Positions 1-62,910 of a stretch of DNA of 62,910 nucleotides are shown piece by piece (within the stretch, counting starts at the first letter, position 1; the number at the start of each line of letters is the position of its first letter). Source of the DNA: Thermoplasmatota archaeon. Its GTDB lineage: Archaea; Thermoplasmatota; E2; JACPAO01; JAHFTW01. Where the stretch lies: positions 1 through 62,910 of the forward strand of contig JBFIDG010000001.1 of the NCBI GenBank assembly GCA_041581335.1. The letters run 5' to 3'. A program made the translations under genes and the position numbers. A model generated the notes under the pieces. That model made no database searches. It was given only the letters and a program-made list of their open reading frames with translations, and was not told the origin of the DNA.

Positions 1-36
1 CGTACCGGGGGCTCCCGGCATTTGGGGCTATCGCCG

Positions 37-1314
37 TCAGACCAGCGGCGTGATCACCAGGTCCGCGCCGGCGTGGTACACGTGCCCCTGCCAGTAGCGG
101 CTGTCCCAGTGGCTGCCGTCGGCGGGTTCGATGTCCAGCACGTCCGGGTTGCCGGGGTCGCTGAAGTCCACGAGGATCGTGCCGCCTTGGTACCAGCCCA
201 TCACGAACGCTTCCTGGCCGGCGACCAGGTCACCGAAGTGGCTGCCGCAGTTGCCCTCGGCGGGGCTTGGCGGGACGCCGTCGCCGTTCCAGCCGCTGTC
301 GTTCTGGATGTAGGCCAGTTGCACGGGGTTGCGTTCGTCACTGATGTCGTAGATCCACGCCGCAGCGGTGGGGATCTGGTCTTCGCTGCCGACCAACGGA
401 AGGCCTGCGTCGAAGCAGTTGTTGGCACCGACGGGGACGCCGGGCAGGAAGGGGCCCACGTATTCGTCGTTGATGATGAGGATGTCTCCGCCATCGTTGA
501 CGAAGGCCTGGTGGTGGTACTTGATGCGGGGGTCGTCGATGGCCGCGAGCCACACCGGTTCGAGGGGGTCGGTGAGGTCCCAGATGAACGATTCACCGCC
601 GGCGCCGTAGTAGCGCCCGCCGCCACCGGCACAGTAGCCGCGTTGCAGGTCCGCGCGCACGGTGATGTCATGACAGCCGTCGGATTCGACGATGGTGTTG
701 CCGACCATGGCCGGGATGACGAAGCTGTGCGTGACGGGGGCTGCGGGGTTGGTGATGTCGAGGATGTCGATCTTGCCGCTGCCTTGGCCGACGGCCCCTT
801 GGGCACCCGGGACGCCGCTGGCGCCGCTGCTGTAGATGTAGGGGGTGCCCTGCAACGCGGCAAGGTTGTGGACGCCGGCCGAAGGCATGTCGGTGGTGCC
901 GACGAGCTGGGGGTCGCGGGGGTCGGTGACGTCGATGAGGTGCAGGCCGCGGCCGCTGCCGGCGAGGGCTGCGTAGGTGCGGTTCTGCCATTCGAGGACA
1001 TCCACGTCACGGGCACCGATGCCGGTGATGTTGCCCAGCAGGACGATGTTCTGCGGGTCGGCGACGTCGGCCAGCACGAGGTCTTGGCCGTTGGTCCAGT
1101 ACAGGATGTCGTTGTGGATCCAGATGCCCTGGCCGCCGCCAGCCATCTCGAAGCCGAAGGTCTCGCCGAAGCCGGTGAGCGTGCCGTTGAAGGGCGTGTT
1201 GCCCACGGGGCCGGTCGGTGCCGGGTCTTGCCCTGCCGCGGGAGGCGTCTGTTCGTCGGTGCATCCAGCAAGCACGGTCAGGGACAACAGCCCGATGACC
1301 ATCATGGCACGCAT
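37..1314 (-). CDS. Secreted lipoprotein with LVIVD-type beta-propeller repeats
   Basis: 425-aa ORF. N-terminal signal peptide ends in a lipobox-like LTVLAGC. Recurring strands LVLADVADP, LHLIDVTDP, IDILDITNP, ILVDFSDP resemble LVIVD-repeat surface proteins. Confidence 0.7.
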   Translation of the reverse strand: MRAMMVIGLLSLTVLAGCTDEQTPPAAGQDPAPTGPVGNTPFNGTLTGFGETFGFEMAGGGQGIWIHNDILYWTNGQDLVLADVADPQNIVLLGNITGIGARDVDVLEWQNRTYAALAGSGRGLHLIDVTDPRDPQLVGTTDMPSAGVHNLAALQGTPYIYSSGASGVPGAQGAVGQGSGKIDILDITNPAAPVTHSFVIPAMVGNTIVESDGCHDITVRADLQRGYCAGGGGRYYGAGGESFIWDLTDPLEPVWLAAIDDPRIKYHHQAFVNDGGDILIINDEYVGPFLPGVPVGANNCFDAGLPLVGSEDQIPTAAAWIYDISDERNPVQLAYIQNDSGWNGDGVPPSPAEGNCGSHFGDLVAGQEAFVMGWYQGGTILVDFSDPGNPDVLDIEPADGSHWDSRYWQGHVYHAGADLVITPLV

Positions 1315-1458
1315 GGCCGCCAGTCCGGGACACGCGTCTTAGGCCTTGGGGTGGACGTGCCTGGCCCCCTTGGCACGCCCGTAGGCCTAGCGCGTCCGCC
1401 CCGCCACCCTCAACCATGTCCCTATGCGGCTTTTGGTCTCGGGCCCCTTTTTTTCATC

Positions 1459-3048
1459 ATGCCGAGACTGGACGCCCTGCACGGGGCCCAGACCGAGAGC
1501 GAAGACCTGGCCGCCGCCGACCGGGTCTTGACCGTGGAGGCCTTGGCCGTGTTGGAGGAGGTCCACCGACGCTTCGAAGCACGGCGCCAGGAAGTGCTGG
1601 CGCTGCGGCCCGCCCGGCGTCGACGGTTGGCGGCCGGAGGTGGCTGGCCAGCAGAGACCCAGGCCATCCGGGACGGCGACTGGAAGGTCGCACCGATCCC
1701 GGCCGCCCTCCAGGACCGTCGCGTCGAGATCACAGGACCCGTCGACCGCAAGATGATGATCAACGCCCTCAACTCCGGCGCCAAGGTCTTCATGGCCGAC
1801 TTCGAAGACAGCCACAGCCCCGTCTGGGCCAACACCTTGGCGGGCCAGGTCAACATCATGGACGCCGTGCGCGGCACGCTTTCGCTGACCACGCCGGACA
1901 AGGAATACCGCGTCGGCCCCGACCCGGCGTTGCTACTGGTGCGCGTCCGCGGCTGGCACCTGGACGAGGCGGGCCTGGCCATCGATGGCAAGCCGATCTC
2001 CGCAAGCCTGTTCGATGCGACGCTCACCGTGTTCCACAACGCCAAGGAGCAGCTGGCCCGCGGGGTCGGGCCCTACCTGTACCTGCCGAAGCTGGAAGGC
2101 CGCGAGGAGGCCAGGCTGTGGGCGGACGTCCTAGGCCACATCGAGAAGGCCGTCGGGATCCCGGCCGGATCCATCAAGGTCACCGTGCTCATCGAGACCC
2201 TCCCCGCGGCGTTCGAGATGGAAGAGATCCTGCACGAGCTGCGGGACCACATCGTGGCCCTCAACGCCGGGCGCTGGGACTACATCTTCAGCGCCATCAA
2301 GGTCTTCGCCGAGGACCCGACGCGGGTCCTGCCCGACCGCTCCCAGGTCACGATGCACGCCCCCTTCATGCGAGCGTATGCCCAACGCCTTGTCGAGGTC
2401 TGTCACCGCCGTGGCGCCTTGGCGATGGGGGGCATGAGCGCGTTCATCCCGAACCGCCGCCGATCTGACGTCACGGAGGCCGCACTGGCCGCGGTGCGCG
2501 CCGATAAGGAGCGGGAAGTGGCAGACGGCTGCGACGGCACATGGGTGGCGCACCCGGACCTTGTCCCGGTCGCCATGGAGATCTTCGATGCCGCCTTGGG
2601 TGAGGCCCGCAATCAGGTCGGACGCCAGACCACGCCCCAGGTGACGCCTGAACAGTTCGTCGACCTGCACATCCCGGATGGCCACGTGACCCGGGCCGGT
2701 ATCGACACCAACATCGAGGTGACGCTGCGCTACCTGGCGGCATGGTTGTCCGGCGTCGGTGCCGTGGCGATCCACGACCTGATGGAGGACGCGGCGACCG
2801 CAGAGATCAGCCGTTGCCAATTGTGGCAATGGCGCTACCACGGGGTCACGACGACGGAGGGCGAACGCGTCGATGCATCGATGCTGAAAGCAGGCATCCG
2901 GCGACACGCACGCGCCCTGCGCGCCGAGTCTCCGCAGGCCCCGGTGACGGCCGCAGCCAGGCTCCTCGAACGGGCGGTCCTGGCCTGGCCGATCCCGGAC
3001 TTCCTCATCCTTTCCGCTTACAAGACGCTACAGGAGTCTACGACATGA
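1459..3048 (+). CDS. aceB: Malate synthase A, copy 1
   Basis: Malate synthase A blocks are present: [76 protein letters not shown] 1459 was chosen because the upstream part of ORF 22..3048 is antisense to the LVIVD gene. Confidence 0.9.
1686..1813 (+). repeat. 128-nt tract identical to 4979..5106 (inside aceB copy 1)
   Basis: A direct read of both copies shows identity from GGTCGCACCGATCCC to GAAGACAGCC. The flanking sequence is only about 75-85% identical. Confidence 0.9.
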
Positions 3049-4568
3049 ACATCGAAGCCAAGATCCAAGCCGAAGCCGACGCCCTGCAACGTGAATGGTC
3101 CCGGGACCTTCGGTGGCAAGGGGTGCGACGAGACTACTCCGCCGAGGAGGTAGTGCGGCTGCGCGGGAGCATCCAGTTCGATCACCCCTTGGCCCGCCAC
3201 GGCGCAGAACGCCTGTGGAATCTCCTCAACGGCGGCGGTGGAGACAACTACATCAACGCCCTGGGGGCGGTGTCCGGCAACCAGGCGATGCAGATGGTCC
3301 GTGCTGGATTGAAGGCGATCTACCTATCCGGCTGGCAGGTCGCGGCGGACGGCAATCTCTCGGAGACGATGTATCCAGACCAGAGCCTGTACCCTGTGAA
3401 TTCGGTGCCCGCCATGGTGCGGCGTATCAACAACTGCTTGCGCCGCGCGGACCAGATCGAGTGGGCTGAGGGGGACGTGAGCCGGGATTGGTTCGTCCCG
3501 ATTGTAGCCGACGCGGAGGCCGGTTTCGGCGGCCCGCTCAACGCCTTCGAACTGATGAAGGACATGATCGAGGCAGGGGCCGCCGCGGTGCATTTCGAGG
3601 ACCAGCTGGCCTCGGAGAAGAAGTGCGGCCACCTGGGGGGCAAGGTCCTGGTCCCCACGAGCCATGCCATCCGGCAACTCAAAGCGGCCCGCCTGGCGGC
3701 AGACGTCAAAGGTGTTCCGACGGTCCTTGTCGCCCGCACGGATGCCCGCGCGGCGACGCTGCTCACGAGCGATGTCGACCCCATCGACCACGCACACATC
3801 ACCGGCGAACGCACGCCGGAAGGCTACCTGCGGATCAAGGCGGGCCTGGACCATGCCATCGCACGGGCCCTGGCGTACGCGCCATACGCCGATGTGCTGT
3901 GGTGCGAGACAGGGACGCCTGATCTGGCCGAGGCGAAGCAGTTCGCCGCCGCGATCCACGCCAAGTTCCCCGGCAAGCTCCTGGCATACAATTGCAGTCC
4001 GAGCTTCAACTGGAAGCAACATCACAGCGACGCCAGCATCGCCGCGTTCCAGGACGAGCTGGGTAAGATGGGGTACCGTTTCCAGTTCATCACCCTGGCC
4101 GGGTTCCACGCGATCAACCACGCCATGTTCCAATTGGCCCAGGGCTACAAGCGCGAACAGATGACCGCGTACGTGCGCTTGCAGGAGGCGGAGTTCGCGG
4201 CCGAGAGCCAGGGCTATACGGCGACCAAGCACCAGCGGGAGGTCGGCACCGGCTACTTCGATGAGGTGTATCGGGCGATCAGTGGCGGCACGAGCAGCAC
4301 GCTGGCGATGGAGGGAAGCACGGAGGCCGAGCAGTTCGCCGCTCCCGCGCTGAAGACCAACGGCCATGTCGCGACAGAGGTATCGAACGGGGCCCGGCCT
4401 GCGCGACCAGGCGCCACGAACGGCAAGAAGGTGGGCAATGGCCATGCCAAGAACGGCCGCAACGGCCACGGGACGGACGGTCATCCTCGCGCCCCGGGCG
4501 AAGACGCGCAGAACGGGGTCCAGCCCGTCGGGTCCGCCGGCGCCGCACAGAAGCGCGACGGCCATTGA
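3045..4568 (+). CDS. aceA: Isocitrate lyase, copy 1, with an Asn/Gly/His-rich C-terminal tail
   Basis: ICL blocks [24 protein letters not shown], catalytic [10 protein letters not shown] and VARTDA are present. Its ATG overlaps the aceB stop (ATGA at 3045-3048). About 70 extra C-terminal residues are absent from copy 2. Confidence 0.9.
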
Positions 4569-4650
4569 CGCGGCCAGGACGGGCATATCCGTTTGTGCCA
4601 AGGAAGCGGCGCCAGGCCCGGCCCTGTCCAGGGGTCCGCCTCCTGTTGGC

Positions 4651-4713
4651 CACCCCTGCACTTCCGATGCAGCTCGAAAAGGTGAACATGTTCGTGTGCC
4701 ATTCGTAAATGTC
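4651..4713 (+). promoter_or_regulatory. Conserved intergenic module, copy A: ORB-like half-site plus GAACATGTTC palindrome element
   Basis: 4651 CACCCCTGCACTTCCGATGCAG; 4683 TGAACATGTTCGTGTGCCATTCGTAAATGTC. It lies 40-100 nt upstream of the aceB copy 2 start. Confidence 0.5.
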
Positions 4714-4715
4714 CG

Positions 4716-4731
4716 ATAGTTTCAAGATATG
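4716..4731 (+). promoter_or_regulatory. Possible TATA-like box for a leaderless aceB copy 2 transcript
   Basis: The A/T-rich string ATAGTTTCAAGATATG is centred about 25-30 nt before ATG 4752, in otherwise GC-rich DNA. Confidence 0.3.
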
Positions 4732-4751
4732 GTCTCCTGCTGTCGTCCTGA

Positions 4752-6347
4752 ATGGAGACCCTCGTGCCCCCCGGCCTCACGCTGGCCACCCCCATCTTGG
4801 ACGGCACCGACGTGCTGAGTCCCGAAGCCCTGGCCTTCGTCGCGGAGCTGTCACGCCGATTCGACGGACGCCGCCGTGGACTGCTCGACGCCAGGCAGGC
4901 ACGGCAGATCGCCTACGATGCCGGCGAGACGCCTGATTTCCTCGCGGACACCTCACACATCCGTGCCGACGACTGGACGGTCGCACCGATCCCGGCCGCC
5001 CTCCAGGACCGTCGCGTCGAGATCACAGGACCCGTCGACCGCAAGATGATGATCAACGCCCTCAACTCCGGCGCCAAGGTCTTCATGGCCGACTTCGAAG
5101 ACAGCCTCAGCCCGACCTGGGCCAACCTCGTGGCCGGCCACCAGAACGTCTACGACGCCACGCGTGGCCGCCTCACCTACGCCCATCCGACCAAGGGCAC
5201 CTACCGGGTCGAGGACGACCCCGCCCAGATGATCTTACGGCCACGCGGCTGGCACCTCGACGAAGCCCACGTGCACGTCGATGGCCACCCAGTCAGTGCG
5301 AGTCTCTTCGACTTCGGCATCTCGTTCTTCCACAACGCCGCCGCCTTGCACGACCAAGGACGCGGCCCCTTCTACTACCTCCCCAAGCTCGAACACCACG
5401 ACGAAGCAAGACTCTGGGACGACGTCTTCCGCCACGCCCAGGACGCCATCGGCCTACCCCCGGGGACCATCAAGGCCACCGTCCTCATCGAGACCCTCCC
5501 CGCCGCCTTCCAGATGGACGAGATCCTGTTCGCGCTCAAAGACCACATCGTCGGCCTGAACGCCGGCCGCTGGGACTACATCTTCAGTTGCATCAAGACC
5601 CTGCGCCGCCACCCCGACAAGACATTGCCCGACCGCGGCCAGGTCACCATGGGCGTGCCCCACATGCGCGCCTACACGCAGCTGCTGATCCAGACGTGCC
5701 ACCGTCGCGGCGCCTTCGCCATGGGTGGCATGAGCGCCTTCATCCCGGACCGGGCCGACCCCGTGCGCACCGAGAACGCCCTGGCCCAAGTCCGCGCGGA
5801 CAAGCAGCGGGAAGCCGCCGACGGCTGTGACGGCACATGGGTCGCCCACCCAGGCCTCGTGCAGGTGGCGATGGAGATCTTCGACGCCGCATTGGCCGGC
5901 GCACCCAACCAACTGCATCGCCCACCCACCACCATCAAGGTGACGGCGGCAGACCTCCTCGACTTCGCGGTCCCCGACGGCCGCACCACCCACGCAGGCG
6001 TCGCCCAGAACGTCGACGTCGGCCTGCGCTACCTCGTCGCGTGGCTCTCCGGCGACGGCGCCGCAGCCATCCACGGACTGATGGAGGATGCCGCCACCGC
6101 AGAGATCAGCCGCAGCCAGCTGTGGCAGTGGACCCAGCACAAGGTGCAGCTCGAAGACGGGCGGCCCGTCACCAAAGCCCTCGTCGCCGACCTGATCACC
6201 GCCACCGCTGCACGGCTGTCCCACGAGGCCCCCGAAGCGCCCGTCGAGACGGCAGCCCAGTTGCTCGCCGACGTCGCATTGGGCGACGCCTTCCCCCCGT
6301 TCCTGACCATCCCCGCCTACGCCACCCTCCAGGAGACCCCCGCATGA
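4752..6347 (+). CDS. aceB: Malate synthase A, copy 2
   Basis: 531-aa paralogue of 1459..3048 with the same conserved blocks. It shares a 128-nt identical tract with copy 1. Confidence 0.9.
4979..5106 (+). repeat. 128-nt tract identical to 1686..1813 (inside aceB copy 2)
   Basis: Same observation. The antisense ORFs 1387..1815 and 4953..5186 in the track share an identical 42-aa string, which confirms it. Confidence 0.9.
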
Positions 6348-7672
6348 ACATCGAAGCCGATATCCAAGCCCAAGCCGACCGACTGCAGCAGGAATGGGAG
6401 ACCCACCCCCGGTGGGCGCACGTGCAACGCGACCACTCCGCCGAAGAGGTCGTGCGCCTGCGCGGCAGTCTGCAGTTCGACTACCCGGTGGCCCGCCACG
6501 GGGCCCAGCGACTCTGGTCGCTCCTGAACGAGGACGAATACATCAACGCCCTCGGCGCCCTCACGGGGAACCAGGCGATGCAGATGGTCCGCGCCGGATT
6601 GAAGGCGATCTACCTATCCGGCTGGCAGGTCGCCGCCGATGCCAACCTGGCCGAACAGATGTACCCCGACCAGAGCCTGTACCCCGTCAACTCCGTGCCG
6701 GCCGTCATCCGACGCATCAACAACACGTTGCGTCGTGCGGACCAGATCGAATGGTCCGAGGGCAACGTGACCCGCGATTGGTTCGTCCCGATCGTCGCCG
6801 ACGCCGAAGCCGGTTTCGGCGGCCCCCTCAACGCGTTCGAGCTGATGAAGAGCATGATCGAAGCGGGCGCGGCCGGCGTGCACTGGGAAGACCAACTCGC
6901 GTCGGAGAAGAAATGTGGTCACCTGGGCGGCAAGGTACTGGTGCCGACCAGCCACCATATCCGCACACTCAAGGCGGCCCGCCTGGCGGCCGATGTCATG
7001 GGTGTCCCGTCATTGATCGTCGCCCGCACCGATGCCCGCGCCGCGACGCTGCTGACCAGCGACGTCGACCCCATCGACCACGCCCACATCACGGGGGAGC
7101 GCACGGCTGAAGGCTACCTGCGCGTGACGCCGGGACTCGAACACGCCATCGCCCGCGGACTCGCTTACGCACCCTATGCCGACCTGATCTGGTGTGAGAC
7201 CAGCACGCCCGACATGGAGGAGGCCCGCGCCTTCGCGGCAGCCATCCACGCCAAGTTCCCGGGCAAGATGCTGGCCTACAACTGCAGCCCCAGCTTCAAC
7301 TGGCGCCAGCACCTGGACGACGACCAGATCGCCCGCTTCCAGACGGAGCTCGGCAAGATGGGCTACAAGTTCCAGTTCATCACGCTCGCCGGGTTCCATG
7401 CCCTGAACGAGTCCATGTTCACGTTGGCCAAGGCGTACGCGAAGGAAGGCATGACCGCCTACGTGCGCTTGCAGGAATCGGAGTTCGCGGCGGAGGCCGA
7501 TGGCTACACCGCCACCAAACACCAACGCGAGGTCGGCACGGGGTACTTCGACGAGGTCTACCGGGCCATCAGTGGTGGCACCAGCAGCACGCTTGCGATG
7601 GAAGGCAGCACCGAGGCCGAACAGTTCAGTACCCCGATCGCGAAGGTCCCGGACCCGAAGAAGACCGGTTGA
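6344..7672 (+). CDS. aceA: Isocitrate lyase, copy 2
   Basis: 442-aa paralogue of 3045..4568 with [22 protein letters not shown] and VARTDA. It has the same ATGA start/stop overlap with the upstream aceB. Confidence 0.9.
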
Positions 7673-7675
7673 GCG

Positions 7676-8452
7676 CTACGCGCCCCGGACCACGTCACGG
7701 ACGCCTGCCTGACACGTCGGGTAGAGCACCATCTCCTGGATGTTGACGTGGGCCGGGCGCGCACAGGACCATGTGATGGCGTCGGCCACGTCCTCAGGGC
7801 GCAGCACGTCGGCGTCGGCGTAGACCTTGGCCGCACGGGCGGTGTCGCCGCGGAAACGCACCTGGCTGAACTCGGTCTCCACGAGTCCCGGCTCGATGTT
7901 GGTGACGCGCACCCCGGTGCCCTGCAGATCGTAGCGGAGGCCTTCGGTGATGGCCGACACGGCGGCCTTGGTGGCGCAATAGACGCCGCCGCCGGGGTAG
8001 GTCCAACGGCCGGCGACGCTGCCAAGGTTCACGATGTGACCTCGGCGCTCGATGAGGGCCGGCAAGGCGACGCGGGTGACCGCCAAGAGGCCCGTCACAT
8101 TGGTGTCGATCATCTCCTGCCAGTCCTCCACGCGAGCGTCCTGCATGGGGTCCGTGCCGCGGGCGAGCCCGGCGTTGTTGACCAGGACATCGACATCGAA
8201 GAGCCGCTTGTGCTGCTTGGCCATGGCCCTGATCTGGGCGACGTCACGGACATCCATGACGACGGGATGTACTGTGGTGCCATGGCTGTCGGCGAGGCGG
8301 TGGGCCAGGTCGTCAAGGCGTGCCTCGCGACGGCCGACGATCGTGACGTGGCTGGCTCCTTGAGCGCAGAACGCTTCGGCCGTGGCGGCGCCGATGCCAG
8401 CGGTGGCTCCCGTGATCAGTACGCGGCGACCCTTGAACGGCAGGACGTCCAT
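7676..8452 (-). CDS. Short-chain dehydrogenase/reductase (NADP-dependent, YdfG-like)
   Basis: Contains the TGATAGIGAA dinucleotide-binding motif, NNAG, and catalytic Y-x3-K (YCATK). Length is 258 aa. Confidence 0.8.
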   Translation of the reverse strand: MDVLPFKGRRVLITGATAGIGAATAEAFCAQGASHVTIVGRREARLDDLAHRLADSHGTTVHPVVMDVRDVAQIRAMAKQHKRLFDVDVLVNNAGLARGTDPMQDARVEDWQEMIDTNVTGLLAVTRVALPALIERRGHIVNLGSVAGRWTYPGGGVYCATKAAVSAITEGLRYDLQGTGVRVTNIEPGLVETEFSQVRFRGDTARAAKVYADADVLRPEDVADAITWSCARPAHVNIQEMVLYPTCQAGVRDVVRGA

Positions 8453-8477
8453 GCGCGGCCAGCACAGCCTGCGTTCA

Positions 8478-10184
8478 TCACGGTGCCGGCTGGCGCGCGT
8501 CGCCCCCCACGCTGGCGACGGGAGGCGGCGTGGCCGGCAGCTCCACCCAGAAGCAGGCCCCTTTGCCGGCGCCTTCGCTCATCGCGCCGATGGTGCCGCC
8601 CAAGGCCTGCGTCAAGGTCTTGCAGATGTACAACCCCAGCCCCGTGCCGGGGATGCGTGGGTCGTCGTGGACCTGTCCGAACGGCAGGAACAGATGTTTG
8701 AGTCCATCCGGCCCTAACCCGACGCCGGTGTCACGGACTTCGATCCGCACCTTGGCCTCGGCTGGCGCCACGGCCACGGTCACAGCGCCTCCACGCGGCG
8801 TGAACTTGAGAGCGTTGCTGACCAGGTTGGTCATGACCTGGGCAAGCCTGTCAGGATCCGCCCAGGCGACGGCAGGCCCCTCCATGTCGAGCGCCAACGA
8901 GACCTCGGCGGCCTGCGCGGACGCGGCGAAGGTCTCGACGAGGTCCGTGAGCTCTGGCACAAGGTCGACCTCCCGGGCCGAGACGCGGACGTCCCCCCGC
9001 TGTAGTCGAGCCACGTCCAACATGTCCTGCACCAAGCCCCCTAGGCGGTCAAGGTTGCGCTCAAGGAGCCCGAGGGCCCGAGGACGCCCCTGCCATTCGT
9101 CTCGCAGCACGGCGAACTGCAACTTGATCGGGGTCAGGGGGGTGTTCAGCTCGTGGGCGGCAGAATTGATGAAGCGCGTGCGGAACTCGTCGAGCTCCTT
9201 CAGGCGGTCGATCTCCATCTGCTGCTCGTGGGCCAGTGTGCGGGCCCGCTCGGCTTCGAACTGGACCGTGATGTCACGGGCGGCCACGACGCGGGCCGGC
9301 ATGCCCCGATACTCGATGGGGCGTGCCTGCACCATGACGCGCCGCTTCTCATCCCCCTGCCCGAGCCATAGTTCGTAGCTCTCATCCCGGGGGTTCGCCA
9401 GGCGGTCTTCCACAAGCTCGGCCGACGACGGGTCAACGAGGGTCCGCAGGTCGCTGCCCAGGAGCTCTTCGCGGCCCTTGCCTAAGAGCGCCGCGAAGGC
9501 CTCGTTGAATTCGAGGATGACGCCGTCCCGGTGGATGCAGATGCCTTCGAACGCGGCCTCCGTGAGGGCCCTGATGCGTTCCGCCTCTGCCACCATCATC
9601 TCCTGGTGCCGGACCTCCTGGGCGAGGTCCATGCGTTCCCGCACGGCCGCCTGCCATCGGTAGCCAAGGAGCATGCCAAGGACCCCGGTGACGGAGATGT
9701 AGGTGGCGCGTGCGGCGATGGTGGGCAGGTTCTCGGGCAGCACGTCGCCGGCCGCGACCAGCATGCTCGTGTCGGCGGCCATGTAGATCCCGGCCGCCAG
9801 AGCCACCATGCTGGGGCCGAAGCGGAAGACCACCGCGACGAGAGACAGTGCCCACAACCCGTAGAACGGGGAGAGGATGCCTCCAGTGGCGTAGAGCCAG
9901 AGCGCGATGAGCACGGAATCCGTCGCCAGCGTGTAGGCGCTGGTGCGCAGGATGTGGAACCGCTCATAGGGCCGGACCGTGACCACGAAGACCGCGTAGA
10001 ACGACGCGGCGGCGCAGATGATGAGCGCCAGCCGATGCTGTGGGTGGTCGTGCGGCATGACGCCCAGGTACAGCGCGACGTTGAACGCGATGATGGCGAA
10101 GCGGACCCAGGCGATGTCACGCTCGGCGGTGTACGCCTGCACGGACGTCGCGTCCCCAAGTCGTTCGTCATCCTCGGCCACCAT
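8478..10184 (-). CDS. Membrane sensor histidine kinase (multi-TM input, PAS-like, HisKA, HATPase_c)
   Basis: Has about 6 N-terminal TM segments, the H-box FINSAAHELNTPLT, and ATPase boxes NLVSNALKF, DTGVGL, GTGLGLYI. Start is ATG 10184 (MVAEDD) or the upstream alternative at 10259. No response regulator is adjacent. Confidence 0.8.
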   Translation of the reverse strand: MVAEDDERLGDATSVQAYTAERDIAWVRFAIIAFNVALYLGVMPHDHPQHRLALIICAAASFYAVFVVTVRPYERFHILRTSAYTLATDSVLIALWLYATGGILSPFYGLWALSLVAVVFRFGPSMVALAAGIYMAADTSMLVAAGDVLPENLPTIAARATYISVTGVLGMLLGYRWQAAVRERMDLAQEVRHQEMMVAEAERIRALTEAAFEGICIHRDGVILEFNEAFAALLGKGREELLGSDLRTLVDPSSAELVEDRLANPRDESYELWLGQGDEKRRVMVQARPIEYRGMPARVVAARDITVQFEAERARTLAHEQQMEIDRLKELDEFRTRFINSAAHELNTPLTPIKLQFAVLRDEWQGRPRALGLLERNLDRLGGLVQDMLDVARLQRGDVRVSAREVDLVPELTDLVETFAASAQAAEVSLALDMEGPAVAWADPDRLAQVMTNLVSNALKFTPRGGAVTVAVAPAEAKVRIEVRDTGVGLGPDGLKHLFLPFGQVHDDPRIPGTGLGLYICKTLTQALGGTIGAMSEGAGKGACFWVELPATPPPVASVGGDARQPAP

Positions 10185-10348
10185 GACCAGACCCGTAGAG
10201 AGCCTCCGGTTCCTTAAGCAGATGCCTGCGGCCTGGGGCCGGCGACCCTGCGCATTCAACCCTCTGCGTCCGACGACCCATTTTCCGCCGGCCCGTCAAC
10301 CGCCGCGACCCAAACCCCCATGTGGCTGCCCGTTCTAGGAGGACCTGG

Positions 10349-11296
10349 ATGGGTGTCAATCTCCGCGACCTCTTCGAGCAATACCCGGTCCCGGACGGCT
10401 GGTACGAGGGCAAGCGCATCGCCATCGACGGCCACAACACGGCGTTCCGCTACCTGACCACCATCCGCGGCAAGGATGGCGACGTGCTGCGGAGCAAGGA
10501 CACGGGCCGGGCGACGAGCCATATTCTGGGGTTCTTGGGGCTCATCCGACAGATGCGCGTGGCCGGCGCGGAGCCCATCGTCATCTGGGACGGCCCGGTG
10601 CACCCCCGCAAGTTGGCGACGGTGCAGGAACGCATCCGCAAGCGCGAGGAGAACCTGGCACGTGCCGAGGCCGCGAAGGAAGAGGGCGACATGCGCGAGT
10701 TCGCCCGCCTCATGCGGGGCAGCGTCTACTTCGAGCCCCAGATGATCGAGGATTGTACGCGCCTGCTGGAATCATTGGGCGTGGCGGTGGTCACGGCCGA
10801 TCATGACGGCGAACGCTACGCCAGCGCCTTGTGCCTGGAAGGCCACGCGGATGCCGTCGCCACGGAGGACTTCGATGCCCTCGTCGCTGGCGCGCCCCGC
10901 GTCCTGCGAAAGGCCGGCGGCCAGAATACGTTCCTCCACCGCCTGACGGACCTGGAGACCCATGGTCTCGAGACCTGGCAGCTGCGCCAGGTGGCCATTG
11001 TCTGCGGCACCGACTGGCACCCGGGCATCAAGGGCTTCGGCGCCAAGACGGCGGTCAAGGCACTGCAGGCCCATGACGACCTGCGCACGCTCTGGGACAG
11101 TGGGGCGACCCGCGCCCACAAGTTGGTGGCGCAGGGCGGCATGTCGTTGGAGACCTTCGACGACCTGGACGCTTTCATCGGCGACCTGCCCAAGCCGGAC
11201 GCTCCCAAGCGGACCAAGCCCTGCCCGGACATGGCCACCGCTACCGCCGACGAGATCGGCATCAACCACGACCGCGTCCTGGCCTGCTTCACGTAG
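10349..11296 (+). CDS. fen: Flap endonuclease 1 (FEN-1)
   Basis: N-terminus MGVNLRDL..IAIDGHN (XPG-N), acidic XPG-I block (DHDGERYA..TEDFDAL), and H3TH GTDWHPGIKGFGAKTA. The C-terminus DRVLACFT is only weakly PIP-box-like. Confidence 0.85.
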   Translation: MGVNLRDLFEQYPVPDGWYEGKRIAIDGHNTAFRYLTTIRGKDGDVLRSKDTGRATSHILGFLGLIRQMRVAGAEPIVIWDGPVHPRKLATVQERIRKREENLARAEAAKEEGDMREFARLMRGSVYFEPQMIEDCTRLLESLGVAVVTADHDGERYASALCLEGHADAVATEDFDALVAGAPRVLRKAGGQNTFLHRLTDLETHGLETWQLRQVAIVCGTDWHPGIKGFGAKTAVKALQAHDDLRTLWDSGATRAHKLVAQGGMSLETFDDLDAFIGDLPKPDAPKRTKPCPDMATATADEIGINHDRVLACFT

Positions 11297-11402
11297 TGCC
11301 GCGACGGCACGTCGGACGCCGCCCCGGCCGTTGGGGCATGGCCCGCGACCGTCGCCCCACCACTGCCGATGCGGACCCGGGCGTCCCGGCGCTCGCTCCA
11401 GG

Positions 11403-11697
11403 TGCATGCGCAACAAAGGGGTAGACCGACCTCTTACGACACCCCTTCATTTCCTGTGGAATACCGGACCTGTCCGGGGGGATCGATCATTCGCCGTCCA
11501 ATGGAAATGCTGCCAAGGCGGGTCGCAGAAGGTCTCCGGGAGGTGGATCATCCCAAACTGCTTCCCTAGTTGCATCCCATCCAGTCGTAAGGCCGACCGA
11601 ATCGGTGGCCAAAGCCACCAGACGAAGCATGCACGGACCCCTTTACAGCGCAATTGGTAACAAACCCTCTTTTCGACCCCTTTACTTCCGATGGAAC
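11403..11697. promoter_or_regulatory. Cluster I of ORB-like repeats (dyad TTCC-N3-GGAA plus G-string)
   Basis: Plus-strand sequences: 11403 TGCATGCGCAACAAAGGGGTA; 11441 ACCCCTTCATTTCCTGTGGAAT; 11497 TCCAATGGAAAT; 11636 GACCCCTTTAC; 11675 GACCCCTTTACTTCCGATGGAAC. Both orientations are present. Confidence 0.5.
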
Positions 11698-11698
11698 T

Positions 11699-13444
11699 GT
11701 GATCAGATGGTCCCGGCACGGCCCGGTTTCCTGGCACAACAGCCATGACGCCACCGATCTTGCCGCAGTCGTGCGTGCCATCGTCAATGCCCGCGTCCAC
11801 ACGATGGAGACCCCCAGCGCCGTGACAGACGGCATCGCCTGGGACCACGACACCATCGTCGCCCTGGGTCGCGGCGACGTCGAAGCCTGGGCGAAGCTCC
11901 ACGACGCCCCCCTGGAGGACCTGGGCGGCCGGGTGGTGATCCCCGGGTTCGTCGACGCCCACATGCACTTCCTGCACGTCGGCGTGAAGCGCACCCGACC
12001 AGACCTGCGGGGCGCCAAGAGCCGCGCCGAGGCGCTGGCCCGGGTCAAGACCTGGTTAGAGGCCCACCCCGGCGACGGCCCGGTCACCGCGGAAGGCTGG
12101 GACGAAGCCGATTGGGGCGACGACGAGCCCCCGACCCGCGCCGAACTGGACGCGATCACGGACCGCCCCATGGTGCTACGGCGGATCTGCGGCCACATCG
12201 CGGTGGCCAACAGCGCCGCGTTGCCCGGCATCAAGGCCCGCTGGCCAGACGACCGAGTGGATGAGACCACCGGGATCCTGCTGGAAGAGCCCAGCCTCTA
12301 CCTCAACGAGGCCATGCCGGCCGACGACGAGACACTGGACCGCGCCGTCGAGGCCGCCTGCCGCGTGGCCCACCAGGTCGGCGTCACGGCCCTTGGCGAT
12401 TACGAACAACTCCCGTTCCGCGCCGCCTTGCTCCGCGCCGCCCGTGACGGCCGGCTCACCGTCCGGGTCCAATGCAGCACCTACGCCCAGGCCCTGGACG
12501 CCATCCGACTGGAAGGCTTCCGCACCGGCCGCCCCCTGCGGGCTGCAGGGCCAGATGAGGTCGGTATCCCCATGGCAGGCAACCCCGACGAGGCGCCCGA
12601 TGCCCACGTCATCGAGGACCCGGTCTCCATGTTCCGCGACGGTGGCCTCAAAGTGTTCCTGGACGGCAGCCTGGGCGGCCACACCGCCCTGATGCTGGAG
12701 CCATACTGCGACAAACATACGCACGGGCGCGCCAATTGGACCGACGCGGAGCTGGATGCCGCGTTCTCCAAGGCGGCCGCCGCAGATATCCAGATCCACG
12801 CCCACGTCATCGGGGATGGCGCTGTCGAGCAGGGTCTGCAGGCGTTCGAACGCCTGGTGGCCGACCACCCTGAGCACAGCCACATCCACCCGTGGGCCCC
12901 GCACCTACCGGGCGCTCCCCAGGCAAAGCGCCGACCCTTGGCCCATCGCTTCGAGCACTACGAGATCGTCCACGACGAACAGGTCGCCCGCACCGCGAAG
13001 CTCGGCATCTGGGCCAGCAGCCAACCCAACTTCGTCGGTGCCTGGAGCGCCAAGGGCGGCATGTACGAGGGACGCATCGGCGACCGCTTCGTCTTGAACA
13101 ACCGCTTCCAGACCTTCACGAAGGCCGGACTGCGCATCGCCTTCGGGAGCGACGGTATGCCGTTCGGGCCCCTGTACGGGATCCGTTCGGCGACCCAGCA
13201 CCCGGTGGAAGCCGAACGCATGAGCGCCGCCGAGGCGGTCTGGCACTACACCCATGAAGCGGCGGTCTCGATGGGCTTGCCCGTCGGACGTCTGACGCCG
13301 GGGCGCCCAGCCGATCTGCTGATCCTGAACGTCACGGAACTGATCGATCCAGAGACCTGGATCTTCGACGAGGTCGTCGGCGCCGGTGAGACCCACCACC
13401 GCGGCGACCGACCCATCATCAGCGATGATGACGTCGTCCTGTGA
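11699..13444 (+). CDS. Metal-dependent amidohydrolase (YtcJ-like, Amidohydro_3)
   Basis: Contains the PGFVDAHMHF HxH metal site, IHAHVIGDGA and AFGSDG blocks. The start is uncertain. The ORF opens at 11654, but its first 15 codons overlap an ORB-like repeat, so GTG 11699 or a later GTG is preferred. Confidence 0.7.
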   Translation: MIRWSRHGPVSWHNSHDATDLAAVVRAIVNARVHTMETPSAVTDGIAWDHDTIVALGRGDVEAWAKLHDAPLEDLGGRVVIPGFVDAHMHFLHVGVKRTRPDLRGAKSRAEALARVKTWLEAHPGDGPVTAEGWDEADWGDDEPPTRAELDAITDRPMVLRRICGHIAVANSAALPGIKARWPDDRVDETTGILLEEPSLYLNEAMPADDETLDRAVEAACRVAHQVGVTALGDYEQLPFRAALLRAARDGRLTVRVQCSTYAQALDAIRLEGFRTGRPLRAAGPDEVGIPMAGNPDEAPDAHVIEDPVSMFRDGGLKVFLDGSLGGHTALMLEPYCDKHTHGRANWTDAELDAAFSKAAAADIQIHAHVIGDGAVEQGLQAFERLVADHPEHSHIHPWAPHLPGAPQAKRRPLAHRFEHYEIVHDEQVARTAKLGIWASSQPNFVGAWSAKGGMYEGRIGDRFVLNNRFQTFTKAGLRIAFGSDGMPFGPLYGIRSATQHPVEAERMSAAEAVWHYTHEAAVSMGLPVGRLTPGRPADLLILNVTELIDPETWIFDEVVGAGETHHRGDRPIISDDDVVL

Positions 13445-13780
13445 CGGATCGCTGGACACGCCCGCGCGGCCAGGCGCCGGCCATCGGCGGCCGTGGATAC
13501 GACCCGTGCCAGAGCCATCGATCCAGCGGAGGCCCTGGACGGCCAACGCTGGCTCGGCCCAGACCGACACCCGATGACAAGGGCGGGGCTACCCAGACAT
13601 TGGCCCGAGCCACCCAAGGAAGCGTCAGGACCTTGGTGACCACTGCATCCTGTGGAAAGTGGGCAGCCATTGGAACCGGACCAAAACAGGCCCTAAACAC
13701 CCCTTGAAGACCTCCCCGCAGACCCCCTCCGAGGAGAGACCCCCTCATTTCGCGTGGAAGCCCCGCAACACCTAGGGCCC

Positions 13781-13920
13781 TCCAAAAAAGCGCTTCATCT
13801 GTGAGCAAAATCACCGGTAAACCCTTTTCTTACCAACCCCATCAACACGCAGAGGCTATTCTTCTTCCTCCTCTATCTCTCCTTCTTCCTCCTCTACACT
13901 TTTTTCGACGTTCTACACGC
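13781..13920. other. Low-GC (~46% by hand count) strand-asymmetric polypyrimidine tract; candidate duplex-unwinding element or promoter region
   Basis: I counted 65 G+C in 140 nt, in a window that is otherwise visibly GC-rich. The plus strand is almost purine-free across 13861-13905. Confidence 0.45.
13861..13896 (+). repeat. Two perfect 15-nt direct repeats CTTCTTCCTCCTCTA separated by 6 nt
   Basis: Read directly: copies at 13861-13875 and 13882-13896, with spacer TCTCTC, followed by a T6 run. Confidence 0.9.
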
Positions 13921-14209
13921 AGCCATGGGGTTGGGGGTATGGCGCTTCTGCCAACCACAATCAGGTGGCACCGGGGCCAGACACGATCTGGAGCCGTGCG
14001 GGATGGCGGTGCTCCATAGGCATCGAGGGGCCGCGGATCGGGGATTCATCGGCAAGGCGCGAAGAAATCAATGGAGGGGTCAAGGATCGTCAGCACGTCA
14101 GCCATCAGCGGGCCGGGCTTGCGGCGCCGTGCCGGTCCCAGGTCTCCCAGAGGAGCGGGTAATCCGATTCGGCACGGTTTTGCTTGGGTCGGGACCTTGC
14201 CGGCTAGCC

Positions 14210-15775
14210 ATGGCTATCCAGCGCGCCGCGCCGCTGCCGATCCCGACCGAAGAAGCCGCCCGTCTGCGGGGCAGCCTCGCTAAGGAGTACGGTGCGGAAG
14301 TCTGGGAAGGGCCAGAGCGCCGCGTGCTCTTGATCCGCGTCCCGCGGGCGGAGCCTGATCCGGTCAACGACGTGGAAGCGGCGGTCGAGCATCTTCAGCC
14401 GGCGGACGTGGAGGATCTGACGCATTGCCTGCTGATGGGAGACCAACGGGTCGCCCAGGTCTACGTCCGGCCCCTGCAGGACCTGATGCGGGAACGTCTC
14501 GCCTTCGATGCCCGGCAGGCCGACCACTGGCGCCAGGAGCTCCCTGGGCAGCTCAGCCACAGCCTCTTCCAGGCAGCCGATGATCCCCGTCGCCGCTGGC
14601 GCCTTGCCATCCGTCTGCCCGTGGCGTCTGTGGCCGAGGTGGAGGAAGAGCACTTCGACGACCTGGTGGAAGGCATCGGGCCGTTGCTGGACACACCGCG
14701 CTTCAAGCAACTGGTCGCCGTCTATTTCATCGCAGCCAATGACCACCTCAGGCTCCAGGCCAATGTGTTCCTCAAAGAGATGAAGGACAAGTGGGTCAGC
14801 GAGGAGCGCCTCCGGCGCAAGGCCGAAGAAGAACGCAAGGCGGAGGAGACCACTCGTTCCCGGGCAGCGGCCGAACGCCGCCGCCAGGAAGAGGAGCGCA
14901 TCGCGCTGCTGCGCGAAGTGGACCGCAAGATGGCGCGCTACCAGGCCGAGAAGGCCGTCGGAGGTCCGTTGCCCGCGACCGACCCTACGACGCCTGGCCG
15001 GGCCGGTGCTGGACCGATCCGCGACCTCCTGGCCGAGAGCGAGACCACGCTGACCGCGCGAGACTCCGACCGGGCGCGCCATCCCCGTGGACCCTGGACC
15101 GTCACGGAGGTCGAGCAGCCAGAGATCCCGCACAACAGCGCGGAGGCCCTGCTGGCCCGCGCGGCCGCAGAGAGCGCGGACGTCGCCAAGGCGCTGTTCC
15201 GCGATGCACCGCCCAGGGACGCCACCAAGTACGACACCGACGCGGTCGTGGCCGAGTTGGTGGACAAGCCCAAGGGCCTGGCCGACCGCCTTGATGCGTT
15301 GCGCGCCCGTGTGGACAATGCCCTGGAGCAGGCGCCGACGCGCAGCACGAGCCGCGATGTGCCCACACGCACCTCGGCACCTCGGCGTGCCCACGTGCCC
15401 ACGCGCCGGACCGAGCGTGTCCGCGAGCCCTTGGGCGGCCGCGAGAACGACGTCGGCCGCGGCGACCCCAAGACCCGTCTACGCCGGCGCCTGGAGGCGT
15501 CCGGATACGATGTGTTGGATGCGCCGACGATCCCTGGTCACCATGTCGATCTGGCCGCCGAGCGGCCGGATGGGGATCCGCAGCGCGTCGTCGCGCGCGT
15601 CGTGGCGAAGCTCGATGTGTCGACGGCCAAGCAGCTACTCAAGACGGCCCGCGAGTTGGACGTGGACCTGGTGCTCTGCGTGGCCGAGCATCAGGATGCC
15701 GAGGCACGCCGGATCCTCGTTGCGACGAAGGTCAAGTTGGCAAGCCCTGGAGACATCGCCGCGTACCGTTTCTGA
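14210..15775 (+). CDS. Orphan protein: unknown N-terminal domain, Arg/Glu-rich coiled coil, disordered linker, C-terminal Mrr-like (PD-(D/E)xK) nuclease-fold domain
   Basis: GC3-rich frame from ATG 14210 (MAIQRAAPLP). The upstream part of ORF 13925..15775 looks non-coding. The C-terminus GYDVLDAPTIPGHHVDLAAE..RVVARVVAKLD..DLVLCVAE resembles a restriction-endonuclease (Mrr_cat-type) core. Confidence 0.55.
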   Translation: MAIQRAAPLPIPTEEAARLRGSLAKEYGAEVWEGPERRVLLIRVPRAEPDPVNDVEAAVEHLQPADVEDLTHCLLMGDQRVAQVYVRPLQDLMRERLAFDARQADHWRQELPGQLSHSLFQAADDPRRRWRLAIRLPVASVAEVEEEHFDDLVEGIGPLLDTPRFKQLVAVYFIAANDHLRLQANVFLKEMKDKWVSEERLRRKAEEERKAEETTRSRAAAERRRQEEERIALLREVDRKMARYQAEKAVGGPLPATDPTTPGRAGAGPIRDLLAESETTLTARDSDRARHPRGPWTVTEVEQPEIPHNSAEALLARAAAESADVAKALFRDAPPRDATKYDTDAVVAELVDKPKGLADRLDALRARVDNALEQAPTRSTSRDVPTRTSAPRRAHVPTRRTERVREPLGGRENDVGRGDPKTRLRRRLEASGYDVLDAPTIPGHHVDLAAERPDGDPQRVVARVVAKLDVSTAKQLLKTARELDVDLVLCVAEHQDAEARRILVATKVKLASPGDIAAYRF

Positions 15776-15911
15776 AGGTGCGGTGTCCGCCAGGCACGGT
15801 GACGGACCGGGGCCACCTGCAGGCCGACCCGCCAAGGAGGCATGCATGGAAAGTGACCCCGGCCCGCCGCGGGCTCGGGGAAGAAGAAAGGGCTGAGGGG
15901 GAGGAACGGTC

Positions 15912-17780
15912 TTATTTCCAGGCGACGGCCTTCGAGACGACGGTCTGGCCGGCGTCGTCGGTGGCACGGAAGGTCACCATGGCGCCCGGAGCGACGTAGA
16001 AGCTCTTGGCGTACGTGTCCCAGTTCGTGGCGGGGAGCGTCGTGTAGCTACCGGAGCCGACGCGGGCCTCGACCTTGGCGATCTTGCTCTTGGAGTCCAC
16101 GGCGGTCTCGACCCAGTAGGCGTTGCCGACGGCCTTCGGGGTGAAGGTCGCGGTGAAGCTGGGGGCCGGAGCCGGGGCGGTGCCCCAGGCGATGGTCTTG
16201 GAGACGACGGTCTGGCCGCTGCCGTCGGTGGCGCGGAAGGTGACCGTGGAGCCCGAGGGGACCGGGATGCTCTTGGCGTAGGTGCCCCAGCTCGTGGCAG
16301 GGAGCGTCGTGTAGGCACCGTCGTTGACGCGCACTTCGACCTTGCTGACCTTGCTGCTGGATTCGACCGCAGTCTCGACCCACCATTGGTTGCCGACGGC
16401 CTTCGGCGTGAAGGTCGCGGTGAAGCTGGGCTTGGGGGCAGGTTGCGGGGCGGGCTGCGGGGCAGGGGCACTGCCGCCGAGCCAGCTCATCGAGTCGCTG
16501 GTGACCGTGGCGCCGGTGCTGCTGGTGGCCTTGAAGACCATCGAACCAGGGGTGGCGTGGAAGCTCTTGGCGTGGGTGCCCCAGCTCGTGGCCGGGAGCG
16601 TGACCATCGGGCCACCATTGTGGCTGGCCTCGACCTTCGTGATCTTTTCGCTGCCCTGGACCTTGACTTCGACCCACCATTCGTTGACGTTGCTGGGAAC
16701 GCTGAACGAGGCGGTGAAGGCAGCCGGGGCCGGCTTGGGCTCAGGCGCAGGGGCGGGGGCGGGGGTCGGAGCAGCGTTGCTGCGCTCAGCCTTCACACCA
16801 GCCACCCACACATGACCAGCAGCCTTCAAATCACTCGTACCAGACCAAGACAGACCCCAATGACGCTCAGCCTCACCGTAGTAATTGGCCAGATTCATGT
16901 TCGGACTGTCATTCCAGCTACGGTACACGATCGCCATCACACCAGCCGACTTCAACTCACCAAGATTGTCAAAGAACTGCTGCAGTTCGTTGCTCTGCTT
17001 GCTAAGGTAAGCGGGTTCGGGGTAGCTGCTGAGAGCCAGATCTTGGATGAAGATCGGCTTACCAAACAAAGACTGAAGGTACTGCGCGTTGCTGAGGGTG
17101 GTCTCGTACAGGTCATCGTAGTGAGCACTCGAGTCCTTGGTGGAGCCGCGCATGCCTTGGATACCGATGTAATCACTGGCAGCCGCAGTGCGGTCGAAGT
17201 TACCCCAGTAGTTCTTGCCCCACGAGCCGAGGCTCATGACGATCTTGGCGTTGGGGTAGCCTTCGTGGATCTTGTCGGCCATGTCGGCCATGTAGCCATC
17301 AAAGGGCTCGTACGATTGGATGCCGCCTTTGTTGAATTCGGATTCCATGAAGATGACGACTTCTTCGCCGCCCATCTTGGCGTTGAGGTGTTGGATGAGT
17401 TGGTCGGCGAGGGTGTTCCAGCCGGCTTTGTTCTTGTGGCTGTTGTGGAGGCTGCTCCAGCAGCCGTTTTCGACGCAGTCGGGGGTGATGTCGTCGCCCC
17501 AGTAGTAGAAGTGGATGGCGGGGGTGACGCCGGCGTTTTTCATGGTGGTGAGGCTGTTGTCGGGTCCGCCCCAGCCGCTGTTGAGGGTCCAGGGGCCGAT
17601 CCAGAAGGTGCCGTAGTCGGGGGCGACGCCGTTTTGGGTCTGGACGTTGATGGCGCCGGCTTCCATACCGAAGCCGATGGGGGTGTCGGTGGTGGCTGCT
17701 CCTGCGCCGGGGGCGATGAGGACGGCGAGTCCGGCGGTCAGGATGGCAAGGGTCGTGAGGATGGTTTTCAGGCGGGTCAT
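15912..17780 (-). CDS. Secreted glycoside-hydrolase-like enzyme (TIM-barrel type) with three C-terminal carbohydrate-binding-like repeats
   Basis: Has a signal peptide MTRLKTILTTLAILTAGLAVLIAPGAGA. The catalytic-like region contains FMESEFNK (an NE/E acid-base-like motif). Three ~85-aa repeats (..WWVE..V.KVE....G....LPATSWGT.AKS..) are joined by Pro/Ala linkers. The family assignment is not certain. Confidence 0.6.
   Translation of the reverse strand: MTRLKTILTTLAILTAGLAVLIAPGAGAATTDTPIGFGMEAGAINVQTQNGVAPDYGTFWIGPWTLNSGWGGPDNSLTTMKNAGVTPAIHFYYWGDDITPDCVENGCWSSLHNSHKNKAGWNTLADQLIQHLNAKMGGEEVVIFMESEFNKGGIQSYEPFDGYMADMADKIHEGYPNAKIVMSLGSWGKNYWGNFDRTAAASDYIGIQGMRGSTKDSSAHYDDLYETTLSNAQYLQSLFGKPIFIQDLALSSYPEPAYLSKQSNELQQFFDNLGELKSAGVMAIVYRSWNDSPNMNLANYYGEAERHWGLSWSGTSDLKAAGHVWVAGVKAERSNAAPTPAPAPAPEPKPAPAAFTASFSVPSNVNEWWVEVKVQGSEKITKVEASHNGGPMVTLPATSWGTHAKSFHATPGSMVFKATSSTGATVTSDSMSWLGGSAPAPQPAPQPAPKPSFTATFTPKAVGNQWWVETAVESSSKVSKVEVRVNDGAYTTLPATSWGTYAKSIPVPSGSTVTFRATDGSGQTVVSKTIAWGTAPAPAPSFTATFTPKAVGNAYWVETAVDSKSKIAKVEARVGSGSYTTLPATNWDTYAKSFYVAPGAMVTFRATDDAGQTVVSKAVAWK
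15915..16735 (-). repeat. Three tandem ~260-270-nt coding repeats (binding-module repeats of the hydrolase)
   Basis: The last two units (about 15915-16170 and 16190-16445) are clearly similar at the nucleotide level. The third (about 16478-16730) is more diverged. Confidence 0.8.
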
Positions 17781-18097
17781 TGGCGTACCAATCACGCACC
17801 GAGTCCAGGCGGGCCGAGGCCCCGTTCCATGCCCAGTGCGTAAGTGGCCATCTTCTCCTGAATCACTTAAGGCGAGCCGATTTTCTTATTATGGAGAACC
17901 GGTTTTCGGAAGGTTATACTTGAATATGACTGAAAGCCAAGTGGGCCCTGAAGGGCCAGGGACCTGCTGTTTCCGGGGTCTATGGACAAAGGGCCAGTGC
18001 CCCGTAGGGCCCCCAAGGTGAAGGCGGACCCGACGGGCCGGACACCCATGACCGTCCCGGCGTGCTGAAATGCCCGACCGCCCGTGCAAAACCATCC

Positions 18098-18763
18098 ATG
18101 CCTTTGTCGACCGCGTGCTCATCCCTGGACGCCCTGCTTGACGGGGGCCTGGAAGAGGACGCCATCACCCTCGTCTTCGGTGAGGGTGGAAGCGGCAAGA
18201 CGAACCTGGCGCTGCAATGCTCGCGGCAGGTCGTCCTGGCGGGCAAGAAGGTCGCGTACGTGGACACGGAAGGGGTCAGCCCCCGTCGCATGGAACAGGT
18301 GTTCAGTGCCGCCGGCGACCCCGCCGAGATGATGGACTCGATGCTGTTCTTCTCGCCCTTCGACATCATCCAACAGGAACGGATGGTCGAGAAGACCGCC
18401 CTGTTGAAGGGGCTTGGGCTGATCGTGGTCGACTCGATCAACATGCACTATCGTCTGCACATCGACGACCAGGACAAGGAGAAGGAGGCCGGTCGCAGCC
18501 TGTACAAGCAACTGCACCACCTCACCAACTTCGCCCGCCAGGCCGATGTCCCCGTCCTCGTCACGGGGCAGGTCTACGGCGGTGAGGACACCACACAACC
18601 GTTCGCACGGCGCGTCATGGAGCACCTGGTCAAAGCGCTCGTCAGGTTCGAGAAACGCCCCGACGGCACCCGCCGTGCCACGGTCCTCAAACACCGCAGC
18701 ATCGAAGATGGTCGGCAGGCGCGCTTCCGCATCGGAGCGCACGGCCTCGAAGCCGTGTCGTAG
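18098..18763 (+). CDS. radB: DNA repair and recombination protein RadB
   Basis: MPLSTACSSLDALLDGGLEEDAITLVFGEGGSGKTNL (Walker A) and Walker B LIVVDS. It is about 220 aa with no N-terminal HhH domain, so RadB rather than RadA. An alternative upstream GTG lies at 18062. Confidence 0.85.
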   Translation: MPLSTACSSLDALLDGGLEEDAITLVFGEGGSGKTNLALQCSRQVVLAGKKVAYVDTEGVSPRRMEQVFSAAGDPAEMMDSMLFFSPFDIIQQERMVEKTALLKGLGLIVVDSINMHYRLHIDDQDKEKEAGRSLYKQLHHLTNFARQADVPVLVTGQVYGGEDTTQPFARRVMEHLVKALVRFEKRPDGTRRATVLKHRSIEDGRQARFRIGAHGLEAVS

Positions 18764-18909
18764 CATGGTCTTCTGGCACGACAGAGCGCCGGCCGCACTC
18801 GGTCGGCTGAAAGGTCCTGTCGCCAAGCCCTCTCGGGGGTTCCCCCCGGGGTCGCGTAGGGGCGATGCCCGAAACCTTAAGGTGTGGGAGGCCCCCACCC
18901 TCTTTTGCT

Positions 18910-19773
18910 ATGCACAACGGGACGCTGGCCCTTGCAGCCCTTGGACTCCTCTTGGTCGCCCTACCGGCGTCGGCGCAGCCGGACCCCGGTCTCCCCGGTC
19001 TCGACGAGATCCCCCTGATCGGTGACGAGCTCATCGACGTGGAAGGTGCCCAGCAGCAGCTGTCCGACCTGGTCGGCGGCGAAGAGCCCGCGCAGCCCGA
19101 CGAGCCCGCGCCGCCTGCCAAGAGCAAGGAGCCAGGCTTCGCCGACCGTGTGGCCCAGGCCATCGGCGACGACGCCGTCTCGTTCTCCCTGGCCGGTGTC
19201 GCCACGGCGGTCCTCACCGCTGGCGGCTTCGCCCTTGTCACCCGCTACATCTCCCCCAAAGAGGCACTCAAGAACCCGCAGCGTGCCATGCTGTATGGTT
19301 TCGTCCGCGCCACCCCGGGGGTCCACCTCAAGCAGCTCTCCGAGGAGTTCGGTATGAAGACCTCCAGCATCCTCTGGCACATCCGCAAGCTGGAGTCCGC
19401 CGAGCTCGTCAAGTCGGAACGCGTCAACGGCTTCCGCGTGTTCTACCCCGTCGAAGGCGGCGTAGAGATCCGCAAGGTCAGCCGCGCGCTGGCCACGCTG
19501 CAGAACGACAACGCCCTGCACATCTACCAATACATCGAACGCCACCCGGGCACCCCCGCCGCCGCCATGGCGGAGCGCCTGAGCCTCCACGGTGGCACCG
19601 CGCGCTGGCACCTGCGCAAGCTGCGCGACCATGGACTGCTCGACGAACTCGTCCAGTCTGATGGCTCGCGCTTCTACCCCACACCACTGGGGAACCGTGC
19701 TCTGGAGGCCCGTGAGGGCCGTCCCGTGGACGCTCCGGCACGCCCTGTCGGAACGCCCGCACTCTCCGAATGA
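18910..19773 (+). CDS. Membrane-anchored transcription regulator: signal peptide, acidic/Pro-rich ectodomain, one TM, two ArsR-like winged-helix domains
   Basis: MHNGTLALAALGLLLVALPASA signal, TM VSFSLAGVATAVLTAGGFALV, then two wHTH units (..HLKQLSEEFGMKTSSILWHIRKLESAELV.. and ..AAAMAERLSLHGGTARWHLRKLRDHGLL..). Confidence 0.65.
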   Translation: MHNGTLALAALGLLLVALPASAQPDPGLPGLDEIPLIGDELIDVEGAQQQLSDLVGGEEPAQPDEPAPPAKSKEPGFADRVAQAIGDDAVSFSLAGVATAVLTAGGFALVTRYISPKEALKNPQRAMLYGFVRATPGVHLKQLSEEFGMKTSSILWHIRKLESAELVKSERVNGFRVFYPVEGGVEIRKVSRALATLQNDNALHIYQYIERHPGTPAAAMAERLSLHGGTARWHLRKLRDHGLLDELVQSDGSRFYPTPLGNRALEAREGRPVDAPARPVGTPALSE

Positions 19774-20561
19774 AACACATCCTACTCGTCGTCGCCGTGC
19801 TGTGCGTCCCGGTCGCCGTAGCGCAGCTCGAACTGCCCGAGAACCCCTTGGACCCCGTCCGACCGGACCCCGTCGGGCCAGGGCTGGAGCCAGGCCAAGA
19901 GGACCCTGCCCCTGAGGCGGGCCTCCCCGGCGTCGAAGAGGGCGGCAGCGGCATCGACTGGGGCAGCGGCCTCGTCTGGGGCATCGGCGGTGCCGGCGTC
20001 GGTATCGTGGCCCTCGCGGGCCTCGCGTACTACCTAGGCGTCGGCGGCCTACGGCACATCGACAAGCACAACGTCTTGGAACACCCGATGCGCCAGTCCC
20101 TGCTCGACGTCGTCGAGACCAGCCCTGGCGTCCACCTGCGAGACCTGGCACAACGCCACGAGACCGCCGTGACAAACACCCAGTGGCACCTGCGGAAGCT
20201 CGAGATGGCCGGTCTGGTCAAGACGCAGAAGGTGCAGGGCCGCAGGCTCTACTACCCGACCCGCGGCGGCGCGCAGGCCAAGGAACAGGCGATCCAGAAC
20301 GCTGCCATGCAGAACCCCAACGCGCAGCGCATCCTGACGTACCTGGAATCCCATCCCGGCACCAACCAACGCAGCCTGGCCGAGGCGCTCGACATGAACC
20401 CCGGCACGGTGCGCTGGCACCTGCGCAAGATGGAGTCTGCCAACATGGTGCGCTGCGTCCAGGACGGGACCCAGAGCTGCTACTTCCCCGTCGTCCAAGA
20501 CGCCATCGGCTCCTGGAACAACTCAAGCAGCGAAGGCGTCGCCGTCGAAGAACGGACCTGA
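19770..20561 (+). CDS. Paralogous membrane-anchored double winged-helix regulator
   Basis: Same architecture: MKHILLVVAVLCVPVAVA signal, Pro/acidic segment, a Gly-rich TM, then two wHTH units (..HLRDLAQRHETAVTNTQWHLRKLEMAGLV.. and ..QRSLAEALDMNPGTVRWHLRKMESANMV..). Its start overlaps the upstream stop (ATGA). Confidence 0.65.
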   Translation: MKHILLVVAVLCVPVAVAQLELPENPLDPVRPDPVGPGLEPGQEDPAPEAGLPGVEEGGSGIDWGSGLVWGIGGAGVGIVALAGLAYYLGVGGLRHIDKHNVLEHPMRQSLLDVVETSPGVHLRDLAQRHETAVTNTQWHLRKLEMAGLVKTQKVQGRRLYYPTRGGAQAKEQAIQNAAMQNPNAQRILTYLESHPGTNQRSLAEALDMNPGTVRWHLRKMESANMVRCVQDGTQSCYFPVVQDAIGSWNNSSSEGVAVEERT

Positions 20562-20621
20562 GCAGCACTGTTCGATGTTCGTCCCATAAGGGTGGTCGTC
20601 CACGCCGACACAAGCATACCC

Positions 20622-21017
20622 ATGGAGGCGTACCACATCGTCCAGGAAGGCGAGGCCTGGGTCTGGCGGCTCTACAATGGCGACACCCCGGTCGCCCAGG
20701 GCATCCTGTATGCGGCACTCGACAACGTCGAGCGTGACCTGAAGGTCGTCTGCGAAGGCGACGCGCCCCCGTCGGTGTTCGCCGTGGCCCCTGACAAGTG
20801 GGCGTGGGCTTTCCAGCGCGAAGGCCAACGCCTTGGCACGACTCTGCGGGCGTTCCCGACCCGCGATGAGGCGTTCGATGCCTGCATCCGGGCCCTGGCC
20901 ATAGGGCGCCGCGCCGCGCGGGCCCCGTGGCGCTGGCCGGACGTGCCGGCGGGTGGGGTGGCGGAGCCAGGCTCCCTGGTCCCTAGAGGCCCTTCATCAT
21001 CTCGCGCAAGCCGTTGA
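20622..21017 (+). CDS. Small protein with two YegP/DUF1508-like repeats (tentative)
   Basis: The pair MEAYHIVQEGEAWVWRLYNGDTPVAQG..Y and FAVAPDKWAWAFQREGQRLG..F.TRDEA resembles tandem YegP repeats. The 3' end overlaps the convergent gene by about 35 nt. Confidence 0.4.
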   Translation: MEAYHIVQEGEAWVWRLYNGDTPVAQGILYAALDNVERDLKVVCEGDAPPSVFAVAPDKWAWAFQREGQRLGTTLRAFPTRDEAFDACIRALAIGRRAARAPWRWPDVPAGGVAEPGSLVPRGPSSSRASR

Positions 21018-21834
21018 GGATGATCTGCGTGTGCACGATGTCCTCCCGGTTGTACTCGATGAGGTCCTTCTTGATCGTCGCACTGCGGTTGGTGCGGAAC
21101 GACCTGTACAAGCGGAGGGCGTGGTAGCCGTCCTTGACCTTCAATTGCGGCTTCTTGTAGCCGAAGAACTGCGCGACCTTCTCGGACTTGAACTTGGAGA
21201 CCGGCAAGTAGACCCGCTGGGACTCCGGGTTGCCGGTGTAGACGACCTCTTGCTGAAGGTCGAACCAGTTGACCTTGTTGACCCACTTGGGGTCGATGCC
21301 GTATTTCTCACTGGCGCGGCGTAGCTGCACGGTGTCGCTGCTGGCGCCACCCCAGGTCACCATGGTGGCGCCGGTCTCGCATAGGGCCTTGAAGTCCCGC
21401 AGGAGCTTCTCTTGCCCGGCGCGGGTGTGGTCGAACCAGCTCGTGGTCTTGTTGGTCTCGTGGTCCAACATGCCGTACAGGAAGATCTCCGACTTGGGCC
21501 CGTCGAACTCCAGGTCCATGTGGATGATGGGCTCTTGCAGGTCGTAGATGCGTGGGTCGGCGGCGTAGACGATGGCCTCGCCTTTGGCGTGCGCTTCAGC
21601 AAAACCTTGCAGAAGTGGCAGCTGCCCCAGGAACCCCTCGTCGCCTTCGAACTTGCCGCTGGCACGAAGCGCCTCGATATCGGCCTTCCACAACTTCTCC
21701 ACGGTGTCGACGCCGGCGGCCCGCAGCCGTTCGGCTCGCCCTTCCTTGACCATGGGTAAGTCGGTGAGTTCGGTTCCCAACGGTCGGCCAACGATGCTTG
21801 ACGATAAACCCCCTGCCTTTGTCGGAGGGGGCAT
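20983..21834 (-). CDS. RNase H-fold 3'-5' exonuclease-like protein (YprB/PolB-exo-like) with N-terminal helix-hairpin-helix
   Basis: HhH-like LTDLPMVKEGRAERLRAAGVDTVEKL, plus acidic motifs IHMDLEFDG, VTWGGASSD and EYNREDIVHT. Start is ATG 21834 (MPPPTK) or 21753. The upstream part of the ORF is unlikely to be coding. Confidence 0.55.
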   Translation of the reverse strand: MPPPTKAGGLSSSIVGRPLGTELTDLPMVKEGRAERLRAAGVDTVEKLWKADIEALRASGKFEGDEGFLGQLPLLQGFAEAHAKGEAIVYAADPRIYDLQEPIIHMDLEFDGPKSEIFLYGMLDHETNKTTSWFDHTRAGQEKLLRDFKALCETGATMVTWGGASSDTVQLRRASEKYGIDPKWVNKVNWFDLQQEVVYTGNPESQRVYLPVSKFKSEKVAQFFGYKKPQLKVKDGYHALRLYRSFRTNRSATIKKDLIEYNREDIVHTQIILNGLREMMKGL

Positions 21835-21922
21835 TGCTGCGGCGAGGGGCCGCTGCGCAGGCACCCGCATCCTTGTGTGTGGCGACCAACATCGCCAAGT
21901 GGCGTGACGTCGATGCCCCGGT

Positions 21923-22327
21923 ATGCGTTGGCTTGCCGTGGGCCTGATCGTCACTCTGGTCGGCTGCGCCGGGCCGCCGAGTGCGGCGGGGCCATGCGCA
22001 GCGTACCACACGCCGGGGGATGCGTTGGTGGTCCAGTTCCAGGGGCCCTCCGAGGAGAGCTACGAAGAGTGGGCCATCCCACCATGGTCAGCGTACGACG
22101 TCGAGGTGGTCCGTCACGCCCGCAACGGCGATGCCGTCTGGACGGTGGACCCCGCCATTGTCGATGGCTGCATGAGTGCCCCGTTGGATGGGCCGGGGGA
22201 ATACCGGCTGACCGCGAGGGCACCCGTCGCGGAGGACGACTATTGCTGGTTCTCCGCTTGGAAGGAGTTCTCGTACGATGGCGGCCTCGTGGAGATCGAC
22301 GTCTCCGTGGGCGCCGTGTGTGCGTAG
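21923..22327 (+). CDS. Small secreted lipoprotein, unknown function
   Basis: MRWLAVGLIVTLVGCAG has a lipobox. 134 aa in a GC3-rich frame. Confidence 0.5.
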   Translation: MRWLAVGLIVTLVGCAGPPSAAGPCAAYHTPGDALVVQFQGPSEESYEEWAIPPWSAYDVEVVRHARNGDAVWTVDPAIVDGCMSAPLDGPGEYRLTARAPVAEDDYCWFSAWKEFSYDGGLVEIDVSVGAVCA

Positions 22328-22378
22328 GCGGCCGCTCCGCTGAAGGTCCGCTTCGTGGTCGGACCAGTGCGTGTCGCT

Positions 22379-22657
22379 TCAGTCCATGACGCCAGCGTAT
22401 TCGAGGGCGAACAAGCCGCCCTGGAACGCGCTGGTGGCGCCGTTGAAGCCGAAGCCCATGGCGTCGTTGGTGAGGCCTGCGGCGGTCTTGCCCATCTCGC
22501 TTGCCAGGGCTTCCCAGTCGTCGCCGTCGTGCTCGGCCCACTTCATGATGATCTTCATCGCGATGTTGAATCCCTCGCGCTCTGCGCCCTCGAAGTCCTC
22601 CTGCATGGAGTCCTTGAGTTTGCGGACGAAGTCCAGCATCGACATCTCTTCGGTCAT
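22379..22657 (-). CDS. Small acidic hypothetical protein
   Basis: 92-aa ORF with protein-like composition and no recognisable domain. Confidence 0.4.
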   Translation of the reverse strand: MTEEMSMLDFVRKLKDSMQEDFEGAEREGFNIAMKIIMKWAEHDGDDWEALASEMGKTAAGLTNDAMGFGFNGATSAFQGGLFALEYAGVMD

Positions 22658-22738
22658 GTCTTCGCGAGCGGCGTGCTCCGATTAGACCATTTTGTAGGCG
22701 GGGCGCCGGCACGTGGTGCCTGACGCGGTGCGGGAGGA

Positions 22739-23290
22739 CTACGCCAGGGCTCGCTTGGCCGCGAACACGTTGTCGATGAATTCATCCATCCTTGCACTCG
22801 AGATGCGTTTCTTGAACACCACCTTCAGCCCGCCAAGTGGGCTGTCGATGACGACCGCACGGCGACGAGCGAAGAAGAGAAGAACGAACGCGCCCACGAG
22901 AATGGGAAGGGTCAGGATGCCAAGGATGACCATGCCCATGTCCCAGACCTTTCCATGCATGATCCCAGGCACCTTCGCCAGGTCTGCATGGTAGGTTCCG
23001 GAACTGCCCGTCAGCCAATTCGAGTAATGGACAACGAGGCGTTCGCGCGTCAAGGCAATCGAGTTCTTGTCAAAGACGCCGGAGCTTAGGCTGTCGATGA
23101 TGCCTCCCTGCCCCGTGTGCTTCTCTGCCTTCGCGACCGCCTGGACCTGCACGGCAAGCGGGGTGGAGGAGACCTTGACGTTGCCCTGAGACGAGCCGTA
23201 CCCGCATGCTGGGCACGATGGGGGCGTTCCCGGCGTCACGGATACTTCAGTAGAACATTTGGGGCAAGATTTGACAGCCACGGCACGCAA
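22739..23290 (-). CDS. Zinc-ribbon membrane protein with a PH-like (bPH-type) segment
   Basis: N-terminal CPKC..CPAC zinc ribbon, one TM (MVILGILTLPILVGAFVLLFF), and flanking segments resembling bacterial PH-like domains. Confidence 0.45.
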   Translation of the reverse strand: MRAVAVKSCPKCSTEVSVTPGTPPSCPACGYGSSQGNVKVSSTPLAVQVQAVAKAEKHTGQGGIIDSLSSGVFDKNSIALTRERLVVHYSNWLTGSSGTYHADLAKVPGIMHGKVWDMGMVILGILTLPILVGAFVLLFFARRRAVVIDSPLGGLKVVFKKRISSARMDEFIDNVFAAKRALA

Positions 23291-23368
23291 TTGCGCTGAC
23301 GTGCTTTCAATGTTGGCACTGCCTTGTCCACGTATTCGGGGTGCCTGCCGGGCGGGGTGGCCTGCAGT

Positions 23369-24541
23369 TCAAGCGGTGACGTAGCCCACTGCGTCGGGCA
23401 CGGGGGGCGCTTCGGCGAAGTCGCCTTCGCGGCGCTCGATCTTCTGGCCGCCGAGCTCGACGAGCTCGTTGTCTTCCCACTTCGGGTTGAGGCGGGGGCG
23501 GGGCTTGCAGGTCGCCAGCAGGTAGTTGGCGACGATGGGCCAGGCCATGATGACGTCGCTGTACAGCGTCGCCTTGGTGGCCTTGGCGTGGACCTTGCCC
23601 CAGGCCTGGGCTTCCTCGAGGGTGCTGCCGGACAGGCCGTTCCACTCGGGGCGGTCCATGGTGATGTTGACGGCGTATTCGTGGCCTTCGCGGTCCGTGT
23701 ACTCGGTGGTCTCGCAGACCACTTCGCAGTCGTTGACGAAGTTCTTGGGGACGCCGCCACCGAGGTAGATGACGCAGCTCTTCTTGCTGTTGCCTTTGAG
23801 CTGGGTGATCTCCCAGTTGTCCGCGACGGGGTCGTGGATGAAGGTCTTCTTGGTGCCGGCGCGGGTGTGGCGCCAGTGGTTGATGCACAGGCCGATGCCC
23901 ATGGAGCAGTCGGTCAGGGCGGGGATCCACAGGGGGACCTGGAATTCGTTGACCTTCGCGAGCACGCCTTTGTTGACGGCCTTCAGGTCGTTGTAGGCGC
24001 GGCCCTCGTTGATGGTCTGGCCGACGAAATCGGTGAACTGGCGGCTGGTCTTGACGCCGGCGATGTCCTTGTCGTCGGCGAGGTAACTGATGTAGCCGTC
24101 GCAGGCGCGCAGGAAGTCCTCGTCGATGTAGGAGTCGTAGAGGCGGTCGATCATGTGGTCGCGGAGCAACAGGTTGTCGACGCTGGGGCGGCCTTGGCCG
24201 ACGGGGCCGCCGAGGCTCAGGTACAGGTCGTCGTCGATGCAGCCGCCGGTGCTGACCCAGGCGTCGATGAAGCCGGCTTCCATCATCTTGACGAAGAGGT
24301 CGCGCATGCCGGTTGAGATGAGGGTGCCTGCGGTGGCGAGGATGACCGTCGGGCGGTCGGGGTCCTCAAGGGCGCGGCGCAGGATGTCGCAGACTTGGCC
24401 GAGTTGGCGGCCCTGCGCGGAGGTCTGGGCCATCATCTCGATGAGCTTCACGACGTCGCCGGTGGGTTGCACCTGGTTGACGGGGGTCGCAAAGAAGTCG
24501 CTCTTCTTCCATTCGTATTCGGGGTCGATGCGGGATTCCAT
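23369..24541 (-). CDS. dys: Deoxyhypusine synthase
   Basis: DHS blocks: TVILATAGTLISTGMR, AWVSTGGCIDDDL, and LGGGVPKNF with the active-site Lys context EEAQAWGKV. It has a ~45-aa C-terminal extension. Confidence 0.8.
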   Translation of the reverse strand: MESRIDPEYEWKKSDFFATPVNQVQPTGDVVKLIEMMAQTSAQGRQLGQVCDILRRALEDPDRPTVILATAGTLISTGMRDLFVKMMEAGFIDAWVSTGGCIDDDLYLSLGGPVGQGRPSVDNLLLRDHMIDRLYDSYIDEDFLRACDGYISYLADDKDIAGVKTSRQFTDFVGQTINEGRAYNDLKAVNKGVLAKVNEFQVPLWIPALTDCSMGIGLCINHWRHTRAGTKKTFIHDPVADNWEITQLKGNSKKSCVIYLGGGVPKNFVNDCEVVCETTEYTDREGHEYAVNITMDRPEWNGLSGSTLEEAQAWGKVHAKATKATLYSDVIMAWPIVANYLLATCKPRPRLNPKWEDNELVELGGQKIERREGDFAEAPPVPDAVGYVTA

Positions 24542-24870
24542 GGTAGGTCACCTCCTAATATGCCTCAGCAGAGCAGAGCGCTCCGCTGTGGGGGTCGCGC
24601 CAGGAGGGACGCCCACGACCGCAATGACCCGCATCGGCCGGTAGGGTGAATCGAGGGCGTCTTGTAGATGAAACCGGCGCAGCTACGCAGAATCGGGTAT
24701 GGGCGTGCTGCAGGTCCTCAGGGGTGCGGGCGCCGGGCATCTCCAGGGGGCGGCGTGGTGGCGGCACGGCTCCGGCTGGCCGGGGGGCGTGTCGATGGCG
24801 CCGGGCGGCCGCGTTCAGATTCGACGGCGGCGATGAAAAGCACAATAGGGGGGCCATCATCTCTACGGAC

Positions 24871-25506
24871 TTGGTGCCAAACCCCCCACCGCCGTCCCGG
24901 TTGCCAAGGCAAGACCACCGACGACCCCCACCGCCATTCATCAACCTCTCAGGCGACTACCGTTTCCTGCGCGGAGGCTACTGGGCCCTCGTCGACGCTG
25001 AGCTGAACGGCTACGAAAGCCGCCCCAGCCCCATGCAGGCCGCCACTGCGCAGAATTGCGCCGCGGCGATCCTCGTCGCGGAACGGGCCGGCATCCCGTG
25101 CGCCAAGTGGAAGGTCGCCCGCAAGCCCGAGGACGTCAGGCCTCCGGCCCTGCTCGTCCCCAACGCCGGCCACACGGACACCTACTATCACTGCGAGTCG
25201 CCGCGCTCCGCCGCCAGCCAATGGCGCAGCGCCACCCAGAACGGCACCCGCGTCGCCCTGGTCGTCGACAAGGTCGGCCCGCTGAAGTCCATGAACCAGG
25301 TCGTCGGCACCACGACGAGCGAGCACTACAACCTCGCCTGGCGGGTCTGGCAGGCCTTCGGCGTGCCGCTTGCCACAATCTGGTACCTTGACTCCGACGA
25401 TGGCCCACTGTTCGTGAGCCTCGACCCCTTGCTTCTCCATGATCTTACGGAACGGGAACTGCGCATGTTCGAGGAGGTGAGCACACGGCCGATGTCGCCA
25501 TTGTGA
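24871..25506 (+). CDS. Degenerate ATP-grasp-like protein (paralogue of the downstream ligase lacking key catalytic residues)
   Basis: Aligns by eye with the next ORF: DYRFLRGG vs DASFLRLD, AAAILVAERAGIPCAKW vs VQGILERHGVPTPDT, and TIWYLDSDDGPLFVSLDP vs YGVDLKQLTNGAVVIEVNDNP. The ATP-binding Lys block is replaced (PALLVPNAGH vs PIVVKAPSGA). The start is uncertain: TTG 24871, TTG 24901 or ATG 25033. Confidence 0.45.
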   Translation: MVPNPPPPSRLPRQDHRRPPPPFINLSGDYRFLRGGYWALVDAELNGYESRPSPMQAATAQNCAAAILVAERAGIPCAKWKVARKPEDVRPPALLVPNAGHTDTYYHCESPRSAASQWRSATQNGTRVALVVDKVGPLKSMNQVVGTTTSEHYNLAWRVWQAFGVPLATIWYLDSDDGPLFVSLDPLLLHDLTERELRMFEEVSTRPMSPL

Positions 25507-26378
25507 CGGACGCGATGAGTCGCGGCCGTGGCGTCGAGCACAAGGCCATGCAGGCCTACATGCGGCAAGCGCCAGATCACGGCCACACGGCCAAGATCCT
25601 TGATGTCTCAGAATTCCACGAACTGCAGAACTTCGACGCGTCGTTCCTGCGGCTCGACACCAATGTGCTCGGGCTCAGCTTCGCTGCCAGTCGCTACGCC
25701 TGGGAGCTCGGGCACCGCGTCGTCGATGATCCTCGCAGCATCCTCACGTGCATGAACAAGGCCCACGTGCAGGGCATCCTGGAACGCCACGGCGTCCCGA
25801 CCCCCGACACCGTGCTGCTCACCCGCGCCGGCTACGATTCCCTGGACGCCGCCGCGCTGTTCGAAGAACTCGGCAGCCCCATCGTCGTCAAAGCCCCCAG
25901 CGGCGCCTTCAGCAGCGCCGTCGAGAAGGCCCGCGACGAGAAGGAACTGCGCGCCGTGCTGCGCAAGTTCGCCGCCCGCAGTGACGTCGTCCTGCTGCAA
26001 CGCTACACGCCGAGCCTGTTCGACTGGCGCGTCGGCCTGCTGTGCGGCGAACCGCTCTACGCGGCCCGCTACCACATCCCGAAGGGCGCCTGGCGCATCC
26101 ACGACAAGCCAGAAGGCAGTCAGAAGAAGGAATGGGCCAAGGTCGAACGCGTCGAGCTCGAAGACGTCCCTGCCGAGATCATGGATGCCGCCACCCGCGC
26201 CGCAGGCGCCATCGGCCGCAGCCTGTACGGCGTGGACCTGAAGCAGCTCACCAACGGCGCCGTCGTCATCGAGGTCAACGACAACCCCAACATGGACTTC
26301 GGGCAAGAGATCCCGGTCGACTCCCCCATGTATGGCGAGATCATCAACAAGATCGCCACAGAGGGCCCGCGTGCCTAA
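25503..26378 (+). CDS. RimK-like ATP-grasp carboxylate-amine ligase
   Basis: ATP-grasp layout with GSPIVVKAPSGAFSSAV, VLLQRYTP..DWRV and YGVDLK...VVIEVNDNPNMD (Mg/ATP site). The GTG start overlaps the upstream stop. Confidence 0.7.
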   Translation: MTDAMSRGRGVEHKAMQAYMRQAPDHGHTAKILDVSEFHELQNFDASFLRLDTNVLGLSFAASRYAWELGHRVVDDPRSILTCMNKAHVQGILERHGVPTPDTVLLTRAGYDSLDAAALFEELGSPIVVKAPSGAFSSAVEKARDEKELRAVLRKFAARSDVVLLQRYTPSLFDWRVGLLCGEPLYAARYHIPKGAWRIHDKPEGSQKKEWAKVERVELEDVPAEIMDAATRAAGAIGRSLYGVDLKQLTNGAVVIEVNDNPNMDFGQEIPVDSPMYGEIINKIATEGPRA

Positions 26379-26805
26379 GCTGCGCCGTGCGACCCTCGAA
26401 GATCTACCTGGCATCCTAGCGCTTGAAGAGGCAGCTTTCCAGCCGTGGCGCCGGAGCAGTGCGGGCAGCCTGCGCCGCGCCATCACCAGCCCCCACCAGA
26501 CCACCTGGGTGTTGGACGACGGAGGCATCGTCGGCAGCCTCATCCTGTGGCACCGTCGCCTGTCCTTGCGGGTCTATGGCGTCGCGATCGACCCGAGCAT
26601 GCAAGGCAAGGGCCTGGGCACGGTCTTGATGGACCACGCCATCGGACTGGCCCGGAAGAAGCACCAGACTGTGCTTCTGGAAGCGGACGTCAGCGACACA
26701 CGCCTCGTCGCCTGGTACGAACAGCAAGGCTTCGTGAAACAGGTCCGGCGCAAGGACTTCTACGCCGAAGGCAAGGACGCCTGGCGCATGGTGCTCAAGA
26801 CGTAA
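26371..26805 (+). CDS. GNAT family N-acetyltransferase
   Basis: Acetyl-CoA motif A: YGVAIDPSMQGKGLGTVLMDHAI. GTG 26371 overlaps the ligase stop by 8 nt. An alternative upstream start lies at 26332. Confidence 0.75.
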   Translation: MPKLRRATLEDLPGILALEEAAFQPWRRSSAGSLRRAITSPHQTTWVLDDGGIVGSLILWHRRLSLRVYGVAIDPSMQGKGLGTVLMDHAIGLARKKHQTVLLEADVSDTRLVAWYEQQGFVKQVRRKDFYAEGKDAWRMVLKT

Positions 26806-27541
26806 GGATCCGCACCAACAGCCCGCCGGCCATCAGCACGAACAGCGGCTTGATCCACTTGTCCCCGTGCTTGATGCTGGTCCGGCTGCCGACGAAGGCG
26901 CCGACCATGGTGCCGAGCATCATGCCGGCCCCGATGCGCCAGTCGATGACGTCCTCGAACGCGAACAACGCAAGGGCCCCCAGGTTCGACCCGAAGTTGA
27001 AGAGCCGACCATGGGCGGCGGCATCGACGAAGCGCATCCCCAGCAGGCTCACAAGCGCAAAGAGCAGCAGACTGCCGGTGCCGGGCCCGAGCAGGCCGTC
27101 GTAGAACGCGATGATGCCCACCGCGCCCGCTGCGGCCAGGGCGGTCCACAGGTCGGGCAGGCTGTACTTGTCGTCCATCCCGAAGCGGGGGCGCAGCAAG
27201 ACGTAGGCGACCATCGAGATGATGACGATGGCGATGAGACGGAGGATCAAGTCCTCGGGCAGTCGCAACACGGTCCAGGCGCCGGCCATGCTCGTGACGA
27301 CCGCGATAGGGAACAACCACAGCAGCTCGCGTCGGACGAGCCCATGCTTGGCGTACTGCCAGGTCGCCATGCCGCTGGCTCCCGTCCCGGCGACCTTGTT
27401 GGTGGCGATGGCTGCATGCGGGGGTAGGCCTGCGGCGATGATGGCGGGCAACGTGATGACTCCGCCGCCGCCGACCATGCTGTCGATGAAGCCTGCGACC
27501 ACGGCCGCGGGGATGAGCCACCAGAGGGGGTCCACAAGCAT
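26795..27541 (-). CDS. TSUP (TauE/SafE, DUF81) family membrane permease
   Basis: Polytopic 248-aa protein with GFIDSMVGGGGVITLP and ATNKVAG motifs, and an internal repeat typical of TSUP. Confidence 0.75.
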   Translation of the reverse strand: MLVDPLWWLIPAAVVAGFIDSMVGGGGVITLPAIIAAGLPPHAAIATNKVAGTGASGMATWQYAKHGLVRRELLWLFPIAVVTSMAGAWTVLRLPEDLILRLIAIVIISMVAYVLLRPRFGMDDKYSLPDLWTALAAAGAVGIIAFYDGLLGPGTGSLLLFALVSLLGMRFVDAAAHGRLFNFGSNLGALALFAFEDVIDWRIGAGMMLGTMVGAFVGSRTSIKHGDKWIKPLFVLMAGGLLVRILTS

Positions 27542-27565
27542 GCCAGGGGTTGGGGCTTCAAGGCT

Positions 27566-29851
27566 TCAATCGGTCGGGACCGCTTCGGGGATGCCTTGGG
27601 TCATGAGCCGTGCCCGTTGCAGCTGCAGGGGGGTGCCAAGCAGGATGAGGCGGTCTCCCGGTCGTAGGGGGAGCTCGTGCCGATAGGGGACGGGGTGGGA
27701 TTGGTTGCCGCTCCACAGGCCGACGACGAGGGTGCCGGTCTCTTCACGGATGCGCAGCTCCCCGAGCTTCTTCCCCACCCACGAAGACTCCGCGTGCAGC
27801 TCTTGCTCCTCCACGACCGCCGATTGGGTCTGGGCCGTCATGCGGATCGCGTCGCCATGTGCGACGACGAGGGCTTCGCCCCGGGCAAGTTGGTGCATGT
27901 CCCCCAGCATGACGAGGGTGTCTCCGGGACGGATGACGGTGTCTGGGCCGGGGTTGACGGTCTCCTTGCGCCCGCGCTGCAGCACGGCCACCGTCGCACC
28001 AGACATGGCCGAGATGCGGCATTCCCGCAGGCTACGGTTGGCGACAGGCGACCCGGGTGGCACGATGACCGCGGCGAACTTGACGCCCCACGGATACCGG
28101 TCCATGAGGCTGTCCAGGAGCTGGGCATGCGCGGGGTCGTGGCCCAGCACGCGGCCCAGGGTGGCCTCCAGGGCCTGATGGAAGCGGTTGAGCTGTCGCC
28201 AAGCGACGGCGGCGATGATGATAGCGATCGCGGCACCGGCTGCCAGGAACGGCGTGGTCTGCGGGAAGCGCAGGCTCAGCAGCAACAGCACCAGCACGAA
28301 ACCGATGGTCACGACGGCATCGACGAGGCGCTCGCGCACCTTGCCAGCGCCTTCACGCTCGCCTTCCTGCAAGCCGACGAGGCCCCAGACCAAGCGTCGA
28401 TACGACATGAACGCCGCGCGGACCATGGGAAGCGATAGGCCGGCGGCCAGGCCGAACCATATGGCGGTCGGAGGTACGGGCAGGCCCGTGAAGGTCGGGG
28501 TGACCATGGGCGCCAGCCAGGCGGCAAACAGGAACCATCCCGTGATGAGAAGAAGATTGACGGCAAGGAACCTGGCGTGTCCTTGCCACTCGCGTACGGC
28601 GCCACGGGCCTTGTTGCGCCCCCGCATGCCTTGGCCAAGCCAGACGGCGGGGCGGCGGATGGCCTTCGGGAGCTGCCAGAACTTGCGCTCCATGGCCGGG
28701 ATGCCCCGGGTCAGCAGCGCAGATGTGGGCAGCAAGACGACCATGGTACCGACCGCGACGGCACGCATCGCCGGGTGGGCGACGCCGTTGCTCTCGGCGA
28801 CAGCCACCAGGATCAGGCTGAACTCACCGATCGTCGCCAGCGCCACGGCGCTGCGCATGCCTCCGGTGAGGTTGAGCCCCCCGGCGATGCCGGCAGGCAG
28901 GTGGACGAGGGTCTTGCCGAATGCGAAGAGCGCCGCGACGGCCAGAACAAGAGGCCAGACGTGTAGGATGCCCAGGGCGTCGACGGCCAAGCCGCTGGCA
29001 AGGAAGAACACCGCTGCGGCAAGATCCCGCACGCCGGCCAATGTGTTGCGCACCACGTAACGGCTGCCGGCTTCTGCGGCCGCGACACCGGCGAGCAGGG
29101 CGCCCAGTTCAGGCGACCCGGCGAGGTACCCGAGGTAGCCTGCCAAGACGACCAGCCCGGTCGCCCACAGGGCAAGCACCTCGGGGACGTGGCGGCGTGC
29201 CACTTCGTCGAGGATGCGGGGGATGACGAACAACGCCCCCGCAGCGAGAAGGACGAGGAAGAACAGCAGCTTGCCGATGGCCGCCAAGGGGCCGAGCCAG
29301 CCACCGCCATCGCCGCCCAGGACAATGATCAACGCGATCAGCCCCGCGGCCGCCACGTCTTCGGAGACCAGCACTCCAAGCACCCTTTCGCGGGTCTTGC
29401 GGTCCACGCCGGGCAGGGACGTGAGGCGTTCGCCGAACAAGGTGCTGGAGATGGACATCGCCATCCCCATGGCCAGGGACTGGCTGAAACTCCAGCCCGC
29501 CAGGCGGACGGCGGCCGCGACGGCCAGACCCGGGAGCGCGATGTCGAACGGGATGCTCCACGCCGTCGCTCGGAGTGCCCGGCGCAGACGCTTCAGATCC
29601 AGCTCTAAGCCGATGAAGAAAAGCAGCGCCAAGACGCCCAGTTCGGCCAGGTTCTCGATCTCGTGGAGGGACAAGATCTCCGGGAAGGCGAACCCTGCGA
29701 TGAGGCCGGCCGCTAGGTAGCCCAGGGCGGGGGGGAGGCCCAATCGGACGGCCGCCATGCCTGCGGCTGCCATCAAAAGCAGCGCGAGCGCGACGGTCGC
29801 GAGGGGGGCCATCAACGGGCATAGTGTTGCCTGGGCTATCAGGGTGACCAT
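27566..29851 (-). CDS. CPA2-type cation:proton antiporter with extra TM region and two C-terminal RCK_C/TrkA-C domains
   Basis: Has about 12 TM Na/H-exchanger-like segments, additional TMs, then two soluble repeats (..LRECRISAMSGATVAVLQRG..IRPGDTLVMLG.. and ..LGELRIREETGTLVVGLW..LRPGDRLILLG..). Confidence 0.75.
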   Translation of the reverse strand: MVTLIAQATLCPLMAPLATVALALLLMAAAGMAAVRLGLPPALGYLAAGLIAGFAFPEILSLHEIENLAELGVLALLFFIGLELDLKRLRRALRATAWSIPFDIALPGLAVAAAVRLAGWSFSQSLAMGMAMSISSTLFGERLTSLPGVDRKTRERVLGVLVSEDVAAAGLIALIIVLGGDGGGWLGPLAAIGKLLFFLVLLAAGALFVIPRILDEVARRHVPEVLALWATGLVVLAGYLGYLAGSPELGALLAGVAAAEAGSRYVVRNTLAGVRDLAAAVFFLASGLAVDALGILHVWPLVLAVAALFAFGKTLVHLPAGIAGGLNLTGGMRSAVALATIGEFSLILVAVAESNGVAHPAMRAVAVGTMVVLLPTSALLTRGIPAMERKFWQLPKAIRRPAVWLGQGMRGRNKARGAVREWQGHARFLAVNLLLITGWFLFAAWLAPMVTPTFTGLPVPPTAIWFGLAAGLSLPMVRAAFMSYRRLVWGLVGLQEGEREGAGKVRERLVDAVVTIGFVLVLLLLSLRFPQTTPFLAAGAAIAIIIAAVAWRQLNRFHQALEATLGRVLGHDPAHAQLLDSLMDRYPWGVKFAAVIVPPGSPVANRSLRECRISAMSGATVAVLQRGRKETVNPGPDTVIRPGDTLVMLGDMHQLARGEALVVAHGDAIRMTAQTQSAVVEEQELHAESSWVGKKLGELRIREETGTLVVGLWSGNQSHPVPYRHELPLRPGDRLILLGTPLQLQRARLMTQGIPEAVPTD

Positions 29852-29890
29852 TGATGCGAGGGTTCAGGTTGTCCAACACATGGCGGCGGT

Positions 29891-31147
29891 GTGGCCCCGC
29901 TGCCGAAGTGGCATCGTGCATACACGCTGTTCCGCGTCGCCGATGGGGCCACCGCTGCGCTCATCCCGTTGATGGCCGTGACGGCGTACGGGCTCCCCGC
30001 ATGGGGCGCCGCCATGGTGGTCGTCGCCATGAACCTTGCAGGCGTCCCGGCCAGCTACATGTGGGGGACGCTCATGGAAAGCGGGCGTGGTCGGCGGCGG
30101 CTTGCCACGACAGGTTTCGCCGTCGCGGGCACCGCCCTCGTGGGGCTGGCATTCCTGCCGCCCTGGCCGTTGTACTTGCTCGGCGCGGCGGCCTTCACCG
30201 CCTTCGGAGGGGCCACGGCCTCGGCGGCAGGCCGCTTGATCTTGGAAGGTCAGGGCCGGTCCGATTGGGGCGCCATGACCTCCAGACTCAACCTCGTCAT
30301 GTCCAGCGCCTACATGGTCGGGCTGATGGCCGTCATCATCTGGTCGTTCGCCGGCACCTTGGCCCCCCTCGGGGTCTTCCTCGGCGCGGCCGTGCTGTGC
30401 GTGGCCGCGGCCCTCGTGGCCTGGAAGACGATCCGACCCTTCGTGCCGGTCCACGTGTCCGATTGGGACCCCAAACCGCAGGAACAGATGCGTCTCGAAC
30501 GCCCGGTGTGGTTGCCGCAACGGCTGCGCGTCCGCCTACGCTGGCCCAGGACGGCCGGGCCGCACCGCAAACTGGCGCTCGGGGTCGCCATCACGTTCCT
30601 CGGCACGACCGCCTTCAACAGCTCCTTCTCCGGCGTCCTTGCCGCCGACCTGCACCTGTCCGTCGCGCTCGTATTGCTCGCACAGGTCCCCTCGCATCTG
30701 ACCATCCCCATCGGTTTCCGGATGACGCTGCCGATGCTGCGCAGCCACGGCGAACAACGGGTCGCCCGCATCGGCCTCGTCACTCGCCTGCTCACAGTCC
30801 CCGCGATGGCCGTGACGATCTTGTGGTGGCACCCGAACCTCTACTGGTTCCTGCTATCGCTGGGCGCCGTCATGGGCTTGACCTTCGCCATGGTGCAGGC
30901 CACCGTGCCTTGCATCCTCGCCGCGGCGCACCCTCGGTCGACGGGCCGCGGCCTCGGGGCATATCATGGCGCCGTGGCGCTCGGGGTGCTGACCGGCTCG
31001 GGCGTCGTGGCCATCGTCCTGCGCGTCGCGCCATTGGCCTGGTCGTACGCTTTGTCGGTCGCAGGGATGGCCATCGGCACCGGTATCATCCTGTCGGCGC
31101 TGGGCACCGCGGACCGGCTCGCGCTACCTTCGGGGACCAGTTCGTAG
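29891..31147 (+). CDS. MFS-type transporter
   Basis: 418-aa protein with about 12 TM segments and an Arg-rich loop (SGRGRRRL) after TM2. GTG start. Confidence 0.6.
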   Translation: MAPLPKWHRAYTLFRVADGATAALIPLMAVTAYGLPAWGAAMVVVAMNLAGVPASYMWGTLMESGRGRRRLATTGFAVAGTALVGLAFLPPWPLYLLGAAAFTAFGGATASAAGRLILEGQGRSDWGAMTSRLNLVMSSAYMVGLMAVIIWSFAGTLAPLGVFLGAAVLCVAAALVAWKTIRPFVPVHVSDWDPKPQEQMRLERPVWLPQRLRVRLRWPRTAGPHRKLALGVAITFLGTTAFNSSFSGVLAADLHLSVALVLLAQVPSHLTIPIGFRMTLPMLRSHGEQRVARIGLVTRLLTVPAMAVTILWWHPNLYWFLLSLGAVMGLTFAMVQATVPCILAAAHPRSTGRGLGAYHGAVALGVLTGSGVVAIVLRVAPLAWSYALSVAGMAIGTGIILSALGTADRLALPSGTSS

Positions 31148-31158
31148 CCGTCGCAGCA

Positions 31159-31800
31159 TCACGATTCGGGTTGTTCGACGATCACGACGACCATGCCTTC
31201 GTGGCAGCGCACACGGGCGCCATCCTGCATGATCTGATTGCTCAGGCCGCGGCCGGTCAGGTGGCCCAGCTTCGTCTCCACGGCCTCCCACTTCGTGCCG
31301 GCGATGCTGACGATCGCGTCGCCGTCCACGGGCAGGATGTTGAGCATAGAATGGGTGCGGCCGGCGAGGTTCAGTTCTCCGCCGGGGCTGAGGAAGCGGA
31401 TGGACTCACCCTTGCCGATCATGACCGCGTCGATGCCGCGCTCATGGCACGAGCGCAGCAGTTTCAGGTTGCCAAGGAACATCGACATGCGTCCACCGTG
31501 GCCGCCGAGGATCATGATGCGCGTGGCGCCCATCTGCAAAGCGCGCTCCAAAGCGAGTTCGCCATCGGTCTCGTCCTTCTGGATCGGGTGGCGTTCGATC
31601 GGGATGTCCAACGCGTCGGCCCACTTGAAGTCGTCCGGCGAGAGTGAATCGAGGTCGCCGACGATGACATCCGGCGGGCGTTCCGCTTTGAGCAGCCCGT
31701 GGGCGCCGCCATCGGACGCGACCACCTTGGCGCAAGCATCGAGGAGCTTCAGATCATGGGGGGTCGGAGGGTCGCCCCCCAGCACAAGGCCGATGCGCAC
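31159..31800 (-). CDS. Thiamine diphosphokinase
   Basis: TPK blocks: VVASDGGA, VIVGDLDS, P.QKDETDGELAL, ILGGHGGR. The C-terminus is thiamine-binding-like. Confidence 0.7.
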   Translation of the reverse strand: MRIGLVLGGDPPTPHDLKLLDACAKVVASDGGAHGLLKAERPPDVIVGDLDSLSPDDFKWADALDIPIERHPIQKDETDGELALERALQMGATRIMILGGHGGRMSMFLGNLKLLRSCHERGIDAVMIGKGESIRFLSPGGELNLAGRTHSMLNILPVDGDAIVSIAGTKWEAVETKLGHLTGRGLSNQIMQDGARVRCHEGMVVVIVEQPES

Positions 31801-32061
31801 AATCCCAGATGCCGGACACGGACGCTTAAGGCAAGCTGGGCAACGCTGATGAAGGAGATGCTTTCGCGGCGGCGTCCGCAGCGGCGCTCATACCCCCGTC
31901 GAGGACATGGTCTGGGGGGTGCCTCCATGGGCAGCGCTCGCGCGCGGCACCCGCCGCCTCGGCCCAGGTGTCGCGAGGTCCAGGGTGCGTGGCGCCAAGG
32001 GGGTGGGGCCGACGATGCGGGCGGCACTGCTTATCAGGGTCTCGGGGGTCGCCGGCTTGTT

Positions 32062-34008
32062 ATGAAGCTCCTGCTTCTCCACTCCGACTTCATCGAATAC
32101 GAGGCCACCAAGAAGGCACTCAAGACGGCGCCGGAGCTGAGCGACGACGAAAAGACCGGCCGTCTCGAAGACGCATTGGCCGTCTTCATCACGGTCGAAT
32201 CGATCGACGAAGAAGACCTCCCGGCCGCGGTCCGCAAGGCCGCCAAGGAGATCCGCGACGTCGCCAAGCAGATCAACGTCGACAAGGTGATGCTGTACCC
32301 GTACGCACACCTGAGCCACGACCTGGCCAAGCCGAGCGTCGGCGCCAAGGCGTTGCCGTTGCTGCAGGAGGAGATCGCCGGCGACTTCGCCGAGGTCAAG
32401 CGCAGCCCCTTCGGCTGGTACAAGGGCTTCAACATCAAGGTCAAGGGCCACCCGTTGGCCGAGCTGAGTCGCCACGTGACGCCGGGAGGTGAGGAAGAAG
32501 CCGCCGAGGGTGATGCCAAGGACGGCGACGCCAACGAGTCAGAGGCACTGAAGGCCGAGAAGGGCCTGAAGTCCGCCTGGTACATCCTCAGCCCGGACGG
32601 CGAGTTGACGGCGGCCGACGAGTTCAATTTCAAGGGCCACGCGGAGCTGAAGCAGTTCTACGAGTACGAGGCCAAGGGCAGCCGCAGCGGCGGCAAGGAG
32701 CCGGCCCACATCCAGCTCATGCAGAACATGGAGTTGGTGGACTACGAGCCCGGCTCGGACACCGGCAACATGCGCTGGTTCCCCAAGGGCCAACTCATCA
32801 AGCGCCTGCTGGAGGCCAAGATCAACCGCGTCTCCCAGGAGTCCGGCGCCATGCAGATCGAGACGCCGATCATGTACGACGTCAACCACCCGGCGCTCAA
32901 CAAGTACCTGCAGAAGTTCCCTGCCCGGCAGTACCGGGTCAAGTCCGACGACAAGGAACTGTTCCTGCGCTTCGCCGCCTGCTTCGGCATGTATCTGACC
33001 ATGGGCCGCAGTGTCCTGAGCTACCGCCACCTGCCGGCACGCATCTACGAACTCACGCACTACTCGTTCAGGCGTGAACAGAGCGGCGAGACGTCCGGCA
33101 TCAAGCGCCTGCGCTGCTTCACCATGCCCGACATGCACACGCTCGTCGCGGACATCCACCAGGCCCGTGAGGAGTTCGGTCGCCAGTTCATGACCAGCAA
33201 GCGCTGGATGGACGGCCTCGAAGTGCCCTTCCAGACCGCCATCCGTTTCGTACGCGGCTTCTACGAGGAGAACAAGGAGTTCGCGGCAGGACTCGCGCAG
33301 ATGGTCGGCGGCCCCGTCTTGATCGAGATGTGGGAAGACCAGAGCTTCTACTTCGTCACCAAGTTCGAGTTCAACGTGAACGACACCAGCGGCAAGGCGT
33401 TCGCCTTGTCCACTGTGCAGATCGACACGCAGAACCCGCAGCACTTCGGCATCACCTACGCCGGTGAAGACGGCAAGGAGCACACCCCGCTCCTGCTGCA
33501 CACCAGCGTCAGTGGCGCCATCGACCGCAACGTCGCCGCCATCCTCGAATCCGAGGCCATGAAGCGCGACCGCGGCGAGAAGCCCGCCCTGCCGTTCTGG
33601 CTCAGTCCGACGCAGGTGCGTTTCCTGCCCGTCAGTGACGAGTTCACCGACGCCGCGCTGGAACTCGCCGCTGCCGTGAATGAGATGGGCGGCCGCGCCG
33701 ACGTCGATGACGCTTCCGCAGGCATCGGCAAGAAGATCCGCAATGCCGAGAAGGAGTGGGTCCCGATCATCGCCGTCGTCGGCGAACAAGAGGTCGCGAG
33801 CAACGTCTACAACCTGCGCCTGCGCAAGGGGGACTACCTGGAACGCGCCGGCATCACGCTGGACACCGACGATGGTCAGAGCCTCGGCAGTTACAGCTGC
33901 CCGTGGTCGACCATCATCCAGCTCGTCGAAGCCAACATCGGCGACGAACCCCGCGCCCCGTTGCCGCTTCCTGTGCGCCTGACCGAACGCCCGATCTTCC
34001 GCGGGTGA
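32062..34008 (+). CDS. thrS: Threonine--tRNA ligase, archaeal type with N-terminal editing domain
   Basis: MKLLLLHSDFIEYEA is the archaeal ThrRS editing-domain N-terminus. Class II core motifs are present (FLRFAACFG, RLRCFTMPDMH, QIDTQNP) plus a C-terminal anticodon-binding domain. The upstream part of ORF 31699.. is not protein-like. Confidence 0.9.
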   Translation: MKLLLLHSDFIEYEATKKALKTAPELSDDEKTGRLEDALAVFITVESIDEEDLPAAVRKAAKEIRDVAKQINVDKVMLYPYAHLSHDLAKPSVGAKALPLLQEEIAGDFAEVKRSPFGWYKGFNIKVKGHPLAELSRHVTPGGEEEAAEGDAKDGDANESEALKAEKGLKSAWYILSPDGELTAADEFNFKGHAELKQFYEYEAKGSRSGGKEPAHIQLMQNMELVDYEPGSDTGNMRWFPKGQLIKRLLEAKINRVSQESGAMQIETPIMYDVNHPALNKYLQKFPARQYRVKSDDKELFLRFAACFGMYLTMGRSVLSYRHLPARIYELTHYSFRREQSGETSGIKRLRCFTMPDMHTLVADIHQAREEFGRQFMTSKRWMDGLEVPFQTAIRFVRGFYEENKEFAAGLAQMVGGPVLIEMWEDQSFYFVTKFEFNVNDTSGKAFALSTVQIDTQNPQHFGITYAGEDGKEHTPLLLHTSVSGAIDRNVAAILESEAMKRDRGEKPALPFWLSPTQVRFLPVSDEFTDAALELAAAVNEMGGRADVDDASAGIGKKIRNAEKEWVPIIAVVGEQEVASNVYNLRLRKGDYLERAGITLDTDDGQSLGSYSCPWSTIIQLVEANIGDEPRAPLPLPVRLTERPIFRG

Positions 34009-34014
34009 ACGAGT

Positions 34015-35076
34015 TTGGCGTGGGCCACCAGGTTATGGTTGCCCGTCGTCGTGCTTGCAGCATTGCTGGTATTCCCGACGTGGTTCACGGTCGCGTGGTC
34101 CGACGCCAGTCCTGCGGGTGAGCCGGACCTCATCGTACACGGGCAGGTCGTAGCCGAAAGGGCGGAAGGGGATCCTGGCCGCAACCCTGCCGCCCGCATC
34201 GTCTCGTTCCGCGTCGATGCAGTGATGCTGGGTGAAGCCGAGCTGAAGCGCATCATCGAGATCCGCACCGAGCCGGCGCTGCCCGGGGACAGCCGTCTAC
34301 AGCCAGGCAACACGCTCGACATCGCGGTGCGCACGTACCAAGGTGCCGAGGCGGATGGTGGGGGGCCTGCGCAGCAGTACCAGGTCGAGGACGTCCGCCA
34401 GGGCTGCTGCTGGGCGTCCGGTGCCGACCACATGACGGCCTTATGGCCGGCGTGGGTCGTCGCGGTGGCCTGGAGCATCATCTCCTCCATGTGGCTCTGG
34501 ACGCGGTCATGGTACGCTTGGGCCTCCGTTGCCTTCGTGCTGGGGGCCGTGGTCGGCGCCATCGCCCTCGGTGCCGGCGGTGACCGGCTGGCGTCCATGG
34601 CGTCTGATGGTGAAGGGAACTTCACGTTCACGCCGATGGCGTGGGCCCTGATCGGGGCAGCCGTGGCCAGCGCACTGACGGTGGCGATCGCGTCGTGGTG
34701 GCGCCCCTTGGGGACGCCTGCCGCGCTCGGCGTGACCGTGGGATCCTGGCTGGTCGGCTGGCAGCACCAAGGGGCCGTGATGGAGGATCCGTGGTTCGCC
34801 TTCGCCCCCGTCGTCGCGGCCGCTTTGTGGTTCCCCTGGCGGGGTGTCTTGTGGCGGCGCGCGTTGTCGCTTGTCTGGGTCGCGGCGCTGGTTTCTGCAG
34901 GCATCGCCTCCTACGGTTGGGGGAGCTTCGACCCCAAGGGCGTCTGGGTCGCATCGATGTTCCTGGTCGTCCCGTTGCTGCTGTTCGCCGGCGACGTGAT
35001 TGTGGCCTGGCGCCCCGAGCGACCCAAGGGGATGCCTCAGGACGCCCCCGTGCAAGCCCCCGCAGGCGAGCCATAA
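34015..35076 (+). CDS. Trp-rich polytopic membrane protein, unknown function
   Basis: 353-aa ORF with an N-terminal TM or signal, a ~120-aa soluble segment, then several Trp-rich TM helices. Confidence 0.5.
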   Translation: MAWATRLWLPVVVLAALLVFPTWFTVAWSDASPAGEPDLIVHGQVVAERAEGDPGRNPAARIVSFRVDAVMLGEAELKRIIEIRTEPALPGDSRLQPGNTLDIAVRTYQGAEADGGGPAQQYQVEDVRQGCCWASGADHMTALWPAWVVAVAWSIISSMWLWTRSWYAWASVAFVLGAVVGAIALGAGGDRLASMASDGEGNFTFTPMAWALIGAAVASALTVAIASWWRPLGTPAALGVTVGSWLVGWQHQGAVMEDPWFAFAPVVAAALWFPWRGVLWRRALSLVWVAALVSAGIASYGWGSFDPKGVWVASMFLVVPLLLFAGDVIVAWRPERPKGMPQDAPVQAPAGEP

Positions 35077-35139
35077 GGTTGGACCCGTAGTTCAACCCCG
35101 GAACGGAAGGGGTATCCTCGTCGGCGCGTCGTACCGTGC

Positions 35140-35556
35140 ATGGCTGAAGCCTTCTCTGCGCGTGTCCAATCGACCTTCGAACCGTTCGTCCCCAAATTCC
35201 ACTGGGTGCTGCGCCTTGCCCTCGCCTCGATCTTCATCTACCACGGGATGGAGAAGCTGCGCGGCGGCACGCCCCCTGCCGAGATGCTCGACATGATGTT
35301 CTTCGGCAGCGCCGGCCTGTTCTGGCTCGTCGCCGTCGGTGAGGTCGTCGCAGGTGTCGCGATCCTCGCTGGCGGCTTCAAGTTCAACAACGCTGACCTG
35401 GTGACGCGCTTTGCGGGCGCCACCATCTTCGTCATCATGGCCGGCGCCGCACTGACCGTCCACCTGCCCACCTGGCACTTCATGCAAGGTGGCGCCGAGT
35501 TCCAGGTGCTGACCGCGGCCCTCGGTCTGTGGTTCGTCGTCCGCGGCAACGCGTAG
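35140..35556 (+). CDS. DoxX family membrane protein
   Basis: 138 aa with 4 TM segments. The LRLALASIFIYHGMEKL motif is typical of DoxX. Confidence 0.7.
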   Translation: MAEAFSARVQSTFEPFVPKFHWVLRLALASIFIYHGMEKLRGGTPPAEMLDMMFFGSAGLFWLVAVGEVVAGVAILAGGFKFNNADLVTRFAGATIFVIMAGAALTVHLPTWHFMQGGAEFQVLTAALGLWFVVRGNA

Positions 35557-35594
35557 GCCGAGGCCATACCACCGCCTCGGCCCCACCTGTTTTT
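35556..35594 (+). terminator. Hairpin plus T5 run after doxX (terminator-like), with an alternative pairing partner downstream
   Basis: A 9-bp stem pairs GGCCGAGGC (35556-35564) with GCCTCGGCC (35574-35582), followed by TTTTT (35590-35594). A second GGCCGAGGC at 35595-35603 could pair with the same 3' arm. Confidence 0.4.
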
Positions 35595-35617
35595 GGCCGA
35601 GGCGGGGTTCTGGCGTC

Positions 35618-36901
35618 GTGGAAGCCGTCGACCTGACCCCGGGGCCCGCCCCGCAACTGCCCATGGAGGCCTTCGCCAAGCGGCGCGAGCGCGTCGCCGC
35701 TGCCATGGAAGACGGCGATGTCCTCGTGGTGGCGACGAACCCCGAGACGGTCTACTCCAACGACGTCCACCACCCCTTCCGGCCACACAGCGACTTCTGG
35801 TACCTGACAGGGTTCAACGAACCCGGCGCGATCTTGACCCTGGGCAGCGACGGCCGTACCGATCTATGGATGCGGCCCCGCGAACCGGCTGCAGAGGTCT
35901 GGAACGGTCGCCGGCTTGGCCTAGAACGGGCCGAGCTGTTGGGCATCGAGAACGCCCACGACGTCAAGGACACCGATGGCCTACACCATCGCCTGAACGG
36001 AGCCCACGTCCTGTCGCGCACCGAACACCACCCCGAGGCCCGCGAGGCGCTGCTCAAGTACACCAAAGAAGACGCCACGCAGCTCTTGGCTGGCTTCCGC
36101 ATGATCAAGGACTCCGACGAGGTCGCGTTGTTGCAGAAGGCCGCCGACATCGGCATGGACGCCATGCGCGCGGCGCTCCCGCTTGCCAAGCCGGGCCGCC
36201 GTGAATATGAGGTGGAGGCCGAACTGGTGCGGCACTACCGCATGGCCGGGAGCACCGGACCCGGGTACCCGCCCATCGTCGGAACCGGGGCCAACGCCGC
36301 CATCCTGCATTACGTCGAGAACCGGGCCACCATCGGTGCCGATCACCTAGTGCTCGTGGACGCCGGCTGCGAATGGGGCTACTACAATTCCGACATCACC
36401 CGCACCGTGCCGGCGGCGGGCACCTTCGACAGACTGCAAGGAGAGTTGTATGAGATCGTATGGAACGCGCAGCAGGCAGCCATCGCCAAGGTCGTCCCGG
36501 GCGGCCTGTTCAAGGACCCCCATGACGCCGCCGTGGAGACCCTGGTCGACGGCCTGGTCGACCTCGGGTTCCTGCAGGGCGACAAGGACGCCCTCATCCA
36601 GGACCAGAAGCACCGCCCGTTCTACATGCACGGGACCAGCCATTTCCTCGGCCTCGACGTGCACGACGCCGGGGCCTACCGGGATAGCGAAGGCAACAGC
36701 CTGAAGCTGCAAGAAGGCATGTGCTTGACCGTCGAACCGGGGCTCTACTTCAACCCGGATTTCGCCAAGTGCCCGCCGCAGGCCGTCGGCATCGGCATCC
36801 GTATCGAGAACGACGTCGTCGTCACCCGCGACGGGCACCGCGACCTGAACGCCGGCCTCGCCACATCGCCCGATGACGTGCTTTCGTTGTTGTCGGCTTA
36901 A
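35618..36901 (+). CDS. Xaa-Pro aminopeptidase (M24B, PepP-like)
   Basis: AMP_N block HPFRPHSDFWYLTGFNEP. M24 metal ligands appear in context (VLVDAGCEWGYYNSDITRT, HGTSHFLGLDVHD, LTVEPG, IRIEND). Start is GTG 35618 or ATG 35663. Confidence 0.85.
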   Translation: MEAVDLTPGPAPQLPMEAFAKRRERVAAAMEDGDVLVVATNPETVYSNDVHHPFRPHSDFWYLTGFNEPGAILTLGSDGRTDLWMRPREPAAEVWNGRRLGLERAELLGIENAHDVKDTDGLHHRLNGAHVLSRTEHHPEAREALLKYTKEDATQLLAGFRMIKDSDEVALLQKAADIGMDAMRAALPLAKPGRREYEVEAELVRHYRMAGSTGPGYPPIVGTGANAAILHYVENRATIGADHLVLVDAGCEWGYYNSDITRTVPAAGTFDRLQGELYEIVWNAQQAAIAKVVPGGLFKDPHDAAVETLVDGLVDLGFLQGDKDALIQDQKHRPFYMHGTSHFLGLDVHDAGAYRDSEGNSLKLQEGMCLTVEPGLYFNPDFAKCPPQAVGIGIRIENDVVVTRDGHRDLNAGLATSPDDVLSLLSA

Positions 36902-36941
36902 GGCGGCAAGGCTTTTTGTCCCGCAGCGCCACCTCATCCTG

Positions 36942-38423
36942 ATGATGCGTTGGATGACGTTGGTCGCCGTTGTGCTCCTGATCCCGGCCGCAGCAGGCCA
37001 GATCAATGGGCCGCACGAGTTCGAAGCCGACTACGGCTTCGCCGACCCCAGCACCGCCAAGTTCACGACGATCCTGTCTGGGCAGCTCGAGGCCAAGACC
37101 TCCGGATCCACCGGGCCGTACGGGTTCTTCGACGCGGTCGGCCTGCGCATCGACGGCCTTGAGCGCGTCTGCCGCGGTATCACGAGCAATGACTGCTGGA
37201 CCGGCGACCTGAGCCTGGTCGTCGAGGACGGCGGCAGTGCCGGCATCCAGTTCCTGACCCGCCCCTCCGCGACGTACACCGCCGATCACGCGCTCGGCCT
37301 CTTCCTGGATGCCCGCGGCGATGACCTGAACTCCCTTCCGCTCAACCAGAGCCTACTTGCGCCGGCGGTCAACGGCCGCATGGAGTTCAACGATATCCCC
37401 TTCATCCCGTCCACCGGCGCGTTCGGGATCAACGCCCCGTCGGCGACGATCTCCCCGACCGCCTCGGAGACCGCCTTCGTACTGCTCGACGGCACGACCC
37501 CCGTCACGCGCTGGGAGGGCAAGAGCGACATCTTCCGCCTATACGGCCCGCCAGAGATCCCTGCGTTCACGTCAGACTTCGTCATCCTGCCGTTCAAGGA
37601 AGGCAGTGTCGCCCGGGTCACCCCTGCAGATGCGGAGGCCGCGAAGGAAGGCCTGGACTTCCAACGCATCCAGACGGTCTTCCAGAAACTCAACGACGCC
37701 TCGGCCAGCGGAGGTCAGGGTGACGCGGACGACGTCGGGGACAGCGCGCTTGAAGACGCGCTCGCGGAGGTCCTCGACGGGGCCCTGATCCGCTTCCCTT
37801 CGTCCGAGGATGCGGAGGCCGCGGCCGACGAGTTCGCGCTCGTCCTGTTCAAATCCATGGAAGTGACCAACCTGCGCGGCAACCTCGCATGGACGGGCCA
37901 GGCCTCGTTCGAGATGGCCGGCACCGAGGTCGTCGGGGCCCAGCCACTGTACGGGGTCTGGCTGTTCAAACTCCCCTGGTGGGGCTGGGGCCTATGGCTC
38001 GTGGCCATCGGCCTGGTCGTCGCACGCGTCGTGGTCAAGCCAGAGAAGCACCACCCCCGCTGGGACCAGTACCGGTGGATCGGTTGGGTCGCAGGCGTCG
38101 CCATGTTCCTGCTCGTCTTCGTCCTCTGGGACATCGAGATGCGGGCTGTCTGGGGCACCAGCGTCCTGACGACGAAGACCGCCGGCACGGCGTTCTGGAT
38201 CACCCTCGGCATCCAACTCGGCACGATGGCCCTCGTCATGGGTGCCGTGTCGTGGCCGCTATCGATCATCATCAAGAACACGCTCCTGCTGAGCAAGCAA
38301 GGCAACTTCATGGGCCTCGGTAAGCCCCTGAGCCTGTTGTTCGCCTACCTGCTGGGTGCGTTGCTGATGCTGGCGTACATCCAGTTGCTCATCACGTCGG
38401 TGATCAACAATCTCCCAGCTTGA
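36942..38423 (+). CDS. Secreted and membrane-anchored hypothetical protein
   Basis: Signal peptide MMRWMTLVAVVLLIPAAAG, a ~330-aa extracellular region, then 4-5 C-terminal TM helices. Confidence 0.5.
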   Translation: MMRWMTLVAVVLLIPAAAGQINGPHEFEADYGFADPSTAKFTTILSGQLEAKTSGSTGPYGFFDAVGLRIDGLERVCRGITSNDCWTGDLSLVVEDGGSAGIQFLTRPSATYTADHALGLFLDARGDDLNSLPLNQSLLAPAVNGRMEFNDIPFIPSTGAFGINAPSATISPTASETAFVLLDGTTPVTRWEGKSDIFRLYGPPEIPAFTSDFVILPFKEGSVARVTPADAEAAKEGLDFQRIQTVFQKLNDASASGGQGDADDVGDSALEDALAEVLDGALIRFPSSEDAEAAADEFALVLFKSMEVTNLRGNLAWTGQASFEMAGTEVVGAQPLYGVWLFKLPWWGWGLWLVAIGLVVARVVVKPEKHHPRWDQYRWIGWVAGVAMFLLVFVLWDIEMRAVWGTSVLTTKTAGTAFWITLGIQLGTMALVMGAVSWPLSIIIKNTLLLSKQGNFMGLGKPLSLLFAYLLGALLMLAYIQLLITSVINNLPA

Positions 38424-38502
38424 CCCGCGACTCCACCCGGCCCTCGATGCCGTCCTGGTCGCCGATGGTTGGACCGGGCTGAGTCCAGCCCAAGAGGCCA
38501 GC

Positions 38503-41265
38503 ATGGACGTGCTTCTGGCCCGGCGACATGCGCTGCTCTTGGCCCCTACGGGCTATGGCAAGACGGAGGCGGCATTGCTGCCGGTCTTGCATCACCTGCT
38601 CACTGAACGCGACCGTCTCGATGCCGCGGGCAGGCCGTGGCCGCCGGGGTTCAAGGCTCTGTACGTCACGCCTTTGCGGGCGCTCAACCGCGACCTGATG
38701 CGCCGGCTAGAGCACTGGGCCGAAGCGCTCGGTATCACGGTGGGCGTGCGCCACGGCGACACCAGCCAGGCCGAGCGGTCCAGGCAATCACGCAAGCCGC
38801 CTGACATCCTCATCACGACGCCTGAGACGGTGCAATTGTTGCTGTACGGCGACACCCTGCGTCGGCACCTGGGCATGGTCCGCTTCGTCATCATCGACGA
38901 AGTCCATGACCTGGCCGTCTCGGAGCGCGGCGCCCAGCTCATGGTGGCCTTGGAGCGCCTGGAAGAGGTCGTTGCGCAGCCAGCTTCCCTGCGCGAGGTC
39001 AAGGCCAAGGAGCGCCGTTGTCCGACCAAGCCCGCGGGGGCATCGTCGTTCCAACGCATCGGGCTCAGTGCGACCGTCGCCGACCCGGAGGCCGTGTCCG
39101 CCTTCATGGGGGGTCGCCGCGAGGTCGACGTCCTCGTCGCGGTCGGCGACAAGCAGAGCCGCCTGAGCGTGCTGTCCCCCGCCGACGCCCCGGACCTGTG
39201 CGCCGAACTCTCCCTACCCCCCGCGCCCGCCGCACAGCTCGCGGCCGTGCGACGACTGGTGCAAGAGCACGAGAGGGTCCTGGTGTTCCTCAACACCCGC
39301 GACAGCGCCGAGCTGCTCACGAGCCGCAGCGCCCTGCTCGACGACGAACCCTTGCTCGGGCTGCACCACGGCAGCCTATCTGCCGACCATCGCATCGACG
39401 TGGAGAGCCGTTTCCGCGATGGTCGCCTCAAAGGACTGGTCGCCACCAGCAGCCTGGAACTCGGCATCGATGTAGGCGCCATCGACCACGTGGTGCAGGT
39501 GCAATCGCCCCGCAGCGTCGCGCGCCTGGTGCAGCGCCTGGGCCGCGCCGGCCACCGCATCGGCGCCATCAGCGAAGGCACCTTGGTCTCATCTGGGCCC
39601 GAGGACCACTTGGAATGCGTCGCTGTCGCCCGCATGGCCGAGAAGGGCCAGCTGGAGCCACTGCGGGTCCGCGACAGCCCCTTGGTCGTCCTGGCGAACC
39701 AACTGGTGGCGATGAGCAACGAATACGCAGACCTGGACCCGGAATGGTGCCGCCAGGTCGTCGGTCGCGCCGGGCCGTTCTTGGAGCTCGACGAAGGCAT
39801 GTTCCAAGCATGCTGGGACACGCTCATCGACGTCAAGACCGTCTTCGAATCGGACGACGCGCCGGGCAGATACGGGCGCAGTGGCCGCGCCCGCAAGCAC
39901 TTCTTGGAACACGTCTCCTTGATCCCCGACGAGAAGACGTACCGCATCATCGACGAAGCCACGAAGCGCAGCATCGGCACCGTCGACGACGCCTTCGTCG
40001 CCGCCGCCCTGCGCCCAGGCGACCCCCTTGTCATGGCCGGTCGCAGCTGGCGCGTGCTGGAGGTGGAGGCAGACTCCCGTCGCGTCCGCGTCGCCCCCAG
40101 CAAGGACCTCGGGGCCATCCCGCAATGGAGCGGACAACAACTGCCGGTCTCCGCCATGCTGGCGCAGGAGGTCGCCCGGCTGCGCGGCGTCATCGCCCAA
40201 GGCACCGAGACCGAGGAGATGGGGCCCGCCGCGGCGCCGGTGCGTGACCACCTCGCGCAGGGCCTGACGGTGCCCACACATGAGACCGTCACGCTGGACG
40301 TCGGGCGCGGCACCATCGTGGCCTGCGTCGCCCTCGGGACGCGAGGCAACGAGGCCCTCGGGCGCATCACCGCAGCACTGCTGTCGCAACGGGCGGGCAG
40401 CGCCGTCGGCATGGAATCCGATGCCTATCGGATCCATCTGCGTGTCCCGGCAAGCGTCCGGGTCGAGCACATCCAGGAGATCTGGGAGAGCCTCGACCCA
40501 GCCACCCTGGACCTCCTGCTTGCCATGGTCCTGCGTGACCAAGGGGTCGTCCGACACCACCTCGTCCACGTCGCCAAGCACTTCGGTGCCGTCCCCGCGG
40601 AGTTGGATCCGAACCGCTTCACCCGCGCCCGCATGGATGCACTCTGGGACCGCATCGCGTTGCAGGAAGAGACGTTGAGCCGGCTCGTGCACGAGCGCTT
40701 CGACCTGGAAGCGGTGCGTGCTTTCTTGGCCAAGTTGCAGGCCGATGAGGTGCAGGTCATCCCGCAAGGCATGGGCCCGCTCAGCCGCCTGGCAGGCGAC
40801 GAGATGCGCATGCACCTGGCACCACGCCGGGACGACAAGCTGCTGGCCGAGGTCCGCAAGCGCATCGAGGAGAGCGACATCATGATGGTCTGCACGTCGT
40901 GCCGCAGCCGGCTCGACATGACGGTCGCCGACGTGCCCCCGAAGGTCCACTGCCGCCGCTGCGGCCTGCGCGGCGTCGCGTGCCTGCGCCCCTGGCATGA
41001 AGACCGGCTCTACATCCTCGGCGGGGATGGCACTGCGCTCAACGACGAGGACCGGAAGGAACGCAAGCGTTGGATCCGCAACGGTCAGCTCATGGCGGAT
41101 TTCGGCCCCGTCGCAGCGCGCTGCCTCGTCGCCCGTGGTGTGGGGCCGGAGACCGCGACACGGATCCTCCAGAAGGTCTCCGACATCGGATCCCCCACGT
41201 ACTGGCGTGAGATCCTCAACGCCGAACTGGAGTTCGCGCGCACCAATTCCTTCTGGAACCGTTGA
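38503..41265 (+). CDS. Lhr-like superfamily 2 DNA/RNA helicase (DEXH box) with C-terminal winged-helix, domain-4 and zinc-ribbon region
   Basis: Motif I APTGYGKTEAA, motif II IIDEVHDL, motif III SAT, motif VI RLGRAGHR. The long C-terminal region has CTSC..CRRC cysteines. The N-terminus is short, with no Q-motif segment before motif I. Confidence 0.8.
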   Translation: MDVLLARRHALLLAPTGYGKTEAALLPVLHHLLTERDRLDAAGRPWPPGFKALYVTPLRALNRDLMRRLEHWAEALGITVGVRHGDTSQAERSRQSRKPPDILITTPETVQLLLYGDTLRRHLGMVRFVIIDEVHDLAVSERGAQLMVALERLEEVVAQPASLREVKAKERRCPTKPAGASSFQRIGLSATVADPEAVSAFMGGRREVDVLVAVGDKQSRLSVLSPADAPDLCAELSLPPAPAAQLAAVRRLVQEHERVLVFLNTRDSAELLTSRSALLDDEPLLGLHHGSLSADHRIDVESRFRDGRLKGLVATSSLELGIDVGAIDHVVQVQSPRSVARLVQRLGRAGHRIGAISEGTLVSSGPEDHLECVAVARMAEKGQLEPLRVRDSPLVVLANQLVAMSNEYADLDPEWCRQVVGRAGPFLELDEGMFQACWDTLIDVKTVFESDDAPGRYGRSGRARKHFLEHVSLIPDEKTYRIIDEATKRSIGTVDDAFVAAALRPGDPLVMAGRSWRVLEVEADSRRVRVAPSKDLGAIPQWSGQQLPVSAMLAQEVARLRGVIAQGTETEEMGPAAAPVRDHLAQGLTVPTHETVTLDVGRGTIVACVALGTRGNEALGRITAALLSQRAGSAVGMESDAYRIHLRVPASVRVEHIQEIWESLDPATLDLLLAMVLRDQGVVRHHLVHVAKHFGAVPAELDPNRFTRARMDALWDRIALQEETLSRLVHERFDLEAVRAFLAKLQADEVQVIPQGMGPLSRLAGDEMRMHLAPRRDDKLLAEVRKRIEESDIMMVCTSCRSRLDMTVADVPPKVHCRRCGLRGVACLRPWHEDRLYILGGDGTALNDEDRKERKRWIRNGQLMADFGPVAARCLVARGVGPETATRILQKVSDIGSPTYWREILNAELEFARTNSFWNR

Positions 41266-42512
41266 CCACAACCTTGATGCCGGTCCCAGGCTGGTCGCAG
41301 ACGGTGGCGAACGCATTGTTCACCGCGCCCGGCGCGGCTCTGGCTAATTTCCTTCACACGGCGGGCGCGCTCGCTTACGTCGGCGGCATCATCGCCTGGG
41401 TCGCCTGGAGCCGCGGCTTGCGCCGCGGCCACAACAACGCCAACACCCTCGCCCTCGGCGCCAGCCTGACCTACGTCGGCGTCGTCGCCAACCTGTTCGG
41501 TGGCTTCGTCCGCACGTACATGCCCGGCCACGGTTCGCTCACCGAGGTCTTCACCGATCCCTGGGTCGCCATGATGGCGATCAAGCACGTCGCCCTGTTC
41601 GCTGGCATCGCGGCGGCCGTCTACTTGTTCGAGATCGTCTCGCCACGCATGCGGGATGCGTGGCGGGCGGGCACACTCGAAGAGGCGCCCCGCCCGGGCC
41701 GTATCGCAGCAGCGTTGGTCCTGAGCAGCATCCTCATCGCCGCCATCCTGGGCGGCGTCACCGCGGCGCTCCCAGGTGCCGCGACCACGCCGACCGACGA
41801 GATGGAAGGCTCGGGGGGCATGGGGGAGCTTCCCTCCGTGTTCGAGACCCAGACGTTCTTCGGCGCCGGCTCCGGTGCCACTGGCTCCCCTGCCACCACC
41901 GGCGACTTCGCCGTGGCGCCCGGCGCCAAGAAAGCCGAGGCGTACCTCTACACGTCCGCGATCCCGCTGCTTGGCAGCCCCTCGGTCTACGAGCTGCGCT
42001 TGATCAGTCCGTCGGGCCAGACGACCACGGCGGCCACCGATCCCACGGCCCATGACCCGACGAGCGCCGAGATCAACAGCGACGTCGCCATCACCATCAA
42101 TGATCCCGAGGTCGGCCGCTGGACCTACGAAGTGCGCGTCACGGCAGGCGCGGCGGCCAACTGGGAACTCACCATCACGGTCACAGGCCCGAAGGGCATG
42201 GAACTCATGGACGTCATCAGCTTCACCGGCGGCTTCTACGAGATCAACACCGTCATGAAGACGGGGGCCGACATGAACTGGGATTGGAGCGTCGATGGTG
42301 GCCAGTCAGACTTCAATGTCCACCAGCACGTGGGCGGCCAGACAGTCTACCCCGTACAGGGGACGTACGGCGCCAACAACGGCACGTACATCGCGGAGGA
42401 AGACGGTGGCGTGAGCATCATGTGGGAGAACGCTGGCAGTTCGCCCATCACCTTGACGTTCCGCGTCTGGGGCAACTTCACGCTGCATTCGATCTTTGAC
42501 GAAACGCGCTGA
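41262..42512 (+). CDS. Membrane protein (4 TM) with C-terminal extracellular beta-rich domain, unknown function
   Basis: TTG 41262 overlaps the helicase stop. An alternative ATG lies at 41277. N-terminal TM helices are followed by a Thr/Gly-rich beta-type domain. Confidence 0.5.
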   Translation: MTTTLMPVPGWSQTVANALFTAPGAALANFLHTAGALAYVGGIIAWVAWSRGLRRGHNNANTLALGASLTYVGVVANLFGGFVRTYMPGHGSLTEVFTDPWVAMMAIKHVALFAGIAAAVYLFEIVSPRMRDAWRAGTLEEAPRPGRIAAALVLSSILIAAILGGVTAALPGAATTPTDEMEGSGGMGELPSVFETQTFFGAGSGATGSPATTGDFAVAPGAKKAEAYLYTSAIPLLGSPSVYELRLISPSGQTTTAATDPTAHDPTSAEINSDVAITINDPEVGRWTYEVRVTAGAAANWELTITVTGPKGMELMDVISFTGGFYEINTVMKTGADMNWDWSVDGGQSDFNVHQHVGGQTVYPVQGTYGANNGTYIAEEDGGVSIMWENAGSSPITLTFRVWGNFTLHSIFDETR

Positions 42513-43107
42513 GCACCTGCTCCAAGGACTCAGGCCTACCTAGATCGACGTCCGCATGGGCGGCGACGTCTGGCTCGGCGTACACCGCGATGCCTTGGCC
42601 CACGGCCTTCCAGACCGGGACGTCATTGCTGCCGTTGCCGACGTGCACCACGTCTGCGAGGTCGATGCCCCACTCGGCGCAGTGCTGCTTGAGATTGTCC
42701 AGCTTGTCGAAGCGGGCCTCGATGCTGACCGGGTGGCCTTCCTTGATCTTCACGGGTGAACAGATGGCGTCGATCAGGCCCCAGCGGCCCAGGAAATCGG
42801 TCAGGATGCTCGGCTGGTCCGTCAGCAGACAGACCTTGGCGCCGGTCGCTTTCATGGCACGGACGCCTTCGGAGATGCCCGGCAGCCAGGCGGCTTTCCG
42901 GAGCGCCCGGTGACAGTCGGCGAGACTGAGGTCTTTGATCCAGTCCCACTGCTGCCAGAAACATTGCTCCAGCGAGATCTCGCCGGCGAAGTACGCGGCG
43001 TCGCTGGCTGCGACCTCGGCCGCCTTGCCGCTTTCCCGCAACACCGCCGCGAAGACCGTGTCGTCTGGGAGCAATGTACCGTCTAGGTCGAGTGTGATGA
43101 GTTTCAT
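42478..43107 (-). CDS. HAD-superfamily hydrolase (subfamily IB, phosphoserine-phosphatase-like)
   Basis: Motif I LDLDGTL, motif II CLLTD, motif III/IV K..N....GNGSNDVP. Its start overlaps the trm5 stop by 4 nt. Confidence 0.7.
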   Translation of the reverse strand: MKLITLDLDGTLLPDDTVFAAVLRESGKAAEVAASDAAYFAGEISLEQCFWQQWDWIKDLSLADCHRALRKAAWLPGISEGVRAMKATGAKVCLLTDQPSILTDFLGRWGLIDAICSPVKIKEGHPVSIEARFDKLDNLKQHCAEWGIDLADVVHVGNGSNDVPVWKAVGQGIAVYAEPDVAAHADVDLGRPESLEQVLSAFRQRSNAA

Positions 43108-44090
43108 GCGACCTCGATGTCGAATGCGAAATGGGCTTCGTCCGTCGAATAGTCCCGGACGTGGCGGACGTTAAGGATATGGGCGCTGCGGCCCAGGCCG
43201 GCGATCTGGTCGACGAGTTCGGCTTGGCGCGCCGTGAGGGCATCCTTGCGCATGATCTCATGGTAGTGCACCATGCCGCCTGCGACCACGAGCGAGACCC
43301 CCACGTCGACGAAATGCTTGGCCCCGTGCGGGAGGTTCATGACGACGCGGTCTGCCGGCACGAGTCCCTTGGCGACCTCGCGGGCGTCACCCGTATGGAC
43401 CTCGATGTCGACGTTGTTGAGGGCAGCGTTCTCGGCCGCCAGGCGGGTGGCGTCTGGGTTCAGGTCCACGGTGACGACCTTGTGGCCGGCCTTGGCGAGT
43501 TGGATACCGAGCGGCGCGACGCCCCCGAAGAGATCGATGACGGTCTCCCCTGGTCGGCAAACGGCCGTGATGCGGGCGCGTTCATCTGCGAGTCGTGGGG
43601 AGAAGTACGCCTTGGCCGGGTCGATGCGCAGACGGACGCCGTTCTCGGCGACGGTCGTGGAGGAGTCGGATGCGCCGGCGATGCATTCCAGGTCCCTGGT
43701 GCGGAATTCTCCGGTGACGCCTTGGTCGTGGAAGACGGCGCGGGCGCCGTGGAAGCTCAGCAGTGCGCCGCCCAAGGTGCGGCGGTCGGCCCACAGGACC
43801 GTGGGGATCTTGATGATCACGATGTCCCCGAGCACATCGTGGGCTCGCGGGGCCTCGGCGCGCAGACCGTCAGGAAGAAGGTCCGTGTAGTCGCGGGGCC
43901 GTACGACGCGAGGCTCGAACTCGGCCTCTTCGGCGACCAGGTCGTCGATGGCGGCCGTGACCGGGAACACGACGCGCCCCTCGCGGGTCAGGACCTTCAG
44001 GTCGTTGCGGAGCACGTCCGCGGCCAGCAGACGTCGGCGCGTCGCTTCGGCGTCCTGGCTGCGGACCGAGATGCCGAGTGCGCGGGCCAT
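43104..44090 (-). CDS. trm5: tRNA (guanine37-N1)-methyltransferase Trm5-type
   Basis: Trm5/Met_10 blocks: DVLGDIVIIK, FSPRLADER, the SAM site VIDLFGGVAPLGIQLA, and NLP. ATG 44090 was chosen because the remaining 5' part of ORF 43104..45299 is antisense to dph5. Confidence 0.8.
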   Translation of the reverse strand: MARALGISVRSQDAEATRRRLLAADVLRNDLKVLTREGRVVFPVTAAIDDLVAEEAEFEPRVVRPRDYTDLLPDGLRAEAPRAHDVLGDIVIIKIPTVLWADRRTLGGALLSFHGARAVFHDQGVTGEFRTRDLECIAGASDSSTTVAENGVRLRIDPAKAYFSPRLADERARITAVCRPGETVIDLFGGVAPLGIQLAKAGHKVVTVDLNPDATRLAAENAALNNVDIEVHTGDAREVAKGLVPADRVVMNLPHGAKHFVDVGVSLVVAGGMVHYHEIMRKDALTARQAELVDQIAGLGRSAHILNVRHVRDYSTDEAHFAFDIEVA

Positions 44091-44165
44091 GGTGGGTGCG
44101 AACGGTGCCTGCGATAAGAGCCCCGTGGCCCCGAACCCTTCAAACCCACGCGGCCTCCCGGCATT

Positions 44166-44990
44166 GTGGCACTCCACCTGGTCGGCCTCGGCCTGCACGA
44201 CGTGACAGACATCACCGTCAAGGGCCTGCGGCGCGTCCAAGCCGCCGACAAGGTCTACGCGGAGTTCTACACCGCCATCCTTGGCGGCAGCAGCCACGAC
44301 GAGATGGTGGCGTTCCTGGAGACGCCCGTCCAGATCCTCGACCGCGAAGGCGTCGAACGCGGGGGCAAGACCCTGGTCGAAGAGGCCGCCACCCAAGAGA
44401 TCGTCCTGCTCACCGCCGGCGACCCGCTCGCCGCCACGACCCACACCGATCTGATGGTCCGTGCCCGCGCTGCCGGAGTGGCGGTGCACGTCGTCCACGC
44501 CCCCAGCATCTACTCCGCCGCCCCGGGGTTGCTCGGACTGCAGCACTACAAGTTCGGCCGTACGACGACGCTGGTGCGCCCGGAAGCCAACTGGCTGCCT
44601 GAGAGCATGTTCGACGCTGTGCAGGAGAACCACGACGCCGGACTCCACACGCTCGTCCTGCTGGACATCAAGGCCCACGAACCCCGCCCCGAAGGTCGCG
44701 GTGACGACTGGCCCGCCCAGGGCTACTACATGACCGCCGACGAAGGTCTGCGTCTGCTCCTGCAGCTGGCCGAGAAACGGGGCGCCACGTGGTTCGGCGC
44801 CGATGCACAGGTCGGCATCGTCGCCCGCGCCGGCAGCGAACGGCCAGGCATCGTCACGGGCCCCGCCGGCACCCTGGTCCAGAAAGACTTCGGCGCGCCC
44901 CTGCACTGCATCATCATCCCAGGCAAGATGCAGGTCGTCGAAGAAGAGGCGTGGTCCATCCACAGCGTTGAAAGCCCCGCCTCCGACTGA
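44166..44990 (+). CDS. dph5: Diphthine synthase
   Basis: LHLVGLGLHDVTDITVKGL, AEFYT, LLTAGDPLAATTH and LQHYKFG are typical Dph5 (tetrapyrrole-methylase fold) blocks. GTG start. Confidence 0.85.
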   Translation: MALHLVGLGLHDVTDITVKGLRRVQAADKVYAEFYTAILGGSSHDEMVAFLETPVQILDREGVERGGKTLVEEAATQEIVLLTAGDPLAATTHTDLMVRARAAGVAVHVVHAPSIYSAAPGLLGLQHYKFGRTTTLVRPEANWLPESMFDAVQENHDAGLHTLVLLDIKAHEPRPEGRGDDWPAQGYYMTADEGLRLLLQLAEKRGATWFGADAQVGIVARAGSERPGIVTGPAGTLVQKDFGAPLHCIIIPGKMQVVEEEAWSIHSVESPASD

Positions 44991-44996
44991 CCCCGC

Positions 44997-45365
44997 GTGC
45001 GTCCACGCATCTGGGTCATCCTCGCAGCCGTCGTCCTCGCCCTCGGCTTCGGCTTCACGGGTCGCGCGACCGAGACCAGCGCCCTCGACAGCTTGTCGGG
45101 CCTTGCCTGGCTCGTCGCCATCATCGCAGCCATCTCGCTGCTGCCGTTCTGGTCGAAGGTCCTGCCCAAGATCGAGCCCATGCCCGGTCTGTTCAAGCGC
45201 CCCGCCGAGGGCGAACGCTGGTGTGTGCAGTGCGGCTCGCCCACGGTCAAGCTCGCCGCATGCCACGTTTGCGGCGCAGAACCCAAGTTGCCCAAGCAAA
45301 AGGCCCCCAAGAAGCCCAAGGAAGCGAGCAAAGTGGGCAAGAAGGCGGCCAAAGGCGACACCTAG
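44997..45365 (+). CDS. Small membrane protein with zinc ribbon and Lys-rich tail
   Basis: Two TM helices, then CVQCG..CHVCG, then the tail KLPKQKAPKKPKEASKVGKKAAKG. Confidence 0.45.
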   Translation: MRPRIWVILAAVVLALGFGFTGRATETSALDSLSGLAWLVAIIAAISLLPFWSKVLPKIEPMPGLFKRPAEGERWCVQCGSPTVKLAACHVCGAEPKLPKQKAPKKPKEASKVGKKAAKGDT

Positions 45366-45451
45366 GCGCCCGCAACGGCCGCTATGGGGCGAACCAAACG
45401 CAGCGTCTATGTAGCCCGTGTCTGATTGCTGGGCAGGGATGCAAGGCGCTC

Positions 45452-46435
45452 ATGGAGTTCCTCCAGCGTGATGACCGCAAGGTCCACCTTCTGACCCGAG
45501 GCAATGTGGATGGCATCGTCTCGGCGGCCCTTTTCCTCGCCCAGAACCCGGCCACCAAGGTCAGCTTCGTTCCTTCGGGAGACATGGCTGTCGATGTGCT
45601 GCGCAAGGACATCTCGTCCGAACGCTTCTACCTCGTCGACCTGGGGCTGACGCCCCGCTTCATCAAGACGCTCAACGACAAGGCGAAGACGCAACAACAC
45701 GTCGTCTACCTTGACCACCACCAACAATCAGAGGTGCTCTGGGATGAGCTCGACCCACGCACGGAGGGCGTCATCCACCAAGGCATCAGTGCCGCCGGCA
45801 TCGCCTACGAATACCTGGGCCTCAACGGGGCCCACAAACACTTGGTCGCACTGGCCGACCATGTCGAGTACTGCCCGAGCCGACTCCTGGAAGACACGGC
45901 GCGCGTCGTCGGCCTGCCCCGCATCGAAGAGGAGGCCCGCATGCTGGACCACGCGTGGCGCTTCAAGGTCGAAGACGACCGCTTCCGCCTCACCGCCGCC
46001 CGCCACCTCTCCAAAGGCATCTGGCCCAGCGAGGTCTCCGAGATCAAGGGCCGCTACTTGCAGATGCAGATCGAACAACGCTGGGAGCGCGCCCTGGATC
46101 GGGTCCGCGACCGCGTCGAGATCAAACACAACGTGGCGCTCTTGAAGTTCGGGCGTCACAAGCCCAGCCTGTTCGGCTTTGGGAGTCGGGCCCTCAGTCA
46201 GGTCGCCCGCGACGCCGGTGCCCACGTGGCCTTGATGGTCAACCGGCGCCCAGAGCAGACGGCGCTCAGCATGCGCCGCACAGGCGACGACGATTCACTG
46301 AACCTCGGCGAATTCGTCGCCGAGTTCACGGCGCACCACGGTATCGTGGGAGGGGGCCATCCCCATTCAGCCGGAGCGAAGATCCCGACCAACAAGGTCG
46401 GACAATTCATCAAGGAAGTGATGTGTCTTGCATGA
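45452..46435 (+). CDS. DHH/DHHA1-family phosphoesterase
   Basis: Contains NVDGIVSAA, LVDLG, YLDHHQ (DHH motif) and C-terminal GGGHPHSAGA (DHHA1). The upstream part of ORF 45221.. overlaps the previous gene in another frame. Confidence 0.7.
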   Translation: MEFLQRDDRKVHLLTRGNVDGIVSAALFLAQNPATKVSFVPSGDMAVDVLRKDISSERFYLVDLGLTPRFIKTLNDKAKTQQHVVYLDHHQQSEVLWDELDPRTEGVIHQGISAAGIAYEYLGLNGAHKHLVALADHVEYCPSRLLEDTARVVGLPRIEEEARMLDHAWRFKVEDDRFRLTAARHLSKGIWPSEVSEIKGRYLQMQIEQRWERALDRVRDRVEIKHNVALLKFGRHKPSLFGFGSRALSQVARDAGAHVALMVNRRPEQTALSMRRTGDDDSLNLGEFVAEFTAHHGIVGGGHPHSAGAKIPTNKVGQFIKEVMCLA

Positions 46436-46493
46436 ACCCGAAGAAGACTGGCTGATCGTCGAACACCTGTACATCGGAGCCGCCGCGGCCTGA

Positions 46494-46703
46494 TCAGATC
46501 GGCTGCGCCGCACGTTCGCGGGGCCATAGCGCGAGCACGATGACGATGCCCAGCGGCCCGCCGAACAGCAGGATCGCCGTCAACAGGCCCCATGGTTCAT
46601 GTCGTCCCATCGCAGCGGCATGCCTGACGATGGTCGCGACCAATGCGGCGACGAGGATGATGTAGAGCGCACCCAGCAGAAGCAGCAAGGCTGCCGTGGT
46701 CAT
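46494..46703 (-). CDS. Small 2-TM membrane protein (PLD_nuc_N-like motif)
   Basis: 69 aa. The motif LLFGGPLGIVIVLALWPRER is shared with the next ORF. Confidence 0.45.
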   Translation of the reverse strand: MTTAALLLLLGALYIILVAALVATIVRHAAAMGRHEPWGLLTAILLFGGPLGIVIVLALWPRERAAQPI

Positions 46704-46739
46704 GCGGGGTCAGTCGGTGAGGGCTAGAACAGGCTTTGC

Positions 46740-47027
46740 TCAGGCCGGCACGGACGTGGCTTGGCGGGGCCGTCCGGCATACCACCAGGCCAAGAGGATG
46801 CCCAATGGGCCAGCGATGATGGCGAAGGCGACGATCAGCAGGCGTTCGCCGCCGGGGATGCCGTTTTGCCTGGCCCGGTCCAAGAGGCGGTCCAGGATCC
46901 AGAACGCGAAGCCCACGTATAGGGTGAGGACGACGAAGGTCGCGACGAGCTCTCCAGCCACGACGCCTGAGATGCTTCTGTGGGCAAGAACGTTGCTACG
47001 CGCCCGACGGGGCGGGCGTCTGCGCAT
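46740..47027 (-). CDS. Small 2-TM membrane protein, paralogue of 46494..46703
   Basis: 95 aa. AIIAGPLGILLAWWYAGRPR parallels the motif in the neighbouring ORF. Confidence 0.45.
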   Translation of the reverse strand: MRRRPPRRARSNVLAHRSISGVVAGELVATFVVLTLYVGFAFWILDRLLDRARQNGIPGGERLLIVAFAIIAGPLGILLAWWYAGRPRQATSVPA

Positions 47028-47385
47028 GACGCCACTTGAGCAGCCAAAGCGCCGCCAGCACCATGTTCAGCACCGGCACCGGTGCCGTCACGAGCAGCAT
47101 CCACCAGCGGCTGCGGCCAAGCCGCTTGGCATCGATGCTGACGATGAGGCTCGTCGCCACGACGGGCATGTACAGGTATCGGAACAGCATCTTCGGCAGC
47201 CACGCCCGGTCCTCCGGTCGTACGGACCACGCGAAGACGACGAACATCGCCGCCACGCAGATGGCGAGGATGACAAAAAGTCCCAGCACCAAGCGGTGGC
47301 CAGGGATGGATTGAGGGGGGGAAGCGTCCAGTGCAGCCGCAGCCGCGCTGGGAGAAGTCGCGGCTACCTCGTTGGAGGTAGACAT
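46996..47385 (-). CDS. Small membrane protein, unknown function
   Basis: 129 aa with 3 predicted TM helices. It begins 4 nt after the rpl11 stop. Confidence 0.4.
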   Translation of the reverse strand: MSTSNEVAATSPSAAAAALDASPPQSIPGHRLVLGLFVILAICVAAMFVVFAWSVRPEDRAWLPKMLFRYLYMPVVATSLIVSIDAKRLGRSRWWMLLVTAPVPVLNMVLAALWLLKWRHAQTPAPSGA

Positions 47386-47389
47386 GCGC

Positions 47390-47860
47390 TTAGAACTTGG
47401 AGTCCCAGTCGCCGGCGATGATCTTCTTGGAGACGACGCGGGCGTCCTCTCCTTCGATCGTGATGCCCATGCTGACGCAGGTGCCGACGATCTCGTTGGC
47501 CTTCGTCTTGATGGACGCGCCTTGCAGGTCGTCGAACTTCATCTGGACCAGTTCCTTGACCTGCTCGATGGTCAGGTTGCCGACCATCGTGGTCTTGGCG
47601 TTGCCGCTGCCCGACTTGAGGCCGGCCTTGGTCTTGATGAGTTGGCTGGCCGGCGGGGTGCCGACCTTGATCTCGAACTTCTTCTTGTCGTCGATGATGA
47701 CCTTGACGGGGACCTTCATGCCGGCGTAGGCGGCGGTCTTCTCGTTGATGGCCGCGATGACCTCACCGATGTTGACGCCGGCGGGGCCGAGCGCGGGTCC
47801 AAGGGGCGGGCCGGCCGAGGCCTTGCCGCCGTCGACGACTGCTTCAATAGTTTGTGCCAT
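47390..47860 (-). CDS. rpl11: 50S ribosomal protein L11 (uL11)
   Basis: MAQTIEAVVDGGKASAGPPLGPALGPAGVNIGEV.. is the canonical uL11 N-terminal domain. 156 aa from ATG 47860. Confidence 0.9.
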   Translation of the reverse strand: MAQTIEAVVDGGKASAGPPLGPALGPAGVNIGEVIAAINEKTAAYAGMKVPVKVIIDDKKKFEIKVGTPPASQLIKTKAGLKSGSGNAKTTMVGNLTIEQVKELVQMKFDDLQGASIKTKANEIVGTCVSMGITIEGEDARVVSKKIIAGDWDSKF

Positions 47861-48040
47861 GTGGTTGTCTCCTACCCGTCTTGTTCCGGCCGAGGCCGGG
47901 ACTCCCGTGTTAGACGCAGGGCGGAAGGTCGCGAAGCGAGCTTTCGGCCACACGCCAGGGATGGAGGGCAGGTCTGCCGACTCGGAGGTTGTATATCAAG
48001 CGTGGCCCAGCTTTGTTTCCCGTGGAACCCGTCGGCTGGA

Positions 48041-48598
48041 TCAGCTCGGGACGACGCCGGCGCGGATCTTGCTGGCCAGCATGCGGCCGTGGGGGGTCAG
48101 GTCCAGCGCCTTGGTGCGGCCGTGCGGCGTGACCACGATGTAGTTGGCCAGGTACGCGTTGGCCGGCTCGCCGTCCCGCAGGAGGCGGCCAAGGGTCGGG
48201 GCGCTGAGCCCGATGGCGCCGACCAGGTCGGCGGCCAGCACGGAGCGGCCGGACATGCCGCGCTTGGCGACCTCTTGGATGACGCGGTGGGCGCTCTTGA
48301 CGACGCGCAGGTCCAGCTCCTCGGGCTTCTCCCAACCGTTGGCCGTGGCGTCTTCGCGGCGCTCCTCTTCGGGTTGGGCCGCTGTCCGATGGATGGGCCG
48401 CGACAGGGTCTGCAGCTCCTCTTCCTCTGCGTTCTCGATGAGTTCGCGCAACGCGAGCAGCGCCATGCGGCGGGCAGCCTTCGGGGGCACGTCGACGTCA
48501 CCGAAGTCAAGTTCCACATCCACGCGGGCGTGGAGGCCCTTGAGGGGCCAGGCGTTCTCGCCCAGGACTTGCTTACGGTTGAGTTCAAAGACCCGCAT
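48041..48598 (-). CDS. Hypothetical protein with C-terminal winged-helix-like domain
   Basis: 185 aa with an acidic middle region. The C-terminus VLAADLVGAIGLSAPTLGRLLRDGEPANAYLANYIVVTPHG is HTH-like. Confidence 0.4.
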   Translation of the reverse strand: MRVFELNRKQVLGENAWPLKGLHARVDVELDFGDVDVPPKAARRMALLALRELIENAEEEELQTLSRPIHRTAAQPEEERREDATANGWEKPEELDLRVVKSAHRVIQEVAKRGMSGRSVLAADLVGAIGLSAPTLGRLLRDGEPANAYLANYIVVTPHGRTKALDLTPHGRMLASKIRAGVVPS

Positions 48599-48745
48599 GA
48601 GCGAGCTTTCAAGATGGCGTTCTCAAATGAACGTTGTGGCGGTTGGTGTGGCTGTTCTTCCCCGGGATTGGGCAGATGTGGCGTCTGGGCCACTCCTATA
48701 CGCTGCCTGAACCTTTATCCACGACCCCTCTGTCGCGCGAATCGG

Positions 48746-49369
48746 ATGGCGGCCCAAAACGTCACACCCACCCGCAGCGAGCTGATCAACGTCAAGCGAC
48801 GCATCCAGCTCAGCAAGAGTGGCTACAACCTCTTGAAGAAGAAGCGGGATGGCTTGATGTTCGAGATCTTCGAGATCATCGATCGTGTGAAGACCCTCCG
48901 CAACGAGCTCGTCGCGGAATACAAGAAGGCCCAGGAGGCCATCAATTTCGCGTCTGCTGTCGAGGGCGGTCTCACCGTCCGCAGCATCGCCAACACCGTC
49001 AGCCAATCGCCGACGGTGACCCTGCGCGAGCACAACATCATGGGCGTCCGCGTCCCGAAGATCGAGTCTGACCAGGTGCGTCGAGGTCTCACCGAGCGCG
49101 GCTACGGTCTGGTCGGCACGTCGCCTGCCATCGACGAGGCGGTCACCGCCTACGAGGCCTTGGTCGAGAAGATCATCGCCGCGGCCGAACTGGAGACCAG
49201 CATCAAGCGCCTGCTGGACGAGGTCGAGAAGACCAAGCGCCGTGTCAACGCCCTTGAGTTCAAGGTGCTGCCTGACCTGGAAGAGGTCAAGAAATTCATC
49301 GCCTTCCGCTTGGAAGAGATGGAGCGCGAGAGCCTCTTCACGATGAAGAGGATCAAGGCCAAGGATTAG
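48746..49369 (+). CDS. atpD: A-type (V-type) ATP synthase subunit D
   Basis: MAAQNVTPTRSELINVKRRIQLSKSGYNLLKKKRDGL.. is the canonical subunit D coiled coil. No other ATPase subunit genes are adjacent. Confidence 0.85.
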   Translation: MAAQNVTPTRSELINVKRRIQLSKSGYNLLKKKRDGLMFEIFEIIDRVKTLRNELVAEYKKAQEAINFASAVEGGLTVRSIANTVSQSPTVTLREHNIMGVRVPKIESDQVRRGLTERGYGLVGTSPAIDEAVTAYEALVEKIIAAAELETSIKRLLDEVEKTKRRVNALEFKVLPDLEEVKKFIAFRLEEMERESLFTMKRIKAKD

Positions 49370-49370
49370 C

Positions 49371-49562
49371 GTGGCCAAGACGGGCACCGTGACGGTCGCC
49401 GGGAAATCCCTGGCGTGTCACCATTGCGGCCATGCCACGTTCGAAGTGCGGCCGTATTACCTGACCTCCATGCTCTTCGTGGGTGGCGCCGTCGCCGCGA
49501 TGTGCACGGCGTGCCACTTCGTCCACACGTTCCGCCAGCGTGCCGACGTCCAGGTCGGCTGA
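49371..49562 (+). CDS. Small zinc-ribbon-like protein
   Basis: 63 aa in a GC3-rich frame, with CHHCG..CTACH cysteine/histidine pairs around a hydrophobic segment. The GTG start is 1 nt after the atpD stop. Confidence 0.4.
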   Translation: MAKTGTVTVAGKSLACHHCGHATFEVRPYYLTSMLFVGGAVAAMCTACHFVHTFRQRADVQVG

Positions 49563-49669
49563 GCCCCAAGCATTTCTATTGCTGAAAGCAAAATGATGTT
49601 GGAGGGTCGGGCGTGGCTTCGCCCACCCCTGCGAGCGGGCTATCCGCCACGCCTCGTTCGTACCGTGGC

Positions 49670-50095
49670 ATGCAGATGGAAGCCCTCCTCGACGATGCCG
49701 CCCGCACGGCGCAACGCGCCTTCCGCGAAGAGCTGTGCCGCGTCTGGCGCAAGCAGAATGCAGGCATCGGCGTCCCCGTGCCGGTCTCGTTGGTCGGCCC
49801 GCGCGGCGAGTCGGCGGCCATCGTCATCATGGGGGCGGCGCTGCACCAGGACTTCCGCGCCTCTCATAGCCACCTGGTCACGGATGATCTGGCCCGTGAC
49901 GCGCTGCGGCTCAGCCTGGCGCTCGAACTGCACGGCATCGACGCGGACTTCCCCCTCGACCTGCCGCCTGAGATCGGGGCCGGCCTCACCGCTGGCAGTT
50001 GGTGGGCCCGGCACTGGCCCCTCGTGCCCATGCGCCACCCACCCTTCGTGGTCGGGGGCGTCCTGGTCCAGGTCCTGACCCTGGCCTGGCCCTAG
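49670..50095 (+). CDS. Hypothetical protein
   Basis: The frame has consistently G/C third positions from ATG 49670 (MQMEALLDDAAR). No recognisable domain. Confidence 0.4.
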   Translation: MQMEALLDDAARTAQRAFREELCRVWRKQNAGIGVPVPVSLVGPRGESAAIVIMGAALHQDFRASHSHLVTDDLARDALRLSLALELHGIDADFPLDLPPEIGAGLTAGSWWARHWPLVPMRHPPFVVGGVLVQVLTLAWP

Positions 50096-50321
50096 GCCGC
50101 GGCCGCAGGCATGCCGCAGTGCCGTTTCTTCTTCGGCAAGGGCAGCACTTGTTGGATCGTCACCCAGTCGGCATAGGCATCCATGCTAGGAAAAACGGTG
50201 CGTGGCGGATAACCTTCGCGACCTGCATCGGACCATTCCCGGGCCACTTGGCCCCATGCCGGTCACACTGTTCCGCCCGTTCTAGCCGACCCCCATGCTG
50301 GGTGGGGGGCCAGTTGCTCCC

Positions 50322-51011
50322 ATGGACCGGCGTCGTGCCATCATGGGCTACTGGAGCGGACTCCTCGCGCTCAGCCTGATGACCGCCTTCGGCCTCGTCC
50401 TTGTCGCGCTGCACGTCATGGCCGCGCAATGGGGGGACGTGCCGTACTACCTGAGCCACTTCAGGCTCTTGCCCTTCGCGTGGCTGTGGCTGGCGGGGCT
50501 CGGGATCTTCGCAGCCGGGGCCGTGGCGCTCAGCCTCGCCATGCAAGCGGCGTTGCCGCCGGGGGGCTGGAGCAAGGCCACATTGGCGTGCGTCTGGAGC
50601 GTCGGGCCCTTGGTGGCCATCGTCGCCATCTTCCCCGCAGCCGCCCCAGGAGCCGTCACGACCTGGGAGGGCCGCGTCCATGAGGTCGCCGCCATCGCCA
50701 TGTTCTGTGCCGTCGGCTTCGCGATGTTGACCTTGTTCCCGGCGCTGCGCTGGGGCTGGCAGGGCCTCGCCTGGGGCAGCCTCCTCGTCGGGTTGACGTT
50801 CTTCGCCATCACCCCTTGGATGGTCAAGGGCTTCATCGAAGGCACTCCGGACGTCGCGATCAGCGAGCGCATCGTGGTCGGACTTCAGGGGGTCTGGTTG
50901 TTCACGCTGGCGGTGTGGAGCCGCTCGGAGACGGCGCCTTTTGTGCTCGCCAATGCGCCACGCACTCTCCCAGCACAGCCCACGCCGTCAACAGGTCAGG
51001 CCACAGACTGA
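50322..51011 (+). CDS. Polytopic membrane protein (DUF998-like)
   Basis: About 6 TM helices. Start ambiguous (50295, 50322 or 50343). The 3' tail overlaps the nep1 tail. Confidence 0.45.
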   Translation: MDRRRAIMGYWSGLLALSLMTAFGLVLVALHVMAAQWGDVPYYLSHFRLLPFAWLWLAGLGIFAAGAVALSLAMQAALPPGGWSKATLACVWSVGPLVAIVAIFPAAAPGAVTTWEGRVHEVAAIAMFCAVGFAMLTLFPALRWGWQGLAWGSLLVGLTFFAITPWMVKGFIEGTPDVAISERIVVGLQGVWLFTLAVWSRSETAPFVLANAPRTLPAQPTPSTGQATD

Positions 51012-51621
51012 CACTCTCGGGGGCGGCCGCCTGCCACGCTTCGGTGAAGGTGCCGTGGGCGAACCCGCCGACGATCAGTGTCAGGTCCTGTTCCGCCTGC
51101 GCGGGGACGTCTTCCAGGGCGATGGCGGGGCCGGCCGGGTCAAGGCGCAGGACCTTGCCGGTGGCGAACTTCTTCAGGACCGCTTCCGGCGTCTGGACCC
51201 CTTCAGACCAAACGAGCGGGTCTTTGTCCTGGCTCTTGCCCTCGGCGAGCACGCGGGCGATGACGCCCTGGAAGCGTGCTTCGCCCCGAGGCAGGCGGGT
51301 CTCGGGCTTGATGCGGATCCACTGCCCATCGCGGGTGTGGATCCCGACCTCGAGGCCACCCAGCTTGTTCAGCGGGGACTCCAGGAGCGTGAGGAGGCAG
51401 TACTGTAGGATGTCGGCGCGGCCACGGCGCTCGCCTTCAGGGAGCTGGTGAAGGGCGGCACGGTGGGCATTGGCATCCAAGAGGAGGCGCGTGGGCTGCT
51501 TGCCGAGCAACTTGGCCTGGTTGCGGACGGAGGGGTGGCCGGCGATGTCGCTGGGCACCAGTTCGACCTCTGCATCGGCAAGAATGACGCGGAGCACAAG
51601 CCGGCGACACGTCGCTCCCAT
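50902..51621 (-). CDS. nep1: Ribosomal RNA small subunit pseudouridine methyltransferase Nep1
   Basis: Nep1/EMG1 blocks: LVLRVILADAEVELVP, RGRADILQYCLLTLLESPLNK, HTRDGQWIRIKPETRLPR, FQGV, IVGGFAHG. Confidence 0.8.
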   Translation of the reverse strand: MGATCRRLVLRVILADAEVELVPSDIAGHPSVRNQAKLLGKQPTRLLLDANAHRAALHQLPEGERRGRADILQYCLLTLLESPLNKLGGLEVGIHTRDGQWIRIKPETRLPRGEARFQGVIARVLAEGKSQDKDPLVWSEGVQTPEAVLKKFATGKVLRLDPAGPAIALEDVPAQAEQDLTLIVGGFAHGTFTEAWQAAAPESVSLWPDLLTAWAVLGECVAHWRAQKAPSPSGSTPPA

Positions 51622-51698
51622 TTGAATCAGGACACCTGTGAGGGCGCATCCGGGGGCACACAAGGCTTATCGGCCGGTCCGGGCAGGCACGCTTGCGG

Positions 51699-51869
51699 AT
51701 GGCGTTCAGCAAGTTCGACCCACACAAGCCCGAGGAAGATGAGGGCCACGGCATGTCGAGCGATGGCGCGCACCGCCGCGCGATGGTCCTGAAGTATGGC
51801 TGGTGGATCAGCATGGTATACACCGCCGTCGGCTTCGGCTTCATCGCCTATTGGCTCCTTACCGGCTGA
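51699..51869 (+). CDS. Unlisted 56-aa ORF with C-terminal TM helix
   Basis: MAFSKFDPHKPEEDEGHGMSSDGAHRRAMVLKYGWWISMVYTAVGFGFIAYWLLTG. The frame is GC3-rich. It falls below the 60-aa cutoff of the supplied track. Confidence 0.35.
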   Translation: MAFSKFDPHKPEEDEGHGMSSDGAHRRAMVLKYGWWISMVYTAVGFGFIAYWLLTG

Positions 51870-51906
51870 GCAAGACCTTTTGGCCTGCCGGGGCCAAGAG
51901 CAGGGC

Positions 51907-52395
51907 ATGGTCAAGCCCGACCCCGTGCGCCCTGGGCAGGAATCTGTGTGGGGCTACCCCCGGCCGCCGGCCTGCGAAGCCGTCACGCACCGCCTGCGCG
52001 TCATGGCGGGCGACCAGGTGCTCGCGGAGACGACCCGCGGCCATCGCGTGTTGGAGACCAGCCACCCGCCGGTCTACTACATCCCGCCCGAGGACGTCCG
52101 CATGGAGTGGCTGCGGCCCAACGGCCGCGAGACGCATTGTGAATGGAAAGGCCGGGCCGTGTCCTATGACCTGGTCGAGCCGGTCGCGGTGCCGGGTCTG
52201 GCCTGGGCATATCCCGTGCCCTCCTCCGGCTTCGAGGCCATCGCGGGGCATCTGGCCTTCTACGCCGGCCGCGCGGGGCCATGCTTCGTGGACGATGAGC
52301 AAGTGGCCCCGCAGCCGGGAGACTTCTATGGCGGCTGGATCACCGACAAGATCAAGGGGCCCTTCAAGGGCATCCCAGGCTCGTGGGGCTGGTGA
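51907..52395 (+). CDS. DUF427 domain protein
   Basis: ESVWGYPRPP.., HPPVYYIPPEDV, CEWKG.A.Y and FY are typical DUF427 strings. Confidence 0.65.
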   Translation: MVKPDPVRPGQESVWGYPRPPACEAVTHRLRVMAGDQVLAETTRGHRVLETSHPPVYYIPPEDVRMEWLRPNGRETHCEWKGRAVSYDLVEPVAVPGLAWAYPVPSSGFEAIAGHLAFYAGRAGPCFVDDEQVAPQPGDFYGGWITDKIKGPFKGIPGSWGW

Positions 52396-52920
52396 TCAGC
52401 GCGCGTACTTGCCCATGACGGCCCCGTGGCCGGTGACCTTGCCTTTCAATGCGGCCGCGAAGGCCGCCCGGTCGCTTCCGGCCGGCAGCCCGAGGGGGGC
52501 GCTCAAAGCGTAGACATGGATGTAGTACCGGTGGCCGCCGATAGGTGGACATGGGCCGCCGTAGCCGATTCGCCCCCAGGAGTTCTTGCCGCTGATGCCG
52601 GGCTCGCTGTCGGCGGCGATGTCGCCGGCCGGCTCATCCCACCACAGCCAATGGATCCAGGGGCCATCGGGCGCATCCGGGTCGTCCATGAGGAGTGCCA
52701 GATGGGTGGTCCGGGCGGGTAGGTCGGGAAACTCCAGTGGAGGGTTGACGTCATCGCCGTCACACGTGAAGCGGTGGGGGATGGGTCGCCCCTCTTGCCA
52801 TGGCGCGATGACGGTGAACGGGGGGGCGTCGACGGGGATGCCCGTCTGGACCTCTTCTTTGCTCCCCCAGAGGGCGCTGGTCGTGGACAGCATGGCCAGG
52901 CTCGGGCCGAGGCGGGACAT
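52396..52920 (-). CDS. PEBP (YbhB/YbcL, Raf-kinase-inhibitor-like) family protein
   Basis: Contains FTCDGDDVNPPLEF, MDDPDAP, W.HW and PPIGGHRYYIHVYAL. Confidence 0.8.
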   Translation of the reverse strand: MSRLGPSLAMLSTTSALWGSKEEVQTGIPVDAPPFTVIAPWQEGRPIPHRFTCDGDDVNPPLEFPDLPARTTHLALLMDDPDAPDGPWIHWLWWDEPAGDIAADSEPGISGKNSWGRIGYGGPCPPIGGHRYYIHVYALSAPLGLPAGSDRAAFAAALKGKVTGHGAVMGKYAR

Positions 52921-52961
52921 GGGACGTCATGGGTGGGGCCAAGACAAGAACCTGCCCTGCG

Positions 52962-53681
52962 TCAACGGCGGCCGGCGACGACGTAGGCCCGGTTGACCTG
53001 CTTGCCGCCGGGCGCGCCCACGCGGTGAGGGGCGTCGTGCATGGCGGACACGAACTCTTGGAAGGTGGTCTCGTCCCCGAAGTCGATGGTGAACTGGACC
53101 TCGGTGGTCGTGATGTCTTGCAGGCCGGCGGCGGCGAAGCGCGCCTCCCAGTCGGCGGCGGTGTCCTCTGTCGGCATCTCCATGCCGCCTTCGACGTCGA
53201 AGAGGGCCGTGTCCGGCGACCATTCGGCGATGGCGAGCGTGCCGCCCGGTGCAAGGGTCTTGGCCGCGGCGGCCAGCCAGGTGGGGGCGGCGTGGTGCGC
53301 GCCGAAACGGCTGACGATGGCGTCCCATGCCCCAGCAGGCGGATTCGACATGTCGCCTTCGACGTAGCGGGCGCCGGGCGCCACGATGGCCCGGTTCAGC
53401 ATGTGCCGGTTCAGGTCGAGGCCTGTAGCGTCGGCGCCACGCCCGGCGGCGGCGGTCGTGGTGTGCCCCAGGCCGCAGGCCAGGTCGAGCACGCGCGTGC
53501 CGGGGCCCACGAGCGCCGCGTCCAGCAAAGCTTCCGAGACGGTGCTTGTGCCGGTCTCGAGGACGGGCGCCCACTGGGCCCAGAAGGTGGCGCCTTCTTC
53601 GGTCGCGAACGGGTCGTCGGATGCAGCGTCGCCGTGCGGCCCATGGTGGTGGCCACGAGGGTCGTGGCCGTCGGCGCTCAT
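52962..53681 (-). CDS. Class I SAM-dependent methyltransferase with His-rich N-terminus
   Basis: SAM motif I VLDLACGLGH. N-terminus is MSADGHDPRGHHHGPHG. The ATG overlaps the purP stop (ATGA). Confidence 0.7.
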   Translation of the reverse strand: MSADGHDPRGHHHGPHGDAASDDPFATEEGATFWAQWAPVLETGTSTVSEALLDAALVGPGTRVLDLACGLGHTTTAAAGRGADATGLDLNRHMLNRAIVAPGARYVEGDMSNPPAGAWDAIVSRFGAHHAAPTWLAAAAKTLAPGGTLAIAEWSPDTALFDVEGGMEMPTEDTAADWEARFAAAGLQDITTTEVQFTIDFGDETTFQEFVSAMHDAPHRVGAPGGKQVNRAYVVAGRR

Positions 53682-54781
53682 GTCAGGATCGTCGGGAGGC
53701 GGCCTTCGCGGGCCCCCTTCTGGATCTCTTGGCAGATGCGCACGCCGGTCGACAGGCCGGGGCCGATCATCTCGGAGTATGCGCTGCCGGCGATGAACGG
53801 GTTGGTGCCGGCGACGATGCGGGCACTGATCTCGAACACCTTGAACTCCAGGTCTGGGGTGACGATGGTCTCGAGGCAGAACGGGCCCCACAGGCCGCCG
53901 AAGCGCTTGTAGGATTCTTGGATGACGCCTTCGCCCATCTGGAACACCTTGGGGAGCAGGGATTCGCGGATGACCATCGGGATGTTGCCGGTGACGACGA
54001 ACTGCGGGTCGATGCCGGCGTCCTGTAGCTCCTTGATGGAGCCGATGCGGTTCAGCTCGTCGATGTTGGACTCGTCGCGGCGGTCGATGCTCAGCATCTG
54101 CAGCGTGCCGTGGGGCGTGTGGGCCTCTGCGTGTCCCTCGCCTGGGGCGTCCTTGTTGATGATGAAGCCGTCGTCGTCGAGACGGCTGTGGAAGTAGTGC
54201 AGGTAGTAGCGCGTGCCCATGACGAACTCTTGGATCGTGTGGGGTTCGCCTTCCTGGATCTGGCGCTTGTATTCGTGGTAGTTCTTCGCGATGAAGAAGC
54301 CCTTGCCGCCCTTGGCGCCATGGTACTTCACGATGACCGGCTCGACGATGTCGCGGGGGTCTTCGATCTCGCGGGGCATGGTGATGCCGCCTGCCTCGAG
54401 CCAGGCGCGCTCCTTGTCGCGGTCGGACTCGAAGTCCAGCACCTCCCGGTTGCCGTACACGGGGACCTTGATGCTGGTGAAGTCCTTGGCACCCATGTAT
54501 TCGATGAGGCTGCCGTGCGGGATGATGATGACGTTGTCCTTGCGGAGCTCTTCGGCCATGCCGATCAGGTCGTGGTACGACTTGAGGCGGAGGATCTTGT
54601 CCGGTTTGGCGCCCGGGTACGCATCATAGTAGCGAAGGTCACGGTCGCCCGCGATGATCGCCATCGTCCGGAAGCCCAACTTCTTGGCTCCGTGGAAGAT
54701 CTGCAAGGAGCTGTGGCTCGCCGCAGTGGCGATGCACAGATCATTCGTGTCGTAGCCAGCGAGCCAGTCTTCGACGCCCAT
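53678..54781 (-). CDS. purP: 5-formaminoimidazole-4-carboxamide ribonucleotide (FAICAR) synthetase PurP
   Basis: Archaeal PurP blocks: IATAASHSSLQI, IIPHGS, VKYHGAKGGKGFF, IQEFV.G, FEISARIVAGTN. Confidence 0.85.
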   Translation of the reverse strand: MGVEDWLAGYDTNDLCIATAASHSSLQIFHGAKKLGFRTMAIIAGDRDLRYYDAYPGAKPDKILRLKSYHDLIGMAEELRKDNVIIIPHGSLIEYMGAKDFTSIKVPVYGNREVLDFESDRDKERAWLEAGGITMPREIEDPRDIVEPVIVKYHGAKGGKGFFIAKNYHEYKRQIQEGEPHTIQEFVMGTRYYLHYFHSRLDDDGFIINKDAPGEGHAEAHTPHGTLQMLSIDRRDESNIDELNRIGSIKELQDAGIDPQFVVTGNIPMVIRESLLPKVFQMGEGVIQESYKRFGGLWGPFCLETIVTPDLEFKVFEISARIVAGTNPFIAGSAYSEMIGPGLSTGVRICQEIQKGAREGRLPTILT

Positions 54782-54987
54782 GGCGCGGCGAGTCGACGGT
54801 CGTATTTCAGGGGTGCGGGCGCAGACGGGCCCACGCCGCCGCCGCAGCGACCACCCCAACCTCCAAAGGAAACAAGGGTGTGTTATCAGGTTTTCATCTT
54901 GCATCGGTATCGTGGTGGCTTTCAACGCCATGCCGGATCGCGCGGCTCCACAGCGGGGGGTTCCAGACCCGCCGCGATGCGCATCCC

Positions 54988-55572
54988 ATGACCGGCACCC
55001 TTCCCCAGGCCACCCTACAGCGCATCCTGCTGCGCCAGCCGACGCGAGGCCAGGTCTATGCCGCCATCAAGATCGGTCCTGGGAGCCACGTACGGGCCTT
55101 GTCGCGCAGCCTGGGGCTCGCCCTAGGCACGGTGGAGCACCATGTGCGTCAGCTGGAGAAACATGGGCTGGTCTTCGCGCACCAGGCGGGGCGTCGCCGC
55201 ACCCTGTACGCCTCCGACGACATCGACGCCCGGGATGCTGCCGTCCTCCATGCTGTCGGCAAGCCACTGTGGGCGGACATCCTTCGGTGCCTGCTGGAGC
55301 AGCCTGAAGTGGGGGTCTCCACCCTTGCAGGCAAGCTCGGGATCCCGCCATCGAGCCTGTCCCACCACCTCGGGCGCCTACGGGCGCAGGGCTTCCTGGA
55401 ACAGCACAAGGTCGGCCGCGAGAGCATTTACCTGCTCACCGACCCGGTCCGCTTGCAACGCCACTTGCCGCCGCGCCCCTTTATCGGCCTTGTCCAGCGG
55501 GCCCAGGCCCACACCCGACGAAGATCGACCGACCATGCGCCGGCGATCGACCACATTGCCCCCATCCTTTGA
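54988..55572 (+). CDS. Soluble double winged-helix (ArsR-like) transcription regulator
   Basis: Two wHTH units: ..HVRALSRSLGLALGTVEHHVRQLEKHGLV.. and ..VSTLAGKLGIPPSSLSHHLGRLRAQGFL... It is similar to the cytoplasmic part of 18910..20561 but lacks the signal and TM. Confidence 0.65.
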   Translation: MTGTLPQATLQRILLRQPTRGQVYAAIKIGPGSHVRALSRSLGLALGTVEHHVRQLEKHGLVFAHQAGRRRTLYASDDIDARDAAVLHAVGKPLWADILRCLLEQPEVGVSTLAGKLGIPPSSLSHHLGRLRAQGFLEQHKVGRESIYLLTDPVRLQRHLPPRPFIGLVQRAQAHTRRRSTDHAPAIDHIAPIL

Positions 55573-55724
55573 CCGCGTCCCGGGTCCGACCGGCCGTCGC
55601 CCAGTGGGGGTCTGGCTGACACTTGCGGCAGACGGTCGGCCATGCGTGGGGCGATGTCGGAGAACGGTTGTCAGGGGCAGCTGATTCGGTACCTTTCGCG
55701 GCCTGAGCCGCAAGAGGAAACCAC

Positions 55725-56552
55725 ATGACAGTTGGAAAATGGGATGCAGAAGCCTGGCACCGGCAAAGCCGCCGTGAGACTCCCGCCCCTGGCAAGAAGA
55801 AGCCGTGGGTGTATGTCGCCGCGGCGGCGTTCGTCCTGACAGCCGCCGGCGTCAGCGCGAACGTCGCCTTCGACGGACAGGAGATGATCGGCGTATGCCA
55901 CTCGACGGGGGGCGGCTACGTCTTCCTCCCCGTCGCCAAGGAAGGGTTCGAACACGGCCACCACCGCCACCATGCGGCGGACTACTTCGTGAGCGCCGGT
56001 AAGGCCGGTTGCGACACGGCCGCGCCGACCCCTGGCAATAACACGGTCGTGCCCTCGGTGCCTGAAGAGGCGGTCAACGAGACCGTCGAGCAGGCGCCGA
56101 ACAACGTCACCGAGGAGATCGACGCCACGAACGAGACGGTCGCCGAAAACAACGAGACCCTCGAAGAGGCCGCGCCAGCGCCCCTGGGTGACGTCGCCGT
56201 GATCCAGACCGCCGACCAAGACGACAAGAAGGTCCACCTGACGCTCCTGGTCCGCAACGTCGGCGAAGGCAACGCTTCCGACGTATCGCTCGCCGACGAC
56301 CTGCCCGATCTCCGCCGCGCCTGGAGCCTGTCCGGGGCCGACGCCAAGAGCTGCGTCCTCGACGGCGCCGCCCTGCGCTGCTGGTTCGGCACTCTGGCGC
56401 CCGGCGAAACCCGCGAGGTGACGTTGTCGGCCTACACCGACCGGATGCCGTGCGGCGACGGCATGACCAATACGGCCCGCGCCTCGTCCGTCGACGACGC
56501 CGAGGCCCGCAACAACGCCAGCAGCGCGAGCATCTTGGCGCGCTACTGCTGA
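55725..56552 (+). CDS. Membrane-anchored surface protein with sequon-rich linker and DUF11/CARDB-like beta-sandwich
   Basis: N-terminal TM, a CH.tGGG....H..HH..D motif, five N-x-T sequons within about 45 aa, then VHLTLLVRNVGEGNASDVSLAD..PGETREVTL. Confidence 0.6.
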   Translation: MTVGKWDAEAWHRQSRRETPAPGKKKPWVYVAAAAFVLTAAGVSANVAFDGQEMIGVCHSTGGGYVFLPVAKEGFEHGHHRHHAADYFVSAGKAGCDTAAPTPGNNTVVPSVPEEAVNETVEQAPNNVTEEIDATNETVAENNETLEEAAPAPLGDVAVIQTADQDDKKVHLTLLVRNVGEGNASDVSLADDLPDLRRAWSLSGADAKSCVLDGAALRCWFGTLAPGETREVTLSAYTDRMPCGDGMTNTARASSVDDAEARNNASSASILARYC

Positions 56553-56645
56553 CCCGGCCATTGGGCTGGCCCGCTGCCGCCTTCTCCTCTTTCTCCGCGT
56601 TATCCTCCGCCTCAGGTCATGTGGGGGAAGTCGCTTCCATGCGCC

Positions 56646-56930
56646 ATGCCCACATACATCCGGCTCATCAAGGTCCATGACGCGCAGAAGATGCTTGACG
56701 ATCCTGCCTGGGGCCCGCAACAGGCTGCCAAGGTCATCGCCGAGTTCGGCGCGAAGATCACCAACGTCTGGGCGACCCTGGGGCCGTATGATTTCGTCGG
56801 CCTCGTCGAGGCCCCGGATGATGCGTCCATGATGGCGGCCGCCGCCAAGGTGGGGGCCAGTCTGGGCATCGAGGCGATCACGATGCCCGCCGTCGAGAGC
56901 GGCGACTTCCTGCAACGGGTCCGAGCCTGA
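56646..56930 (+). CDS. GYD domain protein
   Basis: MPTYIRLIK..., LGPYDFVGLVEAPDD and MAAAAKVGASLG fit the GYD family. Confidence 0.65.
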   Translation: MPTYIRLIKVHDAQKMLDDPAWGPQQAAKVIAEFGAKITNVWATLGPYDFVGLVEAPDDASMMAAAAKVGASLGIEAITMPAVESGDFLQRVRA

Positions 56931-56979
56931 GCCTGCTGGCGCCCACAGCCCGTTAAAGCGGGACCTCGGTGGCGCCCAC

Positions 56980-57528
56980 GTGGACAAGGCCGCCCTGCGC
57001 ACCGAACTCCGCGGCCGCCTCGCCGCGATGAAGACGCTCGTGCGTGCCCAAGAGGAGGATCTGGTGAACGCGGCCATCGTCAGCGACGAAGATTGGCGCG
57101 AAGCGCAGACGGTCCTCGTCTTCAAGGCGGTCCGAACCGAGCTGTCGGTCGTGTCGGCCACGAACGCGGCCTTCCGGGCAGGCAAACGGGTCTGCTTTCC
57201 CCGCGTCGCCCCGGGCGATGTCTTGACGCTGCACGAGGTCTCCGACTGGTCGCAGTTGACGCCCGGCGCGTATGGCATCCCGGAACCATCGGCCGATGCG
57301 CCTCTCGTGACGCCCATGGTCGTCGACGTGGCGCTGGTCCCGGGTCTTGGCTTCACTGCCACCGGCGCTCGCTTGGGCCAAGGTGGGGGGTTCTACGACA
57401 AACTGCTACCGATGCTCGGCGGCGTGTCGTGGGGGGTCGGCTTCTCGCAGCAACTGCTGGACGTCTTGCCTGCCGAGCCGCATGATCGGCCCGTGGATCG
57501 GGTCATCACGCCGTTGACGCTTCAGTAG
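56980..57528 (+). CDS. 5-formyltetrahydrofolate cyclo-ligase
   Basis: Contains GAYGIPEP, VPGLGFTATGARLGQGGGFYD and EPHDRPVD. GTG start. Confidence 0.8.
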   Translation: MDKAALRTELRGRLAAMKTLVRAQEEDLVNAAIVSDEDWREAQTVLVFKAVRTELSVVSATNAAFRAGKRVCFPRVAPGDVLTLHEVSDWSQLTPGAYGIPEPSADAPLVTPMVVDVALVPGLGFTATGARLGQGGGFYDKLLPMLGGVSWGVGFSQQLLDVLPAEPHDRPVDRVITPLTLQ

Positions 57529-58049
57529 ACGATGTTGATGACGACGTGATAGTCGGCGAGGGCGCGGGGCACTTCGGCGCTTAGCGTGTAGTCTCCGACG
57601 GGCAGGCTGGCTTCATCGATGAGGACGCGGGGTCCTGCGGAGACGATGCCGCCGTTCACGTTGACCGCGATGCCGCCGTTGCTGCAGGTCCCGGCGCTCC
57701 TCTTGAGGGGGCCGTCGAGTTTGATGCAGCCTGGGTTTTGCACGACGCTGACGTCGCCGCCGTCGTGGCCTTCGATGGTGAACCGGATGGTCGTGACGTT
57801 GGCGCCGGGGTGCACGGAGAAGCTCCACGAAAGATCGATGCCCTCCGTGACGGGGTCGCGTTCGTCGATGGTGACGTTCTCCTTGGGGCCGGTCGGGCCG
57901 GCGCTGCAGTCGCGGGTGACGCCGTTCTGGGTCACAGAGCAGCTGCTGGTCGTGGTCTTCGTCACCGTCGGGCCCTCGTCGTAGCTGACCTGGACGGCGC
58001 AGCCGGACAGGGTGATCATGGCGATGGAGAGGATGGTGATCAGGCGCAT
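57522..58049 (-). CDS. Secreted lipoprotein, unknown function
   Basis: MRLITILSIAMITLSGCA has a lipobox. The 175-aa protein is Thr/Ser-rich and beta-type. Confidence 0.5.
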   Translation of the reverse strand: MRLITILSIAMITLSGCAVQVSYDEGPTVTKTTTSSCSVTQNGVTRDCSAGPTGPKENVTIDERDPVTEGIDLSWSFSVHPGANVTTIRFTIEGHDGGDVSVVQNPGCIKLDGPLKRSAGTCSNGGIAVNVNGGIVSAGPRVLIDEASLPVGDYTLSAEVPRALADYHVVINIVY

Positions 58050-58088
58050 GGGTGACGACTTACGACCCGACTATATCCGTATTCTGGG

Positions 58089-58173
58089 CACCCCTTCGTT
58101 GCGATCCCTGGGCGGGCCTGGACAGCCTCAACAGGAGGGGCATGAACATGTTCGTATGCCATTTGAACTGTCA
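58089..58173 (+). promoter_or_regulatory. Conserved intergenic module, copy B
   Basis: 58089 CACCCCTTCGTTGCGATCC; 58143 TGAACATGTTCGTATGCCATTTGAACTGTC. The second element matches copy A at about 27 of 31 positions with one indel. Confidence 0.5.
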
Positions 58174-58269
58174 ACCATCGACGATGGCGGCTGTCTGCAA
58201 CTTCACCGAACGCCGACATCTGGCAAAAGCAACTTATCTAGGTGCTAAATCTCAAGCGACCTGGTCACG

Positions 58270-58407
58270 ATGCAGCCCCATCCTCTACACGTGCTTCTGC
58301 ACCAACAGGTCGGCCTCGACTCCTTCGCCATCGACGGCGACGAGACCCTCGTCATCGACCCATGGACGGATCGCCCACTGCGTGCCCGTTCCCCCGCCGC
58401 GCCATAA
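58270..58407 (+). pseudogene. 45-codon ORF resembling the N-terminus of an MBL-fold hydrolase (possible gene remnant)
   Basis: MQPHPLHVLLHQQVGLDSFAIDGDETLVIDPWTDRP.. resembles the start of the intact MBL hydrolase at 61487 (MATLTWLGHAGFLIESEGRSLAIDAWLDGP). GC3-rich. Not in the supplied track. Confidence 0.3.
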
Positions 58408-58485
58408 GGCACGCCCGAAGCCCCTTGCTTAAGGCGGACCTGCGCGTCCGTAGGCTACGCACGGCGTCGCCGGGCGACCGAATCC

Positions 58486-60171
58486 ATGTGTGGCATCGCA
58501 GGCATCCTTGGTCGTGACGACCCCGCACTCGTCCGGCAGATGGCCGACCTCCTCGTCCACCGCGGACCCGACGGCGAAGGGGTCTGGAGCGACGACAACG
58601 TCACCCTCGGCCACCGCCGCTTGAGCATCGTCGACCTGGAAGGCGGCGCCCAACCCATGGAGAGCCACGACGGGCGCTACTGCATCGTGTACAACGGCGA
58701 AGTCTACAACCACGCCGCCGTCCGCGCCAAACTGGCCGCACAGGGCGCCACGTTCCGCACAGACCACTCCGACACCGAGACCATCCTCGAAGGCTACCGT
58801 CGCTGGGGCCCCGACGTCGTGACCCACCTCGAAGGCATGTTCGCCTTCGCCCTCTGGGACACACAAGAACGCAGCCTCTTCATCGCCCGGGATCCGTTCG
58901 GCATCAAGCCGTTCTACTACGCCTGCGCCGACGGCGAGATGGTCTTCGCCAGCGAACAGAAAGCCCTGTTCGCCCACCCTGCTATCGACGCGGTCCCGAA
59001 CCTCGACCGGTTGCGCGAACGGGCCACCTTGGAATTCCTCACCGGTCAAGCCACCCTGTTTGCCGGAATCCACCAGCTTCCGCCCGGCACATGGGCGCTG
59101 TTGCGACCAGACGAACCGGACTTCTGCCGCGTCCTGTGGCAACCTTACTACCACGTCCCCGTCGAACGCTACGCGACGGTCGAAGAAGCGGCCCACGTCA
59201 TCAAGGACCGCTTCGTCGCCTCCGTGCAAGAGCAGCTCATGGCGGACGTGCCTCTTGGCGTCATCCTGAGCGGCGGGTTCGACTCCGCCGTCGTCGCCAC
59301 CGCGCACCAGAAGTTCCTCTCAGACACCCCCATCCACACCTACACGATCGCCGAGTCCGAAGAGGTGGCCGACTTCCAGGCCGCCCGCCGGCTCGCCGAC
59401 CATCTGGGCACCGACCACCACGAGGCCTTCTTCGAGTTCGAAGACGTGCTGCGGGACCTACCCCGCTACACGTACCACAACGAGAACATCAACTACACCG
59501 AGTTCTTCTTCCTGCCACTGTTCGAACGCATGGCCAAGGACGTCAAGGTCGGCCTATGCGGCCAAGGCAGCGACGAACTATGGGGTGGCTATGATCGTTA
59601 CAAGGACCCGCTGGCTTTGGCCAAGGAACGCATCACGCGCATCCGCCGTGCAGCCCCCGCTCACGAAGACGAACTCGCCACATTGGTCAATCTGACCCAC
59701 ATGAGCGGTCAGAGCCTGGCCGAATGGGACCAGCAAGGCCAACTCAACAACTTCCAACTCCGCCTCGTCGACCGCAACTCCATGGCCAGCAGCCTCGAGG
59801 TGCGCGTGCCGTTCCTGAGCCGCCCCCTGCACGCCGCCAGCCGCGCCGTGCCATGGGGCTGGAAGATGGGTGGCCCCACTGGCGGCGACCACGCCGGCAT
59901 GGAGAAATGGATCCTGCGCAAGGCCCTGGAAGAGCTCGGCATGCCCGATGACCTGACCTGGCGCAAGAAGGTCCCCGCTGGCCGCGCCACGGGCCCCCGC
60001 GTCATGGACCAGTTCGAATCACACTGCGCCAAGCTGGTCGACCCCAAGGCCATGGCAGCGCACCCCCTCGGCGGCGCCTTCCAACGGCCCGCCGAATTCT
60101 TGGTCTACCGCCTTTGGGACGAGATCTTTGTCCAAGGCCACCGGACCCCTACATTGGAGGAACTCTGTTGA
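58486..60171 (+). CDS. Asparagine synthase (glutamine-hydrolysing) family amidotransferase
   Basis: N-terminal nucleophile MCGIAG (Ntn GATase II), PP-loop VILSGGFDSAVVA, and an AsnB-type C-terminal domain. Confidence 0.85.
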   Translation: MCGIAGILGRDDPALVRQMADLLVHRGPDGEGVWSDDNVTLGHRRLSIVDLEGGAQPMESHDGRYCIVYNGEVYNHAAVRAKLAAQGATFRTDHSDTETILEGYRRWGPDVVTHLEGMFAFALWDTQERSLFIARDPFGIKPFYYACADGEMVFASEQKALFAHPAIDAVPNLDRLRERATLEFLTGQATLFAGIHQLPPGTWALLRPDEPDFCRVLWQPYYHVPVERYATVEEAAHVIKDRFVASVQEQLMADVPLGVILSGGFDSAVVATAHQKFLSDTPIHTYTIAESEEVADFQAARRLADHLGTDHHEAFFEFEDVLRDLPRYTYHNENINYTEFFFLPLFERMAKDVKVGLCGQGSDELWGGYDRYKDPLALAKERITRIRRAAPAHEDELATLVNLTHMSGQSLAEWDQQGQLNNFQLRLVDRNSMASSLEVRVPFLSRPLHAASRAVPWGWKMGGPTGGDHAGMEKWILRKALEELGMPDDLTWRKKVPAGRATGPRVMDQFESHCAKLVDPKAMAAHPLGGAFQRPAEFLVYRLWDEIFVQGHRTPTLEELC

Positions 60172-61451
60172 ACCAAACCCAAGGCGCCCTTGAGGGCCTC
60201 GACCGCATCCTCGTCGACGCCACCGACCGCATCGAAGACCTGCTCGCCTATCACCGCAACCAGGTCCTCTGTCCGGTCTACACGAGCGTCGACATCCGAC
60301 GCAACCGCCACAAGGCCGCCGTCGTCGACGCCAACGCTTTCCCCGCCGGTTTCAACAACCTCAGCAAGCGCAGCTACACGCAGGCCACGGAGGCGGTGGG
60401 GAGCTACATGGGCAAGGTCTACCCAGGCGCGGAGGAACTGTTGCTGTTGGCGGAGAACCACACCCGCAACAAGTGGTACTTCCAGAACCTCCTGACACTA
60501 CGGGATCTGTTCAGCAGCGCCGGCTACCACGTCACCGTCGGCACCATGGCGGAGGAACTCTTCCCGCAGTCCACCGTCGAGACCGCGCTCGGGGACAAGC
60601 TCGAAGTGCACGGCGTCATCCGCGAGGGCGACGCGCTGATCGCCGATGGTACTGTGCACGACGTGGTCATCCTCAACAACGACCTGTCTGGGGGCACCCC
60701 CGATATCCTCGACGGGCTCAGTCAACCCATCACGCCGCCGCCGGCGATGGGCTGGCACCGCCGCCGCAAGTCGGAGCACTTCCGCATCGTCTGCGAACTG
60801 AGTCGCCAACTGGGCGACTACGTGGGCTTCGACCCGTGGCTGATCAGCGCCGAGTTCGACCGCGCCGACGGCGTGGATTTCAAGGACCGCGACACCCTGG
60901 ATGCCGTCGCCACCAAGATCGATGCGGTGCTCGACAAGGTCCGCGCGAAGTACGATGAATACGGTGTCGACCGCGAGCCCCACGTCTTCGTGAAGGCCGA
61001 CGCCGGCACCTATGGTATGGGGGTCATGGACACCACCAGTGGCGATGATTTCCTACGCCTCAACAGCAAGGGCCGCGAGAAGATGGCCAAAGGAAAAGAG
61101 GGGGTCAAGACGACCTCACTCATCATCCAGGAAGGCGTGCACACAGGCATCCGCAGCAGTGGCGCCGTCGCCGAGCCCGTCATGTACATGGTCTGCGGCA
61201 GCGTCGTGGGCGGCTTCAACCGCATCCACAAGGACAAGTCCGACACCCAGAGCCTCAACTCGCCTGGCAGCACCTTCGAGCCCATGGCGTTCAGCACCCA
61301 GATGCAGAGCGCGGCAGGGCCCGACGAGGTCGTCATGGACGACGTCAGCCGCCACGTCTACCAGGTGCTCGGCGAGATCGCCAGCATCGCCACCGGCTAC
61401 GAACACAAGCTCGCGGCGACCCCTGGCGCGGCGTTACCCACGTATCCGTAG
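60168..61451 (+). CDS. GshA-type (Acidithiobacillus ferrooxidans family) ATP-grasp glutamate--cysteine-ligase-like enzyme
   Basis: YTSVDIRRNRHKAAVVDANAFPAGFNNL and VFVKADAGTYGMGV match my recollection of the rare GshA family (Pfam GshA / TIGR gshA_ferroox). TTG 60168 overlaps the asnB-like stop. An upstream ATG at 60114 is an alternative. Confidence 0.55.
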   Translation: MNQTQGALEGLDRILVDATDRIEDLLAYHRNQVLCPVYTSVDIRRNRHKAAVVDANAFPAGFNNLSKRSYTQATEAVGSYMGKVYPGAEELLLLAENHTRNKWYFQNLLTLRDLFSSAGYHVTVGTMAEELFPQSTVETALGDKLEVHGVIREGDALIADGTVHDVVILNNDLSGGTPDILDGLSQPITPPPAMGWHRRRKSEHFRIVCELSRQLGDYVGFDPWLISAEFDRADGVDFKDRDTLDAVATKIDAVLDKVRAKYDEYGVDREPHVFVKADAGTYGMGVMDTTSGDDFLRLNSKGREKMAKGKEGVKTTSLIIQEGVHTGIRSSGAVAEPVMYMVCGSVVGGFNRIHKDKSDTQSLNSPGSTFEPMAFSTQMQSAAGPDEVVMDDVSRHVYQVLGEIASIATGYEHKLAATPGAALPTYP

Positions 61452-61486
61452 CAGCCCTTTTTGTCGCAGGGGCTCTATCAAGGTCC

Positions 61487-62191
61487 ATGGCGACGTTGAC
61501 CTGGCTTGGACACGCAGGGTTCCTGATCGAATCGGAGGGCCGATCCTTGGCCATCGATGCATGGCTCGACGGCCCGACCTTCCCGGGCACCGACCTGAGC
61601 GACGTCGACGTCGTCGCGGTGACCCATGGCCACTTCGACCACGCCCAGAACGCGCCCGCCATCTGCAACGCCAATGGCGCCACGTTGGTCTGCATGCATG
61701 AGATCAAGTTCTGGGCCCTGCAACACGGCGTCCCCGAAGACAAGGTCGTCTCGATGAACATCGGCGGCACCGTCGAAGCAGGCGGCTTCAAGCTCACCAT
61801 GGTCCCGGCCATCCATAGCGGCGGGTGCCCCGGAGACGACGGACAGATCGTCTCAGGTGGTGCGGCGGCCGGCTTCGTCATCACCTGCCCCGACGGCGAC
61901 GTCATCTACCATGCGGGAGACACCGCCGCCTTCGGCGACATGGCCCTCCTGGCCGAGATGTTCCCCTTCAAGCTGGCGCTGTTGCCCGTCGGCGGCCACT
62001 TCACCATGGACCCGGCCGGCGCGGCGAAGGCCATCGAACTCCTGGGGGCCAAGCATGTGGTCCCGATGCACTTCGGCACGTTCCCGATCCTGGCCGGCAC
62101 CCCTGCCGAGCTCGAGGGCCTCGTGGGCCATGACGTGCACGTCCATGCGCTGCGCCCAGGCGATCTGTTCGATATGGCCAGCCTGGCTTAG
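61487..62191 (+). CDS. MBL-fold metal-dependent hydrolase (UPF0173 family)
   Basis: MATLTWLGHAGFLIE, VTHGHFDH, and the C-terminal H/D ligands VPMHFGTF. Confidence 0.8.
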   Translation: MATLTWLGHAGFLIESEGRSLAIDAWLDGPTFPGTDLSDVDVVAVTHGHFDHAQNAPAICNANGATLVCMHEIKFWALQHGVPEDKVVSMNIGGTVEAGGFKLTMVPAIHSGGCPGDDGQIVSGGAAAGFVITCPDGDVIYHAGDTAAFGDMALLAEMFPFKLALLPVGGHFTMDPAGAAKAIELLGAKHVVPMHFGTFPILAGTPAELEGLVGHDVHVHALRPGDLFDMASLA

Positions 62192-62910
62192 AGCACGCCG
62201 ACGAAGGCGACCTGATCGACCATCAGGGCGATGAGCAGGAAGCCCAGGTACTGGATGGTCCAAAGGAAGAACGTCCGGTACGCCTTGGGGCTCGGGTGGA
62301 TCTCCAGTTTGGCGGCCCGGAAGACCAGCAGGAAGCCGAGCACCAGGCCGGCGATCATGTAGATGAAGCCCGCATCGGCGAAGGGGTACACCAACGAGAT
62401 ACTGGCGATGACCGTCAGGACCGAGTAGATGAGGATCTGGCGGCGGGTGCCGTGCTCACCGATGACGTTGGGCATCATCGGGTAGTCGGCCGCAGCGTAG
62501 TCGTGCTTGTACAACAAGGCCAGGGCCCAGAAGTGGGCCGGAGTCCAGAGGAAGACGAGCGAAGCGATGATGATGGCGGGCCATGCCAGGCCGCCGGTCA
62601 CGGCAGACCAGCCGATGACGGCCGGGAAGCTGCCGGCGAGGCCGCCGATGACGATGTTCTGGGGCGTCGTCGGCTTGAGCCAGACCGTGTAGACGATAAC
62701 GTAGTATGCGATGGCGCCGGCGGTGAGCAGTGCCGCGAGCCATGCGCCGATCAGCAGCAGGCTGCCGATGGACAGCAGCGACATGGTCGTGGCGTAGGCG
62801 ATGGCGCTGCTGGGGGCCATGCGGCCGGAGGCGAGCGGGCGCTTGGCGGTGCGGCCCATGCGGCGGTCGCGGTCGATCTCGATGACGTTGTTGAAGGCGC
62901 CACTGGCGGC
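62188..62910 (-). CDS. ctaB: Protoheme IX farnesyltransferase (heme O synthase), 5' end beyond the window
   Basis: UbiA-type motifs NNVIEIDRDRRMGRTAKRPL and WTPAHFWALAL. The reading frame stays open to the window edge. Confidence 0.85.
   Translation of the reverse strand, partial: AASGAFNNVIEIDRDRRMGRTAKRPLASGRMAPSSAIAYATTMSLLSIGSLLLIGAWLAALLTAGAIAYYVIVYTVWLKPTTPQNIVIGGLAGSFPAVIGWSAVTGGLAWPAIIIASLVFLWTPAHFWALALLYKHDYAAADYPMMPNVIGEHGTRRQILIYSVLTVIASISLVYPFADAGFIYMIAGLVLGFLLVFRAAKLEIHPSPKAYRTFFLWTIQYLGFLLIALMVDQVAFVGVL

Follow-up and report, generated by a model that had tools for sequence, protein, structure and literature searches.

In 2002, Archibald and Roger reportedly described gene conversion among the subunit paralogues of the archaeal chaperonin (thermosome). 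That conversion is said to be patchy, confined to conserved segments and present in several lineages, in paralogues that form hetero-oligomers. Long-lasting gene conversion is known for mtrA-1 and mtrA-2 of Methanococcales and Methanomicrobiales (PMC4632066; also in PMC6053082). A survey of recurrent concerted evolution, with tufA/tufB as an example, lists 19 bacterial and 7 archaeal genes, and the archaeal ones are all from methanogens (PMC6053082); aceB and aceA are not among these 26 genes, and documented archaeal cases of recurrent conversion between old paralogues are few. As for the glyoxylate shunt, that of 'E-plasma' (Thermoplasmatales) is bacterial-like, was probably acquired laterally, and is >60% identical to bacterial proteins (PMC10354927).

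The locus analysed here lies in a stretch of 62,910 nucleotides (the window) from an uncultured Thermoplasmatota lineage, and it carries two aceB-aceA operons in tandem. It resembles mtrA-1/mtrA-2 in that ancient archaeal duplicates stand in tandem in or beside an operon, that the paralogues of one species resemble each other more than they do their orthologues in other species, and that conversion has recurred in different lineages. Unlike mtrA-1/mtrA-2, it belongs to the central carbon metabolism of a non-methanogen, whole two-gene operons are duplicated, and the homogenisation covers only ~110-128 nt, with the rest saturated and two lineages documented. The diagnostic pattern and the presumed mechanism, recurrent conversion between paralogues, are those of the tufA/tufB-type cases, but the conversion in the window is partial and not gene-wide. 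With the thermosome it shares patchy conversion in conserved segments, although the gene family is different. The gene order, aceB followed by aceA, the classical malate synthase A, the ~430-aa isocitrate lyase and the high identity to solved bacterial enzymes are as in E. coli aceBAK; in contrast to aceBAK, there is no downstream aceK, no IclR-type regulator was seen next to the pairs, the host is an archaeon, and there are two copies of the operon. Bacterial-type isocitrate lyase and malate synthase in Thermoplasmatota are shared with 'E-plasma', an acidophile with a single copy, whereas the window comes from a GC-rich genome of marine metagenomes and has two pairs. The locus is a further instance of a process already known, recurrent conversion between old archaeal paralogues, and does not represent a new kind of system. 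It adds a case from central carbon metabolism, one of unusual clarity: a very short patch stands out against a saturated background, and there are two lineages for direct comparison.

The two complete aceB-aceA pairs reported by the initial annotation are present head to tail (copy 1, 1459-4568; copy 2, 4752-7672), and the ATGA stop/start overlap that it described was seen at both aceB/aceA junctions; no internal stop occurs in any of the four genes (Table 1). In a profile search, all four proteins exceeded the NCBIfam equivalog cut-offs, which are 594.5 bits for TIGR01344 (malate synthase A) and 562 bits for NF011645 (isocitrate lyase), and AceB1 and AceB2 each span positions 1-510 of the 511 in TIGR01344. 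The further family labels are Pfam PF01274 with MS_N/MS_C for malate synthase A and Pfam PF00463 for isocitrate lyase. AceB1 aligns over its full length to 3CUX and 3CUZ, and the comparison with 3CUZ showed that RVRGxHL, LIETLP, GRWDY and one 11-residue motif are retained; the same motifs were found by eye in AceB2. In the E. coli malate synthase A, we take Arg166 and Asp447 to be the catalytic residues and the acidic residues Glu250 and Asp278 to bind Mg. Residues 12-432 of AceA1 align to 7CMX and other solved isocitrate lyases, and both AceA1 and AceA2 have the KKCGH catalytic loop with the active-site Cys, within an 11-residue match. All four genes are under purifying selection (omega 0.04 to 0.25, from orthologue pairs). 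From the catalytic motifs and this selection, both operons are predicted to be functional. The copies had been described as about 75-85% identical in nucleotide sequence, but the real divergence is greater, with identities of 66% (nucleotides) and 59% (amino acids) between aceB1 and aceB2, and of 77% and 81%, respectively, between aceA1 and aceA2. Downstream of aceA2, aceK was not found at the locus; a short-chain dehydrogenase gene in convergent orientation comes next, and beyond it lie the genes of a PAS histidine kinase and FEN1. The loci of the relatives have no aceK either.

Table 1. Positions of the genes, identical stretches and putative control elements in the window.
Feature	Position	Strand	Description
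aceB1	1459..3048	+	malate synthase A, 529 aa; TIGR01344 660.6 bits; fast-evolving copy
aceA1	3045..4568	+	isocitrate lyase, 507 aa; NF011645 760.1 bits; Asn-Gly-His-rich C-terminal tail
aceB2	4752..6347	+	malate synthase A, 531 aa; TIGR01344 735.3 bits; conservative copy
aceA2	6344..7672	+	isocitrate lyase of canonical length, 442 aa; NF011645 780.2 bits
Conversion tract, copy-1 side	1686..1813	+	encodes 42 residues; exact 128-nt match to 4979-5106
Conversion tract, copy-2 side	4979..5106	+	exact 128-nt match to 1686-1813
38-nt identical run in aceA	3306..3343	+	partner 6596-6633; 8 polymorphic sites, P=0.21
Putative upstream element, copy 1 (CAACCATGTCCCTATGCGGCTTTTGG)	1411..1436	+	resembles a degenerate proximal GAACATGTCC-type site plus promoter core
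Putative control region, copy 2	4684..4729	+	palindrome GAACATGTTC 4684-4693; related site GTAAATGTCC 4705-4714; A/T-rich promoter-like GATAGTTTCAAGATA 4715-4729

The identity over 128 nt that had been noticed between the two aceB genes was confirmed exactly, and it cannot be extended by one base on either side. The tract covers 35 polymorphic sites, and in a GENECONV-type test, in which polymorphic sites are permuted and the heterogeneity of conservation is only partly modelled, none of 5000 permutations reached this number, the largest permuted run being 15. A sliding profile of dS had been proposed for delimiting such tracts. The NG86 dS was ~0.8-1.1 for every gene pair, i.e., saturated, and the profile is therefore uninformative; instead, codon identity was compared with the codon-usage expectation, polymorphic sites were permuted, and incongruence between the genomes was examined. 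At identical residues, codon identity was 0.62, as compared with 0.55-0.57 expected from codon usage, and outside the tract it was ~0.56, with 0.57 expected. Outside the tract, the synonymous sites of the two copies are saturated, and since codon identity there is at the codon-usage level, 42 consecutive identical codons have a probability of ~6e-11 per position.

A related genome, L081, was assembled independently and has the same tandem layout of two pairs. Its aceB genes carry their own identical tract of 110 nt (8087-8196 and 11399-11508), which corresponds to 1704-1813 of the window, covers 25 polymorphic sites (reached in 0 of 5000 permutations), and ends on the 3' side at the same base as the tract of the window. 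Over the columns of the window tract, the paralogues are 100% identical in the window and 96% in L081, but window and L081 are only ~85% alike, and conversion must thus have occurred separately in each lineage. The whole gene shows the opposite pattern: aceB1 of the window is 71% identical to its L081 orthologue but 66% identical to its own aceB2, and in general the paralogues are at 66% against 71-78% for the orthologues. In the cross-genome control, the longest runs were of 8 polymorphic sites for window aceB1 with L081 aceB2, and of 7 for window aceB2 with L081 aceB1. Gene conversion between the tandem aceB copies is strongly supported by these results, in line with the earlier view of an old divergence homogenised locally, and it has been independent in at least two lineages since their split. 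The recurrence rests on two lineages, as only the window and L081 carry both pairs in the searched collections; a search of 5.8 billion proteins located the copy-1 type in no more than three further contigs and a copy-2 orthologue in a single one, and a scan of metagenome contigs with AceB1 gave no match closer than 58%.

For aceA, the 38-nt run that had also been put forward is present at both positions, but as evidence by itself it is not significant (Table 1), and the permutation test detected no significant conversion tract between aceA1 and aceA2 of the window. In L081, the aceA genes share identical tracts of 74, 65 and 50 nt (P=0.0004-0.005), and the 74-nt tract (P=0.0004) sits at the site of the 38-nt run in the window.

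Both copies of the window fall into one clade of 12 loci with 100/100 support. Its labelled or marker-bearing members are all archaeal, and the labelled ones are all Thermoplasmatota. The clade is embedded among bacterial sequences, at ~58-61% identity for malate synthase and 70-76% for isocitrate lyase; in a scan of genome contigs with AceA2, the matches listed were mostly from bacteria at 67-73%, and only L002 among them was from the archaeal clade. A horizontal origin from bacteria had been suggested, with phylogenies of AceB and AceA as its test. The position of both copies inside one archaeal clade counts against a recent transfer, and a recent bacterial origin of either copy is not supported, although an ancient inter-domain transfer at the base of the 12-locus clade would be plausible. 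Within the clade, the copy-1 group has 100/100 support and a long stem (0.73 for the aceB1 stem branch), and AceA2 is 95% identical to its L081 orthologue and 88-91% identical to those of single-copy relatives. Single pairs are found in L163, L164, L165, L166 and L002. The syntenic relative L082 has copy 1 only; a deletion chimera of copies 1 and 2 was considered for its single pair and rejected, as the sliding identities are of the copy-1 type throughout. The syntenic outgroup L163 is a mosaic, whose AceB groups with copy 2 (100/99) and AceA with copy 1. The mosaic L163 and the loss of one pair in L082 warn against taking either the copy number or a single-gene tree as a sign of simple duplication or of transfer from bacteria; in this archaeal group, aceB and aceA have reticulate gene trees.

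The idea of a simple tandem duplication was not sustained, since the AU test rejected an exclusive clade of copies 1 and 2 for AceB (p=0.002), AceA (p=0.003) and the concatenated proteins (p=0.009). In these trees and tests the conversion tracts were masked, and the groups tested were named after the trees had been seen. From the rejection it follows that the split is older than several related lineages, or else that a related archaeon was the source of one pair. The latter is a serious possibility, though short of probable: one pair, more likely copy 2, would have been acquired laterally from an L165-like Thermoplasmatota lineage and inserted next to the resident homologue, perhaps by homology-facilitated recombination, rather than having arisen by duplication in place, and gene conversion would have followed. 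Besides the AU result, this is favoured by the grouping of copy 2 at 97/99 with the L165 pair, which is non-syntenic, has a GC of 56%, and belongs to Thermoplasmatota according to its neighbouring gene, and by the grouping of the L163 isocitrate lyase with copy 1. However, the AU test rejects the placement of L163 AceB with copy 1 (p=0.004), so that the resident lineage is not cleanly copy 1. Related elements also occur in both upstream regions, the long aceB1 branch may distort its own placement, and L082 shows that a pair can be lost, which makes an old duplication with subsequent losses workable as well. Either in-situ duplication or acquisition from a related archaeon could have been the source of the two pairs.

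The other explanations concern the tract itself. Nucleotide-level selection, for example on an internal binding site, an RNA element, or an antisense or sRNA target, could in principle explain without recombination why the copies are identical at one site in both genomes and why the 3' boundary is shared. A sequence-constrained element is not expected to differ between the genomes at ~15% of positions, nearly all synonymous, as the tract does, and single-copy relatives vary there too. An Rfam scan for an RNA element gave no match, and in folding the tract did not surpass shuffled sequence (z=0.17); we regard such selection as very unlikely. Slightly less credit still is given to an artefact of assembly or polishing, in which a collapsed or chimeric repeat, or mis-mapping of paralogue reads, made the tract or the tandem. 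The source is indeed a short-read metagenome-assembled contig of ~10x depth. But L081 has the same layout with a different identical tract, each copy matches its own orthologues in both its 5' and its 3' part, and De Bruijn assemblers break at repeats and do not create them. In independently built Logan assemblies (k=31) of four samples, contigs stop or start exactly 30 nt within the edges of the tract, and all four distinct flanks occur. On this contig-level evidence, it is the original assembly and the agreement with orthologues that link the flanks across the 128-nt repeat. The head-to-tail layout and identical operon architecture might instead suggest a recent lineage-specific tandem duplication, the tract being a remnant of the original identity and the rest having diverged quickly. 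With synonymous sites outside the tract at the codon-usage expectation, orthologues from two or more genomes in each of the copy-1 and copy-2 clades, tracts that differ between genomes, and exclusivity rejected by the AU test, this is extremely improbable.

We consider it highly probable that the locus consists of two anciently diverged aceB-aceA operons in tandem, a conservative copy 2 and a fast copy 1, subject to recurrent gene conversion of short patches. The copies would be either paralogues of great age or xenologues that came from within one archaeal clade, and they would have separated before the radiation of the four genomes known to have copy 1. Copy 2 would have kept the ancestral sequence type and the upstream operator, and copy 1 would have lost the palindrome and gained a disordered isocitrate lyase tail. 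Since the copies are direct repeats on one chromosome, non-reciprocal homologous recombination, the presumed mechanism behind the tract identity, may occasionally copy a short patch from one to the other. It would succeed where the DNA is still similar, in an invariant 32-residue block of the catalytic core of malate synthase. In this block the nucleotide identity of the paralogues is ~85%, owing to protein invariance and a codon bias of 87% GC3, as compared with 50-60% in the flanks. The patch ends at a sharp rise in divergence and at the start of copy-specific residues (His/Val in copy 1, Leu/Thr in copy 2); the boundary may reflect mismatch rejection or selection against overwriting these residues. 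LQ versus LL, essentially one diagnostic residue pair, weakly suggests that copy 2 was the donor and copy 1 the recipient.

The two copies also differ in rate. At otherwise invariant sites, AceB1 has 21 changes (against 13 other sequences) and AceB2 has 1 (against 15 other sequences), and the corresponding numbers are 8 for AceA1 and 0 for AceA2. Between the window and L081, dN is 0.233 for aceB1 and 0.142 for aceB2, and copy 1 evolves 1.6 to 4 times faster than copy 2 at the protein level. The difference at the C-termini of the isocitrate lyases, which had been pointed out earlier, is real: aceA1 encodes a basic, Asn-Gly-His-rich tail of ~75 aa (~4341-4565) that has no counterpart in solved isocitrate lyases and is found, with variable sequence, in all four copy-1 orthologues. 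Fast-evolving and with a tail on its isocitrate lyase, copy 1 is a candidate for functional divergence, and one that is open to bench tests. A further, rather unlikely idea is that copy 1 is a neofunctionalised pair under its own regulation, with altered acyl-CoA or 2-oxoacid specificity or with a different assembly or localisation brought about by the tail, and that selection bounds the conversion patches. If so, recombination would be tolerated only across the shared catalytic-core block and purged once copy-specific residues were overwritten, which would explain the exact 3' boundary at the His/Leu codon common to the two lineages. The locus would then be a natural map of the residues that define the functional difference between the two enzymes.

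Different upstream regions of the two copies had also been noted. A scan for sigma-70 promoters and terminators, which is not applicable to an archaeal host, gave nothing useful, and the architecture of the upstream regions was aligned across the loci by eye. The perfect palindrome GAACATGTTC is absent 5' of copy 1 and occurs at 4684, 5' of copy 2 only, with a second occurrence at 58144. It is also found 5' of aceB in five single-copy archaeal loci (L002, L163, L164, L165 and L166), and to our knowledge it is unrelated to known bacterial operators. It is probably an ancestral operator, which copy 2 has retained and of which a degenerate proximal site is left at copy 1, and this predicted difference supports the earlier proposal that the copies are regulated differently. 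The copy-1 element CAACCATGTCCCTATGCGGCTTTTGG is near-identical 5' of aceB1 in the window, L081 and L082, and the 5' end differs in L083 (AATGCTGTCCC...). It resembles the proximal site CGAACATGTCCCATAAATTC of L165 and is presumably homologous to the operator. The palindrome provides a handle for finding the archaeal regulator of the glyoxylate shunt.

The genes aceB1, aceA1, aceB2 and aceA2 are arranged head to tail on the plus strand, and aceB and aceA share an ATGA overlap at the junction in both pairs. AceB1 and AceB2 scored 660.6 and 735.3 bits against malate synthase A TIGR01344 (cut-off 594.5), and AceA1 and AceA2 scored 760.1 and 780.2 bits against isocitrate lyase NF011645 (cut-off 562; both NCBIfam). 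AceB1 was aligned over its full length with the malate synthase structures 3CUX and 3CUZ, and it retains the motifs that hold the catalytic Arg and Asp and both Mg ligands; one of these motifs begins RVRGx. The same motifs are found in AceB2. The KKCGH loop is present in both AceA1 and AceA2. As enzymes, all four are unremarkable for their families. The ace operons of the window lack the aceK gene that is part of bacterial aceBAK. The host is archaeal, on the basis of the FEN1-type flap endonuclease gene and of the labelled relatives of the ace genes, which are Thermoplasmatota. A protein of 425 aa that matches LVIVD repeats weakly is encoded divergently from aceB1 (37-1314, minus strand); in relatives, a branched-chain-amino-acid-type ABC transporter cluster precedes this gene. 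The synteny upstream of aceB1 is kept in the related contigs L081 and L082, and as far as L163.

Coordinates of the genes and sequence elements in the window and in contigs of related archaea
Feature	Sequence	Position	Strand	Remark
aceB1	window	1459-3048	+	529 aa ORF
aceA1	window	3045-4568	+	507 aa ORF
aceB2	window	4752-6347	+	531 aa ORF
aceA2	window	6344-7672	+	442 aa ORF
FEN1-type flap endonuclease	window	10322-11296		XPG_N and XPG_I domains
GshA-type glutamate-cysteine ligase gene	window	60114-61451		also downstream of the module at 58144-58172
Copy-1 element CAACCATGTCCCTATGCGGCTTTTGG	window	1411-1436		upstream of aceB1
Copy-2 module (palindrome, second site, A/T-rich stretch)	window	4684-4729		upstream of aceB2
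AceA1 tail coding	window	4341-4565
Tailed isocitrate lyase	L081	9428-10975
Tailed isocitrate lyase	L082	9276-10721
Tailed isocitrate lyase	L083	3111-4622
GAACATGTTC	L002	1764-1773
GAACATGTTC	L163	6372-6381
GAACATGTTC	L164	4077-4086
GAACATGTTC	L165	6380-6389
GAACATGTTC	L166	1331-1340

The two copies are more diverged than the 75-85% nucleotide identity given in the initial annotation: aceB1 and aceB2 are 66% identical in nucleotides and 59% in amino acids, and aceA1 and aceA2 77% and 81%, respectively. At residues identical between the copies, 62% of the codons are identical, and 55-57% is predicted from codon usage alone (GC3 0.83-0.88); once the tract is removed, the value for aceB is about 56%. 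Because codon identity is near the expectation from codon usage, the synonymous sites are saturated. The NG86 dS was 0.8-1.1 in all pairs, paralogous or orthologous. The dS profile that had been proposed is therefore saturated and allows no dating, but the zero-divergence stretch is still sharply visible. The identical tract was confirmed, with 1686-1813 equal to 4979-5106 over exactly 128 nt and the identity ending on both sides.

Three contigs, L081, L082 and L083, were reached via the closest relatives of AceB1. L081 is syntenic and carries both pairs, in the order LVIVD-repeat gene, aceB1, aceA1, aceB2, aceA2, short-chain dehydrogenase, histidine kinase and FEN1; L082, also syntenic, has a single copy-1-type pair only, and L083 is a short contig that terminates just past aceA1. 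The aceB copies of L081 share a private exact tract of 110 nt (8087-8196 and 11399-11508), which corresponds to 1704-1813 of the window, the same site with the same end base as the window tract. Between the two genomes the tracts match at only about 85% of positions, and nearly all of the changes are synonymous. Thus, inside the tract the paralogues are identical within each genome and the orthologues differ, whereas outside it the orthologues (71-78% nucleotide identity) are closer than the paralogues (63-66%). In a permutation test that shuffled the polymorphic sites, the window tract (35 polymorphic sites) was matched in 0 of 5000 permutations, with a largest shuffled run of 15, and the 110-nt tract of L081 (25 sites) likewise in 0 of 5000. 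The cross-genome comparisons of aceB1 with aceB2, a control with the same protein constraints, gave longest runs of 8 polymorphic sites (window aceB1 against L081 aceB2) and 7 (window aceB2 against L081 aceB1). In aceA, L081 has tracts of 74, 65 and 50 nt (16, 16 and 13 polymorphic sites; P = 0.0004 to 0.005). The 38-nt aceA run of the window, previously offered as evidence, spans 8 polymorphic sites (P = 0.21) and is not evidence by itself; it is located at the site of the 74-nt tract of L081. The gene conversion proposed between the two operons is strongly supported by the private tracts of both genomes. Since the tracts differ between the genomes and are identical within each, at least one conversion occurred in each lineage after the window and L081 split, and conversion is recurrent. 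The same pattern of within-genome identity and between-genome difference ruled out the tract as a relic of the duplication.

An identical tract or a tandem layout could also arise as an assembly artefact. Against this, Logan contigs (assembled independently with k=31) from four marine-metagenome runs cover the locus at about 5-15x, and several of them break off or begin exactly 30 nt within the tract edges (ends at 1715 and 5008, starts at 1784 and 5077), with one further start at 1686. All four distinct tract flanks are seen among these contigs. This is the break pattern of a true 128-nt exact repeat, with the linkage of the flanks across it taken from the original assembly and from agreement with orthologues. 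The layout also recurs in the independently assembled L081, with a different tract sequence. The other alternative, that the tract is a functional element at the nucleotide level, is opposed by the zero Rfam matches across 1200-7900, by folding no better than that of shuffled sequences (z=0.17), and by the difference in tract sequence between the genomes. Separately, the summed Logan depth rose to 54-130 at 7159-7592, in aceA2, compared with about 10 elsewhere. A copy-number signal was set aside as its cause; the rise likely reflects a very conserved isocitrate lyase segment recruiting contigs of other organisms at the 97% threshold.

The block encoded by the tract is nearly invariant in the whole set of 17 malate synthases, some of them bacterial. 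Because of this invariance and a GC3 near 0.87, unconverted paralogues are 80-88% identical in nucleotides at the tract site, versus 45-62% in the flanks. Homologous pairing may thus be feasible at one island only, the invariant malate synthase block. In both the window and L081, the 3' edge of the tract falls at the second base of a codon that differs between the copies: all four copy-1 proteins have His there, and the copy-2 proteins have Leu. In copy 1, Val follows two codons later, at a position where nearly all other sequences have Thr. Heteroduplex extension may have been limited by mismatch at this edge, or selection may have acted against overwriting of copy-specific residues; each would explain the shared edge, and we do not rank them. 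On the 5' side, the copy-1-type proteins of L082 and L083 have Leu-Leu, and AceB1 of the window and L081 has Leu-Gln, as in copy 2 and most relatives. These residues point weakly to copy 2 as the donor.

Gene conversion that recurs between old prokaryotic paralogues is a known phenomenon, with 26 genes in a genome-wide survey (PMC6053082). Seven of the 26 are archaeal, and every one of these comes from methanogens; the tandem mtrA duplicates belong to them (PMC6053082; PMC4632066). The survey lists neither aceB nor aceA (PMC6053082). The present locus adds a case, which differs from those surveyed in its very short patch, its saturated background and a boundary common to two lineages.

Trees were built from 66 AceA sequences, from 71 AceB sequences and from 17 loci in which both genes are known, with the conversion tracts masked. 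Both copies fall inside one 12-locus clade (100/100 support), in which every labelled or marker-bearing member is archaeal: the label of L002 is Thermoplasmatota, FEN1 is encoded on both L163 and L166, and a gene neighbouring the pair of L165 matches Thermoplasmatota at 77, 58 and 55%, the next matches being bacterial at 39-42%. The other labelled proteins of the wider isocitrate lyase clade are likewise Thermoplasmatota. Of the bacterial origin considered plausible at first, a recent import of either copy is therefore contradicted by the placement of both within the archaeal clade. The whole clade is embedded among bacterial sequences (58-61% identity for malate synthase, 70-76% for isocitrate lyase), and an earlier transfer between the domains, or possibly several, is plausible. 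Inter-domain transfer of the shunt genes was likewise suggested for 'E-plasma' (PMC10354927). A second Thermoplasmatota-labelled aceB-aceA group (proteins P0076 and P0231 on one 5970-nt contig; P0021 and P0237) lies outside the main archaeal clade and branches near Symbiobacterium and Limnochorda. The shunt genes may have entered the phylum more than once.

The copy-1 sequences of the window, L081, L082 and L083 group together with 100/100 support, on a stem branch that is long for AceB (0.73) and short for AceA (0.11), and copy 2 of the window and L081 joins the single pair of the non-syntenic L165 (GC 56%; 97/99). The AU test rejected an exclusive clade of copies 1 and 2 (AceB, p=0.002; AceA, p=0.003; concatenated, p=0.009), for groupings that were picked after the trees were seen and with a long aceB1 branch that could mislead. 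The copies are therefore not lineage-specific duplicates, and the simple tandem duplication initially assumed is not supported. In the syntenic outgroup L163, AceB sits with copy 2 (100/99; copy-1 placement rejected, p=0.004) and AceA with copy 1 (copy-2 placement rejected, p=0.008). Its single aceBA operon (6397-9323) is a mosaic of both types, as is that of L164, which implies whole-gene replacement or past recombination between the operon types. The copy-1 topology is ((window, L082), (L081, L083)) and copy 2 is carried by the window and L081, so L082, in which a short-chain dehydrogenase gene directly follows the copy-1-type pair (7693-10721), most likely lost copy 2. For the origin of the two pairs, duplication in place long ago, with several losses since, has about an even chance, and uptake of one of the pairs from a related archaeon is somewhat less probable than that.

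Copy 1 evolves faster than copy 2. Between the window and L081, dN was 0.233 for copy 1 and 0.142 for copy 2 in aceB, and 0.131 (tail included) and 0.032 in aceA. Changes at sites invariant in all other sequences numbered 21 in AceB and 8 in AceA of copy 1, and 1 and 0 in copy 2. Omega was below 0.26 in every orthologue comparison; therefore, all four genes are under constraint. Since L082 keeps copy 1 only, copy 1 must presumably be functional. The difference noticed at the isocitrate lyase C-terminus is real: solved structures match residues 12-432 of AceA1, and the final ~75 residues, without counterpart there, belong to a tail found in all four copy-1 orthologues and absent from the isocitrate lyases of copy 2 and the single-copy relatives. 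This tail is basic and of low complexity, with repeated Asn-Gly-His units, and varies in length and sequence, so that the whole protein measures 481-515 aa across the four genomes.

Each single-copy relative examined (L002, L163, L164, L165 and L166) has the perfect palindrome GAACATGTTC ahead of aceB. About 10-15 nt past the palindrome, L002, L165, L166 and the copy-2 operons of the window and L081 have another site of related sequence and then an A/T-rich promoter-like stretch; L163 has the palindrome alone, 15 nt ahead of the start codon. The copy-2 upstream region of L081 carries GAACATGTAC. Copy 1 has CAACCATGTCCCTATGCGGCTTTTGG, which the window, L081 and L082 share in near-identical form; in L083 the 5' end is different. 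The likeness of this element is limited to the proximal site. From these differing upstream elements we infer, on good grounds, that the two pairs are regulated differently, in agreement with the initial annotation. In the window, the copy-2 module occurs a second time at 58144-58172, some 340 nt ahead of genes for an asparagine-synthase-like protein (58486-60171) and the GshA-type ligase. Together with the conservation of GAACATGTTC upstream of aceBA in related Thermoplasmatota, this suggests one putative regulator with a small regulon.

Follow-up and report, generated by a model that had tools for sequence, protein, structure and literature searches.

The intergenic DNA around fen, an amidohydrolase gene and an orphan gene in the stretch analysed here, a 62.9-kb contig of a Thermoplasmatota archaeon (the window), probably contains a chromosomal replication origin that belongs to the Orc1/Cdc6-ORB type and lies at a distance from its initiator gene. 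Judged by their sequence, the repeats in these gaps are bona fide origin recognition boxes (ORBs), and the locus most likely represents an ordinary origin type located unusually far from the gene for its initiator. In favor of this candidate origin, inverted (-)/(+) ORBs flank an AT-rich element in intergenic DNA and at least three ORBs are clustered at the locus; against it, the dyad of the right-hand ORB is degenerate (18 bits).

The window contains a cluster of ORBs

The minus-strand consensus of the repeats, gTTCCAynGGAArynrrGGGGT, has the anatomy of an ORB, i.e., a TTCC-N3-GGAA dyad, 5 nt and then a GGGG(T) string, and matches the published euryarchaeal consensus GTTCCAGTGGAAAC-AAA----GGGGG (PMC1868953). 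The one-sided G-string is kept at constant spacing in every strong copy. For independent scoring, we used a weight matrix built from other genomes only, without the window sequences. The three strong copies, all 24 nt long and on the minus strand, are ATTCCACAGGAAATGAAGGGGTGT at 11439-11462 (32.7 bits; 29.9 with the independent matrix), GTTCCATCGGAAGTAAAGGGGTCG at 11674-11697 (34.9 and 34.3 bits), which has an RNA-like block on one side and the amidohydrolase start on the other, and CTTCCACGCGAAATGAGGGGGTCT at 13737-13760 (27.5 and 24.0 bits), the left member of an inverted pair, with its dyad towards a low-GC spacer. The right member, GTTCTACACGCAGCCATGGGGTTG at 13910-13933 on the plus strand, reaches 18.3 bits and has an intact G-string but a degenerate dyad. 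A weak full copy on the plus strand, GGTGCATGCGCAACAAAGGGGTAG at 11401-11424 (12.8 bits), is kept in the related loci L001 (15.0 bits) and L013 (17.4 bits), and its G-string and that of the ORB at 11439-11462 point towards each other. Finally, TTTCCACAGGATG at 13646-13658 on the minus strand is a mini-ORB consisting of a dyad without a G-string (dyad 14.7 bits), which is also kept in L001.

Within 2.5 kb, this amounts to five full ORBs and one mini-ORB: three strong, two weaker but conserved in position, and one with the dyad only. An earlier sequence-only reading of this DNA, whose quoted strings all occur in the window where it had placed them, had counted at least ten copies, which is an overstatement. 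Its copies at 11441, 11675 and 13738 are the three strong ORBs. The one at 11403 is indeed full and conserved but weak, and the one at 13647 has a conserved dyad but is only a mini-copy. The proposed copy at 11497 did not hold up, scoring -8 bits as a full motif and less than 13 bits with the dyad alone, and those at 14012 (4.3 bits) and 14067 (-9 bits) are not kept in the closest relative and were treated as chance matches.

The strong window copies score 24-34 bits, compared with a best score of 19.7 and a mean maximum of 11.1 bits in 200 shuffles of the window. In the window plus related loci (349 kb), we found 64 matches of at least 13 bits versus one in the reversed-sequence control. Copies of at least 24 bits were confined to the gaps around fen, the reductase, the amidohydrolase and the orphan genes, two of them lying just within amidohydrolase ORF calls. 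In these 349 kb, the motif is thus clustered at one locus; the earlier reading had named a similar density in most intergenic regions, as for a generic promoter or transcription factor site, as the outcome speaking against an origin. A TATA-like promoter element, CCCTTTAC, was also considered and rejected, as the motif flips orientation between clades and occurs at gene 3' ends. Weaker, isolated ORB-like sites are present elsewhere on the contig at 4650, 48005, 54860 and 61084. The site at 54860-54889, upstream of a purine-synthesis gene, is combined with a TGTTAYCA box, which also precedes the reductase-type leader; hence, some copies may be regulatory and not replicative.

The ORB cluster is linked to replication and repair genes

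The first ORB-bearing gap follows fen (flap endonuclease; 10322-11296, plus strand; Pfam XPG_N, XPG_I) and ends at the amidohydrolase gene (11771-13444, plus strand; Pfam Amidohydro_3, E 4e-67), most likely starting at GTG 11771 as judged from a sequence alignment. This gap measures about 474 nt, not 350 nt as first reported, whereas the length of 765 nt given for the second gap (13445-14209) was correct. The radB gene (18062-18763, plus strand; Pfam Rad51, E 1e-18) lies 4.1 kb right of the ORB pair, so that both flanking genes named in the sequence-only reading are present, and two HVO_0163-type HTH (winged-helix) regulators at 18865-20561 are also conserved neighbors. The second gap ends at a lineage-restricted orphan gene (14210-15775, plus strand), which has only 14 homologues and always adjoins the ORB pair in synteny. 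According to structure models and Foldseek, its product consists of an N-terminal domain, a coiled coil, a disordered linker and a C-terminal NucS/EndoMS-like domain. The orphan protein yielded no Pfam match and no PDB sequence match, and for its N-terminal domain (pLDDT 91) Foldseek returned no structural match better than E 0.06.

In most related loci, an ORB is located right after the fen stop codon, and in L007, where fen and the reductase gene converge, an ORB lies between their 3' ends. These positions count in favor of an origin because no promoter is expected there. In the ancestral arrangement, the ORBs are distributed over three gaps and the reductase gene is included. In this clade, the cluster has remained linked to fen, the reductase leader, the amidohydrolase, the orphan and radB rather than to orc1.

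Between the ORBs of the first gap, a conserved, structured-RNA-like block at 11520-11672 (minus strand) is homologous to the 5' leader of class II ribonucleotide reductase genes in relatives. The block is separate from the ORB elements and fills much of the gap. The reductase was identified by Pfam in relatives; its gene is absent from the window. In every arrangement, one ORB lies a short way upstream of the reductase-type leader, about 20 to 60 nt from it and in an orientation that flips between clades. Rfam returned no family at gathering thresholds for the whole window and no credible match at E <= 10 for 11250-14260 and the L015 leader, and no tRNA was found in the region. A cobalamin riboswitch, suggested by the B12-box-like CCGGAGACCTKCTG and the B12-dependent reductase, was without Rfam support. 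This structured RNA, which is uncatalogued and precedes class II ribonucleotide reductase genes, is worth following separately.

An inverted ORB pair flanks a conserved low-GC spacer

The dyads of the ORB(-) at 13737-13760 and the ORB(+) at 13910-13933 point inward to a 149-nt spacer (13761-13909; 49% GC), a candidate DNA unwinding element (DUE) that contains an A6 run, a polypyrimidine tract and a T6 run. The stretch 13784-13933 (46.7% GC), which overlaps the spacer, is the lowest-GC 150-nt stretch of the 62.9-kb contig; the low-GC tract first described at 13781-13920 likewise proved accurate (45.7% GC). The published minimal origin layout is ORB(-)/DUE/ORB(+) (bioRxiv 10.64898/2026.08.15.744077), and the claim that the locus has such an arrangement was borne out, also across related genomes, albeit with a different right arm: the copy at 14012 had been named as partner of 13738, but the true partner is the overlooked ORB at 13910-13933, the position of which is kept in relatives. 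An inner pair, CCAACCCCAT...ATGGGGTTGG (13827/13931), was discarded for its poor score and a G-string not kept in L001. A small ORF at 13801-14019 over the polypyrimidine tract was set aside by eye; it apparently lacks the third-codon-position GC bias of local genes.

The unit of ORB(-), AT-rich spacer and ORB(+) is present at the amidohydrolase/orphan junction in the window and in about a dozen related Thermoplasmatota genomes. Spacers of 142-155 nt were found in the window, L001, L003, L005, L007, L008, L009, L015, L019, L021, and L022, and in these ten related loci the right ORB retains both position and orientation; the position of the left ORB is likewise unchanged in relatives. The GC content of the relatives' spacers is 0.34-0.55 compared with 0.61-0.72 for their loci. 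The unit has been kept although the FEN proteins of these genomes are only 41-65% identical, its arms are conserved while the interior diverges, and each locus carries one unit at the syntenic site.

Two inverted 24-nt arms with about 150 nt of AT-rich DNA between them resemble a MITE in their geometry, and a structured RNA is present in the neighboring gap, so that the arms could in principle delimit a miniature transposable element or form the stem of a structured RNA that is transcribed here. We consider this extremely improbable. The unit occurs as a single syntenic copy per locus in more than ten species, and conserved arms with a diverging interior are the opposite of what a recently spread element would show. 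Moreover, the arms keep the ORB consensus and not mutual complementarity (14 of 24 positions complementary by hand count in the window), there is no match to an Rfam family, and no similarity to plasmid (PLSDB) or phage collection records was found, which also led us to reject a mobile element or plasmid origin.

The spacer holds two perfect 15-nt direct repeats, CTTCTTCCTCCTCTA, at 13861-13875 and 13882-13896 (plus strand; 21 nt apart), which, together with the T6 run, had been noticed in the first reading. A repeat of 15 nt was reached in none of 200 shuffles. In relatives, the direct repeats are again located about 100 nt into the spacer and 16-30 nt apart, but their sequence is taxon-specific, with both copies changing together from taxon to taxon. 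It is conceivable, although in our view quite doubtful, that the origin has two components, with Orc1/Cdc6 on the ORBs and the orphan protein as a lineage-specific factor that reads the direct repeats. If so, an iteron-like layer would have been added to an Orc1 origin, and adjacency of the initiator gene might for this reason have become dispensable.

The motif adjoins Orc1/Cdc6 genes in other archaea

An exact-pattern scan found the identical pattern TTCCAYNGGAARYNRRGGGGT in at least 120 metagenome stretches from diverse archaea. Since these stretches mostly have 25-45% GC, chance occurrence of a G-rich 21-mer is not expected. All 10 tested Walker-A ORFs directly adjoining the pattern encode Orc1/Cdc6 (Cdc6_C, Cdc6_lid, and AAA domains). 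Together with the match to the published consensus, this upholds the earlier assignment of the motif to Orc1/Cdc6-type ORBs. Among neighboring ORBs 90-300 nt apart in orc1-linked controls, 20 of 28 pairs are arranged (-,+) and one of 28 (+,-); the polarity of the window pair agrees with these controls. The spacers of the control (-,+) pairs are 93-258 nt long with a GC content 0.15 below that of the locus, and Orc1 is located within 0-373 nt for 9 of the 20 pairs. On contigs L088 and L138, extra ORBs extend over several kb around an orc1-adjacent pair, whereas the L067 and L072 pairs are flanked by housekeeping genes, and no Orc1 is found for at least 3.9 kb around them.

These data bear on the alternative that the TTCC-N3-GGAA palindromes serve as operators for an ordinary transcription factor that is dimeric and has no relation to Orc1/Cdc6, such as either of the two HVO_0163-type HTH proteins at 18865-20561, and that their likeness to ORBs is coincidental. 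A palindromic core in intergenic DNA, winged-helix regulators as conserved neighbors and isolated weaker copies in other gaps would all fit such operators. However, an ORB needs the conserved one-sided G-string and a symmetric dimer does not, and the 21-nt pattern adjoins Orc1/Cdc6 genes in unrelated archaea. In addition, the copies vary in position and orientation relative to gene starts and occur after the fen stop codon and at convergent gene ends. We therefore regard the operator explanation as very unlikely.

The initiator gene is not encoded nearby

Most described archaeal origins adjoin an initiator gene, orc1/cdc6 or whiP, although such adjacency is not a requirement. In agreement with the earlier reading, we detected no orc1/cdc6 in the window, either in Pfam scans, which covered 30 window proteins (all called proteins of at least 275 aa plus radB, the second HTH regulator and the SDR), or in a profile search. 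Built from the control proteins, this profile identified 23 Orc1/Cdc6 ORFs on the control metagenome loci versus none in the window and L001-L022. Overall, orc1/cdc6 is absent from the 62.9-kb contig and from within about 10 kb in the 22 related loci. The cumulative GC skew passes through a local minimum at 13-14 kb, which is not the global minimum of the contig, and 62.9 kb is too short a length for a skew test. In a regression of third-codon-position skew with the coding-strand effect removed, the side term at 13-14 kb was +0.035 +/- 0.018 on this short contig, and a breakpoint at 58-59 kb fits slightly better.

The distant initiator gene would also be compatible with ORBs that are bound by a protein of the Orc1/Cdc6 family but do not fire, either as a dormant or relic origin left after orc1 had moved or as a regulatory platform, where an initiator or a non-initiator Orc1 paralogue controls nucleotide and repair genes (reductase leader, orphan, radB). 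This is supported by the ORB that the promoter region of the reductase-type leader holds in all arrangements and by the ORB-like site with its TGTTAYCA box before the purine-synthesis gene (54860-54889). Precedents are a non-initiator Orc1-2 acting as a global regulator in Sulfolobales (PMC9738581) and a verified dormant origin in Haloferax mediterranei (PMC4595724). On the other hand, a pair that has a spacer of constant length (about 145 nt) with a local GC minimum, lies between co-directional genes and is kept at 41-65% FEN identity is predicted by selection on an unwinding unit and not needed for an operator, and the ORBs at the fen 3' end have no promoter to regulate. We consider binding without firing unlikely, and favor an active origin.

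Proposed mechanism and implications

In such an origin, an Orc1/Cdc6 encoded elsewhere in the genome would bind each ORB (bioRxiv 10.64898/2026.08.15.744077; PMC3984812), with its winged helix contacting the dyad and its AAA+ initiator-specific motif contacting the G-string. Two inward-facing complexes would load MCM onto the spacer, which would melt first, and replication would then proceed bidirectionally from there. The outlying ORBs would increase occupancy by the initiator at the locus and may also link its binding to the neighboring ribonucleotide-reductase-type promoter. As a precedent, Cdc6/Orc1 of Pyrococcus abyssi occupies a region of 5 kb around oriC in vivo (PMC1904270).

The locus provides a testable candidate origin for an uncultured, high-GC Thermoplasmatota clade without experimental replication data. 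Methods that predict origins from an adjacent initiator gene can make use of it, as can growth-rate estimates based on metagenome coverage. The origin-adjacent orphan protein and the co-varying direct repeats in the unwinding element also deserve to be followed separately.

Comparison with known systems

The locus shares the ORB dyad and G-string with oriC1-type origins (Haloferax volcanii oriC1, Pyrococcus abyssi oriC, and Sulfolobus oriC1). As in these origins, an AT-rich unwinding element lies between inverted ORBs, further ORBs and mini-ORBs are close by, and replication or repair genes lie in the neighborhood. The ORBs of the control contigs L088 and L138 resemble the published halophile ORB, with the almost identical 24-mer GTTCCACCGGAAACGAAGGGGTGG beside orc1. 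In contrast to oriC1-type origins, the window has no orc1/cdc6 (62.9-kb contig; about 10 kb in relatives), its ORBs are split over two gaps with the amidohydrolase gene in between, and its spacer holds taxon-specific direct repeats.

The Escherichia coli nrdAB promoter contains DnaA boxes. Initiator sites at a ribonucleotide reductase gene could serve to link the supply of dNTPs with initiation. By analogy, the ORB that always lies just upstream of the reductase-type leader may be comparable, although the initiator family and the domain of life differ and the reductase gene is absent from the window.

The oriC of Hyperthermus butylicus, as depicted in the Ori-Finder-Arch preprint, and the 'Type III structure-match' class of that preprint likewise combine ORB(-)/DUE/ORB(+) and at least three ORBs with an initiator gene that is not adjacent, and the metagenome pairs L067 and L072 are also initiator-distal. 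The window differs from these initiator-distal origins in belonging to the phylum Thermoplasmatota and in its conserved neighbors fen, reductase leader, amidohydrolase, orphan, and radB.

Gene context and repeat copies in the window

The candidate locus lies in an archaeal contig of 67% GC, all 62,910 bp of which make up the window, between genes for a histidine kinase (8478-10259, minus strand) and fen (10322-11296, plus strand) on the left and radB (18062-18763, plus strand) and two HVO_0163-type HTH regulators (18865-20561, plus strand) on the right. Between fen and radB lie genes for an Amidohydro_3 protein (11771-13444, plus strand, probable GTG start), a lineage-restricted orphan (14210-15775, plus strand) and an unannotated protein of 627 aa (15912-17795, minus strand). 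The first gap, from fen to the amidohydrolase, spans 474 nt (11297-11770) and the second, from the amidohydrolase to the orphan, 765 nt (13445-14209). Searching reference genomes with FEN brought up Thermoplasmatota MAGs alone, one of them titled 'uncultured Halobacteriales', and the best FEN identity was 93%. The 15912-17795 gene has lowered GC (0.59-0.65 across 16-18 kb) and its product gave only weak Pfam hints (DUF4249, Expansin_C); because radB directly follows the orphan in two related loci (L002 and L022), this gene looks like a lineage-specific insertion. Other DNA-metabolism genes on the contig encode an RNase_H_2-superfamily protein (20983-22011), an Lhr-type helicase (38503-41265) and a DHH/DHHA1 (RecJ/GAN-like) protein (45221-46435).

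The sequence-only reading had proposed an origin at 11403-14081 marked by repeats resembling origin recognition boxes (ORBs), and every string it quoted was found in place. A repeat search recovered one 24-nt family at 11438-11461, 11673-11696 and 13736-13759, whose minus-strand sequences are aTTCCACAGGAAATGAAGGGGTGT, GTTCCATCGGAAGTAAAGGGGTCG and CTTCCACGCGAAATGAGGGGGTCT, respectively. Using a weight matrix trained solely on copies from other genomes, these score 29.9, 34.3 and 24.0 bits, compared to 19.7 bits for the best of 200 window shuffles. The weaker copies fared unevenly. The ORB at 11401-11424(+) reaches 12.8 bits, yet is kept in both closest relatives, and the mini-copy at 13646-13658, which consists of the dyad only, is kept in L001; the strings at 11497, 14012 and 14067 score poorly, and the latter two show no conservation in the closest relative. 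The copy at 13737-13760(-) in matrix coordinates had been paired with 14012, but its conserved partner is a previously unlisted 18-bit copy, GTTCTACACGCAGCCATGGGGTTG, at 13910-13933(+).

Solitary ORB-like sites of 14-16 bits occur outside the main cluster at 4650-4673, 48005-48028 and 61084-61107, two of them intergenic. The 4650 site has no counterpart at the homologous gap between isocitrate lyase and malate synthase genes in relatives. The three sites are either chance matches or single initiator-binding sites.

The repeats match Orc1/Cdc6-linked ORBs

The euryarchaeal ORB consensus is 5'-GTTCCAGTGGAAAC-AAA----GGGGG-3', and a mini-ORB core with a G-string has been described (Norais et al., PMC1868953). 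The exact degenerate pattern TTCCAYNGGAARYNRRGGGGT occurs in at least 120 stretches of the JGI metagenome collection. Most contigs among the matches listed have 25-45% GC, a composition in which such a G-rich 21-mer is not expected by chance. Among these same matches, 22 contigs carry a Walker A ORF within 3 kb, and all ten of those ORFs that were sent to Pfam contain Cdc6_C, Cdc6_lid and AAA domains, placing what had been called an ORB-like motif next to Orc1/Cdc6 genes in 10 of 10 cases tested. A profile built from nine of these ten proteins detected 23 Orc1/Cdc6 ORFs across the metagenome loci among the matches listed. Two of the metagenome loci, L088 and L138, carry GTTCCACCGGAAACGAAGGGGTGG beside orc1; it is nearly identical to the window 24-mer, and their ORBs resemble the published halophile ORB. 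The orc1-linked copies and this near-identity indicate that the window repeats are, by sequence, true Orc1/Cdc6-type ORBs and more than ORB-like. That they are instead the sites of an unrelated transcription factor, with the Orc1/Cdc6 linkage elsewhere set against it, appears quite improbable.

An inverted ORB pair with a low-GC spacer is conserved

Across the window and 22 related loci (349 kb), the ORB matrix gave 64 matches of at least 13 bits versus 1 on reversed sequences. Copies of at least 24 bits in related loci are confined to three places, although two individual copies extend just inside amidohydrolase ORF calls. Site A directly follows the stop codon of fen; in L007, where fen and a class II ribonucleotide reductase gene converge, it lies between their 3' ends. 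Site B separates a conserved RNA-like block from the start of the amidohydrolase, and site C lies between amidohydrolase and orphan. The form of site C is constant, with ORB(-), 142-155 nt of low-GC DNA and ORB(+), and this unit is present in the window, L001, L003, L005, L007, L008, L009, L015, L019, L021 and L022, genomes whose FEN identity to the window falls from 93% to 41%. Spacer GC is 0.34-0.55, compared to 0.61-0.72 for whole loci, and the window spacer overlaps the lowest-GC 150 nt of the contig (13784-13933, 46.7%). On two long related contigs, the ORBs are found near 156.3 kb of JBFIHX010000002.1 (350.8 kb) and the locus begins at 172.4 kb of JAHFTW010000002.1 (252.8 kb).

Neighbouring metagenome ORBs 90-300 nt apart are arranged (-,+) in 20 of 28 cases and (+,-) in one, among the matches listed. 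In the same set, control spacers measure 93-258 nt and have a GC content on average 0.15 below that of the locus, and Orc1 lies 0-373 nt from 9 of the 20 (-,+) pairs. The polarity of the window pair agrees with these empirical controls. The amidohydrolase-pair-orphan module travels together, and the whole module is inverted in L015 and L016. A mobile element or an RNA stem as the source of the inverted pair is barely credible. L006 carries a microsatellite, (CCA)n with about 27 units, at 11530-11610, where it separates a plus-strand ORB from the amidohydrolase start.

The two perfect 15-nt direct repeats previously noticed in the low-GC tract are real (13861-13896). In 10 of 15 taxa (window, L001, L002, L005, L006, L007, L009, L015, L016 and L018), the spacer's longest exact direct repeat begins 94-108 nt in and its copies are offset by 11-30 nt; it is longer than in shuffles at p <= 0.025 in six of these ten, with a seventh at p = 0.045. 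Its sequence differs from taxon to taxon, for example TTTCGTCCTACTC in L001 and TTGATTCATCTC in L005. Since position is kept and sequence is taxon-specific, both copies change in concert. Homopurine/homopyrimidine (TTC/GAA)n runs recur at these repeats.

The ORB cluster is initiator-distal

No Orc1/Cdc6 domain was found by Pfam in 30 window proteins, comprising all called proteins of at least 275 aa, RadB, the second HTH regulator and an SDR protein. An Orc1/Cdc6 profile that recovers its controls gave no match among all six-frame ORFs of the window and L001-L022 (364 kb). Both searches bear out the initial impression that the window holds no orc1/cdc6, which makes the ORB cluster an initiator-distal one in this clade.

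Cumulative GC skew reaches a local minimum at 13-14 kb, but its global minimum is at the right end of the contig. Third-position skew is mostly a coding-strand effect (-0.23). After its removal, +0.035 +/- 0.018 remains as the left/right term at 13-14 kb, a breakpoint at 58-59 kb gives a marginally better fit, and 63 kb is too short for such a test. We regard it as unlikely that the sites are Orc1-bound but non-firing, being dormant, relic or regulatory. An active Orc1/Cdc6-type origin is the probable reading of the locus; directly observed are the ORBs, their polarity and conservation, the low-GC spacer and the Orc1/Cdc6 genes that accompany the same motif in metagenome DNA.

A candidate RNA and an orphan gene next to the ORBs

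The segment 11520-11672(-) is nearly invariant across the window, L001 and L013, and its flanks diverge. Profiles found this RNA-like block of about 155 nt in at least 15 loci; because it fills part of the first gap, the unusual length of that gap is explained in part without ORBs. G-U pairs favour the minus strand, and variable hairpins are swapped for others: GGTGGC-CAAA-GCCACC in the window, CCCCC-GA-GGGGG in L006 and GCACG...CGTGC in L010. In an alignment that is model-fitted and leans towards the model, pairing holds in 90% of cells with double changes at 13 of 23 pairs, and the covariation was matched by none of 500 shuffles and was far lower in slid controls. No Rfam family matches the block.

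In L007 (5061-5179), L009 (16331-16502), L015 (about 14470-14660), L016, L017 (9750-9896), L018 (15517-15659) and L019 (18122-18282), the block is directly 5' of a class II ribonucleotide reductase gene (identified by Pfam) on the same strand. This reductase is B12-dependent, and the block forms its 5' leader in several relatives. The window clade has lost the reductase gene from both locus and contig, yet it keeps the block almost unchanged. We propose the block as a candidate for a new RNA, either cis-regulatory or stand-alone.

Near-palindromic TTGnTAnCAA boxes lie upstream of the block at 11654-11663 and 11697-11706, about 44-47 nt apart, and the box pair also occurs in L006, L008 and L010. 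The sole other contig match to TGTTAYCAR adjoins the ORB-like site CCTCCAAAGGAAACAAGGGTGTGTTATCAG (both within 54860-54889), upstream of a gene for PurP-type purine synthesis. Such an arrangement may act as a module that regulates nucleotide metabolism.

The orphan has 14 homologues in 5.8 billion clusters, and all those examined share the window synteny next to the ORB pair. Its full structural model (pLDDT 77) predicts an N-terminal domain followed by a long coiled coil, then a disordered linker and, at the C terminus, a NucS/EndoMS-like domain. The Foldseek match of the latter to NucS/EndoMS (E 5e-4) supports the earlier remark on a nuclease fold at the level of the model, although no canonical (D/E)-x-K was seen in the expected strand. 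The N-terminal 200 residues (pLDDT 91) had no PDB match in Foldseek better than E 0.06.

Comparison with known archaeal origins

By analogy with established archaeal origin biology (Ori-Finder-Arch preprint, bioRxiv 10.64898/2026.08.15.744077; PMC3984812), Orc1/Cdc6 from a gene elsewhere would bind every window ORB, the winged helix engaging the dyad and the initiator-specific motif the G-string. Two inward-facing complexes would bring MCM to the spacer, which would then open, and outlying ORBs would add initiator occupancy.

The design is that of a standard Orc1/Cdc6-ORB origin: the window unit shares the ORB(-)/DUE/ORB(+) pattern described as the minimal functional archaeal origin, DUE denoting the low-GC unwinding spacer (Ori-Finder-Arch preprint). 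Less common is the initiator-distal position, where fen, the reductase leader and radB are the genes and elements that stay linked to the cluster. Such placement is unusual, with precedent: no initiator gene adjoins the oriC of Hyperthermus butylicus, and the 'structure-match' class covers such cases (Ori-Finder-Arch preprint). The (-,+) pairs of two metagenome loci, L067 and L072, likewise have housekeeping genes on either side, and no Orc1 occurs within at least 3.9 kb. The outlying window ORBs parallel the scattered ORBs of L088 and L138 and the 5-kb zone that Cdc6/Orc1 occupies at the origin of Pyrococcus abyssi (PMC1904270).

Follow-up and report, generated by a model that had tools for sequence, protein, structure and literature searches.

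We analysed a window of 62,910 nt, positions 1 to 62,910 of contig JBFIDG010000001.1, from an uncultured archaeon of the Thermoplasmatota. Three genes, ORF1, ORF2 and ORF3, follow each other on the same strand between 24874 and 26805. The features of the locus are:

23369 to 24541, minus strand: deoxyhypusine synthase (DHS) gene, divergent from ORF1
24542 to 24873, no strand assigned: GC-rich intergenic spacer of 332 nt, between ORF1 and the DHS gene
24874 to 25506, plus strand: ORF1, 210 aa, predicted standalone RLAN-family protein with a predicted non-catalytic ATP-grasp fold
25473 to 25487, plus strand: Shine-Dalgarno (SD) sequence GGAGGTGA and probable ACG start of the ligase gene, within the 3' end of ORF1
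25485 to 26378, plus strand (25503 to 26378 from the GTG): ORF2, predicted RimK-like ATP-grasp amidoligase
26371 to 26805, plus strand: ORF3, RimI-like GNAT acetyltransferase
26795 to 27541, minus strand: TauE-family gene, convergent, sharing 11 nt with the stop end of ORF3

Gene organization and conservation

The genes are tightly packed. The ORF2 GTG at 25503 overlaps the TGA of ORF1 (25504-25506) as GTGA, and the ORF3 GTG at 26371 lies 8 nt into the end of ORF2, whose TAA is at 26376-26378. These overlaps, the GC-rich spacer and the protein motifs quoted in an earlier note on this DNA were all found in the sequence. The three genes probably form one translationally coupled operon.

The spacer holds the SD of the DHS gene (GGAGGTGA, minus strand, 24548-24555). 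An A/T-rich, BRE/TATA-like box, GAAAAGCACAATA, is found at 24835-24847, ~27-33 nt 5' of the ORF1 start, and we regard it as a putative promoter of the operon. Its closeness to the ORF1 start suggests a leaderless or near-leaderless mRNA. When the spacer was aligned with those of three related loci (L010, L011 and L012), the 160 nt proximal to DHS were conserved and the middle was hypervariable, with indels. The box was kept in L010. No conserved or plausible small ORF, including a LysW-like carrier, was found in the 332 nt, and no Rfam family matched across the window. The sequencing runs holding the locus were all marine metagenome DNA, with no RNA-seq run among them.

The gene order ORF1, ATP-grasp ligase, GNAT was kept in 17 of the 18 informative, species-representative Thermoplasmatota loci, which bears out the conserved neighbourhood that the earlier note had wanted checked. 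The dN/dS values were 0.03-0.20 for ORF1, 0.03-0.15 for ORF2 and 0.13-0.28 for ORF3. All three genes are thus under strong purifying selection, and ORF1 is constrained as much as the ligase. With 93 homologues (identity 53-88%), ORF1 is also conserved as a gene in relatives. Homologues, selection and gene order together put the locus far above chance.

Seven of the 18 species-representative loci, and L003 in addition, have a permease gene of the ArsB/NhaD/DASS/CitMHS superfamily directly 3' of the GNAT gene and on its strand. The permease is absent from the sub-clade of the window, and its best NCBIfam matches are far under the cutoffs. Elsewhere in the window, 32 kb away, there is an AsnB-like amidotransferase gene (58486-60171) whose partner is a GshA-like ligase. 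Among the neighbours is a Na+/H+ exchanger that carries a TrkA-C domain. The window comes from a marine metagenome, and its close relatives from groundwater and marine sand.

ORF1 as a probable RLAN protein

The ORF1 frame is open from 24646 to 25506 and encodes both PALLVPNAGH and LFVSLDP. No clear start codon had been seen for this gene in the earlier note. However, GTG 24874 lines up with the TTG/Met start called in the nearest homologues, and TTG 24871 is an alternative. At 157 aa, the public gene call (P0004) is too short. The N-terminal ~21 aa are Pro-rich and carry a conserved RLPxR motif. Polar residues invariant in the family include D28, R30, R33, D41, T58, Q60 and N61, followed by R111, Q116, R118, Q122, N123, T125, R126 and D184. 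The motifs GDYRFLRGGYWALVDAELNG and QWRSATQNGTR are invariant and clade-specific.

ORF1 matched the RLAN family (PF14401) with an E value of 1.5e-4 and 21.8 bits, the gathering score being 25. The same family was matched by 43 of 44 ORF1 family members (best E value 6.8e-8), and no other family was found at E ≤ 0.01. As expected for RLAN, which occurs fused to a ligase or directly upstream of one, the stop of ORF1 is overlapped by ORF2. Judged by these profile matches, ORF1 is probably a divergent branch of the RLAN family. To our knowledge, Pfam treats RLAN as an alpha+beta domain that is uncharacterised, and says no more of it. When 1.84 billion representatives were searched by profile for fused relatives of ORF1, there were only 41 matches, all standalone and of at most 304 aa. 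The link between ORF1 and fused RLAN therefore runs through Pfam and through the relatives of ORF2.

An AF2 model of ORF1 (pLDDT 82, pTM 0.76) gave 437 Foldseek matches in the PDB at E ≤ 0.001. The best 50 of the 437 were all ATP-grasp enzymes, with TMq values between 0.52 and 0.63, and the top ones were LysX (3vpd, E 1.6e-9, TMq 0.60), RimK and Ddl. The modelled fold of ORF1 is thus that of an ATP-grasp protein. At the sequence level, BLASTP between ORF1 and the ligase gave nothing significant, hhalign against the ATP-grasp ligase gave a probability of 0.1%, and a profile search of the PDB returned no ATP-grasp match. Because homology is undetectable in these comparisons, the kinship of ORF1 with ATP-grasp enzymes rests on the predicted structure. 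The earlier note had proposed a co-translated pair of an inactive and an active ATP-grasp protein together with a GNAT, based on a segment-by-segment alignment of ORF1 with the ligase. The pair was recovered at the fold level but not at the sequence level, where this alignment is statistically undetectable.

Equivalent residues of ORF1 and the ligase were assigned by the order of secondary-structure elements, not by 3D superposition. By this order, PALLVPNAGH corresponds to the PIVVKAPSGA strand and LFVSLDP to the VIEVNDNP strand, in agreement with the pairing made before. Among the 44 aligned family members, the ATP-binding Lys is absent from the PxLLVPxAG strand. FxxLDPL replaces xIEVNxxP in all 44, and the E/N ligands of Mg are thereby absent. 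ORF1 lacks both hallmarks of an active ATP-grasp enzyme, the Lys on the 'VVKP' strand and the Asp/Glu/Asn ligands of Mg2+, and the loss described in the earlier note extends to the whole family. ORF1 would thus probably be unable to bind ATP or Mg in the usual manner. Its many invariant Arg, Gln, Asn and Asp residues could still give it an activity of its own.

The ligase, its start codon and the acetyltransferase

ORF2 contains both PIVVKAPSGA and VIEVNDNPNMD. It is 291 aa long from GTG 25503 and 297 aa from ACG 25485, and ATG 25515 is also in frame. The catalytic residues, numbered from GTG 25503, are K130 (VVKAP), Q166, D174-W175-R176, D245, E257 and N259. Of these, K130, Q166, R176, D245, E257 and N259 vary little or not at all in the ligase alignment, and they align with those of LysX and RimK. 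ORF2 matched the RimK-family ATP-grasp domain PF08443 with 36.3 bits (gathering score 21). More specific models scored under their cutoffs: 82 bits for TIGR00768 rimK_fam (cutoff 143), 69 bits for LysX (cutoff 276) and 28 bits for PRK10446 (cutoff 331). The MptN model gave 48 bits. RimK, LysX and MptN, the nearest characterised HMMs, all represent alpha-amino-acid:carboxylate ligases. The closest PDB entries were LysX 3vpd and RimK 7qyr, with alignments spanning the Lys and the D/E/N motifs. From these features, ORF2 is predicted to be an active RimK-like ATP-grasp amidoligase.

The conserved N-terminus of the ligase has no ATG, GTG or TTG start in the clade of the window. The SD GGAGGTGA at 25473-25480 is followed, after a spacer of 4 nt, by ACG at 25485-25487. 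This initiator position is ACG in 15 of 16 loci of the clade, and ATG or GTG in the nine loci of group 2 and in L027. In four loci, the first in-frame ATG, GTG or TTG lies 22 codons downstream, and the pooled dN/dS of those codons is 0.16. The ORF1 codon overlapping the ACG always ends in A, while its amino acid varies (T, A, Q or K). The conserved start of the ligase is probably ACG 25485, not GTG 25503. The presence of an SD-led ACG at the initiator position in 15 of the 16 loci suggests near-cognate initiation, and we infer that translation begins at this codon. A literature search for ACG as a start codon in archaea found no report.

A programmed -1 frameshift fusing ORF1 and ORF2 was considered and rejected, as the overlap has no X XXY YYZ slippery heptamer. 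In L021 and L005 the overlap is open in both frames for only ~28-31 nt, and the codons next to the stop vary among loci.

ORF3 ends at 26805 and is 144 aa long from GTG 26371, or 157 aa from ATG 26332. It matched the GNAT family (PF00583) with 50.5 bits (gathering score 20.7) and has the acetyl-CoA motif QGKGLG at 26602-26619. Against TIGR01575 (rimI) it scored 58.3 bits, under the equivalog cutoff of 86.4. Its top PDB entry was RimI 9mto (E 2.5e-9). Two GNATs that accompany RLAN in bacteria, the one of L032 and the GNAT domain within the GNAT-DUF3335 fusion of L007, share 29% identity with ORF3 over its full length.

The RLAN module in other lineages and its possible product

ORF2 is ~40% identical to two kinds of relatives. 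Some are standalone ligases with an adjoining standalone RLAN gene (L008, L009, L031 and L032), and others are the ligase part of fused RLAN-RimK proteins of ~490 aa (P0227, P0234, P0239 and P0251). At least 5,888 protein clusters hold such fused RLAN-RimK-like proteins. By the Rosetta-stone argument, the fusion of RLAN to this ligase subfamily elsewhere suggests a physical association of ORF1 with ORF2. It also bears on the possibility that ORF1 is no partner of the ligase and only shares its operon, for instance as a regulator or binding protein. The clade-specific invariant motifs of ORF1 would fit such an independent protein. Against it stand the covalent fusions to the same ligase subfamily and the position of split RLAN, which in distant phyla is always directly upstream of the ligase, with overlapping or abutting codons. 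We consider an independent ORF1 most improbable.

A fused protein was modelled with AF2 (pLDDT 87). In this model, pre-ATP-grasp elements of the ligase have counterparts in RLAN that lie exactly 200 residues earlier (H54-64/E68-70/H73-80 for H254-264/E268-270/H273-280). The closing helix-strand-strand-helix unit likewise occurs twice. A Foldseek search of this model against solved structures re-found only the ligase half, and no solved structure containing RLAN was found.

The third gene of the module varies. In bacteria, the ligase fused to RLAN usually has a GNAT as its neighbour, often as part of a GNAT-papain-like peptidase. It encodes a plain GNAT in L008 (by tblastn and Pfam) and L032, a GNAT-DUF3335 peptidase in L007 and the P0243 locus, a C39-like peptidase in L006, a GCS2 ligase in L009 and L031, and GCS2 with a formylglutamate amidohydrolase in Legionella. 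Second ligases and amidohydrolases beside the module are a signature of small-peptide pathways.

The window shares three domains and tight gene coupling with the fused 'RimK family proteins' and their GNAT or GNAT-DUF3335 partners (PF14401, PF11814). The fused proteins are bacterial, whereas the clade of the window is archaeal. RLAN and ligase are one protein there and two genes here. The bacterial fused module has the GNAT first, unlike the RLAN-ligase-GNAT order of the window, and the GNAT of the window lacks the papain-like peptidase domain of GNAT-DUF3335. Compared with fused RLAN, the standalone form keeps ~50-70 extra residues, the central ATP-grasp strands, and the opening strands of its pre-ATP-grasp half are missing. 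The split trios of Planctomycetota type (L008 and L032) have the same order as the window, start/stop overlaps and a plain GNAT. They differ in their other neighbours (MgtC, SpoIIE) and in the canonical ATG start of the ligase, and identities to the window are only 24-41%.

Iyer, Abhiman, Burroughs and Aravind reportedly predicted an RLAN-RimK-like/GNAT neighbourhood by comparative genomics in Mol Biosyst in 2009. Passages of PMC4431377 and PMC10318531 trace the prediction of this neighbourhood to Iyer et al. 2009. Our literature search on RLAN, PF14401 and DUF3335 found no experimental study. The trio in the window is a split, peptidase-less variant of this catalogued module. The novelty implied in the earlier note was therefore overstated. 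That note had not linked ORF1 to the named RLAN domain family.

We favour, with moderate confidence, a heteromer of a dead and an active ATP-grasp protein that works with a capping acetyltransferase to make a short peptide or conjugate that is N-acetylated and probably acidic. ORF1 would be an ancient, decayed ATP-grasp copy in a fixed heteromer with ORF2, most likely serving there as a scaffold or in substrate binding, without catalysis. ORF2 would convert a carboxylate to an acyl-phosphate and couple this to an amino acid through the amino group of the latter. The most plausible amino acid is L-glutamate or one like it, and it may be added repeatedly. ORF3 would take the acetyl group of acetyl-CoA and cap a free alpha-amino group on either the substrate or the product. 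Expression would be coupled at translation, the ligase probably starting at the SD-led ACG inside the end of ORF1. The net product is more likely a small molecule than a tail on a protein.

A protein target is also possible, because RimK-like and RimI-like enzymes classically modify proteins. The ligase could attach a tail of Glu or another amino acid to an archaeal protein encoded elsewhere, at its C-terminus or on a side chain, as RimK does on S6, with the GNAT acetylating the protein N-terminus and ORF1 recognizing the target. The best matches point that way: those of ORF2 are RimK and LysX, which act on S6 and on the carrier LysW, and those of ORF3 are RimI together with N-terminal acetyltransferases, among them Naa30 and Ard1. 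The peptidase partners of the bacterial versions could serve as erasers. However, bS6 and bS18 are absent from archaea, no small carrier-like ORF lies within or beside the operon, and all HMM scores are far under the equivalog cutoffs. The partners found elsewhere (second ligases, amidohydrolases, permeases) are typical of metabolite pathways. The RimK/RimI pair of E. coli (S6 glutamylation, S18 acetylation) and the LysX/ArgX-LysW systems are the best structural and HMM matches of ORF2 and ORF3. They are not known to have a dead ATP-grasp partner, and no LysW-like carrier gene was found in or beside the operon. We regard protein modification as rather unlikely.

A GNAT and a RimK-type ligase also cooperate in known metabolite pathways. 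Ngg, of the asnO-ngg operon for NAGGN, and animal NAT8L with RIMKLA/RIMKLB use acetyl-CoA and a RimK-type ligase to make an N-acetyl dipeptide, which is NAAG in animals. The earlier note had drawn this comparison; the logic of GNAT plus ATP-grasp is shared with the window, and the likeness is one of functional analogy only. An osmolyte pathway of the Ngg type, in which N-acetylglutaminylglutamine is later amidated by an AsnO-like amidotransferase to the compatible solute NAGGN, would fit this chemistry, the marine source, the AsnB-like gene of the window and the nearby Na+/H+ exchanger. Yet that gene is 32 kb distant and partnered with the GshA-like ligase, no AsnO-type amidotransferase adjoins the operon, and the close relatives were sampled from both groundwater and marine sand. 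The Ngg model, which we take to be TIGR03103, was not matched by ORF1 or ORF3 in NCBIfam. It was not among the best 25 matches of ORF2, beyond which there were five weaker ones (E 0.0046 to 0.1). A tblastn search of plasmids gave 'RimK family protein' genes, none annotated as ngg. Membership in an Ngg pathway is thus very unlikely.

The neighbouring DHS gene could also hint at polyamines, with the ligase and GNAT conjugating or acetylating a polyamine or related amine. In some 10 of the Thermoplasmatota loci, DHS precedes the operon at a distance of 0.3-4 kb. An independent lineage (L031) has two DS-family genes next to an RLAN/ligase pair. The P0243 locus has an Orn/Arg decarboxylase upstream, and acetylation of polyamines is common among GNATs. 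But DHS is a housekeeping gene on the opposite strand, its adjacency amounts to one inherited synteny block and one further case, and none of the three proteins matched a polyamine-specific family. We give this link very little credence.

The favoured heteromer with its capping acetyltransferase can be put more narrowly. It would then make an undescribed N-acetylated oligo-acidic peptide or conjugate (compare NAAG and NAGG) through a dead/active heterodimer, with the subunit ratio set by coupling through the conserved ACG. This version is tentative, and we think it doubtful in its full detail.

The RLAN/RimK-like/GNAT module spans thousands of bacterial protein clusters and a whole archaeal clade. 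Gene callers probably truncate the ligase gene and ORF1 systematically. If confirmed, the SD-led ACG would show that near-cognate initiation occurs naturally in archaea. Standalone RLAN, in which the ancestral fold is better preserved than in the fused domain, would be the missing link identifying RLAN as a decayed ATP-grasp duplicate. In the split form, the dead and active halves are two small proteins, so that the part played by RLAN can be tested directly by expressing each half alone or both together.

Locus layout and the upstream gene

The window, with a G+C content of 63-69%, belongs to an uncultured Thermoplasmatota archaeon that was detected in marine-metagenome runs. ORF1 (a standalone RLAN-family protein), ORF2 (a RimK-like ATP-grasp ligase) and ORF3 (a RimI-like GNAT) lie between two genes of opposite orientation.

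Features of the locus
24874-26805, + strand: the three ORFs together, filled end to end
24646-25506, + strand: ORF1, open frame
25503-26378, + strand: ORF2
26332 or 26371 to 26805, + strand: ORF3
23369-24541, divergent, upstream of ORF1: deoxyhypusine synthase gene (DHS)
26795-27541, convergent, downstream of ORF3: TauE-family permease gene

All peptide motifs quoted in the earlier note were found in the window ORFs, and the 8-nt overlap of the GNAT gene with the ligase stop was located at 26371-26378. The 3' ends of the GNAT and TauE-family genes overlap by 11 nt (26795-26805), with no terminator-like hairpin between them.

The upstream ORF proved to be a genuine gene, conserved in relatives. 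It had 93 homologues (53-88% identity), all from Thermoplasmatota MAGs and metagenomes. Comparison with three relatives gave dN/dS values of 0.03-0.20 (ORF1), 0.03-0.15 (ligase) and 0.13-0.28 (GNAT), so that selective constraint on the "degenerate" gene is as strong as on its catalytic neighbour. Its start, previously described as unclear, is placed by homologue alignment at GTG 24874: the closest homologues begin with MPNPP... or MSHPP..., and this GTG aligns with the TTG start of locus L011. In the public annotation (P0004, 157 aa) the gene is cut short. Residues 1-21 (24874-24936) are Pro-rich and disordered (pLDDT about 55). They include a short motif, (P)xRLPxR(R), which nearly every Thermoplasmatota homologue keeps although length varies; it may be a short linear interaction motif.

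The region 5' of 24874 showed no protein-level conservation, no plausible small ORF and no Rfam match. An A/T-rich box at 24835-24847, ~30 nt 5' of the ORF1 start with no Shine-Dalgarno sequence (SD) in between, suggests a leaderless mRNA. On the DHS side, ~160 nt beside the DHS ATG (24541), spanning 24542-24700, were almost identical in L010 and L011, and the core (minus-strand TTCATCTAC plus flanks) was kept in L012 too. DHS may have a long 5' leader or its promoter here. Next to this stretch, 24700-24830 is hypervariable and carries indels. DHS genes of the sister group have a GGAAAAACGTTCAAG box ~30 nt from the ATG instead.

Fold of ORF1 and its fused relatives

By sequence alone, ORF1 is not detectably an ATP-grasp protein. 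BLASTP gave no match between ORF1 and ORF2, hhalign of the two family profiles gave a probability of 0.1%, and a profile search of all PDB chains with ORF1 returned no ATP-grasp. The sole family matched was Pfam PF14401, RLAN ("RimK-like ATP-grasp N-terminal domain"); the window protein scored just below the gathering score, and 43 of 44 family members matched RLAN and no other family.

The AlphaFold2 model, built on the family alignment, was confident over residues 40-200 (mean pLDDT 82, pTM 0.76). Foldseek against the PDB gave 437 matches at E<=0.001, of which the best 50 were all ATP-grasp ligases; those listed included LysX 3vpd (E 1.6e-9, TMq 0.60), RimK, ArgX and Ddl. By the order of secondary-structure elements, from which residue equivalences were assigned rather than from coordinates, ORF1 92-96 (ALLVP) corresponds to the ligase PIVVK strand and 177-185 (GPLFVSLDP) to AVVIEVNDNP. 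hhalign gave a single weak segment, pairing ORF1 36-77 with ORF2 60-101, and these stretches also correspond in structure. No ORF1 family member has the ATP-binding Lys or the Glu/Asn Mg ligands. The earlier reading of a non-catalytic ATP-grasp paralogue is therefore correct at the fold level, although the relationship escaped all three sequence searches; the observation is confirmed and its interpretation supported by the structural model.

ORF2 homologues fell into two groups, one from Thermoplasmatota (62-95% identity) and a broad one (about 40% identity) comprising standalone ligases of ~292-298 aa and fused RLAN-RimK proteins of ~482-510 aa, named "RimK family protein" at NCBI. Every standalone broad-group ligase looked up (L008, L009, L031, L032 and the locus of database protein P0243) had a standalone RLAN gene directly upstream; L009 is from Archaeoglobaceae, per its NCBI protein name. 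Clustered at 90% identity, the fused family comprises 5,888 clusters or more; one canonical protein, which scores 166 bits against PF14401, is on a Pseudomonas aeruginosa record.

No solved structure containing RLAN was found. The AF2 model of a fused protein (pLDDT 87) contains an internal duplication: RLAN H54-64/E68-70/H73-80/H82-88 recurs as ligase H254-264/E268-270/H273-280/H282-291 at an offset of 200 residues, the last helix-strand-strand-helix unit of RLAN repeating that of the ligase. Standalone RLAN proteins have ~50-70 extra mid-protein residues (a "GIPxP...PxLLxP" helix-strand region), lost from fused RLAN, and are the less decayed form.

A conserved ACG at the predicted ligase start

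Ligases of the sister group (L017-L026) and of bacteria have the N-terminus M-A-x-(V/I)-A-I-(V/I)-S-D and start at an ATG or GTG that follows an SD. In the window's group, the equivalent strand x-A-(D/H/N)-V-A-I-V-(S/T)-D is encoded in the ORF2 frame, overlapping the end of ORF1. Junctions were compared for window 25473-25506 and L003, L005, L010-L016, L021, L027 and L033-L036. The initiator-position codon was ACG in 15 of 16 loci (11/12 loci and 4/4 further metagenome contigs), with ATG in L027. Every ACG was preceded, at a spacer of 4 nt, by GGAGGTGA (GGGGGTGA in two loci).

Window copy of the junction
25473-25480, + strand: ligase SD
25485-25487, + strand: ACG at the ligase initiator-Met position

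Four loci (L012, L013, L021, L003) have no ATG, GTG or TTG in the ligase frame before a Met 22 codons downstream. Their 17 codons from the ORF1 stop to that Met had a pooled dN/dS of 0.16 with pS 0.69, and are therefore translated. The ORF1 codon overlapping the ACG always ends in A (ACA, GCA, CAA, AAA) while its amino acid varies, and in the window's genes just 7.8% of codons are A-ending. It is thus the ACG, read in the ligase frame, that is under selection.

The ligase GTG noted earlier does overlap the first gene's stop (GTGA, 25503-25506), but neither it nor ATG 25515, the alternative starts in the window, is conserved across the group. A -1 frameshift joining ORF1 and ORF2 is unlikely, because the overlap holds no slippery heptamer and both frames stay open together for as little as 28 nt. 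The simplest reading, towards which we lean slightly, is near-cognate initiation, or termination-reinitiation, at the ACG. With an ACG start, ORF1 and ORF2 would overlap by 22 nt, and expression of the catalytic subunit would probably be coupled and low. A review (PMC4705826) gives AUG, GUG and UUG as the only start codons of prokaryotes, and we found no literature report of ACG start use in archaea. Because the conserved N-terminus of the ligase lies 5' of every canonical start, gene callers shorten many of its database entries to ~276-287 aa.

Conservation of the cassette and predicted function

Gene order was compared in species-representative genomes encoding an ORF1 relative (19 loci, 18 informative). 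The ligase followed ORF1 in 18/18 and the GNAT followed the ligase in 17/18, so the proposed three-gene cassette recurs elsewhere. A same-strand ArsB/NhaD/DASS/CitMHS-superfamily permease came after the GNAT in 7/18 loci, and in L003 as well; the window's own sub-clade is without it and has TauE in that place. ORF3, with the acetyl-CoA motif QGKGLG, aligned full-length at 29% identity with GNAT partners of bacterial systems.

Third partner of the RLAN/ligase pair outside the clade
L008, L032: plain GNAT
L007, P0243 locus: GNAT fused to a DUF3335/C39-like papain-fold peptidase
L006: peptidase alone
L009, L031: GCS2 carboxylate-amine ligase and CxxCxxCC protein
Legionella plasmid: GCS2 and N-formylglutamate amidohydrolase

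Two deoxyhypusine-synthase-family genes also lie beside the RLAN/ligase pair on an unrelated archaeal contig (L031:3328-7925), as DHS does in Thermoplasmatota (window 23369-24541); the parallel may be chance or may reflect a polyamine link. Divergence across window 23369-31147 was mosaic. Protein identity to L011 was 99% for DHS, 88% for ORF1, 89% for the ligase, 73% for the GNAT and 85% for TauE; to L010 it was 97-98% for DHS, ORF1 and ligase, 87% for the GNAT, 89% for a Na+/H+ exchanger and 82% for an MFS gene. The pattern points to homologous recombination, with breakpoints near the GNAT and in the intergenic spacer.

ORF1 and ORF2 would make up one enzyme that has a single active site: elsewhere they are covalently fused, when split they are obligatory neighbours, and selective constraint on the two is equal. 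The many invariant Arg/Gln/Asn/Asp residues of ORF1 would suit the binding of an anionic substrate or growing product. The nearest characterised relatives of ORF2 (RimK, LysX, MptN) all link a carboxylate, via an acyl-phosphate, to an alpha-amino acid, the simplest role of the GNAT would be to cap a free alpha-amine, and partner genes in other lineages (second ligase, amidohydrolases/peptidases, permeases) are those of small-peptide metabolism. For these reasons a short N-acetylated product is favoured, and we consider it fairly probable that one ORF1-ORF2 enzyme and the GNAT make a short N-acetylated, probably acidic, peptide or conjugate; the main rival, protein modification in the style of RimK/RimI, appears unlikely. 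Synthesis of N-acetylglutaminylglutamine amide by an Ngg-type synthetase is only an analogy, as no Ngg-model match was found for ORF1 or ORF3, or among the best 25 for ORF2, and no amidotransferase adjoins the cassette. The window's AsnB-type glutamine amidotransferase (561 aa) is 32 kb off, on one strand with a GshA-like PF08886 ligase (445 aa) and a metallo-beta-lactamase-fold protein (58486-62191). In principle this second amidoligase cluster of the window might work together with the cassette, in the way that AsnO does with Ngg, but 32 kb separate the two.

Iyer et al. reportedly predicted, in 2009, an association of RLAN, RimK-like and GNAT-peptidase proteins. PMC4431377 and PMC10318531 cite that prediction; no experimental work on the association was found in the literature. 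The earlier note knew of no described archaeal system that pairs inactive and active ATP-grasps with a GNAT. The arrangement is not new in kind: the system is a split, peptidase-less version, in an archaeal clade, of a never characterised module that is widespread and catalogued.
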